A DNA stretch of 60,000 nucleotides from NCBI RefSeq assembly GCF_963921235.1, contig NC_086108.1:32180001-32240000 (forward strand), in the 5' to 3' direction. The position numbers and the translations under genes are program-made. Of the stretch, positions 1-60,000 are shown one piece after another. How positions within the stretch are numbered: the stretch's first letter is position 1; each line of letters opens with the position of its first letter. Source of the DNA: Mobula hypostoma. Lineage: Eukaryota. A model generated the notes under the pieces. That model did no database searches, was not told where the DNA came from, and was given only the letters and a program-made list of their open reading frames with translations.

Positions 1-330
1 CCCCTTTCTCTTTCCTTCAACTGCCTATCAGTCCCCCTCGGATGCCCCTCTCCTTCCCTTCCTCCCATGGTCCATTCTCATCTTATTCAGCCCTATCACC
101 TCCATGCTTTTCACTTCTTCCTCCTCCCCCACCTTCCCCCTCACCTGACTTCACATATCACCTTCCAGCTTGTACTCCTTCCCCACCCCACCCCACCTTC
201 TTATTCTGGCTTCCTCCCTCTTCCTTTCCAGTACTGATGAAGGGTCTCAGCCTGAAATATCAACTACTTATTTCCCTCTATGGATGCTGTTTGACCTGCT
301 GATTTCCTACAGCATTTCATGTGTGTTACG
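1..330 (+). mobile_element. Penelope-like element terminal repeat with degenerate minimal hammerhead motif
   Basis: Pyrimidine-rich stretch, then CTGATGA-agggtctcagcct-GAAA-ta-TC (234-261), then ...gatgctgtttgacctgctga...agcattt. Same family as 27662-28012 and 48786-48888. Confidence 0.7.
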
Positions 331-421
331 CAAAATATTTGACAAAATGTATCCAGAGAAACCACTTCATTCTTCAAACAAAGCAGTTTCACAAAAAATT
401 AAGGGTATGCAAGTAACGTAC

Positions 422-564
422 AGCAACAGAGCTTTGGTTCTCAAGGCAGGGTCATCACACTGGGAGTTTTTAAACTCTTCTACCTCCTTTTCTAAATTTG
501 TTAACTGTCTCTGAAGCTTTTCTCGCAGCACTGGAAGAGTCTTCCGAATGTGGTTTGTCAGTTG
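422..564 (-). CDS. dnm3: Dynamin exon 7 (GTPase C-terminal helix/BSE into stalk)
   Basis: acag|CAA CTG...TTG CT|gtacgt; 143 nt; [47 protein letters not shown]. The gene continues beyond the left edge. Confidence 0.95.
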
Positions 565-3271
565 CTGTTAAAAAAAAATGTGAATGGTATAACATTAAAA
601 AGAAAATCAACCCTATTAAACATGAACAAATTATAACAGACATAAATGAAGTGGAAAGGCAATAAATTTATTGCTCTTCCATTGGAATTTTAGAACAACC
701 ATGAAATTCACGATAATGAAATTGAAGATGAAAAGGTTAAGCAAATATATAATTGTTTAACGTGGTCACAAAATTAAACACTGATAATGATAATGAAACT
801 GATAATGAAATCACATAATGATTTAAAATACACTTTTCATCTTTCTGGAACATTCAGGCCAAATTAATCAGATAATAGCCGACAATATTTTTAACAAGTC
901 TGAGTGAAATGAGAATTCAATGCAAAATGTAGAAAATTCCAGAAATCTAAAATAAAACGACAAAAACAAATGCTGCATATACTTTTGGAAATTACAGGTA
1001 GGTTAATGCTAAATATTAAAAGGAAAATCAGATATATCATAAACATTCATATCAGAAACATCAAAGGTTTCTAAATTACCATTAAAGGAAATTTAACATC
1101 AAGTCCCCGCTCCAAGACCCAATGGTTCACAATTTGCTACAAAGTCAGGTTGATAAAAACAGATGAAAATAATGCTGAATTGCAACATCTACTCAACTAG
1201 CAAAGAGCTCACTGAACATGGTAAGATACATCACATCAACAAAAGAAATTGGCAACCTGGATTTGAAGCAGATCTCAAATGTCACACACAGGTAATGGAA
1301 AGATAGGGCATAAGACAGTTTTAATACTAGCAAATAGAAAACATACAAGTTCTTGAAGTTTCCTTGAAGAAAGATTAAGTATCCTCAAACAGAAATCTCT
1401 CGTCTGTGAATTTTCAAAATGCTCATTCGGTAACGCACTAAGCACCTCAGATCTTTGAGACATAAGCATATAGAGGATACACACAAACGACAAAAGGAGC
1501 ACACAATATTCCAAACAACCTCCTACCTGCCCTGTACATCACCACTTCCAATGGCTCTTCAGCCTCCTTCAATCTCAGAGATCTAGAGTGGAAGCAAGCT
1601 ATCCTCGAGCTCAGGGGACTGCCTAAGAAGAAAACTACTTTTAAGTAAAATAAACCATTGTGCGGAAATTATAAAGGTATTGCCTCCCCAGAGAACCAAG
1701 GAAACAAAATTCACTGGTACTCTTCTGACCCAATCACCTTCATGCTGCTGAACAAATAAAGCTGGAATATCAGTGTTGATTCAGAAAGCACACAGGAGAA
1801 GTCACGTTCAATGTCTAGTAGATCCAAGAACAATGTTGGAAATAACATCAGAAACTCTACATGAGTTTCAGGGACTTGATAAAAGTCCAGAGTCCATAAA
1901 TGACAAAGCTTTGTGAAAGGCGCTGGCCGTATTGGACAACCCTACAAAATGCATACATGAACTGAAGCTTCTGCATGACCAGATCACTTCCAGCATTTCT
2001 CACACTGACTCACAGCCAGACCTATTCATCACCCAAAAGGAAATATTATTGTTTCAACCTTGTGTTCCATTTATTATTATCCCAGTCTTATACAATGGTG
2101 TTCTTTCTGGAATCGATTGAAAATTGGACACAAGGATCTTTAATATTTGATGCCAACAGTCAAGATCTGAGTTTCCAGGACATCTCTTACTGACCTCTAA
2201 TACCTTAATCATTGTGCCCTGCTTGAACATACCAAGAGTGACCCAAGAACTCTGTTACACATCTTTTTGTAGGATAGCCCAAGGCTAGAGTTTTACCCCA
2301 GTATCAAGATGATTTGCACACAATACATCACAATTCACTATCAAGACTGATTCAGGAGCAATTCCTTTACTTATACTGGGGCTATTTTCCCCCAAAGTGA
2401 GCATCTATGATGAGACATAGCACACATCTTCTGAGAAACAAATTCAGCATGTCTTTTCTGACTATGATCTATGGAAATGATAAAAATACTGAATAAATGG
2501 AGGTCCTCAGTTACTGAATTTCACATTGGCCTGCAATATGTTAATGATTGTGCACGCACCATAAGTGATTATCAGACTGATTAAAGATATTTAGCTCTAT
2601 CATCTTTACTCTTAAGTATTGATGTGAAACTTGGGTGACTTTCCCAGTATCGCCAGAAGAACCCAGTCAGCTACCACCCATAATACTTCTTTAAAATCCC
2701 TTCACTCTACAGGGAGGGGCAAAAGACAAAGACAAAAGCACCAGCACTGAAACAATGATCCTCAGACATAAACTCAGTTGGACAACAATAATGTATCCTA
2801 ACTCTCAAAGACTACTGAAGATAAGTCTAAAGAAAACAGCCATAGACATGAAGGACAGAGAAAAAGAGGGATCAAGCAGATGTTAAAGGCACCAAAGTTA
2901 GAACCAGCTTTGAAGAGAACTCCTGGTCTTCAAAACTGATTGTAAGACATATAAAGTAAAACCAACCCTAACCAGTGGGCAGCTCTCAAAAGGACACATC
3001 TACAATTTTGGAGAATGAATCTGTTCACCTTGGATAGGATTAATCAGTCACATCATGATTCATCAGTGAGGGAGAGTGGAAATCAAAATTTCTTGTAGAA
3101 TTTATTATCAAATCATTATACCAGTAATTAATTCATTTCATTATTAAAATAAAAAGAAACATTTTTGCATCAGCATTATTTTGGCAGAAAAGTACACTTA
3201 CAGCTAATATCTATGCAAACAAATGAACTATTACAATAAAAACCGATAGCAGTCCAACCACTACTTCTCAC

Positions 3272-3432
3272 CTCATTGAGGATCCTCTGAAGGTACGGAG
3301 TTCCCATACGTTCTGCCATGTGTTTATATGCTGAATGAGAAAGGAAAAAACTTCTTTCTGCTGCAAGTGCCGCTTTAATGTCCTTCTTTCCTTCAATATC
3401 CTTCTGGCTTCTGTTGACAACACCAATATATC
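3272..3432 (-). CDS. dnm3: Dynamin exon 6
   Basis: ttag|GA TAT...AAT GAG|gtgaga; 161 nt; [54 protein letters not shown]. Confidence 0.96.
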
Positions 3433-4840
3433 CTAACGGCCACGAAAATACAAATATAAATTGTTAATGATTCTTTATCATATATGTAAAGGTTAATATT
3501 CATCCTTCAGATATAAAATTATCCACAATCAACATTTCTAAACATACCAAAAAACAGACCATCTATTTTAACTATTAATATTTGTGGGGGCTTCATGTAC
3601 ACAAATTGTCTGCCATGTTAAATCAGTAAGCGTTTAGCATTTAATTGCCTGTGAGCTGCTTTGGAATGATTTGTAAGAGACCTAAATGGTGCTTTATACA
3701 TGTAAGACTTCTACTTCTTTTTAAAGTACTTGGTGGTAAGGTCAGTCTTTACCGACCATCTGTAGTTCCATTTGAAAAAAGAGGTGGTGAACACAATTTA
3801 GATGCTTGATGTTACATTAAAAATGAAGAATTTTGTCATGGGACTTAAATTCACTGAGCTGTTGAATTTTTATAAAAATTACTGTCTTTTTTTTTACTTA
3901 AAGCTGCTTGGTGTGAGTTATCACAACTTAAGAGTCAGGCTAGTTATGACAAGTTAACATTGGGGCTGTGTTCTGACCAAAACTGGCATATTTTCCTACA
4001 TGCTACTGTCATGTGCCTTCGTCTCATCCACAGTGTGCCTATTTATACAATGGAACTAATTGAAACTATTTAGCCTTGTTCACCTACTGTAAATGCCAGT
4101 ACCAAAGTGCTCCAGATCGACTTCTTAGCAACATGCCAAAGAGTGGTGACTTTTTGTGTGCTGCTCCTAAGGGAATCAAGTATTACAACTACTGCAGCTC
4201 AAATCTGCAGTAACAGAGAATGCATTGTTAACACTATTATAAGTTATTTAAAAGAACTAGCGATCTTCAGACCTGACAGACTCAGGACTGCAGACCATCC
4301 AGGGAGCGGGTGAAGCAGCTGGAGTCTCGGGGAATAATTCTATTATCTCAGGAAAAGTGTCTGCTGGAGAGGGCTATAGGTAAAACATAGAGCCGAAGAA
4401 CTCCACCCCCACCCCCTACCAGCCCTCCCAGCTAATGTAGTCTCTGAAAAATAAAATTGAAGATTTTAGTGCAAGACTGCAGTAACAGAGAGACCTCAGG
4501 GACTACTGTATATTCTGCTTCACAGAGGCATGGCTCACCTCCGGCATTCCAGACAGAGTGCCCCAGACTTATGGCTTCACCATCCACTGCATGGACTGGG
4601 TGGCAGCATCAGATAAAGAAAGTGGGGCCAGTGTATGCTTCATGATCAACTCATGATCACAGACTGGATATGGTGCTCCTTCTACCCTGACCTGGAACAT
4701 TTGGAACTCATGTGACGTCCATTCTATCTGCTGACGAATTAGTCTGCTGTCATCCTGGTAGCAGTGTACAATCCATCTCTGGTAAACATCAAGCTGGCAT
4801 TGGACTGGTGCATTCTGACTGATTGTATCACAGCCTGATA

Positions 4841-4985
4841 CAGAACATAGAAAATCTATAGCACTTCACAGGCCTTTCGGCCCGCGACGTTGTGCCGACC
4901 ATGTAACCTACTTCAAGAATTACCTTATCGCATAGCCCTCTATTTTTCTATGCTCCATGTACATAACTGTCTCCTAAAACATCCC
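4841..4985 (-). mobile_element. CR1-type LINE 3' tail fragment
   Basis: agaacatagaaa...ggcctttcggcccgcgacgttgtgccgacc is the reverse complement of the CR1 3' UTR seen at 48470-48540. Confidence 0.65.
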
Positions 4986-5357
4986 ATGGAGCCTCCAATG
5001 CTCAGTAGACTGAGATTCGGCCAGCTCCATCATCAGCACAGCCCTCCCTGACAAAGAGGACATCCTCAAGAAGACAGAATCCATCATTAAAAACTCTCAC
5101 CATCCAGGGCATGCTCTCTCTCTTCACTTTACTGCTATAAGGAGGAAGTACAGGAGACTGAAGACCCACAATTAATGTTTTAGACTCCCTCTATCACCAC
5201 AATATACCATAAATATTGTCAAGGGCAGACAAAGCTCAATTGCTTTAATCAAACCACATTATAATCTCAACAACCATACTATTGAAGAAAAATTGCTTTT
5301 GAACGCAATTGTTTTAGACATTCAGCACTCTAAAAATTAATCAACTACAATGCCCTA

Positions 5358-5474
<117 letters not shown>

Positions 5475-6466
5475 TTAGATCAGAAGAAACAAATTGTTAA
5501 ATGAGAAGCTAATTAAACTTCAGTTTTCATACAGCAGATTAGTTCCATTTTCTGCATGTGTGATGGAAGGAAGTTAATCGGTGTAGTCACATAAAGTTCT
5601 GCTAAATATCATCAACCAACCATAAAGCTCCAGAGAAACTGGAAGTTTCAATTACAGATATACAGTACGAATACTTAAAATAGCACTAAATACTACTATG
5701 AGAAAATGGTATTTAATAATTTTTTAAACATTTGACATCAGGCAGGTTTGACATAGTATCAAACATACTGCAGCACCAATATAAAGTCTGCAAATCAGTG
5801 GACCATATATTGGATCTACCTTCCTCAAGTTTCTCGTTCTTCTAGTCAATGCCTTTTCAGGTGATGCAAAAACATGCATCTTCAATTTCACCCAAAAGGC
5901 AAAAAGCTGTCACAAAAACATCAGTGCCAGACTATATTCAAAAACCAACGCTGGATAGCAGATTGACTACATCAGTTACATGGCTACAACTAGTGAGGGG
6001 GAAGATTTACACAGTATTCCACAAGTCTGGCATTCTGCAGATGGCAAGTCACCTTAAAGACTTAAAAGCTCGATTTATAGTCTTCCTGAACTTCAGAGCT
6101 AAGCCACTGAGACTGGTGTATCTACTAAAATAGTAAGGGATATCAGAGTCAGTTCTCAATGACAACAATTTGATGTTAATGTTCTAATTACTTTTGGAAT
6201 AACATTTTCCTCTTCTTCCTCGAAACCACATTCCCATCCTCCAACTTCCACAAATATTGTGCCACAAAATCATTTGTCACATGTGTAAAATGAAAAAGAC
6301 CCGATTGACACAAAGATATGTACTTAGTAGGGCCCACAGCACATCCTGCAATACCCTCTGAGTTTTGTGCTAAAAGATATGATCCTTTTGTCAGTATCAA
6401 ATTTGGAAAAAAGCCTAAAACAAAGATTTTTTAAATGTTAAGCAGTATGGCAAAAGAATCCCTTAC

Positions 6467-6670
6467 CTTGAGGATCAACATCTTTTGCTAACTTAAGTGC
6501 ATCTGAATTAGCCAAATCTGTGTTAGCTGGTGTTACGGCTAAAATAAGGCACCTTTTTTGTATGATGAATTGCATAATCATGTCCCTGATCTGGTACTCA
6601 ATATCTGCTGGTTGATCTCCTACTGGCACTTTTGTGATACCAGGCAAGTCAATCAAGGTCAAGTTTAGCA
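6467..6670 (-). CDS. dnm3: Dynamin exon 4 (G3 DLPG motif)
   Basis: acag|TG CTA...CAA G|gtaagg; 204 nt; [69 protein letters not shown]. Confidence 0.97.
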
Positions 6671-7779
6671 CTGTAAAAACAAAACAGAAGGATAAACAAC
6701 TACTACTGCTTTCATCAATGCAACCGAAGGATAAAGATTTTCCAGCTCCATTTCAGTGTCATGATTAGAACATAAAAAAATTAAATAAGACCAATTTTAA
6801 CTGCTGACATCAGCTTCGTTCTTTCATATTTATTCCTTTTTTTTTGGTTGTCAGCTTCTAAGGCAAGGTATGCACTTAGTGCCCATCATTTTTGGTTCCT
6901 GAGGTTTTGGTGGTGGTGAACCATCACCTTGAACTGTTATAGTTCTTGTGGTGAAGGTTCTCCCAGACTGATGTTAGATCGGGAGTTCTACTGTGTAGCC
7001 GCAGCAACAATGACGAAGAGTCATACTTTTCTGAGACAGGACTGCATATGATTTGAAAGGGAATATGTAGTTGTTCCTATGCACCTGCTGCTTTTGTCCT
7101 TCACCGTGGTAGATGTTTCAGGTTTGAGAGGTGGTATCAAAATAGCCTAGATGAATAATTGCAATTCATTGGTACATACTGCAGCCTCCAAGTGCCAGTG
7201 GCAGAGGGAATAAATATTTAGAATGGTGGATGGGGTACAAATCAAGCTGTTGCTTTTTCATGGGTGTCAAACTCAACTACTGTTATAACAGCATTCATCT
7301 TTGTAAATAAAGCATGTTCTATAACAACCCTGACTTATACCTTGTTGACAAAGGGCTTGGATGTTAGGAAATGCGATGAAAAAGCATTCCAGAATGTATA
7401 TGGTATACATTTCTCTCACATTAAATGCATCTTTGAAACTTTGAAACCTTTGAGTAACCTCATCACAGAATATCCAACCTCTAAGCTACTCTGTTGACAC
7501 AGTATTTGTATAGTTGATCTAGTTGAGTTTATGGCCAATTCAAACTCCAAGAAAGTTGATGGTAGGACACTTAAGTGATGGGAATGTCACTGAATGTAAA
7601 AGAGTGGGGAGACTCTCACTTACTGGCACTTTGCGTCAAACTTGCAGCATGCAGAATTGAAGTATTTCCAGAGGAATGACAACAGAATTAAACATTTATC
7701 TAACCATGAGGTACATCCTGTAAAAAAAGATTCATACTTTTGTTTCAGAAAGGTAGCAAGGACAGATAATGCAACTACC

Positions 7780-8114
7780 TGCAGCTGTTGTAGGGAAGTT
7801 ACTGGAGGGTATTCTGGGAGACAAGATCTACCATCACTTGGATAGTCAAGGCCTGATCAGGAATATTCTGCATGGCTTTGTATAAGGGAGGCCATGTCTG
7901 ATGAATCTTTTGGAGTACTTCAAAGATGTAGCTCAGGGGATAGAAGGTAGTAGGATAAAATTTGGGAATAATGGTGGTCTTTTCTGGTTGGCTGTTGATG
8001 ACTAATGGTGTTCTGCAGGGGTCGGTGTTAGGACAACTTCTCACATTACATGTTAATGATCTGGATGACAGCATTGTTGTCTTTGTTGCCAAGTGTGTGG
8101 ATGATGCAAAGATA
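7780..8114 (+). mobile_element. Degenerate CR1 RT fragment (host of a Tc1 insertion)
   Basis: GVLQGSVLG...INDLDD...DDAKI-like sequence; resumes as 'taggtg' after the Tc1. Confidence 0.65.
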
Positions 8115-9671
8115 CAGTGTCTATAAAATGTGTTCACCACCCCCTTGGAAGTTTTCATGTTCTATTGTTTTATAACAATGAATCACAGTGGATTTAATTT
8201 GGCTTTTTTGAAACTGATCAACAGAAAAGACTCTTTTGTGTCAAAGTGAAAACAAATTTCTGTATGTTGGTCTAAATTTATTACAATTATTTAACACAAA
8301 ATAATTGATTGCATAATTACTCACCCCCTTCAAGTCAGTACTCAGTCGATGCACCTTTGGCAGCAATTATAGCCTTGAGTCTGTGTGGATAGGTCTCTGT
8401 CAGCTTTGCACATCAAGACACTGCAATTTTTCCCCATTCCCCTATACAAAACTGATCAAGCGCTGTCATAGACTGCATGGGGATCATGAATGAAAAGTGC
8501 TTTACAAGTCCAGCCACAAATTCTCAATTGGATTGAGTTCTGGACTCTTGACTTGACTACTCCAGGACATTAACTTTGTTGCTTTTAACCCATTCCTTTG
8601 GCTTTATACTTCGGGTCATTGTCTTGCTAGAAAATAAATCTTCCCCCAAGTCACAGTTTTCTTGCAGTCTACAGCAGGTTTTCCTCCAGGATTCCCTGTA
8701 TTTTGCTGCATTCATTTTACTCTCTACCTTCATAAGCCTTCCAGGGCCTGCTGCAATGAAGTATCCCCACAGCATGATGCAGCTTACGCCAAACATAGCA
8801 TTTAGTCTGATGGCCAAAAAGCTCAATTTTGGTTTCATCAGACCATAGAACCTTCTGCCAGCTGCCTTCAGAGTTTCCCATATGCCTTCTGGCAAACTCT
8901 AGCCAAGGTTTCATGTTAGTTCTTCCTCTTTACCACTCCCCTATAAAGCTGCCACTGATCAAGCACCCGAGCAACAGTTGTTGTATGCACAGTCTCTCCC
9001 ATCTCAGCCACTGAAGCTTGTAACTCCTCCAGTTATCATAGTGTCTCTTGGTGCCCTCCCTCACTAGTTCCCTTCTTGCATGGTCACTCAGTGTTTGAGG
9101 ATAGCCTGCTCTGGAAAGATTTACAGCTGTACTATATTCTTTCCATTGCTTGACAATTGACCTAATGTAAGCCAATGGATATTCGGTGACTTGGAAATCT
9201 TCTTGTATCCATTCCTGACTTGTGCTTTTCATTAACCTCTTCATCGAGTTACTTGGAGTGTTCTTTTGTGCTCATGGTGTAGTTTTTGCCAGGACACAGA
9301 CTCACTAGTACTTGGACTTTCCAGATTCAGGTGTATTTTTCCTACAAACAATTGAAACACCTTGACGGCACATAGGTCTCCAAAAACTAATTATGTGACT
9401 TCTAAAACCAATTAGCTGCACCAGTGATGATTTGGTGTGTCATACTAAAGAAGAGAGAATCCTTACGTGAATCAATGATTTTGTGTTTTATATTTGTAAT
9501 TAATTTAGATTACTTTGTAGAGATCTGTTTTCACTTTGGCACAAAAGAGTCTTCTTCTGCTGATCAGTGTCAAATGAGCCAACTTATATCCACTGTTATT
9601 CAATGTTGTAAAACAATAAAATTATGAAAATCTCTGGGGGGGGAGGGGGATGAATACTTTTATAGGCACTG
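8115..9671 (-). mobile_element. Tc1-like DNA transposon with long (~220 bp) TIRs and a decayed transposase
   Basis: TA|cagtgtctataaaa...ttttataggcactg|TA; extended inverted repeats; frameshifted transposase pieces KVLWSDETKIELFG and KMNAAKYRE. Confidence 0.92.
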
Positions 9672-10134
9672 TAGGTGCTTTTAAGCAGTGTGCATTTTTT
9701 ACCTTTGACACACATTTCTCAAGTATTCTCCATATTAAATGCTTCGAATATTACATGCATTGAATAGCGTTTTGTTGGATTTGGCAATCCAAGAAGTTTG
9801 TGTACGCCACTTCTTTTAGTGGACACTGGCACATCTTATCAGGTTCTTCAAAGCTAGAGAATTTCATCATTTCTTTTTTCTACAGCGTTTTAAACATCAT
9901 CTGTCAATTTCATGCAAGTTGGAAGTATTTCATTTTCCTTTTCTACTAAGTTAGGAACCAAATTCATTTGTAAACCTGGACAAATCACCCACCAGTGTGG
10001 TTACTTCAGTTTGCCATTTATAAATGGCAAGATCTCTCCTGAAAGCAGCTTTCTACACAAAAATGCCATATGGAATCAGTTCATAGTCATCTTAAGATAC
10101 ACGGAAGTAAAGTTCAATTTCACCTTTTACATAC

Positions 10135-10284
10135 CATTTGGTGAGTGGATTCTCAGGTTAATGGGTATTGATGAAATCCCTTTGTTTGTTCCAGTTGCCC
10201 TGTCTGTTTCTACTTCAATTTCACGACACACTTCTTCAAAATCAGTGAACTTCTCTCCTTTACGATGTAGGAATTCAGCATATT
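10135..10284 (-). CDS. dnm3: Dynamin exon 3
   Basis: tatag|AA TAT...AAT G|gtatgt; 150 nt; [58 protein letters not shown] is DNM3-like. Confidence 0.95.
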
Positions 10285-10899
10285 CTATAACAAAGAAAAA
10301 TAGTTAAATAATGGAACTATACATATAGGCCACTAAAGATGAGCAATATTGAACAAAAGTAAGTTTCTTTGACTCAGGAGGCACCATCAGTCATATCAAG
10401 GTAACAACATAAACGCTGTCAATAATGGACAATCTTAGTAAGACAAAGATAAGGTTCTATGAAAAGTTTATTAAATCAACAGGCATTCCATAGACTAATG
10501 CTTGCTTTTCATATTTTAGAGTAATCTGTTTCTTTTAGGAAAAACCCTACTTCTCTTTCAAAAATGCAGTGAGACCTTTTACATCATCCTTAAGAATAAT
10601 AAAGAAGCATAAAAAAAATTTGCTGCAGTCAAAATTAAGCATTCACCACATCTTTCTCTACACATCATATCCTTTTTCCAGTTACAGTGGAAGATCATTA
10701 ACTGAAATATTTTTCTCTCTATAGATGCTGCCTACCCTGCAGAGAATTTATTTCAATGTAGAGATATTATCTTCACTGTGATGTGCAAATAGAGAGTCAA
10801 AATCGTACACTAGAATCCAGGCTACACACAATAATTTTATGTCTGGTAATATTCTTGAAGTTAATGTAGAAAATAAATATTCAGTAGAATGTACATTAC

Positions 10900-10973
10900 C
10901 TGTAGTACAGTTAACCAGTTGTAAAATGAGAGGCCGTCTTGTAACAATGCCTGGCCCTCGGGGAAGAAAATCT
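10900..10973 (-). CDS. dnm3: Classical dynamin (DNM3-like) exon 2, switch I region
   Basis: ttag|A GAT TTT...ACA G|gtaatg; 74 nt; translates (R)[24 protein letters not shown](E). Size and phase match vertebrate dynamin exon 2. Paralog assignment is tentative. Confidence 0.95.
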
Positions 10974-12534
10974 CTAAGGTTATAAGAGGGAAAGAGGCAA
11001 ATTTTAAGTTTTGTTTTCACTAAAAACAAAGATATTAGGAAAAAAACCTGTTACAATATTTACAGCAGCAATAAGAGCCCAAAAGGAAAACTATGTTAAA
11101 TTGTACGAGATGTTAAGCCATATAGGGCTGCACTTGGCTGACAGGTTGCAATGAAATTAAATTCAAGATGTAAATCTCTAGACCCAACACCTCACACTGT
11201 AGTGAACAAGAGGGACATCAATATGCTTGAATTTAGTCCACATGCACCAAACAAGATTTTTATCAATACCAGTTATTGACAACTGATTTAAATCTACATT
11301 TAAAGAAAAAGTTTCAGCATCTTCCAAATCTTGGTGAAGCTAAGTCATGTTTTTCCAAAAATACTGATAACATAAAATGTAACAGATATGAATCTTGAGG
11401 AAGGAGGGAAAAATGGGATACAACTAAAGTAAAAAAGAAAGAAAAAAAGAAAAAAGAATGTGCAATTGCCTTTGGGAATGCAAAGTGAATCCACAGCTTT
11501 GTTTTAACACTGAAAATGTAATAGCTGAGCAACGTATGATATTTTGAAACAAATGAAGTTGAACTCCTTCTACTGACACCTAAAAAGTTCTGGTCCTTTA
11601 CTGTTCAAAGTGGAAGACGTTGAAAGCCAAAACATTATGCTTTGGAAGCACACGAAGCAGCAGGAGTGCAGAGCACCTCACAAATTATCCGACCCTCCAC
11701 ACCTACCTTTTAGAATCCATAAAACTTGAGTAAAATTAAGATGGAAATGGGAGGGGTTAAGCAAGAAGCCTCAAGTCATCACTGTAATTTCTAGTTTCTA
11801 ATAATGAACCAGATTCAGAAATTCAAATTAAAATTAATCATGTAAATATGAAAGCTGAATGTTATCTCAGTAAACAAAAAAGAACAGTATAAAGTATGTT
11901 GCTTAGGTCGCATAATGGCAAAATAATTTAAGAGATAAATGACTTATTTTTCATGAATCTTGTTAACACACAAAATGTAAGGGAGTGAAAGAGGCCTTAA
12001 TAATTTCAACAATTTGTATCCACAAGCACAGAGGAGCATTCAGCCATAGTTTAAAACCTATTCAAGGGCACACTCAAATTATAAAAGATCCCAGCCAGAC
12101 TACACAAGCTCTTGTCCCGGGAATATTAATGAAACTTTCAAGACTTAAAAAAAATTCACACTGCCAAATTACAATTGCAAAATACCACGGAAGCTGGAAC
12201 TCATAAATGAAAACATACAATTCGAAAAGTACTCTGTAGACCAGGTAGCATCTAGCATCTACGAGGGGGAAAAAAAAGCTACTTGTACTTCAGGATAATG
12301 ATTTGTCCTCAGCTAAAAATTGTAACTTAAATATTGAGTCATGAGAATGGCTGGAAAACTTGGGTCATAATTTTTAAAAATGCACAGAAGATGTAAATTT
12401 TTAAAGTTATCACAATATAAGTATATGCGAAAGAAATATAATGCTTAAGTTAGGCAAAGCCCAATTTAAGGTGTACTAGGAGTTCTTCATGTGAAATGAG
12501 AATTCTGCATTTAAAGGCAACATACTGCAATTGT

Positions 12535-14465
12535 CCAGTGGAAAACAGGCGTTTGGCTCATATGTCAAGTTTAGGAAGCTAGAATCAAATCGAGCCCTTG
12601 AGGACTATAAAGAAGCCAGAAAAGAACTCAAGGAAGAAATTAGGAAAGCCAGAGGGACCATGAAAAATTCTTGGCAAGTAGGATTAAAGAGAATTGCATG
12701 GCATTTCATACATATATCAAGAGTGCAGCAGCAAAAATTGATCCAAAATCAAAACAAAACAATGCCGCCAGCCTGCAACCCCACAGAGATGTTATACTTC
12801 TGTGACATGCCCACAACTCCAATGATTGTTCCAAAGAGTCGAATTTCCTATTTCAATACTTTAGCAATTAGCAAGCATACAATTAAGCATTATCTCAGCG
12901 GTCAGCAAAGATAAGACCTCCGTGGTCCCAAGCTACAAACTGCCACTAAATGAGCAGGAATACGCAACTTACCCCCCTTTGCTTTTACCACAGCCCTACC
13001 GATGTGTTACGGTAACTAGTCATACATAATAAATAGACAGCACAGAATACATAGCTCCAACAAAACCAGGAGGGGGACCATTTGCTTGGAGAAAATGTGG
13101 GAAAGGTCTTAAATGAGTACGTTGCATCACTAGTTACCAAGGAGAAAGATGTGGTGGGAAAGGGGAGCAGTGCCAAGCATATTAATAAACTAGGGAATTT
13201 TGAAGGTAATGGTGTTGGGTCTCTTGAAGAGCAATAAGGTGGACAAGTCTCCAAAGCCTGATGGGATACACCCCAAGTTATTGATAGAAGCAAGAAATGA
13301 GACTGCTGTGGTCTTGACCAATATCTTGTTCTCCTCTTTAGCCAGAGGCAAGATCCTCGAAAAAAGCGAGTTACTAATTTTGTTCCATTATTCAATAAGG
13401 GAACCGGGGATGATCCTGGAAAATACTGACCAGAGACTCTCAAGTCAATGGTAGGGATAGAATTTATCAGCATTTGGAAAACCATGACCTAATTAGGGAG
13501 AGCCAGCATGGTTTTGTGCAGGGAAAGTCACATCTTACTAACTTGATTGAGGTTTTTGACAAAATGATGAACATGATTGGAGAAGGTAAATGATGGACAC
13601 TGGCTGCATGGATTTTAGTAAGGTGTCTGACAGGTACCTCATCGGAGACTCGTCCATGAGTTTAAGATGCATGGGATCCATGGTGAATCGGCCATTTGGA
13701 TTCAGAATTGGCTCACCTATAGAAGACAAATGGTAGTGGTTGAAGGGCCTTGTTCTAGCTGGAGGTCTGTGATTAGTGGCGTTTTGCAAGGATCTGTAGT
13801 GGGACCTCTGCTGTTTGTGAAGTATATAAATGATTTGAATAAAAATGAGAATGGGTGGGTTAGTAAGCTTGTAGATGATTGGTGCTGTTGTAGAAAGCTT
13901 AGAAGACTGGCAAAGAATACAGTGGGATATAGACCATTTGCAGATATGACCAAAGAAATAGCAGATGGAGTTTACCAGCCAAATGTGAAGAGTTGCACCT
14001 TGATAGGCTAAATGTAACGAGACAATACACTGTCAACGGCAAGATTCTGACAGTATTGATAAGTAGAGAGATCTTGGGGGCTAAGTTCATAGCTCCCTGA
14101 ATATAGCTATAGGGGTTGATAGAGTGGTAGGAAGGCATATGGCAATCTTACCTTTAATAGCCAAGGCATTGAGTTCAAAAGTCAGGAAGTTGTAGCTTTA
14201 TAAAACCCTAGTTCGGCCGCATCTGAAGTTTTGCTTACAGTTCTGGTCACCTCATTATAGGACGGATAACAAGACTTTGGACAGGGTGCAGAAGAGTGTC
14301 ATTCCAGGGGCTTTCAGATAGCCACATGAATTTGCAGGAAATGGAGAGGCATGGATTATGCGGAGGCAGAAGGGATTAGCATAATTTGCCGTGGTGATTG
14401 GCCTAGATATTGAGTGTTGAATGGCCTGCTACTATATTGTGTTAAGTTGTGTTGTTCTATGTTCC
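12535..14465 (+). mobile_element. Degenerate CR1 LINE ORF2 and 3' end, with an unrelated insert at ~12725-13065
   Basis: VDKSPKPDGIHPKLL; WIQNWL...SGVLQGSVVGPLLF; tgttctatgttc tail. Confidence 0.85.
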
Positions 14466-15150
14466 ATTCTCAAGAAGTAGAGAGGATGACCCTTTTATTC
14501 CCTGCACCCCGCCAAAAGTAATTTTAGAAATCTTTTCCCTGTATAAAGCTCAGTTCAGGGAGGTTGTTTCAGGTGTCTGGTGGCTATCACAGAGACAATG
14601 TTGTTTGCCAAGATTTCGCTGGGAAAGGATGCTGAAACTGATTCACTTATCCTGCCATAGACTTGGAAAATTCTTCAAGACATCATTGATAACATTACTC
14701 CAGTATTTTCATGTGCCTGTTGTAGGTAATCTACATCTCAACATCTCCTCAGGGAGCAGGACTTACTGCTGCTCAGTGGATAATGTGGGATTCAATCTGC
14801 AAACTTCCTTTTCCTCAGCTAGCTAAAGACAGTGCTAATGCATCAAAGGCAATGATGAATTCCATCATCAATGTCTGTTTTCACTGAGAGATAGTACTCA
14901 AGATATGAAAAATGGCCTATGCTTTACAAATCTTGCAGTGTATTGTCAGAAAGTGGTGTTGTACAGAGGGCCAAGTTGATAAAGGACAGTTACTTTGTGG
15001 ATGTTGAGGGTATAATCCATTGTCTTCAATGTTTCTGCACAGAAACACCAGCACCATCTACATAATGCAGCTCAACTACTGATACTGGGAGGACCTTGGA
15101 TATGGACTTGAGAAAACACTTGTTAAGAAGTTTCAACTAAATTCTGTCCT

Positions 15151-15712
15151 GAAGTGTCCAGGGAAGGGTAGCACCTCTGGTGGCGGGCTTGTCGTGCTCT
15201 GCCCAGGGGCAGTTCATCCACTTTTGGTTCCCACACCACCTAGCTCTCACCTGCGGCTCCAACTAACTGTTTGCATGCAATAGTGGCCACAGCCCTGGCA
15301 CACCGCTTCGACAGGCAGGCTAAACCAGGTGAGGGTAGCCAGGAACCTCCAACTCCGGTGAGACAGGGATAAGGATATGCCTAGCCCAGCATGAGAAGCC
15401 AGTTTCAGCAGACTGGGTGGATGAGATCAATTACAAGATCCAATGGCCAAGGTGGCAGTGCTGCAATGCTTCGTGGAGAGTGAAGGGCACACAAGGCAAA
15501 AGTAGTATCATGGTTATCCACTGCAGCCAAGGAAGACTCTAGTCATGACAATTTTTTGTACCATTGGAGCAAGATTTTTGAGGCAGAGAGACTGGAACTG
15601 ACCCAGTGCAAGGAAGGGCTTTTTCACCATAAAATTCATCCCACACAGGTTTTTCCTCTGTGCAGCTCAAGCCGCACAGGCAAACATCATCATCAGAAAG
15701 GATGGACAATGA
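15151..15712 (+). mobile_element. RTE-derived non-autonomous element, older copy with decayed HDV-like ribozyme
   Basis: Homologous to the reverse complement of 42534-43104 (gggtagcacctctggtgg...ctctcacctg...gctaaaccaggtgagggtagcc). Confidence 0.75.
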
Positions 15713-16353
15713 ACACTAAATTCTGCAGATAAATTACAGTTCAGCAAAAAAACTTATTGGAGCAATGTGCAATATTGCTGCAAAGAAAACTAAAGATAAA
15801 ATTGTGGACATTGATGCAGCCTCCTGATACCATACATTGAAATTGCCTACTGGTCAGGATCATGGCTTGCACATTTGTGAAGCAAAAGTGAATCCTGAAC
15901 TTTCTACAAATTCTAAAGATCAAGAGTCTATCAATAAAGCCAAATCTGCCACTGCATAAGTTTCACAATCTGGATCCGATCATATATTGCTGAGGTGACG
16001 TTAAACTGTACATACTCAAAATTATTACATTTGAGTGGCTAATTTATAATAAAATCACAAACAAAATCAGTTATCTTATTGTATCAACGTAATGTTAAAA
16101 AGAGGCAAAAATCCTGTGTCTAATATATATTGTGCAGGTTTTATACATACTGGTAATTGAATTTAAGGCGAGGTGATCAAAGTCATTTGCCACATTCTCA
16201 ATGAGTACAGTGTATCATTCATGCTAAATTATTACATGCCATTTGCCTTTATAGTAAATACTTCCTGACTTAAAAATAAATTTCCTTTAAATTAAGGAAT
16301 TCTCACTCTTCTAATGATATTGTCTTTTCCCTCACAACCATGTAACATATTTA

Positions 16354-16372
16354 CACTGCCCTCATGTGGTCA
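16354..16372 (-). promoter_or_regulatory. Candidate CTCF site
   Basis: Minus strand tgaccacatgagggcagtg resembles the CTCF consensus. Confidence 0.35.
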
Positions 16373-18180
16373 TACAGCTATATAACACAGAAGAGGTCGT
16401 TCAGCCCAATTTATACTTGCTAACAAAGCTGCCCATCTAAACTAGCCCCATTTCTCTGTGTTTGGCCTATATCACTCTAAACCTTTCCTATCTATATACT
16501 GGCCCAAATATCTTTTAAATGTTGAAATTGTACCAGTCTCTACCACTTCCTCTGGCATTCATCCCATATACTCAGATTAATTATCAACAGATGTCATGAA
16601 ATTTGTTTTGTAGCAACAGTACAGTGAAGGACAAAATTACGAAGTTACAATATAAATAGTGCAAAAGACAAATAATGATGTACAAGTGCACATTCCTTTA
16701 TCCGAAATTCTAAAATCCAAAAAGCTCTGAAAACCGAAGTCTTTTTCGCCAACAGCTGATGTCACTCAGGTGTGTCGTGACAGCACTAGCAGAGGCCGCC
16801 AGTCGTCAGTTGTAGCTCAGCACTCGTACTGGTTACATATCCATGTGCTATTTGCTGATATTTTGTGTTCACTGTTGACTTTGTGTTTAATTTCACTGTG
16901 AAAATGTCACAAAGAGGTGCAGATACCCCTATGGGTAACAATGAGAAAAAGAGAAGGAATCTTCTCTATCAATAACGCAGAAAGTGGAGTTATTGCAGAA
17001 GCTTGATCGTGGTGTGTCTGTGCGGCGTCTTACTCAAGAAAATAATGTCGGAACTACCACTGTATATGATTTAAATAAACAGAAAGACAAGTTACTGAAG
17101 TTTTATAGTGACACTGACAGTGATGTTCTACATTTATTCCAATAAGTCATTTACCATGTGTTGATTCGGTTCGTTTGAAGCTGTATATTTTTATGTTTTA
17201 TTGAATGTTTTTGTTGGAAATAAAATTTCTTCATCATTATTCCCTAAACAATACAGTATAACAATTATTTACATAGCATTTACATTGTATTAGGTATTAT
17301 GTAATCTAGAGATGATTTAAAGTATACGGGAGGATGTGCGTAGGTTTGGTGCGCTGCTGGGTTTTAAAATCCACCACACTGAGACAGGTTAAATAAGGGA
17401 CTTGAGCATTCGTGTTTTTTGGTATCGGGGGTGGGTGGGGGGTCTGAAATCCGAAAAATTCTGAATTCTGAAATGCAACTGGCCCCAAGGATTTCGGATA
17501 AGGGACTGTGGACCTGTAGTGTTCACAGACTTCAAAAATCTGATAGTGGAGGGGAAGAAGTTGTTCTTAAAACATTGAATATGTCTCTTCAGGGTCCAGT
17601 ACCTCCTCCACAAAGGTAGTTATGAAAAGAGGACATTTCTGAGATGGTGACAATCATTAATGATTGACACTGCCTTCTTGAGGCACAACTTCTTGAAGAT
17701 GTTCTCGATGGCAAGAAGGTTGTGTCTGTGACGGAACTGAGTCCACAGCCTGCTGAAGCCTCTTGATCCTGTGCATTGGAGGCTCCATACCAGACTATGA
17801 TGCAACCCGTCAGAATGCTCTCCACCATACATCTATGAAAATTTGCAAGAGTCTTTGTTGAAGCAGCAAATCTCCTCCAACTCCTAATGAAGTCCCCCCC
17901 CCCCATACGCTGTATGAAATAGTTGCTCTTCAAATGCCCTAAGAAATAGTTGCTCTTTAAATCCACTCTCACTTTAAACCTATGCCCTCAAGTTTTGGGC
18001 TCCCCTGCTCTGGGGAAAGGACTCAGGCTATTTACTTTATCAATACTCTTCATGATTTTATAAAGCTCTACAAAGTGCCCCCTCAACTTCTTTCACTCCA
18101 GGGGAAATATGTCCTACTTTATCCAGCCTCTCCCCATAACCCAAGCCCTTCAGTTCAAGTAACATCTTTGCAAAGCTAGG
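16372..18180 (-). mobile_element. CR1 3' fragment interrupted by a Rex1/Babar-like LINE 3' fragment (~16575-17895)
   Basis: CR1-like tail pieces flank the Rex-like ORF FIRSWRRFAASTKTLANFHRCMVESILTGCIIVWYG. Confidence 0.65.
16683..17516 (+). mobile_element. Tigger/pogo-type internally deleted DNA transposon
   Basis: TA|caagtgcacattcctttatccgaaatt ... gatttcggataagggactgtggacctg|TA. A frameshifted CENP-B-type HTH fragment starts at 16904: MSQRGADTPMGNNEKKRR/ITQKVELLQKLDRGVSVRRLTQENNVGTTTVYDLNKQKDKLLKFYSD. Confidence 0.88.
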
Positions 18181-18546
18181 TGTCGTGATAGATAAAAACT
18201 TTTCTAAAAGTACAAGACTAAAAGTGCTCTCTCCCCTACAAGACAGAAGTAATGAGATATAAATTGTTCTTGAGTATTAATTTGGAAGTGTTAAAGGTCA
18301 AATAGGTTGTTATATAAATCAAATTACCTTTTGGTTGAATTTATTTCCTTAAAGAACGTTAGAGCCAATTTGGAACCTTACTTAACACCTAAATATCCAT
18401 CCCAACTTCCATCTAAGTTAATCTTTTCAGTGGGCATGCCCAAGTCCAACACACAACTCCTAAAGCAATTCCATTTATGTCATGGAATAGGTTAACAAGC
18501 AAACAGGGGGAAAGACTACAATACACAAAAATTCCTTAAGTGAAGG

Positions 18547-19166
18547 CAACTGGACTGGTCAAAGAACACTGAGGCTGTCGACAAGAAGGGTCAGAGCCGT
18601 CTCTATTTCCTGAGGAGACTGAGGTCCTTTAACATCTGCCGGACGATGCTGAGGATGTTCTACGAGTCTGTGGTGGCCAGTGCTATCATGTTTGCTGTTC
18701 TGTGCTGGGGCAGCAGGCTGAGGGTGGCAGACACCAATAGAATCAACAAACTCATTCGTAAGGCCAGTGATGTTGTGGCGATGGAACTGGACTCTCTCAC
18801 GGTGGTGTCTGAAAAGAGGATGCTGTCTAAGTTGCATGCCATCTTGGTCAATGTCTCCCATCCACCACATAATGTTCTGGGTGGGCACAGGAGTACATTC
18901 AGCCAGAGACTCATTCCACCGAGATGCAGCACAGAGCGTCATAGGAAGTCATTCCTGCCTGTGGCCATCAAACTTTACAACTCCTCCCTTGGAGGGTCAG
19001 ACACCCTGAGCCAATAGGCTGGTCTTGGACTTATTTGATAATTTACTGGCATAATTTACATATCACTATTTCACTATTTATGGTTCTACTGCTATTTATT
19101 ATTTATGGTGCAACTGTAACGAAAACCAATTTCCCCCGGGATCAATAAAGTATGACTATGACTATA
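18547..19166 (+). mobile_element. Rex1/Babar-like LINE, 5'-truncated
   Basis: LYFLRRLRSFNICRTMLRMFYESVVAS...; aataaa plus (tatgac)n tail; nearly identical to 33010-33623. Confidence 0.88.
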
Positions 19167-20951
19167 TCTTTGCTGACTCTTGGGAATTCCTGGTGCACAA
19201 CTCTCAAAGTGGACTAGCAAGGTTTTGGATAATTTTGAGATCCTCAAGTTCATCCATCAGGAACACACAGAAAATTTAACTACAATCAGATGGAGCACAC
19301 CACCTCACAAACTAATCATCCACCCACTCTATCAGTCAGCTGCTGTTTAATCTGTAATAACATTTACAGCTTCAGTATTGGTCTCATTCATCACCTCACA
19401 ATCCACATTGGAGTAAAAGCAGATCTTTCATTACCTGTCAAACTCTTATGACCATGTAAACCTTTATCCAATCACCTCTCAGCTTCCTCGCTCCAAGAAC
19501 AATCAACCCAGCTCTTAAAATCTCACAACCTCCTCACTTTTGCACTCGATCCCAAGGGACTGCCAAATGAGAGTCTTTTCTCCACTGCACCTCATGTGTC
19601 ACCATTTACAAACTATTCCAATTACTAGCTTTAAATTTTAAAACAGTTAACCTTATACTTCCTTGCAGTTAACTCCATCTCCATTGCTCTATTTACAGTA
19701 ATATACTAAAAATCTCAAATCAAACTCCTTTATTCACAACCCACCAATCAAAGAATGAATTGTTAATCTCTATTCTGTGCCACTTACTTCATAATTATTA
19801 ATGCATGCTATGAGTCTACTCCTTGGACTCATTTTTATTGACAATCTCTTGCACTAACCTTGTCAAATTCCTCTGAAAGTCCATATGGAAACAAAACGTT
19901 ATGGTGGGGAAGTGAAGAAAACATGGCCATGTCAAAGCTCTGTATTATATGAGAAAAGAGATAGAGTTGGAGAAGTTAGGGAGGAAATGCCAGAACTTAG
20001 AACCATGGCAATTTAACATAAGAATGTCACTGATTTACAATGAGCAAAAGGATAGAGTTAAACAAGAGAGTATTCAGGCAAGAGGGCAAAGACAGAGGGA
20101 TCAGAAACAGGGAGGGAAGAATCTATTGAGGAACATGAAAACACATGAGAATTTTAAAATCTAACTGCAGCTTAGTGAGCAGCCTGTATCAGTCAATGAA
20201 AGGAAGGGAAGTGGATGAAGGAGACAATAGATGCTGAAGGCACATGCTGCACTATTTTGGGTAAGACAACAGTTATCAGCCAAGCTTGTGTTCCAGTCAT
20301 GACTGAAATTTAAAGGTATGACCAAATTTGACTGATGCCAAAAATTTAAGTGCAATTTTACAACATGCCTGAAAGGTTTCCTCATTATCTAGGAACACAA
20401 TCTTGCCTTTGTTACTTCAAGATGAATTATGTGAACTGTTCAAAATTTTGAAGCCCCTCCACTGCTCCTCATGGTATACCACAAATTACATTATAACAAT
20501 GAAAATAACAATATATGCCTGCTTTCTTGCATTTCACATTTGTTTTTCAGTTGCTTCAGAAACACAAATGTACAGTGATATGGGCTAGCAAAGACCATTT
20601 TCTCCACTAAGCTTCAAATAGACGTTTGTATTTTTATATTGATATACTCATTAAATACAAGGCAGAATGTGAGCTATTAGGAATATATATTTTAAATTGA
20701 TGATAAAATATGATCAAATTCTGTAACTAGTTGGTGAGGAAAAAATTAACAACAGTAATTCAATCTTTGGGAAATAGGATGGGGAAACAGTCAATTAAAA
20801 TAATATGATTTAAAACCATAAAATAGTTTACAAAAACTAATGTAAGACAAAAGAATTATGTTAATAAATCTGATCAAGTTTGTATTCAAAATACAGAAAT
20901 ATGAAAGGTACAGGTTTGGTTAAACTAATAAGAAGATCTTTAGTTTACTCT

Positions 20952-21804
20952 TGTGACAAGAATACACATAGATAAAGATGTTAGCTGGCCTGTGCTGGCA
21001 CCAGTGGGATCAGCAGTTGGTCTGCCACCTGTCCTTCAGGAGAGAGAGAGAGATAAGGAAAACAATGGAGCTGCATTTGGAGATGTTAAAGAAGGGAAGG
21101 AGAGCTGTCAAGATCGGCTCCCCCTTTGAACCCTGAACTGTTTGAAGTGATGGACAGGCAATACCCCAGCAGGGGGATAAAAAGGGACAGGTTCGCTAAG
21201 GCAGGACACACACGACACCCGAGGTAACAAGACCTTGGAAGCGGTGCGTCTCTCACAAGTCGGTGGGAAGTACCGGGCCATAGATGCACAGGGTGGAAAG
21301 GCACGATCGGCAGGAACCTGGTGTGTCTCCACCCTTGCCTGGGTGCCAGGTTCACCGCAGGGAAACGATCGTATCTGGAAACGGAGGGGTCACGGTCGGT
21401 GACCTCAGATGACATCACAGAGGATTCGCCCGAAAGCTGACTGCGAAGGTCTGTGTGGAAGCCTTGAATATTCATTCGTTTTGCTCTCTCTCTCCTTCCC
21501 CCCACTGTCCATCGCCACGGCAGCGATTACTGCGAACTGAACTGAACAAAATTGAACTGAACTTTGCGTCACTTTGAAACTGGTCATTTACCCCTAGACA
21601 ACGATAGAGCTTGATTGATCCTGTTATCTGAATTCTATGTACATGTATGTTTATCAATGCTAAACTGTTGCATTCATTATCCTTTTGATTAGAGTACTGT
21701 GTTGCTTGTTTCTTTAATAAAACTTTCTTAGTTCTAGTAATCCAGACTCCAACTGAGTGATCCATTTCTGCTGGTTTGGCAACCCAGTTACGGGGTACGT
21801 AACA
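20952..21804 (+). mobile_element. Solo LTR, 853 bp (Gypsy- or ERV1-like)
   Basis: tgtgac...gtaaca termini; 4-bp TSD ctct (20948-51, 21805-08); TATA-like gataaaaag; AATAAA at 21716. Confidence 0.9.
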
Positions 21805-23286
21805 CTCTCCAAATCCAGGAAAGATACTGTTGATGGAATCAGATGCTGCCTGACTGCTGAGTTCCTCCAGCATTTTCTGGGTGTTACTTACAAAGGAAAT
21901 TTGGAAAAAAGTAATTATGCATTCATGGTAGAAATAGCAAATAAATCCACCCTGTACAAGGTGAAAGAAAATTGATGAGAGTTAGTTGTGTCAAACAAGA
22001 ATATACAGTATAAACTGAATAAAGATACCATAATCTCATAAAATGGAGACAGCAAGAGGCTTCAAAAGAGTTTATTCAAACATTTTCTTGAATTTCTTCG
22101 TAAATAGAAAATTTAAGAGTTCAAAAGTAAAGAAAGCAAATGCTAAAAGAATCAATTAAAACATGTTATTTGGACATGCATGGATTTAAAAGTTTTAGAT
22201 AGACTGCTGTTTCCTGAGAGAAGAATTTTTTTTAAAAATTAGGACAAAACACCAGGAGATTCCTTTCAAGCCCTACAAAGGGTACAGAAGTCTCAGAGAA
22301 AAAATTTCCTCAATATTCATTAATCAATTGTATACATTTGCATACGTGTATGCTGGCCACATAAAAACTCATCCACCTCCCTTTGGAGCTCTTAATAAAT
22401 CTGCATTCACTGGCTGCATCAGCAATTTATTCCAGATGTTAGTTATTCTGTGTTTTAGAACATCTAAACCAGGTTTTAGACTTCTTTAGTTCTCTTCAGC
22501 TTTCCTAAAACATTCAGCATTAATAGCATAAATAAATCATTCAGTTTTATCTCTATAAAGGCTGCAGTTAAAATTCTCAAAAGTTTGTGCTTGCACAGAA
22601 CACAATATTGCAGCATTCTATCATTAATGTTTATCGCAATTCTGAAAAAATACATTCCTGTATGCCTTTCACATTAGTGTTAAAGTTGGTCCAAAATAAC
22701 AACTTCCAATATGAGAAAAAGAACTGCAAGTGCTTGAAATAAGGATGCATTAACACGCTTATACACTCCATTAATTGCTGTAAAATCTTCCTTAAAGATT
22801 GAGGCCGTAATTATCTAATAAAATTTGATACATAGTAGTTAAGGCATCTAATGGAAAAAAATGCTTAATTAAATACATCAGATGCTTCTGACAAAAAAAA
22901 AGTTTATAAAGGATTTTCCGGAGTTTAATTTTCAGGCAACTAATTAAAAATGCAGCTCTGAAAATTAAAGAAAAATATAAAGGAATATGATGCAGTACTG
23001 AACAAGGAAACAGAATGGTGAAGAAGAAACTTGAGTAAAAGGATGGCTACTTAAAAAAAGTTAAGTGCTTTTCAACTGAAATTAACTTTCAAAACTAAAA
23101 CTTTAAAATCAGGAAGTGATTCATCACAGAGGCAAATAAAAATTAACAACTGCAGTGGAAAACATCTGGATTTTATTCTTTCTTTGGAGGTTCCCAAAGT
23201 CTCCAAAAATTTTTGAAACCATATTTGAACGAAATGTTCCAAAGTAAACACCCATTTTATGCCACATTTAGGCTCTTATGCTATCC

Positions 23287-23305
23287 AACAGCTAGATGGC
23301 GCTGC
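23287..23305 (+). promoter_or_regulatory. Candidate CTCF site
   Basis: cagctagatggcgctg resembles the CTCF core; GC- and CpG-retaining island in AT-rich unique sequence. Confidence 0.45.
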
Positions 23306-23807
23306 GGTAATGCTTTTCAATGTTAAAATCATAATATCTGGCATGATAAATATCAGCAATAAACATGATTAAACTTGGTCTGTATTATAAAATAAAATGG
23401 CACTCCTTATGCCTGATAATTCAGAAATTCCTAACAGGTAGACAAAAAAAAAGGCTTTATATACTGTAAGACATAGTACATAGAAACAGGAATAGGTTCT
23501 TTGGTCAGTCGAGCCTGCTCTGCTACTTAGGCAGATCTTTTGCCCCAGTACCACTTTCCTGAATTCACAATAGAGGACTTCACAACCTAACATGCCTCGA
23601 CGGGTTTTTCTGTCAAGCAAATTTGCAGTTAAAATAGTTGGCTCACAATATTAACTAATTAAAAACAGGTCTATCAATAATTGTTTCATGCTCTCCATGG
23701 CAGAAGTTGGAGCTTTGAATTAAAAAAAATTAAAATATAATTCCTAATATCAAGACATACAAATCTATGATTAATAACATCTAAAAATCAAGTAGAGAAA
23801 ATACAGG

Positions 23808-24113
23808 TATAGGGATCCGTTAGTCTCATGAGACCATGGATTTGCGCCTTGGAAGGTTTCCAGGGCGCAGGCCAGGTCAAGGTTGTATGGAAGACTAGCA
23901 GTCGCCCATGCTGCAAATCTCTCCTCTCCACGACACTGATGTTGTCCAAGGGAAGGGCATTAGGACCCATACAGCTTGGCACCGGTGTCGTCACAGAGCA
24001 ATGTGTGGTTAAGTGCTTTGCTCAAGGACACACACGCTGCCTCAGCCAAGGCTCAAACTAGCGACCTGCGAATCACTAGACGAACGCCTTAACAACTTGG
24101 TCATGTGCCAACA
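23808..24113 (-). mobile_element. tRNA-derived SINE with CORE-like domain
   Basis: Minus strand has decayed A box (tggcacatgaccaagttg) and B box (agtttgagcc), then gtgtccttgagcaaagcacttaacc and a LINE-like tail. Confidence 0.7.
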
Positions 24114-24849
24114 TAATATAGGTATATTAATAAAGTATGGGAAGGAGCAGAAAGATGATAGCACTTTAGGTCTGTATATTCAAGGTAGCTACTCCTTGAG
24201 CAAACTGCTATTAATCACAATGTGGATGATCTTCCTGGTATGTACAATTAATACGACAAATTTAAACAAGCCAATTACAAAATCACCTTTCTCTTATTCA
24301 ACAGTATTGAGACAAAAGGATATTATTTAAGTGTCATCAAGCAGGAGTTATTCATATCAACAACATTCTGTTTCATTGAAAACCATTCAAACCTTTTATG
24401 TCAAAGCTTTGAACTCCAAACCTACATGCCAGAGATGAAAGCAGCTGTTCACAATATAGGACATTCAGAGGATGCATTAGCATCATCATAGAGTCATAGA
24501 GTACTACAGCACATAAACAGGTCCTTTGGCCCACCTAGACTGTGCCAATGTGGCCCTCTGCCTAAACTTGTCCAGCAGTATCAGGATCATAGCCCTCCAT
24601 ACTTATCTCATTCACACACTTATCTAAACTTCTATTAGATTTTACAATTGACCTCGCATTTACCACTTCTGCAGGAAGCTCAGTCCACGCTTGCACCATT
24701 CTCTGAGTGAAGTTCTCCCTCTGGTTCCCCTAAAATATTTCACCTTTCACTGTAAACCTATGACTGATAGGCTCACACAACCTCAGAGGTCAATGCCTGC
24801 AAGCATTCACTCTATCTATACCCTTCATAATTTTGTATATCTCCATAAG

Positions 24850-26890
24850 ATATCTGAGAGAACAAGAGTATAAAAGCAAGGATGCAATGCTGGGGCTTTA
24901 CAAGGCATTGGTCAATTTGTATTTAGAGCACTGTGGGCAGTTTTGGGTCCCTTATCAAAGAAAGGTTGTGCAAGCATTGGAGAGGATCCAGAGGAGGTTC
25001 ACGGGAATGACCCCAAGAATGTAACCCAGTTAACATATCAGGAGCACTTGATGGCTCTGGACCTGTAGTCAGTGGAGTTTAGTGGAGAAATTAATTGAAA
25101 CAAATCAAATATTGAAAGGCCAAGGTAATGTGGACATGGAGAAGATGTTCACTTAGTGGAGGTGTATAGGTCCAGAGGGCACAGTCTCAGCCCCTTTATA
25201 ATAGAGACGAGTAGGAATTTCTTTAGTCAGAAACATAGAAACATAGAAAATAGGTGCAGGAGTAGGCCATTCGGCCCTTCCAGCCTGCACCGCCATTCAG
25301 TATGATCATGGCTGATCTTCCAACTCAGAACCCTGCACCTGCCTTCTCTCCATACCCCCTGATCCCTTTAGCCACAAGGGCCATATCTAACTCCCTCTTA
25401 AATATAGCCAATGAACTGGCCTCAACTGTTTCCTGTGGCAGAGAATTCCACAGATTCACCACTCTGTGTGAAGAAGTTTTTCCTCATCTCGGTCCTAAAA
25501 GGCTTCCCTTTTATCCTTAAACTGTGAGCCCTCGTTCTGGACTTTCCCAACATCGGGAACAATCTTCCTGCATCTAGCCTGTCCAATCCCTTTAGGATTT
25601 TATACGTTTCAATAAAATCCCACCTCAATCTTTTAACTTTCAACGAGTATAAGCCTAGCCGATCCAGTCTTTCATCATATGAAAGTCCTGCCATCCCAGG
25701 AATCAATCTGGTGAACCTTCTTTGTACTCCCTCTATGGCAAGAATGTCTTTCCTCAGATTAGGGGACCAAAACTGCACACAACAGTCCAGGTGTGGTCTC
25801 ACCAAGGCCTTGTACAACTGCAGTAGTACCTCCCTGCTCCTGTACTCAAATTCTCTTGCTATGAATGCCAGCGTACCATTCGCCTTTTTCACCGCCTGCT
25901 GTACCTGCATGCCCACTTTCAATGACTGGTGTATAATGACACCCAGGTCTCGTTGCACCTCCCCTTTTCCTAATCGGCAACCATTCAGATAATAATCTGT
26001 TTTCCTGTTTTTGCCACCAAAGTGGATAACCTCACATTTATCCACATTAAATTGCATCTGCCATGAATTTGCCCACTCACCTAACCTATCCAAGTCACCC
26101 TGCATCCTCTTAGCATCCTCCTCACAGCTAACACTGCCGCCCAGCTTCGTGTCATCCGCAAACTTGGACAGGCTGCATTTAATTTCCTCATCTAAGTCAT
26201 TAATATATATTGTAAACAACTGGGGTCCCAGCACTGAGCCTTGCAGTACCCCACTCGTCACTGCCTGCCATTCTGAAAAGGTCCCGTTTATTCCCACTCT
26301 TTGCTTCCTGTCTGCCAACCGATTCTCTATCCACATCAATACCATACCCCCAATACCGTGTGCTTTAAGTTTGCACACCAATCTCCTGTGTGGGACCCTG
26401 TCAAAAGCCTTTTGAAACTCCAAATATACCACATCCACTGGTTCTCCCCTATCCACTCTACTAGTTACATTCTAAAAAAATTCTATGAGATTCGTCAGAC
26501 ATTTCCTTTCACAAATCCATGCTGACTTTGTCCGATGATTTCACCTCTTTCCAAATGTGCTGTTATCACATCTTTGATAACTGACTCTAGCATTTTCCCC
26601 ACCACCGATGTTAGGCTAACCGGTCTATAATTCCCCGGTTTCTCTCTCCCTCCTTTTTTAAAAAGTGCCCCCATGGGGTAGAATCTGTGGAATTCATTGT
26701 AACGGACAGCTGAGGAGGCTAAATTGGGTGCATTTAAAGGGAGGTTAATAAATTCTTGATTTGTAAGGGTGTCAAGCATTCCAGAGAGAAGGCAGGAGAA
26801 TAATGTTGAGTTGGATAATAAACCAGCCATGATGGAATAATGGAGAAGACTTGATGGGGCAAATTCTGCTCCTATGTCTTATGGTCTCAT
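24850..26890 (+). mobile_element. CR1 3' fragment, split by an antisense CR1
   Basis: YKSKDAMLGLYKALV...RRFTGM; resumes at ~26675 (gaatctgtggaattc) and ends cctatgtcttatggtc. Confidence 0.75.
25231..26667 (-). mobile_element. Young CR1 LINE, 5'-truncated, RT ORF largely open
   Basis: ORF 25422-26456 with QGSVLGP, FADDTK and C-terminal LGLYSL; (ttctatgt)n tail. Confidence 0.93.
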
Positions 26891-26894
26891 TTTT

Positions 26895-27420
26895 CTGCGC
26901 TACGGTGATAAATCTAACTTATTCCAACCATTTCCTATAACTCCTCAAATCCCAGCAACATCTTTGTAAATTTTCTCTGCACTCTTTACAGCTTATGGAT
27001 ACATTTCCGGCAGGATGGTGACCAGAACTGCACACAATACTCCAAGTTTAGTCTCACCAATATCTTAAACAACTTCAATATAATTATTGAAGGGAAATGT
27101 GCCAAAAGCTCTCTTTATGATCCCATCTACTTCCGATCCCACTTTCAAGTAATTGTGGATCTGTATTCCCTTTGCTCTAATCCACACCTCAGTGCACTGT
27201 CACTGAGCATATCTTACTCTGATCTGCCAATGTGCAAGACCTTACATTTGTCTATATTAAATTCCTTCCGCCATTTTCCAGACCACTTTCCCAGCTGATC
27301 CAAATCAGTCTGCAAGCTAAAGTCCGCGCTGTCCACTACACCCCAATCTTGGGGTCATCTCCAAACCTGCTTATCCAGTTTACCACACTATCATCTAAAT
27401 AATTAATATATATGTTAAAC
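26895..27420 (-). mobile_element. Degenerate CR1 RT fragment
   Basis: ccagaactgcacacaatactcc and gtccactacaccccaatcttggggtcatct are antisense CR1 motifs. Confidence 0.65.
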
Positions 27421-27661
27421 ATTTGACAAATTCTATTCCATCTAGTCCTTTTACAGTATGAAGTCCCAGTCAGAATGTTGAAAGTTAAAAATCACCAACT
27501 TTCACAACCTTGTATTTTGTGCAACAGTCTGCTACCTCTTCACAAATTTGCCCCCTTAAACCCCGCTGACTATTGAAAGAACTGTAATATAGTCCCATTA
27601 ATGTGGTCCATCCCATTTTTTTTTATTATTCCTCAGTTCCACCCAAACTGCCTCAGTAGAT

Positions 27662-28012
27662 AAGCCCAGCAGGCCAGGCAGCATCTCTAGGAAGAGGTAT
27701 AGTCAACGTTTCGGGCTGAGACCCTTTGTCAGGACTAACTGAAAGAAGGGGTAGTAAGAGATTTGAAAGTGGGAGGGGGAGGGAGAGATCCGAAATGATA
27801 GAAGAAGACAGGAGGGGGAGGGATGGAGCCAAGAGCTGGACAGTTGATTGGCAAAAGGGATATGAGTGGATCATGGAACAAGAGGCTCAGGGAGAAGGAA
27901 AAGGGGGAGGGGGGAAGCCCAGATGATGGGCAAGGGGTATAGTGAGAGGGACAGAGGGAGAAAAAGGAGAGAGAGAAAAAGAAAGTGTGTATATAAATAA
28001 ATAATGGATGGG
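27662..28012 (-). mobile_element. Penelope-like terminal repeat with degenerate hammerhead
   Basis: Minus strand tagtc-CTGACAA-agggtctcagccc-GAAA-cg-TT-gacta (27737-27700). Confidence 0.72.
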
Positions 28013-28084
28013 GCTCTTATAATCTTATAAAGGGGTTACATAGGATCAGTAGATGTAGAATTCTATAGGTAGAGTTATGAAACT

Positions 28085-30890
28085 AAGGGATAAAAGACCC
28101 TAATGGAAATTGTATACAAACCTCCGAGCAGTAGCTAGGATGTGGGGTACAAATTCCAACAGGACATAGAAAAGAAATGTAAAATGTTATGTTATGGGGG
28201 ATTTCAATATGCAGGCCGAACAGGGAAAAAGCAGTTGGTGCTGAATTCCACGAGAGGGAATTTGTAGAATGCCTACAAGATGGCTTTTTAGAGCAGCCTG
28301 TGGTTGACCCCACCAGGGAAAAGGCAATTCTGGATTGGGTGTTATGCAATGAACTAGATTTGATTAGGGAACTTAAGGTAAAAGAACCTTTGGAAGACAG
28401 TAATCAGAATAAGATAGAATTCAGTCTGCAGTTTGAGAGGGAGAAGCTAAAATCAGATGCATCAGTATTCCAGTGGAGTAAAGAGGACTGGTCCTTCAGG
28501 TTCAGGGGTTCAACCCTGATTAGCAAAACAAAATTGTTTTGGAAACAGGAATGAAGAATTCTTCTACATCTGCATGCACCAGCATTCCAGAGTCTCCACC
28601 TGGGACTTACAGGACTGACAATCGTGAAAACCAAGAGGAAACTACTGACACGATGAACGAAGCCCTGAACACCGCCAGAGATGGAGGAACTTCATTGTTG
28701 CCCTAAAAACAGCGAAGTAACAGGAAGTAGGTAGCAAAGAAAATGGCAGAGGCATGAGCTGGCCAAATTTGTTTGGAAGAGAACACTAGCACGGATGACG
28801 ATGACAACAGAACAGCAATGGCTGGAGGTCGTGGGAGAGTTCAAAACTGCAGGATAGATTCATCCCAAAGAAATGTTTTAAAGGGAGGAACAGCCACCCA
28901 TGGCAGACAAGGTAAGTCAAAGACAGCATAAAAGCAAAAGAGAGGGCATATAAAATAGCAAAAATTAGTGGATAGCTAGTGGGAATTTAGAGGACTAGGA
29001 AGTTTTAAAAACCAACAGAAGGCAACTAAAAACGCAATAAGGAGAGAAAATATGAAATATGAAGATAAGCTAGCCAGTAACAAAAGAAAATAACAAAAGC
29101 TTTTTCAGATTCATAAAGAGTAAAAGAGAGGCAAGAGTGGATATCGGACCACTGGAAAATGACATCAGAGAAGTCATAATGGGGAACAAAGAAGTGGCAG
29201 ATGAACTCAAAGTATTTTGCAACATTCTTCACTATGGAATACACAGGCAGTATGCCAGACATTCAAAAGTGTCAAGAGGCAGAAGTGAGTATAGTTATTA
29301 TTATAAAGGAGAAGGTGCTTGGGAAGCTGAAAGGTCTTAAGGTAGATGAGTCACTTGGACCAGATTGACTACACTCCAGGGTTCTGAAAGACATATCTGA
29401 CGAGATTGTGGAGGCAATAATAGTGATCTTTCAAGAATCATTAGATTCCAGAATGGTTCCAGAGGACTGGAAAATTGCAAATGTCACTACACTCTTCAAG
29501 AAAGAAGGGCGGTAATAGATGGGAAATTATATTTAGTCCATCTTCAGTGGTTGGACGTCCATTATAAAAGATGAGGAAGATGTTGGAGTCCATTATAAAG
29601 GATGAGGTTTCAAGGTATTTGGAGGCACATGATAAAATAGGCCGAAGTCACCATGGTTCCCCTTAGGGGAAATGTTGCCTGACAAATATCTTGAAATTCT
29701 TTAAGGAAATAACAGGCAGGATAAACAAAGAACCAGTGAATGTTACTTACTTGGATTTTCAGAAGGCCTTTCAACAAGGTGCCGCACATGAGGCTGCAAA
29801 ACAAGCTAAGAGCCCGTGATATTACGGGAAAGATACTAACATGGACAGAATATTGGCTGACTGGTAGGAGCCAAAGAAGGGGAATAATGGAGTTCTTTCC
29901 TGGTTGGTTGCTGGTGAGTCATGGTGTTCCCCAGGGATTGATACAGCGACCAGTTCTTCTAACATTTTATGTTAATAATATTGATGATGGAATGGATGGT
30001 TTTGTAGCCAAGTTTGTGAATGATACAGATATAGGTGGAAGAGCAGGTAGCGTTGAGGAAGCAGGGAACCCGCAGAAGAGCTCAGTCAAATTAGGAAAAT
30101 GGGCAAAGAAGTGGCAGATGGAATACAGTGTAGGGAGGTGTAAGGTCATGCACTTTGGTAGAAGGAATATAGGCGCAGGCTGTTTTCTAAATGGAGAGTA
30201 AATTCAGAGATTAGAGATGCAAAGAGCCTTGGGAGTCCTTGGGCAGGGTTCCTTAAAAGTTAACTTGCAAGCTAAGTAGATGGAAAAGAAGGTATATGCA
30301 ATGTCAAAATTTATTTCAAGAGGATTAGAATGTACAAGCAAGTATACAATGCTAAGGCATTATAAGGCATTGGGCAGACCACACTTGGGTGTACTGTGAG
30401 TAGTTTGGGCCCCCTATCTAAGAAAGAATGTGCTGTCATTGGAGACAGTCCAGATGAGGTTCATGAGGATGATCCTGGAATTAAAGGATTAACATAATAG
30501 TATCATTCGATGGTTCTGGATCTGTACTCTAAGGTGGTGGGAGGTAGGATCTCATTGAAACCTATTGAATATTGAAAGGCCTAGACAGGCTGGGCGTGGA
30601 GATGATGTTTGCTATAGCAAGCAAGTCCAGAACCAGAGGGCACCAAAATAGAACAGAGATGAGAAGGAATTTCTATAGCTAGAGGGTGGTGAATCTGTGG
30701 AATTCACTGCCGCAAACGACTGTGGAGGCTAAGTTATTGGGTATATTGAACAGAGATTGATAGGTTCTTGATTAGTAAAGGCGTCAAAGGTTAACGAGAG
30801 AATGGGAGGATAATAAATCAACCATGATGGAATGGTGGAACAAACTCAACAGGCCAAATGGCCTAATTCTGCTACTGTGTCTTATGACGT
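28085..30890 (+). mobile_element. Degenerate CR1 ORF2 (APE end plus RT) and 3' end
   Basis: FVECLQDGFLEQPVVDPTREKAILDWVLCN; FNKVPH; KWQMEY. Confidence 0.88.
28485..28735 (+). mobile_element. Short RTE-derived insert within CR1
   Basis: RTE 5'UTR-like ctggtccttcaggttcagggg joined to an RTE 3'-like RQRWRNFIVAL segment; interrupts CR1 colinearity. Confidence 0.5.
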
Positions 30891-32302
30891 ACTATCAGTG
30901 GAACACCATACTACCAAGGTCAATGTTATTTCCAGATTTATCTATTTTAAATGAAAATGAGCACAAAAAGAAAGATCAACCAGTTGGGCAGCATCTGGGA
31001 AGGAAGCACACCCTTAGAAGTTAACCTTGACCTATGGAGCATAAAGACACTGAAAGGCAAAATTAAACTCTTCATGAAACCTATACAAGGAAAGTGCCTT
31101 TCATCAGTAAGTGTTTCTACTACTTGAGAACCGCACTGATCCTTCTGTGTCCATGAAACTAATGTCTACATTCAAGTTTAAAAGTTCAGGTTCACATCAG
31201 TCAGCCACAAACAAGTTTGATAATGTTTATCAAGCTGAACTTCAGGCTTTCAGTCATCTGTTGACAGATGTTCTCAACAACTGATTTAAAATGTCCATCA
31301 TGTTTCAAAGCATTGCATTTCAGCAGCAAGATAAAGCCTTCCAATTTTAAGGTTGTTGGGTTTCCCAAGGTCTATACAATAATAGTACCTGAAGAACTTT
31401 TTCAACTCCTAAAGAAAACCTATCACCACCGTCAAATTTCTGTATGTGATGGCATCCTACTTAAGGATACTGTATACCAGAAAATGATGGACAAAAGCTT
31501 CAAAATTCTGCTTTCTCTTAGTTCAAAGTTATTGAAACAAATAGCTTGTAGGCATAAACATTATCCCTTACTTTCACAGAATTTGAAGTAGAAAAGTGGT
31601 TTCACTATTTGCATTGGTAGGCAAGAGACAGGATATGAATGAACGCTATTTCGCTGTAGGGTCCTGTACTTTACTCAACTCAGCTGAAGAATTCTGAATT
31701 TTAATACACAATCAACTTGGGCATTCTCAATTACTGTTGAAAGGGTATCTAACATATTTTCATTAAATGACTCAATTTTCAGTAATATCGCATTTCGATG
31801 ACCAGAGTTCCATTTCATTTTTCCCACTTTCAAAGGACTGTTTTCCCAATCCAGTATCTTCTAGATCAAAACAAGTTATTTTAACCTCCTACTTAATATA
31901 GTATTAATTCTATAATTAATGGCACCTAACGGCAACTCCTTTACTTGCATCTTCAAAAACAGCTTTATTTCCATCATTAATATCTCTATTTTTCCCTTTC
32001 AGGGTTCCTTTGAAGGCCCTGATATAGAGTTACGCACTGACTATGGCTCTTTGCAGGAATGGGACCTGCTCTCAGGGTTTCATGACTGGCCGTTATCCGG
32101 CATGCCAAGGGCTCAGCTCGCCTTCGGAGGACTAAGATCTCATGGTTCTGGAGAAAGGCGGATCGAAGGTCGGTGTCACAGCAGGAGATCGGTATGTCAT
32201 CAGGGGATTTGGAAGTGTTACGAATTGTAACGTTTTAGAAACGAACCAGCAGCAAGAGATTTCATACTGAGTCAGCTTTTAATGTTAAAACCACTATCTT
32301 TA

Positions 32303-33623
32303 GGCATTGACGGCCCACATGATGAAAACCCTGGACAGACTTGTTCTGGAGCTGCTCCGGCCTATGGTCAGGCCACACTTGGATCCCCTCCAGTTCGCCT
32401 ACCAGCCCCGACTAGGAGTTGAGGATGCCATCGTCTACCTGCTGAACCGTGTTTACGCCCACCTGGACAAGCCAGTGAGCACTGTGAGGGTCATGTTTTT
32501 TGACTTCTCCAGTGCGTTCAACACCATCCGCCCTGCTCTGCTGGGGGAGAAGCTGACAGCGATGCAGGTGGATGCTTCCCTGGTATCATGGATTCTTGAT
32601 TACCTGACTGGCAGACCACAGTACGTGTGCTTGCAACACTGTGTGTCCAACAGAGTGATCAGCAGCACTGGGGCTCCACAGGGGACTGTCTTATCTCCCT
32701 TTCTCTTCACCATTTACACCTCGGACTTCAACTACTGCACAGAGTATTGTCATCTTCAGAGTTTTCGGATGACTCTGCCATAGCTGGATGCATCAGCAAG
32801 GGAGATGAGGCTGAGTGCAGGGCTACGGTAGGAGACTTTGTCACATGGTGTGAGCAGAATTATCTGCAGCTTCATGTGAAAAAGACTAAGGAGCTGGTGG
32901 TAGACCTCAGGAGAGCTAAGGTACCAGCGACCTCTGTTTCCATCCAGGGGGTCAGTGTGGACATGGTGGAGGATTACAAATACCTGGGGATACGAACTGA
33001 CAATAAACTGGACTGGTCAGAGAACACCAAGGCTGTCTACAAGAAGGGTCAGAGCCATCTCTATTTCCTGAGGAGACTGAGGTCCTTTAACATCTGCCGG
33101 ACGATGCTGAGGATGTTCTACAAGTCTGTGGTGGCCAGTGCTATCATGTTTGCTGTTGTGTGCTGGGGCAGCAGGCTGAGGGTAGCAGACACCAACAGAA
33201 TCAACAAACTCATTCGTAAGGCCAGTGATGTTGTGGGGATGGAACTGGACTCCCTGACGATGGTGTCTGAAAAGAGGATACTGTCCAAGTTGCATGCCAT
33301 CTTGGACAATGTCTCCCATCCACTACATAATGTACTGGGTGGGCACAGGAGTACATTCAGCCAGTGACTCATTCCACCGAGATGCAACACAGAGCATCAT
33401 AGGAAGTTATTCCTGCCTGTGGCCATCGAACTTTACAACTCCTCCCTTGGCATGTCAGACACCCTGAGCCAATAGGCTGGTCCTGGATTTATTTCATAAT
33501 TTACTGGCATAATTTACATATTACTATTTAACTATTTATGGTTTTATTATTATTTATTATTTATGGCGAAACTGTAACGAAAACCAAATTCCCCCGGGAT
33601 CAATAAATTACGACTATGACTAC
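32303..33623 (+). mobile_element. Rex1/Babar-like LINE RT, 5'-truncated, frameshifted
   Basis: LDPLQFAYQ, FFDFSSAFNTI, GAPQGTVLSPFLF, FSDDSAI; (gactat)n tail. Confidence 0.92.
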
Positions 33624-34193
33624 CACGATAAGCAAAAGTTAACAGTGTTATGTGTACATATGTGTGTAAATATAGCTCCCAAATTATCGAGCTTTGGGAA
33701 ACAAGTTTTAGAGTCTTGAGATGGTAAAGTAGGAAGGTTCAGTCATCCATGTGACAAACCATGGGAGAGGGTTTTTTTTGTAATCCACGCTGTACAGTAG
33801 AGAAAAGGTAAGTACGAAGTATTCCACAGGTTCCACGTGAGGTAAATAAAGTGATAGTCGCCAAAGATCCTGTCCGTAGAATCTGTTCACATATGAATTA
33901 TCACCAAAAGTGACCTGTCATAGGAATATCGTCTTTGAGTAGTTACCACACGACATACCCAGGCAAGGGTTAACACAAGTGGAACCACAGGATATCCCTA
34001 AAATCCACCCCTATGGATTATACGAGGTGACAGTCACACATTCGTTGTGCCCAGTATCGTCAATTAATCTAATCTTTTGGGTAATGGGAAAGCTTTAGAC
34101 TTCACCCATTCTGGAGCAAACTTGCCCCAGCAGTTCGTAATTCCAAGCCTTGTGAAGACTGCGAGAGTAGCTGTTCTTGTTTTTCTTTTTTTT

Positions 34194-34224
34194 TCTCTCT
34201 CTCTCTCTCTCTCTCCCCCCCCCG

Positions 34225-34280
<56 letters not shown>
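34194..34280. repeat. Compound (CT)n-(C)n-(CA)n microsatellite inside the LTR
   Basis: Directly visible in the sequence. Confidence 0.95.
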
Positions 34281-34282
<2 letters not shown>

Positions 34283-35050
34283 CAGGCTGCCACAGCCTGT
34301 GTCTGACATCATAGTCCCGCCTCACCCAGGCGCTCTTAAAGTAACACTCACAGTCCAACCACAGGCTCGTAACAGAAGATCTACGGCTGTGTGCCCAGAC
34401 ACCAGAGACCTTTGGGCACAGAGCTTGGAAAAAGCAATGCAACAGACTTTTAACATCATAAACTAGCAAGTTGTTTGTTATGTCACCCCCCCACCCCCGC
34501 TCTGAAACGGAGACATCTCTTTCACCCTTATTAGGAAGACAGAGAGCCTGTGGTATGTCGAATACCGGGGAACAAGTAATCTTTGGGTAACTGCAAGTCT
34601 GTGTCTTTGCTGTTGCTTTGTTCACACTTGAGTACTCAATGGCAGGTGCCAATGCTTTTTTTTGCTGGTGGAGGGGGGGAGGGGGAATTGTTGCTTGCTG
34701 CTGCTTACGCACGGGAGGGAGGAGAGCTGGAGAAGACTTCCGTGTTCCAGTATTTAACTGTCATTCATTCTTTAGGAGCACTCCTCTGTTTTTCGTGGAT
34801 GGTTGTGAAAAAGCATTTCAGGATGTATATTGTATATGTTTCTCTGACATTAAGCATACCTTTGAAACCTTTGAATTGCCTCAGCCAACAGCAGACAGAC
34901 GTATTCTTGCCTGTGTATGTGGACAAGGCACAAATAAATAATGGAAAAAGGAAAGGGCATCCTAATCATTACACAACATGGCAGCTCCACAGGTGGTCAC
35001 ACATTGTTCTTTTTCTCCTAATTCTTCCTTTAATCCAAAGAAATGCCAAA

Positions 35051-36579
35051 CTGCACTGTGCAAATATCTTAGACACACTAGGTTTGGTATATAAATTTTG
35101 TTTTGGATGTTTTTTTTGGTCTTCTGCATTAGTGTGTCAGTAGAAAACAGCAAGTTTTAGATTTCTAAGCACTAATTTTCCACAAAATTAAATGTTAGAG
35201 AATTTTTCGTATGTTATTAAAGAAAGTAACATTAAGTAATAGACTACTTTTCAAAACAAAACTACTTTGTTGGTATACAGCGTAGTACATGATTAAACAA
35301 AGACAACAAATGGATCGATGGCATAATGAGTTGAATAAGCTGACCTGATTCACTGAAAATGAAACAGGTGTAGAAGGAGTCAAACTGAGCAACCAAACCT
35401 AAAAGGTGAGGTTGTGGCAGATATGACAGTTTAACCTTCAAATCATCAATTATAACATCATGGCAGGAGTGAGCATAGCAACAAAACACAAGGTGATCAC
35501 TCTACATGAGCAAGGTCTCTCCCAAGCAGAAATATCACGGAAGAACGGAGTTTCAAAATGTACTATCCAAAGTTTTCTGAAGAAGCACAAACAAACAGGC
35601 AAGATTGAGGACCAGAAATGCAGTAGTCGGCCATGGAAACTTACTGCAGCAGACAAGAGATGCATCAAAATGACATCCTTTCTATTAATTGGAAGTATAG
35701 CAATGCAATCAACTCTGAACTCACAGAAACTACTGGAATCCAAGTACACCCCTCTACAGTCCAGAGAAGTCTGGTCAGAAGTGGTCTTCATGGAAGAGTT
35801 GCTGCCAAAAAGCCATTCCTCCAAATTAGAAACAAAGCCAAGAGACTCACCTACGCACAAAAACACAAGGACTGGAGTGCTGAACAATGGCAGTAAGTGC
35901 TCTGGAATAACGAGTCAAAATTTGAAACTTTAGCTCAAACAGAAGGCAGTTTGTCTATAGAGGAACTGGAGAGTACCACATAGATGAGCATCTGCAGCCG
36001 ACAGTGAGGCACAGCTGAGGTTCCTGCAGATTTGGGACTATATTTCTGCAAATGGAGTTGGTGATCTGAACAGAATTAACAGAATCCTCAATGATGAGAA
36101 GTACAAACAGATTCTTGTCTATCACGCAATACCATCAGAGAGGCATCTAATCTGTCCCAACTTCATTCTGCAGCAGAACAATGACACAGCCAAGGTCATA
36201 AAGAACCATCTTCAGTGAAAAGACAGGGGGATCTGCAACTGATGGTATGGCCTCCACAGAGCCTTGATCTCAATGTCAAGGCTGTCTGGGATCACCTGGA
36301 GGGTCAGAAGTGAAACAGCTACAGTCTTTAGAAGAACTGTGGCAAATTCTCCAAGATGCTTGGAACAAACTACAAGCCAATTTTCTTATAAATCGTACCT
36401 AAGAGAATTGATCCAGTTTTAAAAGGGTAGTCACACCAAATATTCATTTGATAAGTTTTTTTTTACTGATTACTGATCTTTATAATTTTTTTTGATATTT
36501 GGAAACTTTATATCATTTTTAAAAGCACCTTCACTTTATAATTTTTTAAACGTCTGCCTAATACTTTACCACAGTACTG
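35051..36579 (+). mobile_element. Tc1-like DNA transposon with decayed transposase
   Basis: Short TIRs ctgcactgtgcaaatatcttagac / tgcctaatactttaccacagtactg|TA; HTH MAGVSIATKHKVITLHEQGLSQAEISR; GLHGRVAAKKP; WPPQSLDLN. Confidence 0.88.
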
Positions 36580-37194
36580 TACACTTTACAAAAAGAAACT
36601 TATTAGAGAACTACCCCACTTTCACAACATAGCTCTTGGTAAAAAGCCTCTACTGGGTGCAGCTTATTCCGGGAGAATCTGTTTCCACCTCCAAGGACAA
36701 GAGACCACATGAATTTGATTTATTTTAAACTAAGTACAATGATAGATGGATGACATTCATCTAGCAACAAAAAGCCATCTTACTCACCAAAAATATCAGT
36801 TCTCAGATTCTCGTTTGCAGCCTACACCTTGTCTGTGATATCAGGTCATTAAAATGCAAAGTACTAACTATTCCCTCTTCTACTTCAATCAGAGCTGCAG
36901 CTTGTCCTTCCAAAGATGAATGCATTGAGTAATTCTATAGCCACAATGTAAGACAGGGATACGGTGAAAATTGCAAACAAGTTACCAAAACAATAACTTC
37001 CAATTGCCACAAATGAAAGCTGTATTTTCAAGAGTTAAACTTTAAATATACTAAATTTTAGAGATTGTGGTTACTCTGAAGACTATCTCAAAATTTGTAG
37101 ATCAGTATATTATTCTTTTAACACACTTTTTTTTCCTCCTGATCCTACAAATTTTCTATCACCTGCTGCTTTCTCTTCAATTACTGGTGAGAAG

Positions 37195-37399
37195 AAGAAG
37201 AAAGTCCTTAAGTCCAAGTGGAGTCATCGGGACACCGTCATGACAGCATTTTTTTTTAAGCAGGCTTTCTTATTTTCACGAGGCCGAGTTGCTAGCTCGA
37301 TGCTCAACACAAGACAGTTGGGGAAAGCATGCAAGGGAGCCGGCTGGATTCGAACTCCAAAGTCCCCAATGCAGATTCCACTACGCCACCAGCCGGCTG
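37195..37399 (-). mobile_element. tRNA-derived SINE with RTE-type body and tail
   Basis: A box tggcgtagtgg; B box agttcgaatcc; RTE-like gttgagcatcgagctagcaactcggcctcgt; (ttc)n tail; 14-bp TSD ttactggtgagaag. Confidence 0.85.
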
Positions 37400-37732
37400 T
37401 TACTGGTGAGAAGTGGAACCTTTTTAGGGACACTGCTTAGGGATTGGGAGGCTGTTTTCAGATCAGAGGATAAGACAACTAAGTCAACAAGAGCCATGTA
37501 CTCCCATTCCATTAGGAAAGGAAAGCCAGAGTTCTCAAAGAAAATTCACATCACCTTTGTGACACCAGGGTCATGCAGCATATGTGCAAAGGTATACAAA
37601 CCGTAACAGGTTACAAGTCCATCCTGCGCATCAACAGCAACGCTTCCCCTTCTAATAGAACACAAGACCATAAGACATAGGAGGAAAATTAGGTCCTTCA
37701 GCCCATCAAGTCTGCTCCGCCATTCCATCATG

Positions 37733-39529
37733 TTAAGAGCAAAAAGATTGTAAGGGATAAAATTGGTCCTCTTGAAGATCAGAGTGGTCGGCTATGTGCG
37801 GAACCAAAGGAAATGGGGGAGATCTTAAATAGGTTTTTTATGTCTGTATTTACTAAGGAAACTGGCATGAAGTCTATGGAATTGAGGGAATCAAGTAGTG
37901 AGATCATGGAAACTGTACAGATTGAAAAGGAGGAGGTGCTTGCTGTCTTGAGGAAAATTAAAGTGGATAAATCCCCGGGACCTGACAGAGTGTTCCCTCT
38001 GACCTTGAAGGAGACTAGTGTTGAAATTGTGGGGGCCCTGGCAGAAATATTTAAAATGTCGCTGTCTACGGGTGAGGTGCCGGAGGATTGGCGAGTGGCT
38101 CATGTTGTTCCATTGTTTAAAAAAGGATCGAAAAGTAATCCAGGAAATTATAGGCCGGTGAGTTTAGTATCGGTAGTAGGTAAGTTATTGGAGGGAGTAC
38201 TAGGAGACAGAATCTACAAGCATTTGGATAGACAGGGACTTATTAGGGTGAGTCAACATGGCTTTGTGCGTGGTAGGTCATGTTTGACCAATCTATTGGA
38301 GTTTTTCGAGGAGGTTACCAGGAAGGTGGATGAAGGGAAGGCAGTGGATATTGTCTACATGGATTTCAGTAAGGCCTTTGACAAGGTTCCGCATGGGAGG
38401 TTAGTTAGGAAAATTCAGTCGCTAGGTATACATGGAGGTGGTAAATTGGATTAGACATTGGCTCAATGGAAGAAGCCAAAGAGTGGTGGTAGAGAATTGC
38501 TTCTCTGAGTGGAGGCCTGTGACTAGTGGTGTGCCACAGGGATCAGTGCTGGGTCCATTATCATCTATATCAATGATCTGGATGATAATGTGGTAAATTG
38601 GATCAGCAAATTTGCTGATGATACAAAGATTGGAGGTGTAGTAGACAGTGAGGAAGGTTTTCAGAGCCTGCAGAGGGACTTGGACCAGCTGGAAAAATGG
38701 GCTGAAAAATGACAGATGGAGTTTAATACAGACAAGTGTGAGGTATTACACGTTGGAAGGACAAACCAAGGTAGAACATACACGGTTAATGGTAAGGCAC
38801 TGAGGAGTGCAGTAGAACAGAGGGATCTGGGAATACAGATAAAAAATTCCCTAAATGTGGCATCACAAGTAGATAGGGTCGTAAAGAGAGCTTTTGGTAC
38901 ATTGGCCTTTATTAATCAAAGTATTGAATATAAGAGCTGGAATGTTATGATGAGGTTGTATAAGGCACTGGTGAGGCCGAATCTGGAGTACCGTGTTCAG
39001 TTTTGGTCACCAAATTACAGGAAGGATATAAATAAGGTTGAAAGAGTGCAGAGAAGGTTTACAAGGATGTTGCCGGGACTTGAGAAACTCAGTTACAGAG
39101 AAAGGTTGAATAGGTTAGGACTTTATTCCCTGGAGCGTAAAAAAATGAGGGGAGATTTGATAGAGGTCTATAAAATTATGATGGGTACAGATAGAGTGAA
39201 TGCAAGCAGGCTTTTTCCAATGAGGCAAGGGGAGAAAAAAACCAGAGGACATGGGTTAAGGGTGAGGGGGGAAAAGTTTAAAGGGAACATTAGGGGGGAC
39301 TTCTTCACACAGAGAGTGGTGGGAGTATGGAATGAACTGCCAGATGAGGTGGTAAAGGCGGGTTCCTTTTTAACATTTAAGAATAAATTGGACAGATACA
39401 TGGATGGGAGGTGTATGGAGGGATATGGTCTGTGTGCAGGTCAGTGGGACTGGGCAGAAAATGGTTCAGCACAGCCAAGAAGGGCCAAAAGGCCTGTTTC
39501 TGTGCTGTAGTTTCTATGGTTCTATGGTT
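37733..39529 (+). mobile_element. CR1 LINE ORF2 RT and 3' end, 5'-truncated
   Basis: ORFs 37813-38454 and 38716-39510 (NYRPVSL, DFSKAFDKVPH, FADDTK); (ttctatgg)n tail. Confidence 0.93.
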
Positions 39530-39719
39530 AAATGCTGTCTTCCCAATCTTCAGAAGAGTCAGTCGATTATATCTAATGTGACTATTAGCTTCTTGAGCAA
39601 GAAATGCGAAGGAAGTTGCAGGAATTAGCAGTACACTCTAACGTTGGTATGGAGCTTGCAATATGCCTGTTGTACGCAGCGACATCTTGTCCAGGAGTGT
39701 ATAGCTCAGGATCTTGAAT

Positions 39720-41005
39720 GGTGGTTTTTTACTACCTTCTGCAGGGTCTTGTGGTCTGATGCCCTGCAGCTTCTGAACCACACAATGATGTAGCCAAACA
39801 GGGGACTGTTGATGGTGCTCCTGTGGGAAGTTGTTGGGATGGGGGCGGGGAGCCTTGCACCTCAAGCTCCTCAAAGTGTATGCTGCTGTGCCAAGATGAC
39901 TAATGAGAAGCTGTTGTGTGTCCAGGTTAATTATCCATTATGCACACTCCAAGGACATCTGTTCTCTTCGCTCTCTCCACGGCAGAGCCATTGATGTACA
40001 ATGGAAAATGGTTGAGCTGCACCTTCCTCATGCCCACAATAATTTCTTTTGTCTTGTCCATGTTAAGACTCACACCATTGGACAAGCCTGTCTACCTCCT
40101 CTCTGGATGCTGATTCATTATTGTTGCAGATGAGGCCAACTACCATTGTATCATCAGTGAACATGATGATGTGGTTTTAGTTGGATCTGGCAGTGCAGTC
40201 ATGAGTCAGCAACATGAACAGCAGCAGGCTGAACCTTTTTTCGGTGGGGGGGGATTTGTGGGGAACACCAGTGCTCAGCGTGATGAAGCTTGAGATGTTG
40301 CTGCCAGCTGGGACTGACTGACTGGGGTCTTTCCATCAGGAAGTCTAAGATTCAGTTAATGAGAGGGGTGTTGAGTCCTAATGAAGATAGTTTACCACCA
40401 ACCTTTGAGTGATGATCATTTTAAACACTGAGCTGAAGTCGTTGAACTGCATCCTGGCAAATGAGGCATTGTTTTTTTTAGGTGGGAAAGGACAGAATGG
40501 AGGGCCAAGTCTATGGCATCATCTATGGACTGGTTTGAGCAATAGTATGAACTGGAATGAGTCTAATGTAGCTGTAATGTAGGATTTTATACAAGGGTGT
40601 CCCTTCTCCCCATTTCTGACATTTACCAGGAACGTTGTAAAAGAAGGGCCTGAAGCACTGTTGAGGATTCTACCACACATCCCAAAATTTCTTTGACCAA
40701 CTACCATCAGGAACAAAGTATAGAAGCATCAGGACTAGGACTGCCAGACTGGTAACAGCTTCTTCCCCGAGGCTGTGAGACTAATGAATGCTCTGCCACC
40801 ATTGAGGTCTCGTCACTAGGACAGTGAGCTGCTTACCCGTGCTGTGCACTTCACATGCATTTTGAATTATATTTTATTAAAATATCTGTGGTACTATTTT
40901 GTTTCATGCGTTGGGTGTGATACATGTATTGTGGGTGCACTGGTTTGGAGGAACGTTGTTATGCTTGGTTGTTTATACAGTATGTAGTCAGGTCACAATA
41001 AACTA
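39720..41005. mobile_element. Rex1/Babar-like LINE with an inverted 5' part
   Basis: Minus-strand RT segment (~40575 to 39720), followed by the plus-strand C-terminus and 3' UTR (PSGTKYRSIRTRTARL...aataaa). Confidence 0.65.
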
Positions 41006-42533
41006 TCCTCTGGTTCCCTCACACTAATGTCCTATCTAATACTACCCAAATCACCCAAGAATGTAGGATTTAGAAAGCAAGGGATGTGCGAGAGATTAAA
41101 AAAATACTATGCTTGATCATTTTCTAGAGGTTCCCACTTCTACTTCAGCAGTAGTACAGCCATGGCCACAAATTACACCAGCATCGTCATCACCTCTAAT
41201 TTTGCAGCTGAAGATGTGCAGCAAAGTACAAGCTAACAATATGCAAGCATTCATAGTCATAATTCAGGGAAAATATGTTTACTGATCCATTTGATGCAAG
41301 AAGCATCAGGAACAAAGGTGATGAACTGAGAGCTTGGATACATACATGGAATTATGATGTAGTGGCCATTACAGAGACTTGGCTGGCACCAGGGCAGGAA
41401 TGGATTCTCAATATTCCTGGATTTCAGTGCTTTAAAAGGGATGGGGGGGGGAAGGGGAGGAGGAGTGGCATTACTGGTCAGGGATACTATTACAGCTACA
41501 GAAAGGGTGGGTAATGTAGCAGAATCCTCTTTTGAGTCAGTATGGGTGGAAGTCAGGAACAGGAAGGGAGCAGTTACTCCATTGGGAGTATTCTATAGGC
41601 CCCCTGGTAGCAGCAGAGATACCAAAGTGCAGATTGGGAGGCAGATTTTGGAAAGGTGCAAAAATAACAGGGTTGTTATCATGGGTGACTTTAACTTCCC
41701 TAATATTGATTGGCACCTGATTAGTTCCAAGGGTTTAGACAGGGCAGAGTTTGTTAAGTGTGTCCAGGACAGATTCCTGTCACAGTATGTTGACAAGCCA
41801 ACTGGGGAAATGCCACACTAGATCTAGCATTAGGTAACAAACCGGGTCAGGTCACAGATCTCTAAGTGGGTGAGCATCTGGGGGACAGTGAACACTGCTC
41901 CCTGGCCTTTAGCATTATCATGGAAAAGGATAAAATCAGACAGGACAGGAAAATTTTTAATTGGGAATGGCAAATTATGAGGCTATAAGGCTAGAACTTG
42001 CAGATGTGAATTGGGATGATGTTTTTGCAGGGAAATGTACTATGGACATGTGGTCGATGTTTGGGGATCTCTTGCAGGATGTTAGGGATAAATTTGTCCC
42101 GGTGAGGAAGATAAACATAGAAACATAGAAAATAGGTGCAGGAGTAGGTCATTGGGCCCTTCGAGCCTGCACCACCATTTAGTATGATCATGGCTGATCT
42201 TCCAACTCAGAACCCTGTACCTGCCTTCTCTCCATACCCCCTGATCCCTTTAGCCATAAGGGCTATATCTAACTCCCTCTTAAATATAGCCAATGAACTG
42301 GCCTCAATTGATTCCTGTGGCAGAGAATTCCACAGATTCACCACTCTCTGTGTGAAGAAGTTTTTCCTCATCTCGGTCCTAAAAGACTTCCCCTTTATCC
42401 TTAAACTGTGATCCCTCGTTCTGGACTTCCCCAACATCGGGAACAATCTTCCTGCATCTAGCCTGTCCAATTCCTTTAGGATTTTATACATTTCAATAAG
42501 ATCCCCCCCTCAATCTTCTAAATTCCAGAGAGT

Positions 42534-43104
42534 GGTTGGTTGGTTGGTTGTTCATCCATCGTTGACGTCGATGAGGACCTCGACACCATTATGATGGTGT
42601 CAAGACTAGCGCGTGATTTGGATTTAAGTGAGGGAGAGTTGCGCAGTGTCAGCCTCACTCTATCTTCCCAATTCCCATCTGGATCCAGTGGCAAGACAGA
42701 GTCTAGACGGCTGGAGATGGCACTAGGCGCAATGGATGACCGGGACGTCTTCTGTGTCTTATTCTGCTCTACACGTTCCACGACGCTTGCAGAGACCGCC
42801 TTCTTGACTGTTGGACCTTCCATAGGTCTCGTCCGCTCAATCCGCCGGAGTCTGCCTTCACATGCAGGGATAGACAACTCCCTATCTCACCAAGGGTTTG
42901 AGACCTGTCGGCTACCCTCACCTGGTTTAGCCGGCTTGTGGAAGCCGTTGCCCGGGGTATGGCCGCTGTCGCATGCAAACAGCTACGGGGAGCCACAGGT
43001 GAGAGCTGAGTGCCAGGTGGGGACCAAAGGTGGACTAACCGCCCTGAAAAGGACGCAACATGTTCCCCACCAGAGGTGCTACCCCTCCCTGACACCCCAA
43101 ACAC
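42534..43104 (-). mobile_element. Young full-length RTE-derived non-autonomous retroelement (~570 bp)
   Basis: 9-bp TSD ccagagagt (42525-33, 43105-13); (caac)n tail; CpG-rich; ribozyme-like fold at the 5' end. Confidence 0.85.
42917..43098 (-). ncRNA. HDV-like self-cleaving ribozyme (predicted)
   Basis: P1 GGGGUGU/AUACCCC; P2 CUCACCUGU/AC(C)AGGUGAG; P3 GGC/GCC; L3 UCCCCGUA plus hairpin; GGGCAA; P4 CGGCUU-CCAC-AAGCCG; J4/2 GCUAA. Confidence 0.8.
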
Positions 43105-45033
43105 CCAGAGAGTATAAGCCTAGTCGATCCAGTCTTTCATCATATGAAAGTCCTGCCATCCCAGGAATCAATCTGGTGAACCTTCTTTGTACTCCCTCTA
43201 TGGCGAGAATGTCTTTCCTCAGATTAGGGGACCAAATCTGCACACAATACTCCAGGTGTGGTCTCACCAAGGCCTTGTACAACTGCAGTAGTACCTCCCT
43301 GCTCCTGTACTTAAATCCTCTTGATATGAATGCCAGCATACCATTCGCCTAAGAATGGTAGGGTGAAGGAACCATGGGTGACAAGTGAGGTGGAAAATCT
43401 AGTCAAGTGGAAGGAGGCAGCATATATGAGGTTTAGGAAACAAGGATCAGATGGGTCCATTGAGGAACATAGGGTAGCAAGAAAGGAAGGGGCTGAGAAG
43501 AGCAAAAAGGGGGCATGAGAAGGCCTTGGCGAGTAGGGTAAAGGAAAACCCCAAGGCATTCTTCAGTTATGTGAAGAACAAAAGGATGACAAGAGTGAAG
43601 GTAGGACCCATTAGAGATAAAGGTGGGAAGATGTGCCTGGAGGCTGTGGAAGTGAGCGAGATCCTCAATGGATATTTCTCTTCAGTATTCACCAAGAGGG
43701 AACTTGATGATGGTGAAGACAATATGAGTGAGATTGATGTTCTGAAGCATGCTGATATTAAGGGAGAGGAGGTGTTGGAGTTGTTGAAATACATGAGGAT
43801 GGATAAGTCCCCAGGGCCTGACGGAATACTACCCAGGCTGCTCCACAAGGTGAGGGAAGAGATTGCTGAGCCTCTGGCTAGGATCTTTATGTCCTCGTTG
43901 TCCACGGAAATGGTACCAGAGGATTGGAAGGAGGCGAATGTTGTCCCCTTGTTCAAAAAGGTAGTATGGATAGTCCGGGTAATTATAGACCAGTGAGCCT
44001 TATGCCTGTGGTGGGAAAGCTGTTGGAAAGATTCTTAGAGATAGGATCTATGGGCATTTAGAGAATCATGGTCTGATCAGGGACAGTCAGCATGGTTTTG
44101 TGAAGGGAAGATCATGTCCAACAAGCCTGATAGAGTTCTTTGAGGTGGTGACCAGGCATATAGATGAGGGTAGTGCAGTGGATGTGATCTACATGGATTT
44201 TAGTAAGGCATTTGACAAGGTTCCACATGGTAGGCTTATTCAGAAAGTCAGAGGCATGGGATCCAGGGAAGTTTGGCCAGGTGGATTCAGAATTGGCTTG
44301 CCTGCAGAAGGAAGAGGGTCATGGTGGAAGGAGTACATTCGGATTGGAGGGTTGTGACTAGTGATGTCCCACAAGGATCGGTTCTGGGACCTCTACTTTT
44401 CGTGATTTTTATTAACGACCTGGATGTGGGGGTAGAAGAGTGGGTTGGCAAGTGTGCAGACGACACAAAGGTTGGTGGTGTTGTAGATAGTGTAGTGGAT
44501 TGTTGAAGATTGCAGAGAGACATTGATAGGATGCAGAACTGGGCTGAGAAGTGGCAGATGGAGTTCAACCCGGAGAAGTGTGAGGTGGTACACTTTGGAA
44601 GGATAAACTCCAAGGCAGAGTACAAAGTAAGTGGCAGGATACTTGGTAGTGTGGAGAAGCAGAGGGATCTGGGGGTACATGTCCACAGATCCCTGAAAGT
44701 TGCCTCACAGGTGGATAGGGTAGTTAAGTAAACTTATGGGGTATTAGCTTTCATAAGTCGAGGGATAGAGTTTGTCGCGAGGTAATGATGCAGCTCTATA
44801 AAACTCTGGTTAGGCCACACTTGGAGTACTGTGTCCAGTTCTGGTCGCCTCACTATAGGAAGGATGTGGAAGCATTGGAAAGGGTACAGAGGAGATTTAC
44901 CAGGATGCTGCCTGGTTTAGAGAGTATGGATTATGATTAGAGATTAAGGGAGCTGGGCTTTACTCTTTGGAGAGAAGGAGGATGAGAGGAGACATGATAG
45001 AGGTATAAAAGATATTAAGAGGAATAGATAGAG

Positions 45034-48000
45034 ACAATACAATTCATAAAATAAAGAATCCAAAGACAAAGCTTGTGGAGAGTACAATAGGGAAAATTCA
45101 AGAAAGTTTTGAAACGTATTATCGAGAGCTGTACTCCCAACCCCGGGCCCCCAATGAGCCCTATATAGACAGTGTATTGAATTTTTTAGATCTACCTAAA
45201 CTTACAGATTTACAAAATGAAAGTTTATTAGAACCAGTAACTGTCAAAGAACTGAACGTGGCCATCTCTAGGTTAAAGGCTGGAAAGTCCCCGGGTTCTG
45301 ATGGGTTTACCTCAGAGTGGTACAAGTCCCTGAAGACACAGTTAGCCCCATTACTACTTAACACCTTTAATTGGATCTTGCAGAGAGGAGAAACTCCACC
45401 TTCCTGGAGAGAAGCGATTATTTCAGTTATTCCTAAAGAGGGTAAAGATAAACTAGAATGTGGCAATTATCGGCCAATTAGTGTTCTTAATTTAGATTAC
45501 AAACTATTTACATCTATATTAGCGCGCAGATTGGAAAAGCTTTTACCTGGCCTAATCCATTTAGACCAGACTGGATTTATTCAACAAAGACAAACACAGG
45601 ACAACATAAGGAGAACTCTGCACATATTAGAACAGGTTAATAAGAACGAGACAGAGACAATGGTAGTAGGATTGGACGCTGAGAAAGCTTTTGATTCGGT
45701 TAGTTGGGCATTCCTATACAGAGTGTTAGGAAGATTCGGCTTTCAAGAAAGGTTTATTAAAGTAATTCAGACTCTGTATGACAGCCCAACAGCCCGAATT
45801 AAGATAAATGGGGACCTCTCTGACTCCTTCATTTTAGAGAGAGGCACTAGACAGGGATGCCCAATTTCTCCTCTCCTTTTTGCGCTATATATTGAACCAC
45901 TTGCCCAACTAATAAGACAGAGCGAAATCGTAAAAGGTATCAAGGTGGCAGGGATTGAACAGAAAGTGGCGTTATTCGCAGATGATGTTTTGGTCTATCT
46001 GAGTGAACCAGAAAAATCATTTATAGGATTGTTTACACTGTTGGATGACTTTGGGAAAATATCAGGTTATAAAATAAATGTAAAGAAAACGCAGGTTATG
46101 TCCCTAATTTATACACCATCCAAAAAATTGCAGGATACATACGATCTTAAGTGGGAAGCTAAATCATTAAAATATTTAGGAATAACCCTGCCGAAGGATC
46201 TTTCAACACTGTCACAGGTAAATTATGGGCCAATAATCTCAGAGATAAAAGCAGATATGCATAGATGGAATCTTATCCCCTTTTTAAGTTTAAATTCAAA
46301 GGATAAATACTATAAAAATGAATATTCTTCCTCGGTTATTATATCTTTTCCGTACTTTACCAGTGGAGGTGGATGATAATCAATTCAGGGAATGGGACAA
46401 ATGGATTTCCCGCTTCATTTGGCAAGGAAGGAAACCTAGAATTCGATATAACATTTTACAGTTAGGGAAGGAAAGAGGAGGTATGGTTCTTCCTTGCCTG
46501 AGAAATTATTTTTATGCCTCACAGATAACCCCTCTGTTATATTGGTGTAATAGGGAATATTAGATGGAAGGAAATAGAATTTGGATTAGTTGACAGTTTT
46601 CCTCTTCAGGCCTCAATAGCTGACAAAGGATTGATGGCCCAGTTGGAAAAATTTAATAATGCTTGGATAAATCTTACATTAAAAGTATGGCAGAAGGTGG
46701 TTAATTCATGTGGAATTAATAACATGCTAAAACTCTTTAGATGGTGTGCATATGATACCGAATTCCTTCCCAACAGAGGAGATAAAAGATTTGAGCTATG
46801 GATAAAGAAAGGTCTTACAACCTACCTCTCATTTATAGATAAAAGAGTATTACAAAGTTTCCAAATCCTGCAGGACAAACATGGCCTAGAACATAATGAC
46901 TTTTTTAGGTACCTTCAAATACGAAACTATGTTAACCAGAGTTGTAGATATACAGACCTATCAACAGTAGAATTAGAATTTTTCAAGATTCTGAATTCGG
47001 CTTGCAGTTCAATACCTAGTAAATCAGTTTCTCGCCTATATAATGCACTCTCCCATGCTAAAAATGTAAATACACTGTATATTAAAGAGAAGTGGGAGAA
47101 AGAAGCGGGGTTGGTACTTTCAGAGGAGGCTTGGGGGAAAATCTGCAGCTTTCAATGGTCCTCGACTAATTCTTTGACTTGGAGAGAACATTGTTGGAAA
47201 AACATTATAAGATACTTCAAGACCCCATATCAGGAAAAATATAAAGATACAAATGTGATGTGTTGGAGAAGGTGCGGCTCCAAGGAGGCAAATCATTTTC
47301 ATATTTTCTGGGATTGCCCTAAATTAAGTCTATTTTGGGAAGGTATTCATAGAACATTAGTTAAGGTACTTAGGTCCCAGATACCTCTGAACTTTGAGAC
47401 GCTCTATTTGGGGCATGTATTGTTCCTTGAACAGAAGGAAGATATAAAGTTGCTGCAGGCCCTCTTAGCGGCAAGTAAGAAATCAATCACTAGAAAATGG
47501 CTAAATCCAATACCACCTACATTAGAAGATTGGTACGAAATTATCTTGGAAATATTTAAAATGGAAAAGTTGACCTACTCCCTGAGAACTCAAAAAGAAA
47601 CATTTTATCAAATCTGGAATAAATGGATTGAATATATAACCCCAATGCGAGCAGACTTTAGATGACTCTCCTAATGATTTATATTGCTCTTCTCATCAAC
47701 ACAGTAATATTGCTAACGTAAGCACCCCTAGTCTAAATGTTTGTTGTTTTTTTTTGGAAAATAGAGAATTAACACAAGTAAAGGGAAAGATTTGGGAAAG
47801 GGATAAAAAAAATGAAAAAATTAAGTAAATAAGTACATAGGGATTGGATAATTATGTCTGCGGGCAGGAACAAGCACGAACAAATTGGGATATAAACACC
47901 TACAATGGTTGGTATATAGGCTTGTATGCAACATTTTGGACCAGTGGAAATGGTCCAGAAGAGTTGTATGGAAACTATTATTACCATTTTTCTTAACAAC

Positions 48001-48214
48001 TAATTTCATTACTTAGCCTAATAGGTTAGATTTACCACAGTACATAATTATCTATTTAAATGTTTATTTTGCTTTTATATCATCTCAATGTGTACTTAAG
48101 AATGTATAAATAATTGTAGTTTTATACATATAAAAAAATGGAAAAGGTTATATGTGTGAAAAAAGTACATGATAATTGTGAACTCCTTATCCAAATAAAA
48201 ATAAAATTAAAAAA
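45034..48214 (+). mobile_element. L1-clade LINE, 5'-truncated ORF2 (RT plus Cys-rich domain), two frameshifts
   Basis: KSPGSDG, NYRPISVLN, LDAEKAFD, GTRQGCP, FADD, CWRRCG...HIFWDCP; AATAAA plus polyA; 17-bp TSD aagaggaatagatagag at a TT/AAGA site. Confidence 0.95.
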
Positions 48215-48785
48215 AAGAGGAATAGATAGAGTGGATAGCCAGCGCCTCTTCCCCAGGGCACCACTGCTCAAACAAGACATGGCTTTTAGGTAAGGGATGG
48301 GAAGTTCAAGGGGGATACCAGAGGAAGGTTTTTCACTCAGAGAGTGGTTGGTGCGTGGAATGCATTGCCTGAGTCAGTGGTGGAGGCAGATACACCAGTG
48401 AAATTTAAGAGACTACGAGACAGGTATATGGAGGAATTTAAGGTGGGGGGTTATATGGGAGGCACGGTTTGAGGGTCGGCACAACATTGTGGGCCGAATG
48501 GCCTGTACTGTGCTGTACTATTCTATGTTCTATATTCTATTTCCCAATATTTTTAGTTCACCCCTACCCAAACCCCCTTTACTTCCTTACTCATAATTTA
48601 CATTTCAATTAAAAGGTAAATACTTTTGACAAATTTTTGCTTACACTCTCCACAAAACCTTCTGACACGTGTATCGTTTTGAAGATTTTGATAATAGATG
48701 AAACACAGTGCTGATCACTAGGAAACAAATAAATGTACTCAATATCACACCCCAGACAAGGTATAACATTAAACCACATTAAAGC

Positions 48786-48888
48786 AATTCAGTCCTGCTG
48801 AAGGGTCTCCACCCGAAATGTCGACTGTACTCTTTTCCATAGACACTGCCTAGCCTGCTGAGATCCTCCAGCATTTTGCGTGTGTCGC
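48786..48888 (+). mobile_element. Penelope-like terminal fragment with minimal hammerhead motif
   Basis: cagtc-CTGCTGA-a-gggt ctcc accc-GAAA-tg-TC-gactg (48790-48827), then the family tail. Confidence 0.72.
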
Positions 48889-50007
48889 AAAGATAATTAA
48901 AACATCTCCATTCAGGATGATAACATATTGTAATGTCCTTTAACAACTCTGAACAAACTCAAAATGTAAATAGTATTCAACTGCCAAGCATCTCTATATT
49001 TACACTTACCTTGGCACGCTTCATTTAGAAACTAGTTAACCAAAACCTTTTGTTATTGCTATCAAATGTAATCAATTTAATCCCCTAGTCCTATTGAAAT
49101 AAAAGTTGCCTCTACTGCATAACCTTTCTTTTTAATTAGCCTTAAACGTTTACTTAGGTATCAGTACTGTAAATAATGTTTATGAACATTGTTGATCTGC
49201 AACTGAGAAGGAGTAAGGCAGTATTCTTACTAATTAGAGGCATCAGGTCATTAATTCGCTGTAATGTCCTGTAAGTTATAAGCTATAATTATTTAAAGAA
49301 TTTTGGTTTAGGTCTACTGTACACCTGTGCTAATAAAACATTGGAAATTTATGAAAACATAATAATTTATATTCAACTTGCCTATTTGAACAAAGTAATT
49401 TCTTTGACTGTTTAGCTTCTTTAAACACTGTAGAGATTTCAAAGAAATCGCAGCACTGTCATCTGTAAAACTTTTTAGCTTTTTTCATCTCTACTCTCAA
49501 ATTTCCTGAAAAACCAACCCTGCCTTCAACCACCAAATCTTTAAGTTTACTCTCATTTCCAGTGCAGGAAAGGGATTTTAGGGTGCACACTCGTAATCAG
49601 AGAAGCAAACTACAGAACATAAATACAAAATAGGAGCAACGAACATAAGGAAATAAGGAGACATAATTTTACTCAAAGTTGATATAATCTGGAACTTAGT
49701 ATCTCAGGAAATACCAGAGCTGAATGATTAACATCCTTCCAAAAACAAAATTAGGCAGATATAGAAATAAAGAAAATTTGTACGAGAGAGAAGCAGTTGA
49801 GTTGGACTGCATTGGAAGATTTTGTGCATCATATTCTACAGAGTGTACATTCTCTTTTACTAAGGATTAAATTTTTCTTCTAAAATGTTTTCTCACTTTA
49901 AATTTGCTTTTGTATTCTTTGGTTTTATGTTCACAATGCAACTAACCCTATGTATTCACTTTGTAATTACAACAGGGTGAACTCAGCTTTGCTATTAGAA
50001 ACTAATA

Positions 50008-50369
50008 GACACCTCCTTCTCCTTTATTAGGGAGAGAGAGAACCTTTGGGATGTCGAATGCCGGGTGAAACTCAGTCTTTGAGGTCGCTGCAAGCCTGTC
50101 TTTGCTATTGCTTTGCTCATGCTGGAGTGCTCAGTGGCAGTGCCGAAGCTTGCTTTTTTTTGCCAGTGGGGGGAGGGGGATTATTGCTTGCTGCCACAAG
50201 CATGGGAGGGAGGGGAGCTGGGGGGGGGACTTTGGAATTCTTACGTTTAACTGTCCTTCATTCTTTGGGGCACTTCTCTTTTTTTGTGGATGCTTGCAAA
50301 GAAAAAGCATTTCAGGGTATATATTGTATACATTTCTCTGATATGAAATTGGACCTTTGAACCTTTGAG
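50008..50369 (+). mobile_element. 3' part of the non-autonomous element seen at 31918-34876
   Basis: Aligns by eye with 34510-34876. Confidence 0.75.
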
Positions 50370-51387
50370 AAGCTAGTAACCAGAAGATACAGCTCTTCAC
50401 ATGAAATAAAGATCAACTGAGAAATTTCCAAGGTCACTCAAAGGTTCACTGCATTTTGTAAACTAAATTGCAGTCAACCAGGAAGTTTGCTTGCAGACAG
50501 ATACTACAAATCAAGGCAAAAGGAAATAAACAGCAAAGAATGCACAAGAACAATAAATTACTCCAGAGGAACAAGTCAGATTCAAACTTCCCCTATAAAT
50601 AATGACATCATAGATTTTACAATGCATTGGTATAATAAATTATTACAAGCCTTCGTTAGTCTTACCTATTAGGTCCTTGTCTGAGTATTGAAGCTGATAC
50701 CATTTGTTGAGAACATTCAATCCTTGCGTGCCACCCCAATATTTCCCTCAGTTCTCTAAATCAAACTAATTACTCATACCCTACCGCACTATCTGCACTT
50801 AGCTTAAAATTCTATCATCTTCAATAACCTAATACAAAAACATAAGAAATAGTAGCAAGCCAACTAACCATTGAAATCTGCTCTGCTGTTCATCAATAGC
50901 TGAATTCTCACCTTGGGGCCAGTTTCCGCACCACTCTCAAATCCTTTTACCCAAAAGGATAAAAGTAACATCCAAAAATCAATAGATCTGTTTGAAATGA
51001 ACTGAATAATCAAGCTTCAGGAGCCTTCCAGTATAGACACTTCCAAAGGGCCATTCCCTTCAGAGAAAAAGATTCTCATCAATCTTCACTGCAATCAGCT
51101 CGAGCACTCACTTGTGGAAGTGACGGCACGAGGTCGAAAAAGAGATTGGAGTCTTTTTGGCACTCGACAGAAGCCAATAAAACGAAGCAAGGTGTAAGCA
51201 GAGCGGCCATTGTTAGAGTGGTCGGGCTTTGGCTCAACAGTCTTTAACGAAAACAGGTAGAAGGTTTAAGCATTTAGTAAGCTTTTCTCTCCCCCCCACT
51301 TTCTTTGTGTAATAGTACATAACTAGTGTGGTGACAATGGATCTAGGGTTAATGGTATGTCCTTCGAGTGAGATGTGGGAACTTTCA

Positions 51388-51681
51388 GGTGCCACAGTAG
51401 GGTAGCAATTAGCGTGACACTATTATAGCTTGGGGATTTTCAGAGTTCGATTCCAACACTATTCTGTATGAAGTCTCTGTATACCCTCCCAGTAAAGTAC
51501 ATGGGTTCTCTCCGGGTCATCTAGTTTCTTCCCATAGTCTAAAGATGTACCAGGTAGGCTAATTGGATATTGTAAATTGTCCCATGATTGTGTTTGAGTT
51601 AACAGGGTTTGTCGGGGGTTGCAGGGGCAGCATGGCTCAAAGAGCCGTAGGGGCCTAATCCACGCTGTATCACTAAATAAA
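51388..51681 (+). mobile_element. V-SINE (HE1-like tRNA-derived SINE)
   Basis: B box gagttcgattcc; V-domain-like gggttctctccgggtcatctagtttcttcccatagtctaaagatgt...taattgg...tgtaaattgtccc; CR1-like tail. Confidence 0.75.
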
Positions 51682-52921
51682 CTCTGGGAGACTCCAGTCT
51701 ACCTGATAACCACATCTGAATGAGGTGCATCGAGCTTTAGTCCTAAGACTGTGTTAAGGAACTGGAGCTGCAGCTGGATGACCTTCGGCTCATGCAAAAG
51801 AATGAGGAGATGACAGACAGGAGCTTCAGGGAGCCAGGCATCTCTGAGTTGTAGGAGGCAGGTACATGGATAACTATCGAGGGAAGGAAGGAGAACATGA
51901 AGCCAGTGCAGAGTACCACTCTGGCTGTTCCCCTCTATAATAAGTATACCGCTTTGGATACTGCTGGGTACAAGGGGGTGATGGGGGCGGGGGTGGAGAT
52001 GAGACCTCTCAAGGTCCTGACACTCTGACACAGAGTTCGATGATTCTGTGGATGTGACAGAGACACCTGGATGACATGTTGCCTCCCAGGTGCCTGGGTC
52101 AGGGATATCTCTGATCAGGTCCACAGCATTCTAATTTGGCAGGGTAAACAAACTGAAGTGTGGTGCATATTGGTAGCATATTGGGATAAGGCCCAGAAGA
52201 GAGAATATAAGGAGTTAGGAAAAAGGTGAAAAGCAGCACTTCAGGGGTAATAATTTCTGGATTGATGTCTGTGTAGTGCCCCAATAAGGGTAAGAATAGG
52301 ATGAATTTGCAGATGATTGCTTGGCTGAGGAATTAGTTCAGGGGGCAGTGTTTCAATTTTCTGGATCATTGGGATCTCTTCTGGGGAAGGTGCGACATGT
52401 ACAAAAAAGGACAGGTTACACCTGAACTTGAGGAACCAACATCCATGCAAGCAGGTGAGCTGGAGCTGTTGAGGAGAGTTTAAACTAATTTGGCAGGGGA
52501 ATGGGAACCGGAGTGATAGAGTTGAGGATGGGGCAGTTGTAGATGTAGGCCGTAAGTAGATGCAATGTGTAATGAAACTGTGAGGAAGGACAGGCAGATG
52601 ATAGGGCAAAATTTCAGTCAGTGGGATGAGTTGAAGTGTAACATGGGGGCAAAAATCAAAAAGGGTGATGAAAACAGGACTGAAGGTGTTATATTTGAAT
52701 GCACAAAGTATACAGAATAAGGTAGATGGTCTTGTAAGCCATTAGAAATTGACAGATATGATGCCATGGGCATCACTGCATCATGACTGAAAGGAGATCA
52801 CAATTGGGAGCTTAGCATTCAAGGATACACATTATATTGAAAGGACAGGAAGGAAAGCAAAGGGGGTTGGGCTGTCTCTGTTGGTAAAAAGTACATTCAG
52901 ATCCTTAGAAAGGAGTGACAT

Positions 52922-54228
52922 TGTCATGGTCCAGTCCGTGAAGTCCACATTCTGGTTCACGGTCCAGTCCGTGGACTCAGGACTCTGGGTCTTCCAGCTG
53001 TCCCTTGTTTGGTTGAGTTAATCATAGGCACCTGATTCCCATCTTGGGGCTTGGAATATAAGTGGCCTTGGGGTCGAGTGTGAGTTGCTGGTTTGTCTTG
53101 TCAAGATTCCCTGGGAGCAACCTGCCGGTGGAAGGCTAGAGCGGCCACTTGCCATCTTTAGGCCGTGTTAGAAAACCATCGCTTCATGAAGCCTTGCTGT
53201 CCGTAGTCGGAACCATCTTTGCGGTATGGATTTGGCCATTTCCTGGGCCGAGTGGCCATCAGCCACTCTGAGCTAGGTAGGGATCCGGCTGTTTCCGTAG
53301 CCAGCCGAGGTTGCTGGCTGTAACTGCTACTCAGAGCAACCCGATGCAGAGATGGAACTGTCAGTCATTCTTTGGTGTTTGTCTCTTCTTGTCCTCGCCT
53401 CCGTGGGGTAAGTCAAGCCGTTCTGCCGTTGCCCTGCAGGGGGGTCCTGTCTCGTCTTGTCTTGTCCTCACCTCCATGGGGTAAGTCAGGCCATTCTGCT
53501 GTTGCCCTGCGGGGGGGGGGGTGGAATCTGTCTTGTCTTGTCTTGGCCTCTGTTGGGTAAGTCCGGCCGTTCTGCTGTTACCCGACGGAGGGACCTGTCC
53601 CACCTTGGTGTGGAAATGAAGTTGAGTCCTGGCTTGTCGTAGGATACGTCCTGGCTCTTTATCTGTGTTCTGTCCAGTCTCATGTTAGTGTCGTGTTAAA
53701 GATGAGTCCCAGCTTTTCAAAGGATAAGTCCTGGCTCTATGTTGATGTACAGTTCCCAGTCTGTCTCCGAGCTCCAGCCTCCGAGTTATCGGCTTCCGCA
53801 TTCCAAAACCCCAGCTCCCAGCCTGCAAGCCTCAAGAGCCAAGACCCCAGCCTGTCTCCAAGCTCAGGCCTCTAGACCCCAGCCATATCCTGTCCTGAAG
53901 CTATGTCATGTCCTTGCCTGGTTCTGGTGTCCGAGCCTGAGACAAGACCCAGGTTCTGGGTCCTTGTCCAGTCTCTGGCTCGGAGTCCAAGCCTTGTCTC
54001 CTAGTCCATGGTTTCTAGTCCTGGTCCCGCTCTCCCTCGCCCAGACTCCTAGTTCTTAGTTCCTTGTCCGGGTTCCCTGTCTAGTCCTTGTCCTAGCCCA
54101 AGTCTGCATTCTTGTCCCTGCTCCTTGTCTGTAACCTGTCACGTCCCTACTCTAGACAAGTCCTGTTCCTAGTACTTCAGTGTCTGTGTCTTGCATTTGG
54201 GTCCGTTCCCAACGCCCCCATTGTGACA
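52922..54228 (+). mobile_element. Solo LTR, 1307 bp, Gypsy-like, inserted in CR1
   Basis: tgtcat...gtgaca termini; 5-bp TSD gacat; TATA at ~53057; internal tandem repeats. Confidence 0.88.
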
Positions 54229-55254
54229 GACATAGGATCGGAAGATGTAGAATCCTTGTGGATAGAGTTAAGAATCTGCAAAGGTAAAAAGACCCTGATG
54301 GGAATTATATACTGGCCTCCAAACAGTAGCTAGGATGTGGGGCACAAATTGCAACAGGAGATAGAAAATGCATGTAAAAAGGGCAATGTTATGATAGTCA
54401 CGAGTGATTTCAATATGTAGGTAGAATGAGAAAATCAAGTTGGTGCTGGATTCCAAAAGAGGCAATTTGTAGAATGCCTTAGATGGCTTTTTAGAGCAGC
54501 TTGTGGTTGAGCCCTTTAGGAAAAAGCCAATTCCAGACTGGATGTTGTGTAATAAACCAGATTTGATTAGGGAGCTTAAGGTGAAGTAAACCTTTAGAGA
54601 CAATTATCAAAATATGATAGAATCCACCCTGCAGTTTAAGAGGGAGAAGATAAAGTCAGATATATCAGTGTTACAGTGGAATAAAGGGAAGTGCAGAAGA
54701 ACAAAACAGGAGCTGACCAAAGTTGATTGGAATCAACTAGCAGAGATGGCAGCAGACTAGCAGTGGTTGGAGTTTCCTGGAGCAATTTCGAAGATGCAGA
54801 ATGGATAGATCCCAAATAAGTAGTAGTATTCTAAAAGAAGTGTGATGAATCATGGCTGACAAGAGAAATCAAAGATGGCATAAAAGCAAAGGAGAGGCCA
54901 TCTAATACAGTATCACAAAAATTAGTGGGAATTTAGAGGACTGGGAAGATTTCATAAACAGAAAAAAAGGCAACTAAAAAGCCACAAGGACAGAAAAGAT
55001 GAAATATGAAGGTAAGCTAGCCAATGATACGAAAGAGTACACAAAAAGTTTATTTCAGATATAGAGGGGTCAGAGTGGATATCAGACTGCTGGAAAATGA
55101 CACTGGTGAGGTTGAAATGAGGGACAAAGAAATGATGATCAAACTTAAGTATTTTGCATCAGATTACACCATGGAAGATACTAGTAATATGCCAGAAATT
55201 CATGTGTGTCAGGGGTCAGGAGTGTGTATACCTGCTATTACTAAGGAGAAAGTA

Positions 55255-55333
55255 CAGGTTTCCCCAGCCACCTGAAGGTAGAGCGTTCCTATGAAACTGT
55301 TCGTAAGCCGAAATGTCGTAAAGCGAAGAAGCA
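55255..55333 (+). mobile_element. Tigger-like transposon left end
   Basis: TA|caggtttcccc...gtagagcgttcctatgaaac...tcgtaagccgaaatgtcgtaaagcgaa; no right end seen. Confidence 0.55.
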
Positions 55334-55344
55334 GAGGGGGGCGG

Positions 55345-55881
55345 AGGAGGAGGGGAGATGCAGACCTTTTGATGTCTTCGCTGTTGGTTTCGGGCAGACC
55401 TTTTGATGTCTTCTATCCCGCTGTGGTCACCGACTGTGACCCCTCCGTTCCGGATACGATCGTTCTTCCACAGTGAACCCGGCACCCAGGCAAGGGCGGA
55501 CACACACCCCAGGTTCCCACCGATCGTACCTTTACACCCTGTGAGCCTCTGGTCGGTTCCTGCGAACCGGTCCTCCAAACTCTCGCGAACCGGTCCTCCA
55601 AACTCTCACCAACCTGTGGGGGCACACTGCTCTTTCAGGGTCTCGTGGTGTGTCTCGTGCCTTAGCAAACCTGCTCTTTTTATCCCCCTGCTGGGGTATC
55701 ACCTGTCCATCAAACTTCAAACAGTTCAGGTTCAAAGTAACCAGTCTGTCAATATTCTGAATTGTGTTTCTTTTCCGTTAATCCCCCTCTTCTCTCTTAC
55801 TAGCATTTTGAATGTTTCTCTATTGTCTCTCTTATCTCTCTCATTAGCATCAATCGTCCGATAGCTTTGTTTGGCGTCACA
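55345..55881 (-). mobile_element. 3'-truncated LTR related to 20952-21804
   Basis: Minus-strand start tgtgacgcc; shares ctgaactgtttgaag...ataccccagcagggggataaaaag...; 23-bp tandem duplication at 55562-55607. Confidence 0.85.
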
Positions 55882-57063
55882 AATGCTACAAAGTTAACTG
55901 GACCAGTTAAGTTCAACTATAGCTTTCCAACAAACACTGGGATATAACCAAGGCTATACATAATTATATGGTGAATGAAGTCTGATTTTAACTGTTCTGC
56001 AGATTTGATAAAGCATTTGCTTTGGTAGTCAAGGCTGAAGCATTGAGCATTTGTGTAAGGATAGATCTCTGCTGCATTTCTGTCCTTTCAACAATTCAAA
56101 AATTATTGCAAATAATTTCTTTCTTCCAACCTCTGATAAAAATGATTACTTGGTCTTCAATTATCATGTTAATGACCAGAGAAGATTGTCCAATAAAGTC
56201 AACTATATCTTTATTTGGAAAGGAAATAAAGTAATAACTTCAAGGTTAGCATCACCTTATTCCAATGCTCTGCTTCTTCTCAAGCACCAACTTTCTGCCC
56301 CATCACATCATACCTCAACATCTTTTACAGAATGGTATTCTGTAAAGCGCGTAATCCAATGTTTCCTTAAAAATTCAAATTGTATAGTAATTTGCTCATT
56401 CAACCTACAGTTAAACACTGTCAACAATCACTTAAATCTGACAGATTATAGAGCAGCATTTACTTTGGCAAAGAAAAAGAATTATGAGTCTAACTACCGA
56501 TAATAATTACATATACTTTTCATTTGATTCATATTACTTAACTCTAAAGCCTGACATGTTAGAACTACTTAAGCAACCACTAAACTCCAAATTCCAACAC
56601 AAATGACTGTCATTCTGCTTGTTAATTACAATTTGACAGCATGATAATATTTGATGAAAGAATTTGAATGAATACAAGTGACTGCACATACTTTTAAGAT
56701 ATGAGAGTAGAAAAATAACTGTTTTATTCATTTACTGATTTTCACACACATTTCATGATCTTTTTCTTCTGCATCCCAGATTTTTTTTTGGTAGTGATTT
56801 GTTAATTTCATCAGGGCAAATTTCCTTTTTTGAGAACTTCCTTAATGCCAAAGTTACCTGTCCTTTAATTATTAAAATAATTAAGTTAAAATCATTATAA
56901 CATCACAAAGCTAAAGCCTTTAGGAACATTGAGAGTAAATGAAACTGTGTCTGCACATCTCAAATGGAATCCGAGATTATCTATAACATTTAAAAATAAA
57001 ATAATTCAAGATGATAGCCCACAAATATATATCTGGCACAAAAGTTTTTTTTCTAAAAAACTA

Positions 57064-57380
57064 CAGTAGAGCTCTGATAGAGCATCTGACCATTTGGAAA
57101 TCCCAATGGTTCGGCATCTGATGTTTCCACAATACCCCAGAACTCAACAGTTCCTGCATTCTCCAGTGATCTCAGAGATCCCATGCCCGTATTCCTCCAA
57201 GACACACCTCACCCGCGTTTCCACATTTCCTCAAGGCTCAACAAGTGCAAAAGGAATTTTATTATTATACTCTGCAACACAATAAAAAAAACTGGTTTAT
57301 GAACCACCTTCAATAGTCCAGAAAAATCAGTCAGTCCAGCACTAAAATAGCACGTGTGCCAGATTATCAGTTTTATCGTA
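57064..57380. mobile_element. Possible old Tigger-type MITE
   Basis: TA|cagtagagctctgatag ... tgccagattatcagttttatcgTA; imperfect TIRs. Confidence 0.4.
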
Positions 57381-58278
57381 CACATAATTTAAAATAAGGC
57401 AGTAAAGAGGGGAGTAAAATATGCTTTCCAAACAAACCCTGGCTATTTGCCAACACCAACCAGTTTTGCACACTGTATTGAAGTATAAAATATAACTTAC
57501 CAATGCAGCCTCTCCCAAATACTGTATGTTATGAACAGAACTTCAACTTGGAAAAGGAAAAGCATAATCTGCATGTTTATGCAATAGGTGTAGTAGAAGA
57601 AAGCAAACTCAGCATTTAAATCCTACAGACAATGCATAAACATGATTCAGTGATTTTGGACTTGAGCTTAAAATGTTAAAGACATGATAAGAGGCACCGA
57701 AAGGGATGCATAAAAAATAAGTTCTTGATGCTGACAGTTAAATATTACACAGATGTGATTTGAATGACTCAATTAGATAGTCAACAGTCTTGCATTCCCT
57801 TTGACAGTTGTTGACACATAACTTTCCTGTTAAAGCAGCATTGCAGTTACAGAACACAGGATGGTGTAGTGGCAAAAAAACTGCTCTGTTAATGTTTTAG
57901 ATTGTACAAGGCAACATTCCAAAAAATGACATGCCAGTGAAGTAAAGTAGTTTTGTACAGCATGCAATGTGATGTTAGTACACAGTTGGAACTGATGAGC
58001 CAATTTTCATTTAAAAATCAGACCGCCATCAAAATATTAAACCTAAAGCTGAAACCAAACTGGCATCAAAGGCGAATCCCAAATAACCTTTGTATCCAGG
58101 GTTTCAGTGAACACTGGGTGTACTCGAATTTGAGGTTGTTGAATCTGGACAACACTATGGTCAAGGGGTTAACAAAAAAATGACATTATTACTTAAAAGA
58201 ACTTATAAAATTAGATTCTGTATGCACACTGCCTTATGAGTCTGCAAATGACAAAGTTAACCGCATCTGCTGCAGATC

Positions 58279-59001
58279 AAGATGTCACCAAGTTGTGGTC
58301 TCCATCGAGGTCATGGCTCAGACTTAGTTGATTTTTAAGTTTATAGGGGTTGTTTTTGGTTCAGAGAGATGGAGTTAGGTATCAGGGTAGGTTTAGGGAA
58401 AGGGATATGGGGAGGTCAGACCAGAATCTCGGGCTCACTCCACATTCAAAGGCCAGCAACATGGACGTGGAACAAAGGATATCCAACGTAGAATGGCCAG
58501 ATGGCAGACCAGAATGAGGGTGAGGGTTGGTGGCCACCCCATCTCAGCGAATCATCGGTGGGTTCCAGAATCAGAGTTCCATGCGGACAGGCGGCATAAG
58601 GGCTGGCTTCCACTAAGGTACTCGGGTTGCAAGACCAGGGTTGAAAGCCTAGTGTAAGGGATCCCAGTTATCTGTAAGTTTGAAGTTTGAGGCCTGGAGT
58701 ACAGGGTCTTCATTATCGGCAAGTCCTAAGGTAGATACCAAGATCCAAAGGTTGATCCGATGTCAAGGCCCAATGTCCGCAAATTTACTTGAGACTGGAA
58801 ACAGCCTGTCCTGAAGTTGGAGGACTGTCTGTGTGCATAGGAGGGAGAAATGATATTCCTGCTCCTGCTGTTCTAAGCATTGCGGGTTGACTATATTGGT
58901 ACTTGAAAGCTGCCCCAGCACATCCTTAGGTTGTGTTAGTTGGTGACACTAATGACGCACTTCACCATATCTTTCGCTATAAATGTGATAAATAAATGAT
59001 T
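58279..59001 (+). mobile_element. Decayed non-autonomous LINE-tailed element
   Basis: aagatgtcacc start; GC-richer body; tail gacgcacttcaccatatctttcgctataaatgtgataaataaa. Confidence 0.5.
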
Positions 59002-59297
59002 CAAAATAATTGTATCACTATAAATGGGCGACTTCAAAAATCTGCAATCATTTCTTCTGGACAGTGTTCTACTGTGCTTAATGTAGTGATTTACTGAACA
59101 CTATTCAAAAGCAGTCATCAAATGCCAGGTACATTTCGAAACAAAGTGTCCAGGATAGTGACAAGCAATGTCACCTTCCTGGATAAACCATAATAGATCA
59201 TATAATGAAGTTCTAAGGTATGTACTTTGCAATTGTGTGTATATTAACATATAACAGACACAACTGGCTCACAACTTGTGGCATATTCATTTTCTTC

Positions 59298-60000
59298 TGT
59301 GACGGGGTCCTGAATTACCCCTATGAACTGTGCTTTTGAAAAGAGAGACAGAGGTATTTAACATCCACATCTTGTTTTGAAAAGAGAAAGAAAGAGAGAG
59401 AGAGCGAGACGAAGACTAACTTTTGGATTTCTGCTGGGTTGGAGAGAGAGGGCACAGAGCAGCTCGTAAGTCGCTATGGTGACCAAGGGTGGCGTTATTT
59501 GATGGACAGTCGATGTTATAGTTTCTCTGGAGTGTGTTTATACTTCCCAAGGACATGGTCTGCTAGTGCATTCTTACACAGACAAGAGATGGGAGGAGTT
59601 ATTTGAATGACAGTTGGTACTCAGTACGGTGAGATAAATAGGTCAGATGATAGACCTGCAGCACATGTTTTTAGACACTGAATAAGCTTTGTTGTGCCCA
59701 CAGAAAAAGAGGGTTTTTGGAGGATCAATCAGTGGCTCTTGCAGTGAGAAAAAGGAGCGACTGGTGGGGAGTTGTCCATGTGTCCACCCTTGCCTGGGTT
59801 GATGATTCCACCACAGAAAAACGATCCCCTTTGTTGAAGTCACAGTCAGTGACTTTTAAAGGATTTCGGAGGACAACGGGAAGATCGACAGCAACAGCTC
59901 ACCTGAAGACTAAAATCTCTCCCCCTCTCTCTCCCCATCATGACTCAATTCAATACCATGAACTGACCTGAACTTTACTCATCATCGTAAGTCTATCTAT
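59298..60000 (+). mobile_element. LTR, runs off the window end
   Basis: tgtgacgggg start; gataaatagg TATA-like; shares acccttgcctgggt...aaacgatc and gaactga repeats with the LTR at 20952. Confidence 0.8.

What the first reader, a model, noticed from the sequence alone, without database searches (positions are those of the whole stretch)
42917..43098. Apparently intact HDV-like ribozyme in a young RTE-derived element, in sense with the dynamin pre-mRNA
Seen: the minus strand folds by eye into the full HDV nested double pseudoknot. P1 is GGGGUGU (43098-92) with AUACCCC (42960-54). J1/2 is 88 nt and structured. P2 is CUCACCUGU (43003-42995) with ACCAGGUGAG (42926-17; one bulged C). P3 is GGC/GCC. 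L3 starts UCCCCG, whose CC can pair with the GG after P1 to form P1.1. GGGCAA follows P1 as in genomic HDV. P4 is CGGCUU-CCAC-AAGCCG, and J4/2 is GCUAA with the catalytic-C equivalent at 42930. The predicted cleavage site (5' of 43098) is only 6 nt from the TSD-defined 5' end of the element. Known: HDV-like ribozymes process the 5' ends of R2 and RTE retrotransposons, and the mammalian CPEB3 intron carries one. Inference: the ribozyme lets this promoterless element cut itself out of host transcripts. Because it is in sense within dynamin intron 1, it could also cleave the nascent dynamin pre-mRNA. Caveat: CACCUGG in J1/2 could compete for the P2 3' strand.
Basis: partly seen in the sequence, partly recalled or inferred. 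Interest (0 to 1): 0.9.

Follow-up and report, generated by a model that had tools for sequence, protein, structure and literature searches.

The report
HDV-like ribozyme heading a retroposon family

Summary
They sit at the 5' end of a ~575-nt, (CAAC)n-tailed, non-coding retroposon. It has thousands of first-look matches in this genome and an older sister family, one copy of which lies in the window at 15143-15715.

The young family satisfies every sequence constraint of published HDV descriptors. Between the two families, P4 and a hairpin inside "L3" show compensatory changes, and the core is otherwise conserved. A tailored descriptor scan found no hits outside this family.

Three corrections:
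The cut is therefore most likely at the element's first base.
- "L3" is an 8-nt HDV-type loop plus an inserted 19-nt hairpin.

"RTE-derived" and "intron 1" could not be verified. No Rfam family reaches threshold, and there are no cleavage data. Verdict: a probable new structural variant of a known kind.

The parts
42534..43106 (-). Whole non-autonomous retroposon ('Y' family copy): ribozyme head, about 330 nt of non-coding body, and a (CAAC)n tail ending at 42534.
   Evidence: 29 of 29 other copies in the first sample align from the equivalent of 43106 (+/- a few nt) to about 42547 plus a variable tail. No Pfam family passed on its ORFs.
43105..43113 (-). 5' target-site duplication ACTCTCTGG. 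Its last GG overlaps the element's first Gs.
   Evidence: The element interrupts a CR1-like LINE reading ...LGLYSL|EFRRLRGDLIEMYKI.
42525..42533 (-). 3' target-site duplication ACTCTCTGG.
43101..43106 (-). First G run, GGGUGU. In the family it is GGGGUGU, with one more G at position 0. This is the proposed true P1 5' strand, with the predicted cut 5' of its first G. In this copy position 0 (43107) is T.
   Evidence: Position 0 is G in 31 of 37 Y copies and 5 of 5 O copies with intact runs. The modal distance from the TSD end to the second run is 9 nt. The run is the complement of P1' ACACCCC.
43088..43098 (-). 43097-43088 (GGGUGUCAGG) forms the 5' strand of the helix that closes the J1/2 domain.
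   Evidence: MFE folds. Constrained folds favour this arrangement by 3.5-10.2 kcal/mol. Pair 13-104 is GU in 29 and GC in 21 sequences.
43004..43100 (-). J1/2: a 97-nt structured peripheral domain. The 3' strand of its closing helix, CCUGGCACUC, is at 43017-43008.
   Evidence: Its interior (element nt 39-77) is the least conserved part of the head.
42995..43003 (-). P2 5' strand, CUCACCUGU.
   Evidence: It is paired in 95.7% of cells and does not vary between the families.
42992..42994 (-). P3 5' strand, GGC.
   Evidence: The alternative 3' partner GCU (42983-42981) is broken in the older family.
42984..42991 (-). L3 proper, UCCCCGUA. C42990 and C42989 form P1.1 with G42952 and G42953.
   Evidence: It matches the published L3 motif TYYHCG(N)Y. 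The older family has UCCAAGUA.
42965..42983 (-). Inserted hairpin ('P3.1'), GCUGU-UUGCAUGCG-ACAGC, lying between L3 and P3'.
   Evidence: The outer pair is G-C in 25 sequences and A-U in 26, changed on both sides. The hairpin forms in the MFE fold.
42961..42963 (-). P3 3' strand, GCC, preceded by the unpaired G42964.
42954..42960 (-). P1' (P1 3' strand). It reads AUACCCC in this copy and ACACCCC in both family majorities.
   Evidence: 42959 reads as the majority base in nearly all laid contigs.
42948..42953 (-). P1.1 3' strand GG (42953-42952) and J1.1/4 GCAA.
   Evidence: The older family reads GGUACA here.
42932..42947 (-). P4 hairpin, CGGCUU-CCAC-AAGCCG.
   Evidence: Second pair: G-C in 25, C-G in 12. 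Fifth pair: U-A in 27, U.G in 27. The same paired changes, 42946 with 42933, are seen in contigs of other coded organisms.
42927..42931 (-). J4/2, G + CUAA. The proposed catalytic C is at 42930.
   Evidence: It matches the published CNRA motif. It is nearly invariant in 57 sequences.
42917..42926 (-). P2 3' strand, ACCAGGUGAG, with one bulged C.
42890..42911 (-). Hairpin just downstream of the ribozyme. Both families keep it, with different sequences.
15143..15715 (+). Older relative ('O' family copy) with TSD CTAAATTCTG. It is 69% identical to the young copy and decayed in P1.

Best explanation
The element is a non-autonomous, non-coding non-LTR retroposon. It has no recognisable promoter-type head. 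Its first ~190 nt encode an HDV-like self-cleaving ribozyme.

How it works. The element is transcribed as part of a longer host transcript, here the dynamin pre-mRNA. The 5'-terminal GGGGUGU pairs with ACACCCC, which lies directly 3' of P3, to form P1. The ribozyme then cuts 5' of the first G. This releases an RNA that starts exactly at the element's first base, and a LINE reverse transcriptase acting in trans copies that RNA.

The remaining parts:
- L3 (UCCCCGUA), P1.1 (CC/GG) and J4/2 (CUAA, C42930) form the active site.
- A 19-nt hairpin is inserted where L3 meets P3'.

Shown here: the anatomy, the conservation, the two compensatory changes and the 5'-end pile-up. Inferred: catalysis, the cut site, and use of the cut RNA as the transposition template.

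In this window's copy the family's first G is replaced by T, and P1' carries a C-to-U change. The upstream P1 is therefore 6 bp with one G.U, and the downstream alternative is 7 bp with one G.U. Either site could be used if this copy is active at all.
For: 1. The young family meets every sequence constraint of the published HDV descriptors read:
   - L3 TYYHCG(N)Y is UCCCCGU.
   - J4/2 CNRA is CUAA.
   - RN after P1' is GG.
   - P1 opens with G paired to a pyrimidine.
   - P3 is 3 bp.
   - P4 is a stem.
2. The 5' end was defined independently, by TSDs and by where flanks diverge. It is GGGGTGTAT. Position 0 is G in 31 of 37 Y copies and 5 of 5 O copies. The TSD-to-second-run distance is modally 9 nt. 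Contigs of another coded organism also diverge at 43106. These 7 nt are the exact Watson-Crick complement of the 7 nt that follow P3'. The chance of that for a fixed pair of sites is about 6e-5 by my arithmetic.
3. Changes between the two families:
   - The second P4 pair is G-C in 25 sequences and C-G in 12.
   - The fifth P4 pair is U-A in 27 and U.G in 27.
   - The outer pair of the inserted hairpin is G-C in 25 and A-U in 26.
   - In L3 only positions 4-5 change, while U1, C2, C3 and G6 are kept.
4. The head is the most conserved part of the element: 171 of 200 columns against 395 of 598 overall.
5. Descriptor controls gave no hit outside the family in 120 kb of window, 587 kb of loci, 1.2 Mb of shuffles and 2000 head shuffles.
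6. Unconstrained MFE folds leave the first run and P1' free, and they pair the second run with 43017-43008. Constrained folds favour this register by 6.5, 10.2 and 3.5 kcal/mol.
7. Among 4227 Rfam families, a weak match to an HDV family appears on this strand: RF02682, covering P1' to J4/2.
8. There is precedent in R2 elements for J1/2 loops of up to 700 nt, for duplicated P1 strands giving two possible cut sites, and for variable extra bases at 5' junctions (PMC3774820, section 18 and passages). There is also precedent for structured J1/2 domains that activate large HDV-like ribozymes (PMC4908430, abstract).
Against: - No Rfam HDV-type model comes near threshold. There was nothing at E<=10 in 10 kb, and only 13.4 bits against a gathering score of 44 in the 216-nt search.
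- P1, P2, P3 and P1.1, the pairings that define the double pseudoknot, do not vary between the two families. They have no covariation support.
- The compensatory changes amount to about one event per helix, because only two lineages were available.
- A 21-nt insertion between L3 and P3' does not fit any published descriptor I read. Its compatibility with catalysis is assumed.
- The older family has A at the L3 position that the descriptors fix as C.
- The first G run is more variable among young copies than the second. GGGTATAT occurs in 8 of 47 copies and would mismatch P1'. That is odd for an essential P1 strand, unless those variants arose at or after insertion.
- The total fold energy is not better than shuffles (z = -0.56).
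- A defined 5' end could also come from a transcription start site.
Confidence: 0.68

Rival explanations
1. The ribozyme is real, but P1 is the second run (43098-43092), and the main cut is 5' of G43098. This removes the first 8-9 nt of the element.
For: In this window's copy the second run gives the full 7-bp P1 and has U at -1. U is the fastest -1 base for genomic HDV (abstract of PMC1874588, seen in the listing). The first run gives only 6 bp here. The second run is almost invariant among young copies (2 variants in 49) while the first varies more.
Against: The 8-9 nt upstream of this site are part of the element in both families, across 13% and 2% of within-family divergence. RNA cut here would lose them. 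No copy in the internal-query sample starts cleanly at G9. The 2 of 29 that start nearby keep the AT linker. The second run is paired elsewhere in the MFE folds, and this register costs 3.5-10.2 kcal/mol.
Confidence: 0.12
2. A conserved structured 5' leader that does not self-cleave. It might be a protein-binding or translation or promoter module, or a decayed descendant of a ribozyme. The 5' end would then be set by transcription initiation.
For: There are no cleavage data. No Rfam model passes. The L3 insertion and the A in the older family's L3 depart from the conserved core. Covariation supports only the two local hairpins, which any structured RNA could have.
Against: It would have to be coincidence that L3, P1.1, J4/2, P3 and P2 all match the HDV descriptor with zero hits in the controls. 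It would also have to be coincidence that the element's terminal 7 nt complement exactly the 7 nt after P3'. No tRNA, 5S or 7SL-like head was detected that would supply a Pol III promoter.
Confidence: 0.17
3. A chance resemblance in a G+C-rich repeat.
For: The fold energy equals that of shuffles. The descriptor I scanned with was relaxed after seeing the candidate.
Against: Controls gave zero hits. The head is conserved across two families and is present in contigs of four other coded organisms. There are compensatory changes.
Confidence: 0.03

Closest known systems
R2 retrotransposon 5' HDV-like ribozymes (Eickbush, Burke and Eickbush 2013, PMC3774820; section 18 and passages read)
   Same: The ribozyme is at the element's 5' end and frees the element RNA from a co-transcript. 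J1/2 is very long. Duplicated P1 strands can offer two cut sites and extend the 5' end. Variable extra bases occur at 5' junctions.
   Different: R2 is autonomous and specific to 28S rDNA. This element is non-coding, dispersed and present in thousands of copies. R2's P3/L3 are contiguous, and no hairpin between L3 and P3' is described in the parts I read.
HDV-like ribozymes of RTE and Baggins elements (Ruminski et al. 2011; paper not held, known to me only through the review PMC6765202, passages read)
   Same: These are promoter-less non-LTR elements transcribed from introns or neighbouring units and processed by a 5' HDV-like ribozyme.
   Different: I could not show that this element derives from an RTE. 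No partner LINE was found, and the ORF peptide has no Pfam match or longer homologue.
L1Tc / NARTc L1TcRz of Trypanosoma cruzi (PMC3185411 and PMC3383444; abstracts seen in the listing)
   Same: A non-autonomous derivative (NARTc) shares the 5' HDV-like ribozyme of its LINE.
   Different: L1TcRz is a compact 77-nt module that is also an internal promoter. Here the fold spans about 190 nt and no promoter function is shown.
Genomic HDV ribozyme
   Same: L3 is 8 nt, starting U-C-C and with G at position 6 (U20-U27 in HDV, passages of PMC1874588). P1.1 uses two Cs of L3 and two Gs after P1. The GGGCAAC after P1 and the C-N-A-A of J4/2 are as I recall them for HDV.
   Different: The G1 partner is C, not U. 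J1/2 is 97 nt. A 19-nt hairpin is inserted at the position of HDV's U27. I recall, from no call, that U27 can be deleted without loss of activity.
Mammalian CPEB3 intronic ribozyme
   Same: An HDV-like ribozyme lying in sense within an intron of a host gene.
   Different: CPEB3 is a single conserved locus, not part of a repeat family (review PMC6765202).
Rfam RF02682, HDV ribozyme from F. prausnitzii
   Same: It is the only HDV-type Rfam model that aligned. It covers the end of P1', GGCAAC, P4 and GGCUAA.
   Different: The score is 13.4 bits against a gathering score of 44, with E = 3.1, so this is not a membership call.

Membership tests
HDV-like self-cleaving ribozymes | A P1 of about 7 bp that starts with the cleavage-site G paired to a pyrimidine, with its 3' strand immediately after P3'. 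| tested here: met
   GGGGUGU pairs with ACACCCC in both family majorities. In the window copy this is 7 bp (second run) or 6 bp (first run), each with one G.U. The helix does not vary between families, so there is no covariation.
HDV-like self-cleaving ribozymes | A P2 pseudoknot of at least 6 bp between the strand 5' of P3 and the 3' end. | tested here: met
   CUCACCU pairs with AGGUGAG, plus 2 more pairs across a 1-nt bulge. 95.7% of cells are paired and the helix is invariant between families.
HDV-like self-cleaving ribozymes | The L3 sequence TYYHCG(N)Y (descriptor in the PMC4870747 supplement). | tested here: met
   The young family and the window copy have UCCCCGU. The older family has UCCAAGU and fails at position 5.
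HDV-like self-cleaving ribozymes | An L3 of 7-8 nt closed directly by a 3-bp P3. | tested here: not met
   P3 GGC/GCC exists, but 21 nt (A, a 19-nt hairpin, G) lie between L3 and P3'. The canonical descriptor setting gave no hit.
HDV-like self-cleaving ribozymes | P1.1: two L3 bases pair with the two bases after P1'. | tested here: met
   CC pairs with GG. The two pairs are C-G in 55 and 45 of 57 sequences.
HDV-like self-cleaving ribozymes | J4/2 reads CNRA and contains the catalytic C. | tested here: met
   CUAA at 42930-42927, directly followed by P2' and nearly invariant.
HDV-like self-cleaving ribozymes | A P4 stem. | tested here: met
   It is 6 bp, with one pair changed on both sides and one wobble change between the families.
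HDV-like self-cleaving ribozymes | A match to a curated covariance model at its gathering score. | tested here: not met
   The best HDV-type hit is RF02682 at 13.4 bits against 44.
HDV-like self-cleaving ribozymes | Site-specific, divalent-ion-dependent self-cleavage that leaves a 5'-OH and is abolished by mutating the J4/2 C. | not testable with these tools
   No raw RNA reads were on offer, only contigs.
Retrotransposon 5'-end ribozymes (R2, RTE, Baggins, L1Tc type) | The predicted cut site coincides with the 5' end of genomic copies. | tested here: met
It is met for the first G run.
RTE-derived non-autonomous element | The 3' end (and/or 5' end) is shared with an RTE-clade LINE. | not tested
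   No repeat library was available and no partner was found. Only the short-repeat tail (CAAC/AAC)n was seen. The neighbouring CR1-like LINE has a different tail.
Classical SINE (Pol III head) | A head derived from tRNA, 5S or 7SL RNA. | tested here: not met
   There was no such Rfam match at E<=10.

The most novel reading that the evidence does not exclude
This would be a new structural subclass of HDV-like ribozyme, with a helix inserted at the L3/P3' junction and a duplicated P1 strand that offers two cut sites. It would be catalytically active in thousands of young copies of a vertebrate retroposon. Sense-oriented intronic copies, such as this one in dynamin, would then impose co-transcriptional cleavage on host pre-mRNAs genome-wide.
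Probability: 0.2. Interest if true: 0.8.

Novelty: new variant of a known kind. Interest (0 to 1): 0.55.

Why it matters
If the family is active, one vertebrate genome holds thousands of near-identical self-cleaving ribozymes, many presumably inside genes. That would make it a natural system for asking how host transcripts tolerate intronic ribozymes.

It would also show that the HDV active site tolerates a whole helix inserted at the L3/P3' junction. Current covariance models and descriptors miss such forms, so similar ribozymes may be under-counted elsewhere.

The duplicated P1 strand is a non-R2 example of the route that Eickbush and colleagues proposed for shifting cut sites and lengthening J1/2.

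Tried and rejected
- **Alternative P3 (GGC with GCU, 42983-42981), giving a canonical 8-nt L3 and a 20-nt J3/1.** Rejected. The older family has A at 42983's equivalent, which breaks that pair but keeps the hairpin.
- **The hairpin itself as P3.** Rejected. Its loop has no CC for P1.1, and P2 would no longer abut P3.
- **A GGGTATAT subfamily as a covariation test of the first run.** 8 of 47 copies carry it. It is not linked to other markers and not matched by a change in P1' (6 of the 7 such copies listed keep ACACCCC). Inconclusive.
- **RNA evidence.** No RNA holder was listed and no raw reads were on offer. Laying contigs of four runs gave no information on starts or ends (table 6: none).
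- **Partner LINE and RTE origin.**
  - The element's ORFs have no Pfam family above threshold.
  - A search for longer homologues of the 122-aa sense ORF found none at E<=0.001.
  - The adjacent CR1-like LINE ends in a TTCTATGT repeat, not (C)AAC.
- **Dynamin exon 1.** Not in 50000-60000. Dynamin_N hits on this contig only mark window 6453-6677.
- **Earlier scan notes.** Nothing was recorded at this place or for this sequence. The word search returned only other genomes.
- **Literature.**
  - 'HDV-like ribozyme' plus 'shark' returned one R2 survey.
  - 'HDV-like', 'L3 loop', 'insertion', 'ribozyme' returned three papers, none describing a helix inserted in L3 by title or abstract.
  - 'HDV ribozyme', 'U27', 'G11C' returned nothing.
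  - Ruminski 2011, Webb and Luptak 2011 and Webb 2009 are not held.
Full report
**What is at the site.**

Read on the minus strand, window 43113-42525 is a retroposon insertion flanked by the 9-bp direct repeat ACTCTCTGG (43113-43105 and 42533-42525). It interrupts the 3' coding end of a CR1-like LINE, whose frame reads ...LGLYSL | EFRRLRGDLIEMYKI across the insertion. The insert runs from 43106 to a (CAAC)n tail that ends at 42534.

Its reading frames match no Pfam family above threshold. The 122-aa sense ORF has no longer homologue at E<=0.001. Rfam finds no tRNA, 5S or 7SL-like head. It is therefore a non-autonomous, non-coding element without a recognisable Pol III promoter.

**Copy number and age.**

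The window lies in a 3.48-Gb assembly. A 231-nt query from the head gave 2545 first-look candidates, and a 301-nt internal query gave 2824. The 40 matches scored in each search were 95-97% identical. These counts are lower bounds and may overlap. Forty-seven full-length copies differ by a mean of 2.2% from their majority, so "young" is right.

A BLAST of the element against everything I held found a second, diverged copy in the window itself. It lies at 15143-15715 on the plus strand, has TSD CTAAATTCTG and is 69% identical. Using it as a query recovered an older family: 3352 candidates, with copies 80-86% identical to the query and a mean of 13.4% from their own majority. I call the two families Y (young) and O (old).

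Contigs of four differently coded organisms also carry both sequence types. In one of them, contigs diverge from the window exactly at 43106.

Two things were not stated:
- With P3 = GGC/GCC, the enclosed "L3" is 28 nt long.
- The P1 5' strand is duplicated: GGGUGU at 43106-43101, a UU linker, then GGGGUGU at 43098-43092.

**Comparison with published definitions.**

The Luptak-type descriptors are printed in the RNArobo supplement (PMC4870747, Additional file 1, part 4). They require:
- P1 written G.....:.....Y;
- a 3-bp P3;
- L3 = TYYHCG(N)Y;
- RN after P1';
- a P4 stem;
- J4/2 = CNRA;
- a P2 of at least 6 bp, with one insertion allowed.

The Y family and the window copy give UCCCCGU, GG and CUAA. 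They have a 7-bp P1, a 3-bp P3, a 6-bp P4 and a 7+2-bp P2 with one bulged C. With that bulge, CNRA abuts P2' and P2 abuts P3, as in canonical members.

The departures are a J1/2 of 88-97 nt and 21 nt (A, a 19-nt hairpin, G) between L3 and P3'. Long J1/2 loops, from 23 to over 700 nt, are documented for R2 ribozymes (PMC3774820, section 18). Structured J1/2 domains activate large HDV-like ribozymes (PMC4908430, abstract). I found no description of a helix at the L3/P3' junction in the searches I ran. From memory only, the equivalent HDV nucleotide (U27) can be deleted without loss of activity, which would make this a tolerant spot.

**Is it more than chance?**

I wrote a descriptor scanner that keeps the published sequence constraints but allows an L3 insertion of up to 25 nt and a J1/2 of up to 120 nt.
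- On both strands of the window it reports only this site. With canonical limits it reports nothing.
- On 587,288 bases of the other loci (both strands) it reports 36 sites, all of them Y copies.
- On ten dinucleotide shuffles of the window (1.2 Mb) it reports none.
- On 2000 shuffles of the 217-nt head it reports none.

The relaxations were chosen after seeing the candidate, which weakens this test, but the background rate is clearly low. Fold energy by itself is uninformative (z = -0.56).

**Comparative evidence.**

Majority sequences of Y and O, and a 57-sequence alignment scored against the pseudoknotted model, show the following:
- The second P4 pair is G-C in 25 sequences and C-G in 12.
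- The fifth P4 pair is U-A in 27 and U.G in 27.
- The outer pair of the inserted hairpin is G-C in 25 and A-U in 26.
- The alternative P3 (GGC with GCU) is broken in O.
- L3 changes only at positions 4-5 (CC to AA) and keeps U1, C2, C3 and G6.
- J1.1/4 differs (GCAA against UACA).
- P1, P1', P2, P2', P3, P1.1 and J4/2 are unchanged.

The same paired P4 change (42946 with 42933) and the same L3 CC-to-AA change appear in contigs of other coded organisms.

The head is the best-conserved part of the element. The two majorities agree at 171 of 200 columns over nt 0-197, against 395 of 598 overall. The differences are concentrated in the J1/2 interior and in P4.

The limits of this evidence are plain. 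There are only two lineages, so each compensatory change is about one event. The long-range helices that define the double pseudoknot are conserved but never tested by variation. O's A at the descriptor's fixed C is unexplained.

**Where would it cut?**

They do not.

In a sample drawn with an internal query, and so unbiased for the 5' end, the 29 copies divide as follows:
- 17 start at the first G run.
- 10 are truncated further in, at element nt 26, 33, 69, 69, 71, 76, 77, 78, 122 and 187.
- 2 start next to the second run, but they still carry the AT linker.

Across all copies with both runs intact, the base before GGGTGTAT is G in 31 of 37 Y copies and 5 of 5 O copies. Where a TSD could be called, the distance from its end to the second run is most often 9 nt. 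The family therefore starts GGGGTGTAT.

Those seven terminal bases are the exact complement of ACACCCC, the P1' of both family majorities. In HDV-like ribozymes the cut site is set by whichever ~7 nt pair with the ~7 nt directly after P3/L3 (PMC3774820, section 18). So the cut predicted from P1' falls on the independently defined first base of the element.

The second run has another partner. Unconstrained MFE folds of the window copy and of both majorities pair GGGUGUCAGG (43097-43088) with CCUGGCACUC (43017-43008). This closes the J1/2 domain and leaves the first run and P1' free. With the pseudoknot partners blocked, the first-run register is better by 6.5 kcal/mol for the window copy, 10.2 for the Y majority and 3.5 for the O majority.

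R2 offers a model for this layout. A duplicated P1 strand gives two possible cut sites, and the inner copy can then be absorbed into J1/2.

Some evidence goes the other way. The first run is more variable among Y copies than the second. In this window's copy the first G is a T and P1' carries a C-to-U change, so here the second-run P1 (7 bp) is formally the better helix.

**Surroundings.**

Dynamin-type exons lie on the minus strand near 10939 ([20 protein letters not shown]) and 6650 ([16 protein letters not shown]). The element is therefore upstream of these exons and in sense.

I did not find exon 1 in the window. "Intron 1" is plausible but unverified.

Cleavage of the dynamin pre-mRNA is an inference that depends on this copy being active.

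**Verdict.**

This is very probably an HDV-like ribozyme that defines the 5' end of a high-copy, non-autonomous retroposon. The kind is known from R2, RTE, Baggins and L1Tc/NARTc (PMC6765202, passages). The build is non-canonical: an inserted L3/P3' hairpin, a 97-nt structured J1/2 and a duplicated P1 strand.

Catalysis remains untested. No RNA reads were available.

Noticed in passing
window 15143-15715 (+): An older relative of the same retroposon, with TSD CTAAATTCTG, lies antisense to dynamin. Its first G run and P1' have decayed. It led to the O family used for the comparison.
   Followed up: yes
5' junctions of loci L002-L060: When position 0 is G, the base just upstream of the element is T in 24 of 31 Y copies, and the TSD usually ends in that T. 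U is also the fastest -1 base for genomic HDV cleavage (abstract of PMC1874588). About 8 copies carry 1-9 extra bases between the TSD and the element, often ending in ...TATG or ...TTG.
   Followed up: partly
loci L037, L039, L042, L044, L046, L054: Six of 29 copies in the unbiased sample are 5'-truncated within a 10-nt span (element nt 69-78), inside the J1/2 domain. This may be a reverse-transcriptase pause at the structured domain.
   Followed up: no
window 42522-43352 (+) and the Y-family majority: The strand antisense to the element has no stop codon across the whole Y element: 186 codons in the majority and 276 in the window with flanks. This is not so in O. There is no Pfam match. The sense strand is stop-free from about nt 222 to the tail in Y (113 codons) and from about nt 279 in O (95 codons).
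   Followed up: partly
window 42917-42922 and 42885-42890 (-): GGUGAG, the P2 3' strand, recurs 27 nt downstream after the next hairpin. CACCUGG in J1/2 resembles the P2 5' strand. Both P2 strands, like P1, therefore have near-duplicates that could form alternative folds.
   Followed up: no
window 53380-53583: A 73-bp tandem repeat of 2.7 copies lies in the most G+C-rich kilobase of the window (GC 0.548).
   Followed up: no
window 45009-46376 (+); 37693-39510 (+); 43478-44940 (+): Other LINE debris surrounds the site. There is a 455-aa open RVT_1 reverse-transcriptase frame (E = 2e-45) and several CR1-like RT fragments. The CR1-like LINE that hosts the insertion ends in a TTCTATGT repeat near 42110.
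   Followed up: partly
locus L068, about 2091-2459 and 2195 (+): A second copy of the retroposon lies about 100 nt after an O copy in the same locus. It carries the Y-type L3 and passes the descriptor scan.
   Followed up: no

Follow-up and report, generated by a model that had tools for sequence, protein, structure and literature searches.

The window (the complete stretch of 60 000 nucleotides analysed here) consists of repeat-rich eukaryotic DNA and carries on its minus strand a short non-coding element, hereafter copy 1, made up of an RTE-type 5′ UTR part, a 3′ stem-loop and an (ACCA)n tail (Table 1). This insertion splits a CR1-like element, the two flanks of which are contiguous in the other CR1 copy (25418-25835). 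An older and decayed copy belonging to a sister family (copy 2) lies on the opposite strand and is 68% identical to copy 1 over 461 columns; no endonuclease remnant was found in either copy by tblastn. Exons of a dynamin-family gene (Pfam Dynamin_N) were located on the minus strand near 5.4, 6.6 and 10.9 kb (5447, 6438-6752 and 10748-11050) and, since the P-loop exon of this gene is absent from the window, copy 1 and copy 2 probably share one large intron, in which copy 1 has sense and copy 2 antisense orientation. LINE-type fragments are found at 18544-19017, 32304-33367, 45009-47665, 25422-26878 and 37693-39510, and from the resemblance of their translations we take these to be CR1-like, Rex-like and L1/Tx1-like.

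Table 1. Positions of the element copies and of the predicted ribozyme parts in the window
Feature	Position	Strand	Remarks
Non-coding element, window copy (copy 1)	42534..43104	-	571 bp between target-site duplications; insertion-end joints in reads
Target-site duplication, downstream copy, 9 bp	42525..42533		Inside CR1-like element
Target-site duplication, upstream copy, 9 bp	43105..43113		Last two G overlap the 5′ G run of the element
Copy 2, older, decayed, sister family	15147..15714	+	568 bp, 11-bp target-site duplication
P1 5′ strand, first heptamer	43101..43107	-	Predicted cut site 5′ of 43107; copy 1 has U for G1
Second identical P1-type heptamer	43092..43098	-	Normally pairs at the base of the J1/2 stem; candidate spare cut site
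Structured J1/2 domain, 10-bp basal stem (P1.2-like)	43008..43097	-	z -2.92; 1/200 shuffles as stable
P2 5′ strand (43005-42996) and P3 5′ strand (42994-42992)	42992..43005	-	
L3, 28 nt	42964..42991	-	Canonical 8-nt part, inserted hairpin, one G
Inserted L3 hairpin	42965..42983	-	6-bp stem, 7-nt loop, palindrome GCAUGC 42976-42971
P3 3′ (42963-42961), P1 3′ (42960-42954), P1.1 GG (42953-42952) and J1.1/4 (42951-42948)	42948..42963	-	
P4 hairpin, 6 bp	42932..42947	-	z -2.59; stable beyond shuffles
J4/2 (predicted catalytic C 42930) and P2 3′ strand (42924-42915)	42915..42931	-	Identical in 3/3 sequences
Second GCAUG	42861..42865	-	Kept in 3/3 sequences; candidate L3-loop partner of weak specificity
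L3 hairpin of copy 2	15266-15284	+	ACUGUU-UGCAUGC-AAUAGU

A metagenome scan that used the two P2 strands only, and was blind to L3, returned a single locus (L001), positions 1388-1860 of which align with window positions 42638-43107 across the core and the downstream UTR (252 of 347 identical, i.e. 73%). Further downstream L001 contains an open frame with an APE-type endonuclease, its nearest named proteins being from coral, sea urchin and other animals. The neighbours named 'craniofacial development protein 2-like' presumably bear an RTE/BovB-derived name, and the layout of a UTR followed by an endonuclease is one that we take to be that of an RTE-type LINE. The last 65 nt of the window element had no significant match in 23 loci, the sequence of L001 ending short of its own 3′ end. 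On this comparison the window element is best read as a bipartite non-autonomous RTE derivative. RTE elements carry 5′ HDV-like ribozymes and spawn bipartite non-coding derivatives, according to the available text of PMC5786205, PMC6765202 and PMC7936874, and the non-autonomous class is described in the accessible parts of PMC5786205 and PMC7245038. Like its members RTESINE1/2, WALLSI3 and MAR4_MD, as portrayed in that part of PMC5786205, the element is short and non-coding, with an RTE 5′ UTR, a microsatellite-tailed 3′ end and a target-site duplication; its core motifs had no sequence match in the supplements of PMC5786205 and PMC7245038.

The predicted HDV-like core

The sequence-only reading had proposed an HDV-like fold at this locus, and a descriptor scan with a free L3 length bears this out, recovering the core helices and conserved bases in both copy 1 and L001: P1 (7 bp), P2 (10 bp), P3, P1.1, U20, G25 and J4/2 (C-U-A-A), with P1.1 (CC/GG) and U20.G25 at canonical spacing. 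The 17-mer running from J4/2 into P2 occurs exactly twice in the window against 0.21 occurrences expected even with three mismatches allowed. J4/2 reads GCUAA in all three sequences compared (copy 1, copy 2 and L001) and fits C-N-R-A with the predicted catalytic C. The strands of the 10-bp P2 and the 3-bp P3 are likewise complementary in all three; they are invariant, so this is complementarity only, with no evidence of pairing from change. The second pair of P4 is G-C in copy 1 and C-G in L001, and the stability of this hairpin corresponds to z values of -2.6 and -3.3. According to the available text of PMC6326823, published designs hold U20, G25, C-N-R-A and G1 constant. The 3′ GAGGG was also inspected by eye as a possible twister, and this reading was rejected, there being no fitting cleavage-site strand and all HDV elements being present.

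The P1 5′ heptamer is doubled in tandem in both lineages (window 43092-43107, minus strand; L001 1388-1403). All seven P1 pairs can form in L001, while in copy 1 the first heptamer, having lost G1, offers six of seven and the second offers seven of seven; this second heptamer could act as a spare cut site where the first G is lost, as in copy 1. Copy 2 has lost its G25 equivalent, its P1 is broken and its P1.1 and U20.G25 features have decayed. Judged by known ribozyme rules copy 2 is dead, because the G25 equivalent and part of P1 are gone; loss of G25 abolished cleavage in an R2 ribozyme (PMC3774820, available part).

Bases 42903-42914 (minus strand), directly past P2, are complementary to the P2/P3 5′ strand. 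When about 10 bases past P2 were added in a nested minimum-energy fold, in which pseudoknot energy is not counted, the P2 probability of copy 1 dropped from 0.98 to 0.00-0.03 and L001 wavered. Re-pairing past P2 may confine cleavage to a co-transcriptional window, or it may be an artefact of ignoring the pseudoknot.

Ruminski and colleagues are said to have placed HDV-like ribozymes, in 2011, at the 5′ termini of non-LTR retrotransposons, RTE among them. The motif described here resembles those in its 5′-terminal position, its nested double pseudoknot and the part it probably plays in releasing the RNA of the element out of a host transcript; unlike them, as far as the accessible descriptions go, it has an L3 of 26-28 nt with a hairpin and a doubled P1 5′ strand, and it belongs to a non-coding derivative in a vertebrate genome. 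It shares with HDV's genomic and antigenomic ribozymes and with CPEB3 the bases U20 and G25, a C21-C22/GG P1.1, a J1.1/4 linker and a catalytic C in J4/2 (available text of 10.1101/2022.09.22.508989 and PMC6326823), but L3 in HDV and CPEB3 is given there as 7-8 nt. The CPEB3 palindrome, moreover, is described in those parts as lying within the core loop of L3, where it competes with P1.1, whereas the palindrome here is carried on a separate hairpin. The motif also resembles drz-Agam-2-1, a large HDV-like ribozyme in which J1/2 is likewise long and structured, with a P1.2 stem, and P2 is extended (12 bp there, 10 bp here); this architecture is reported to make cleavage faster. The peripheral domain of drz-Agam-2-1 lies in J1/2, and the accessible part of that report describes no L3 domain (PMC4908430). 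The R2 ribozymes are also 5′ retrotransposon ribozymes tolerating a long J1/2 and a variable P4, but in the available text of PMC3774820 their L3 is reported as conserved, with only the spacing altered in jewel wasp, and no L3 hairpin is described.

The probable hairpin in L3

A 28-nt L3 containing a hairpin is present as had been claimed, on the minus strand, where L3 reads from 42991 to 42964 as UCCCCGUA + GCUGUU-UGCAUGC-GACAGC + G and is closed by GGC/GCC. The canonical 8 nt occupy 42991-42984 (U20 at 42991, C21-C22 at 42990-42989 and G25 at 42986), and the hairpin is grafted on the 3′ side of L3, after position 27, with U20, C21, C22 and G25 at their normal spacing. L3 measures 28, 28 and 26 nt in copy 1, copy 2 and L001 respectively, the hairpin of L001 having a 5-bp stem (one pair shorter), a C-G>U.G change and the same GCAUGC loop. 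Conservation between copy 1 and L001 upholds the proposal of an extra stem-loop in L3: identity is 15/19 (79%) in the hairpin and 20/22, 12/14 and 31/36 (86-91%) in core segments, compared with 55/101 in J1/2 and 63/114 in the downstream UTR (54-55%). All 16 hairpin cells of the three sequences are paired, with one double and three single-sided changes, and every change seen, including the one-pair deletion, keeps the stem.

The sequence-only reading had also seen, in copy 2, a G-C pair turned into A-U with the stem kept, and had offered this as covariation. Pairing is indeed kept in copy 2, but four stem positions differ rather than two (G-C>A-U, G-C>G.U and U.G>U-A), and the argument from covariation is not supported: it amounts to one double change in a decayed copy and is not significant over the three sequences, for which 68 of 500 shuffles reach the double-change count and 50 of 500 the covariation score. 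The 3′ base of the double change is a CpG cytosine, and seven of the 12 CpG bases common to copy 1 and L001 are changed in copy 2. One double change or more appeared in 5.5% of the runs of a neutral-decay simulation, which starts from the copy-1 hairpin and so assumes a copy-1-like ancestor; in 2.9% the stem was preserved as well, and exactly four changes left it whole in 10%.

Compared with shuffles the stability of the hairpin is unremarkable (the three copies have z of -1.39, 0.14 and -0.15); stems as long as this that run from end to end turn up in just 0.7% and 1.0% of shuffles. If P3 is imposed while the bases of the L3 core and of the P1/P1.1 3′ strand are kept unpaired, the stem has a pairing probability of 0.68-0.97 in copy 1 and 0.90-0.94 in L001, while forcing P2, P3 and P4 only gives the hairpin of copy 1 a probability of 0.34, owing to a rival register that takes the G25 equivalent. 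We consider the L3 hairpin very probably real, the argument from sequence resting on conservation and not on covariation.

Family ends, variants and searches for relatives

Contigs from four runs representing four related organisms (from 24 listed) were placed on window positions 42480-43160, amounting to 6,949-16,425 contigs per run with the CR1 flanks included; summed contig depth is not taken as copy number. Beyond 43106 the flanks are unrelated in 113 and 125 records in two of the four runs, the next letter being G on the element strand, and at the other element end they are unrelated before 42547-42549. An empty-site joint links 42524 to 43105 with 9 shared letters. The unrelated flanks beyond 43106, the G next to them and the empty-site joints place the start of the family at the first of the two tandem GGGGUGU heptamers, which is the predicted cut site.

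At 42959 the majority of the family, at 98-99.6% of depth, carries the base that makes P1 Watson-Crick throughout. Positions 23 and 24 of L3 vary freely, as expected for non-essential bases, and no G25 variant appears among the variants listed (40 of 104). A C-G>U.G variant of the L3 stem occurs independently at 28.6% of depth in one run, and in the four runs U replaces the last C of the palindrome at 12, 13, 52 and 6% of depth, respectively. The 40 listed variants include none at 42983 or 42965; the read-variant cut was 3%, below which the sub-family of copy 2 may fall. An L3 variant with AA at positions 23-24 reaches 15-28% of depth. At 43032, 184-270 records per run leave the window sequence with one consensus resembling the J1/2 of copy 2, and a sister subfamily with this other J1/2 exists in all four organisms. 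RNA runs (X15-X20) contained only 0.03-0.22 of the query words.

The expectation that published descriptors would miss the variant proved correct. RNArobo descriptors fix L3 as TYYHCGY (7 nt) and allow J1/2 at most 51 nt (PMC4870747 supplement, figures S11-S14); none of the three copies has a TYYHCGY loop, which is present in the control L072. None of them has the short L3 of 7-8 nt by which HDV-like ribozymes are recognized, and the long L3 bars filing the motif as a canonical HDV-like ribozyme. Rfam 15 gave no match at gathering over the window and two unrelated matches at E<=10 over 42400-43300. L072 (~2260-2350) and L104/L108 (~830-950) have HDV-like motifs of the classical kind, their L3 being 7 nt, upstream of LINE-like endonuclease frames; these loci are animal DNA contaminating bacterial assemblies and belong to two other LINE families. 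Bacterial assemblies with animal retrotransposon contigs (L065-L086 and L102-L137; 22 loci, with 20 matches in G003 alone) evidently reflect host contamination.

Among viral contigs the P2 pattern and the protein scans gave no match, the P3/P1 pattern gave 63 loci of which none had an upstream P1 strand or any extended likeness, and the loop pattern gave 15 loci, none matching model R1. The DNA pattern had no match in genome contigs, nor was there any match in plasmids, and model R1 matched none of five whole assemblies. No further hairpin-bearing homologue was found among the 22 + 36 RTE-like loci from protein scans, the 36 added loci coming from ten of the assemblies that yielded the 22 and in part repeating earlier loci. 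On RTE-like loci model R1 matched L068 (= L132) only, at 24.9 bits; this locus is homologous from P1 3′ onward, and in its P3/L3 stretch P4-J4/2 is repeated perfectly in inverted orientation, which makes L3 unreadable. Positions 177-345 of L068 form an RTE-type 5′ end in which the homology extends from P1 3′ past P2. Its P3/P4 region is spanned by the inverted repeat, 19 bp long and perfect, and on the 5′ side of this lies a 9-bp hairpin whose loop also contains GCAUGC.

Words of the element sequence had no match in literature text. In the accessible literature on HDV-like ribozymes, peripheral domains are described in J1/2 and P4 and an altered L3 spacing in one R2 element, and the L3-hairpin form was not found there; surveys of RTE ribozymes and fungal HDV variants, or their supplements, may list one. 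We lean towards regarding the L3-hairpin variant as undescribed.

Possible role of the hairpin and rival explanations

The element probably carries a real structural variant of a known HDV-like ribozyme in its known role. The explanation that best fits the whole, to which we give a probability of roughly 70%, is that an HDV-like ribozyme frees RTE-derived RNA and that the L3 hairpin projects from it, most likely as a recognition handle for a protein or another RNA segment. The first ~190 nt of the non-autonomous RTE-type retroelement would fold as an HDV-like nested double pseudoknot: a host transcript would read through the element, its RNA would fold co-transcriptionally, and the J4/2 cytosine would catalyse cleavage before G1. 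Proteins supplied by an autonomous RTE partner would then copy the freed RNA and insert it, so that new copies begin at the cut site. This course of events follows that of known HDV-like retrotransposon ribozymes (PMC6765202, PMC7936874). The hairpin would project from P3 and should stay out of the chemistry, being grafted past the bases that the active site needs; the L3 position after 27 is probably dispensable in HDV, a point on which no passage was found in the literature text searched. Recognition is the likeliest job of the hairpin, since it is conserved almost as well as the core and its GCAUG(C) loop, the most constant part, is fixed; (U)GCAUG is the RBFOX motif. Among the individual roles, a handle for a protein leads while staying somewhat short of an even chance, a folding clamp or tolerated passenger comes next, and pairing with a downstream GCAUG and homodimer kissing would be equally improbable at well below that. 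Against this explanation stand the small number of full sequences compared (three) and the missing G1 in the first heptamer of copy 1.

The ribozyme could be real and the hairpin just a passenger, inserted long ago where the fold permits it and common to these families only through one recent ancestor, possibly by horizontal transfer. We consider this unlikely, if still a serious contender: the hairpin is weak alone, its covariation is not significant, its loop C varies in reads, and the other LINE-linked HDV-like motifs (L072, L104/L108) have a plain 7-nt L3, but copy 1 and L001 agree at 79% of the hairpin positions against 54-55% in J1/2 and the downstream UTR, and the changes seen all keep the stem, a one-pair deletion among them. 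Two further proposals give the loop an RNA partner, and both seem distinctly unlikely to us. Two element RNAs might dimerise through the palindrome, by kissing and then by an extended duplex, regulating cleavage or pairing with the RNA of the autonomous partner. GCAUGC is kept in all three sequences, the 6-bp loop-loop duplex has an energy of -8.0 kcal/mol and the extended duplex one of -18.8 to -25.4 kcal/mol, and L3-palindrome dimers are seen in CPEB3 crystals; however, any palindromic hairpin gives such energies, a 7-nt loop can close internally, in one run the palindrome ends in U instead of C at 52% of depth, and the CPEB3 dimer is inactive, its relevance being left open by the authors (10.1101/2022.09.22.508989, available part). 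Alternatively the loop might pair within the same molecule with the second GCAUG, ~105 nt downstream, in a rearrangement of the 5′ UTR after cleavage. This downstream motif is kept in 3/3 sequences, the duplex energies are -11.2, -9.4 and -7.6 kcal/mol, and the bases past P2 can re-pair with the P2/P3 5′ strand, but the pairing is barely specific (best of all windows by only 0.5 kcal/mol in copy 1, second best in L001) and lacks covariation.

Less likely again is a fold without ribozyme activity, with an internal promoter or an RTE protein setting the 5′ end and the structure being a relic or giving way to an alternative one. Competing folds in longer transcripts and the lack of any Rfam HDV-type match even at E<=10 speak for this, as does L1Tc, in which an internal promoter and a ribozyme share the 5′ end (accessible text of PMC3383444). 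All core bases and helices are nevertheless kept between distant lineages, the 5′ end of the family coincides with the P1 5′ strand to the base and the family majority has a Watson-Crick P1.

L3 is part of the HDV active site, and its length is fixed in published search patterns. A natural 19-nt L3 hairpin would be a third peripheral domain besides J1/2 and P4, and genome surveys would undercount HDV-like ribozymes; the many-copy family offers a ready natural mutation series, and aptamers could be attached at a new site, the exit point in L3. That such ribozymes free the 5′ end of retroelements is already known. A broader proposal would make this a whole, hitherto overlooked subclass of HDV-like ribozymes on RTE retrotransposons of marine animals and cartilaginous-fish-like vertebrates. 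An L3 docking hairpin would link self-cleavage, through its GCAUG(C) loop, to a partner (an RNA-binding protein, an RTE protein or, by kissing, a second element RNA), and the doubled P1 would provide the spare cut site. We hold this to be quite unlikely as stated; it would build on two families in the Mobula hypostoma genome, relatives in the reads of at least three other organisms and one autonomous element. A vertebrate repeat and L001, an element whose protein is nearest to invertebrate sequences, share non-coding UTR at 73% identity, which is compatible with horizontal transfer.
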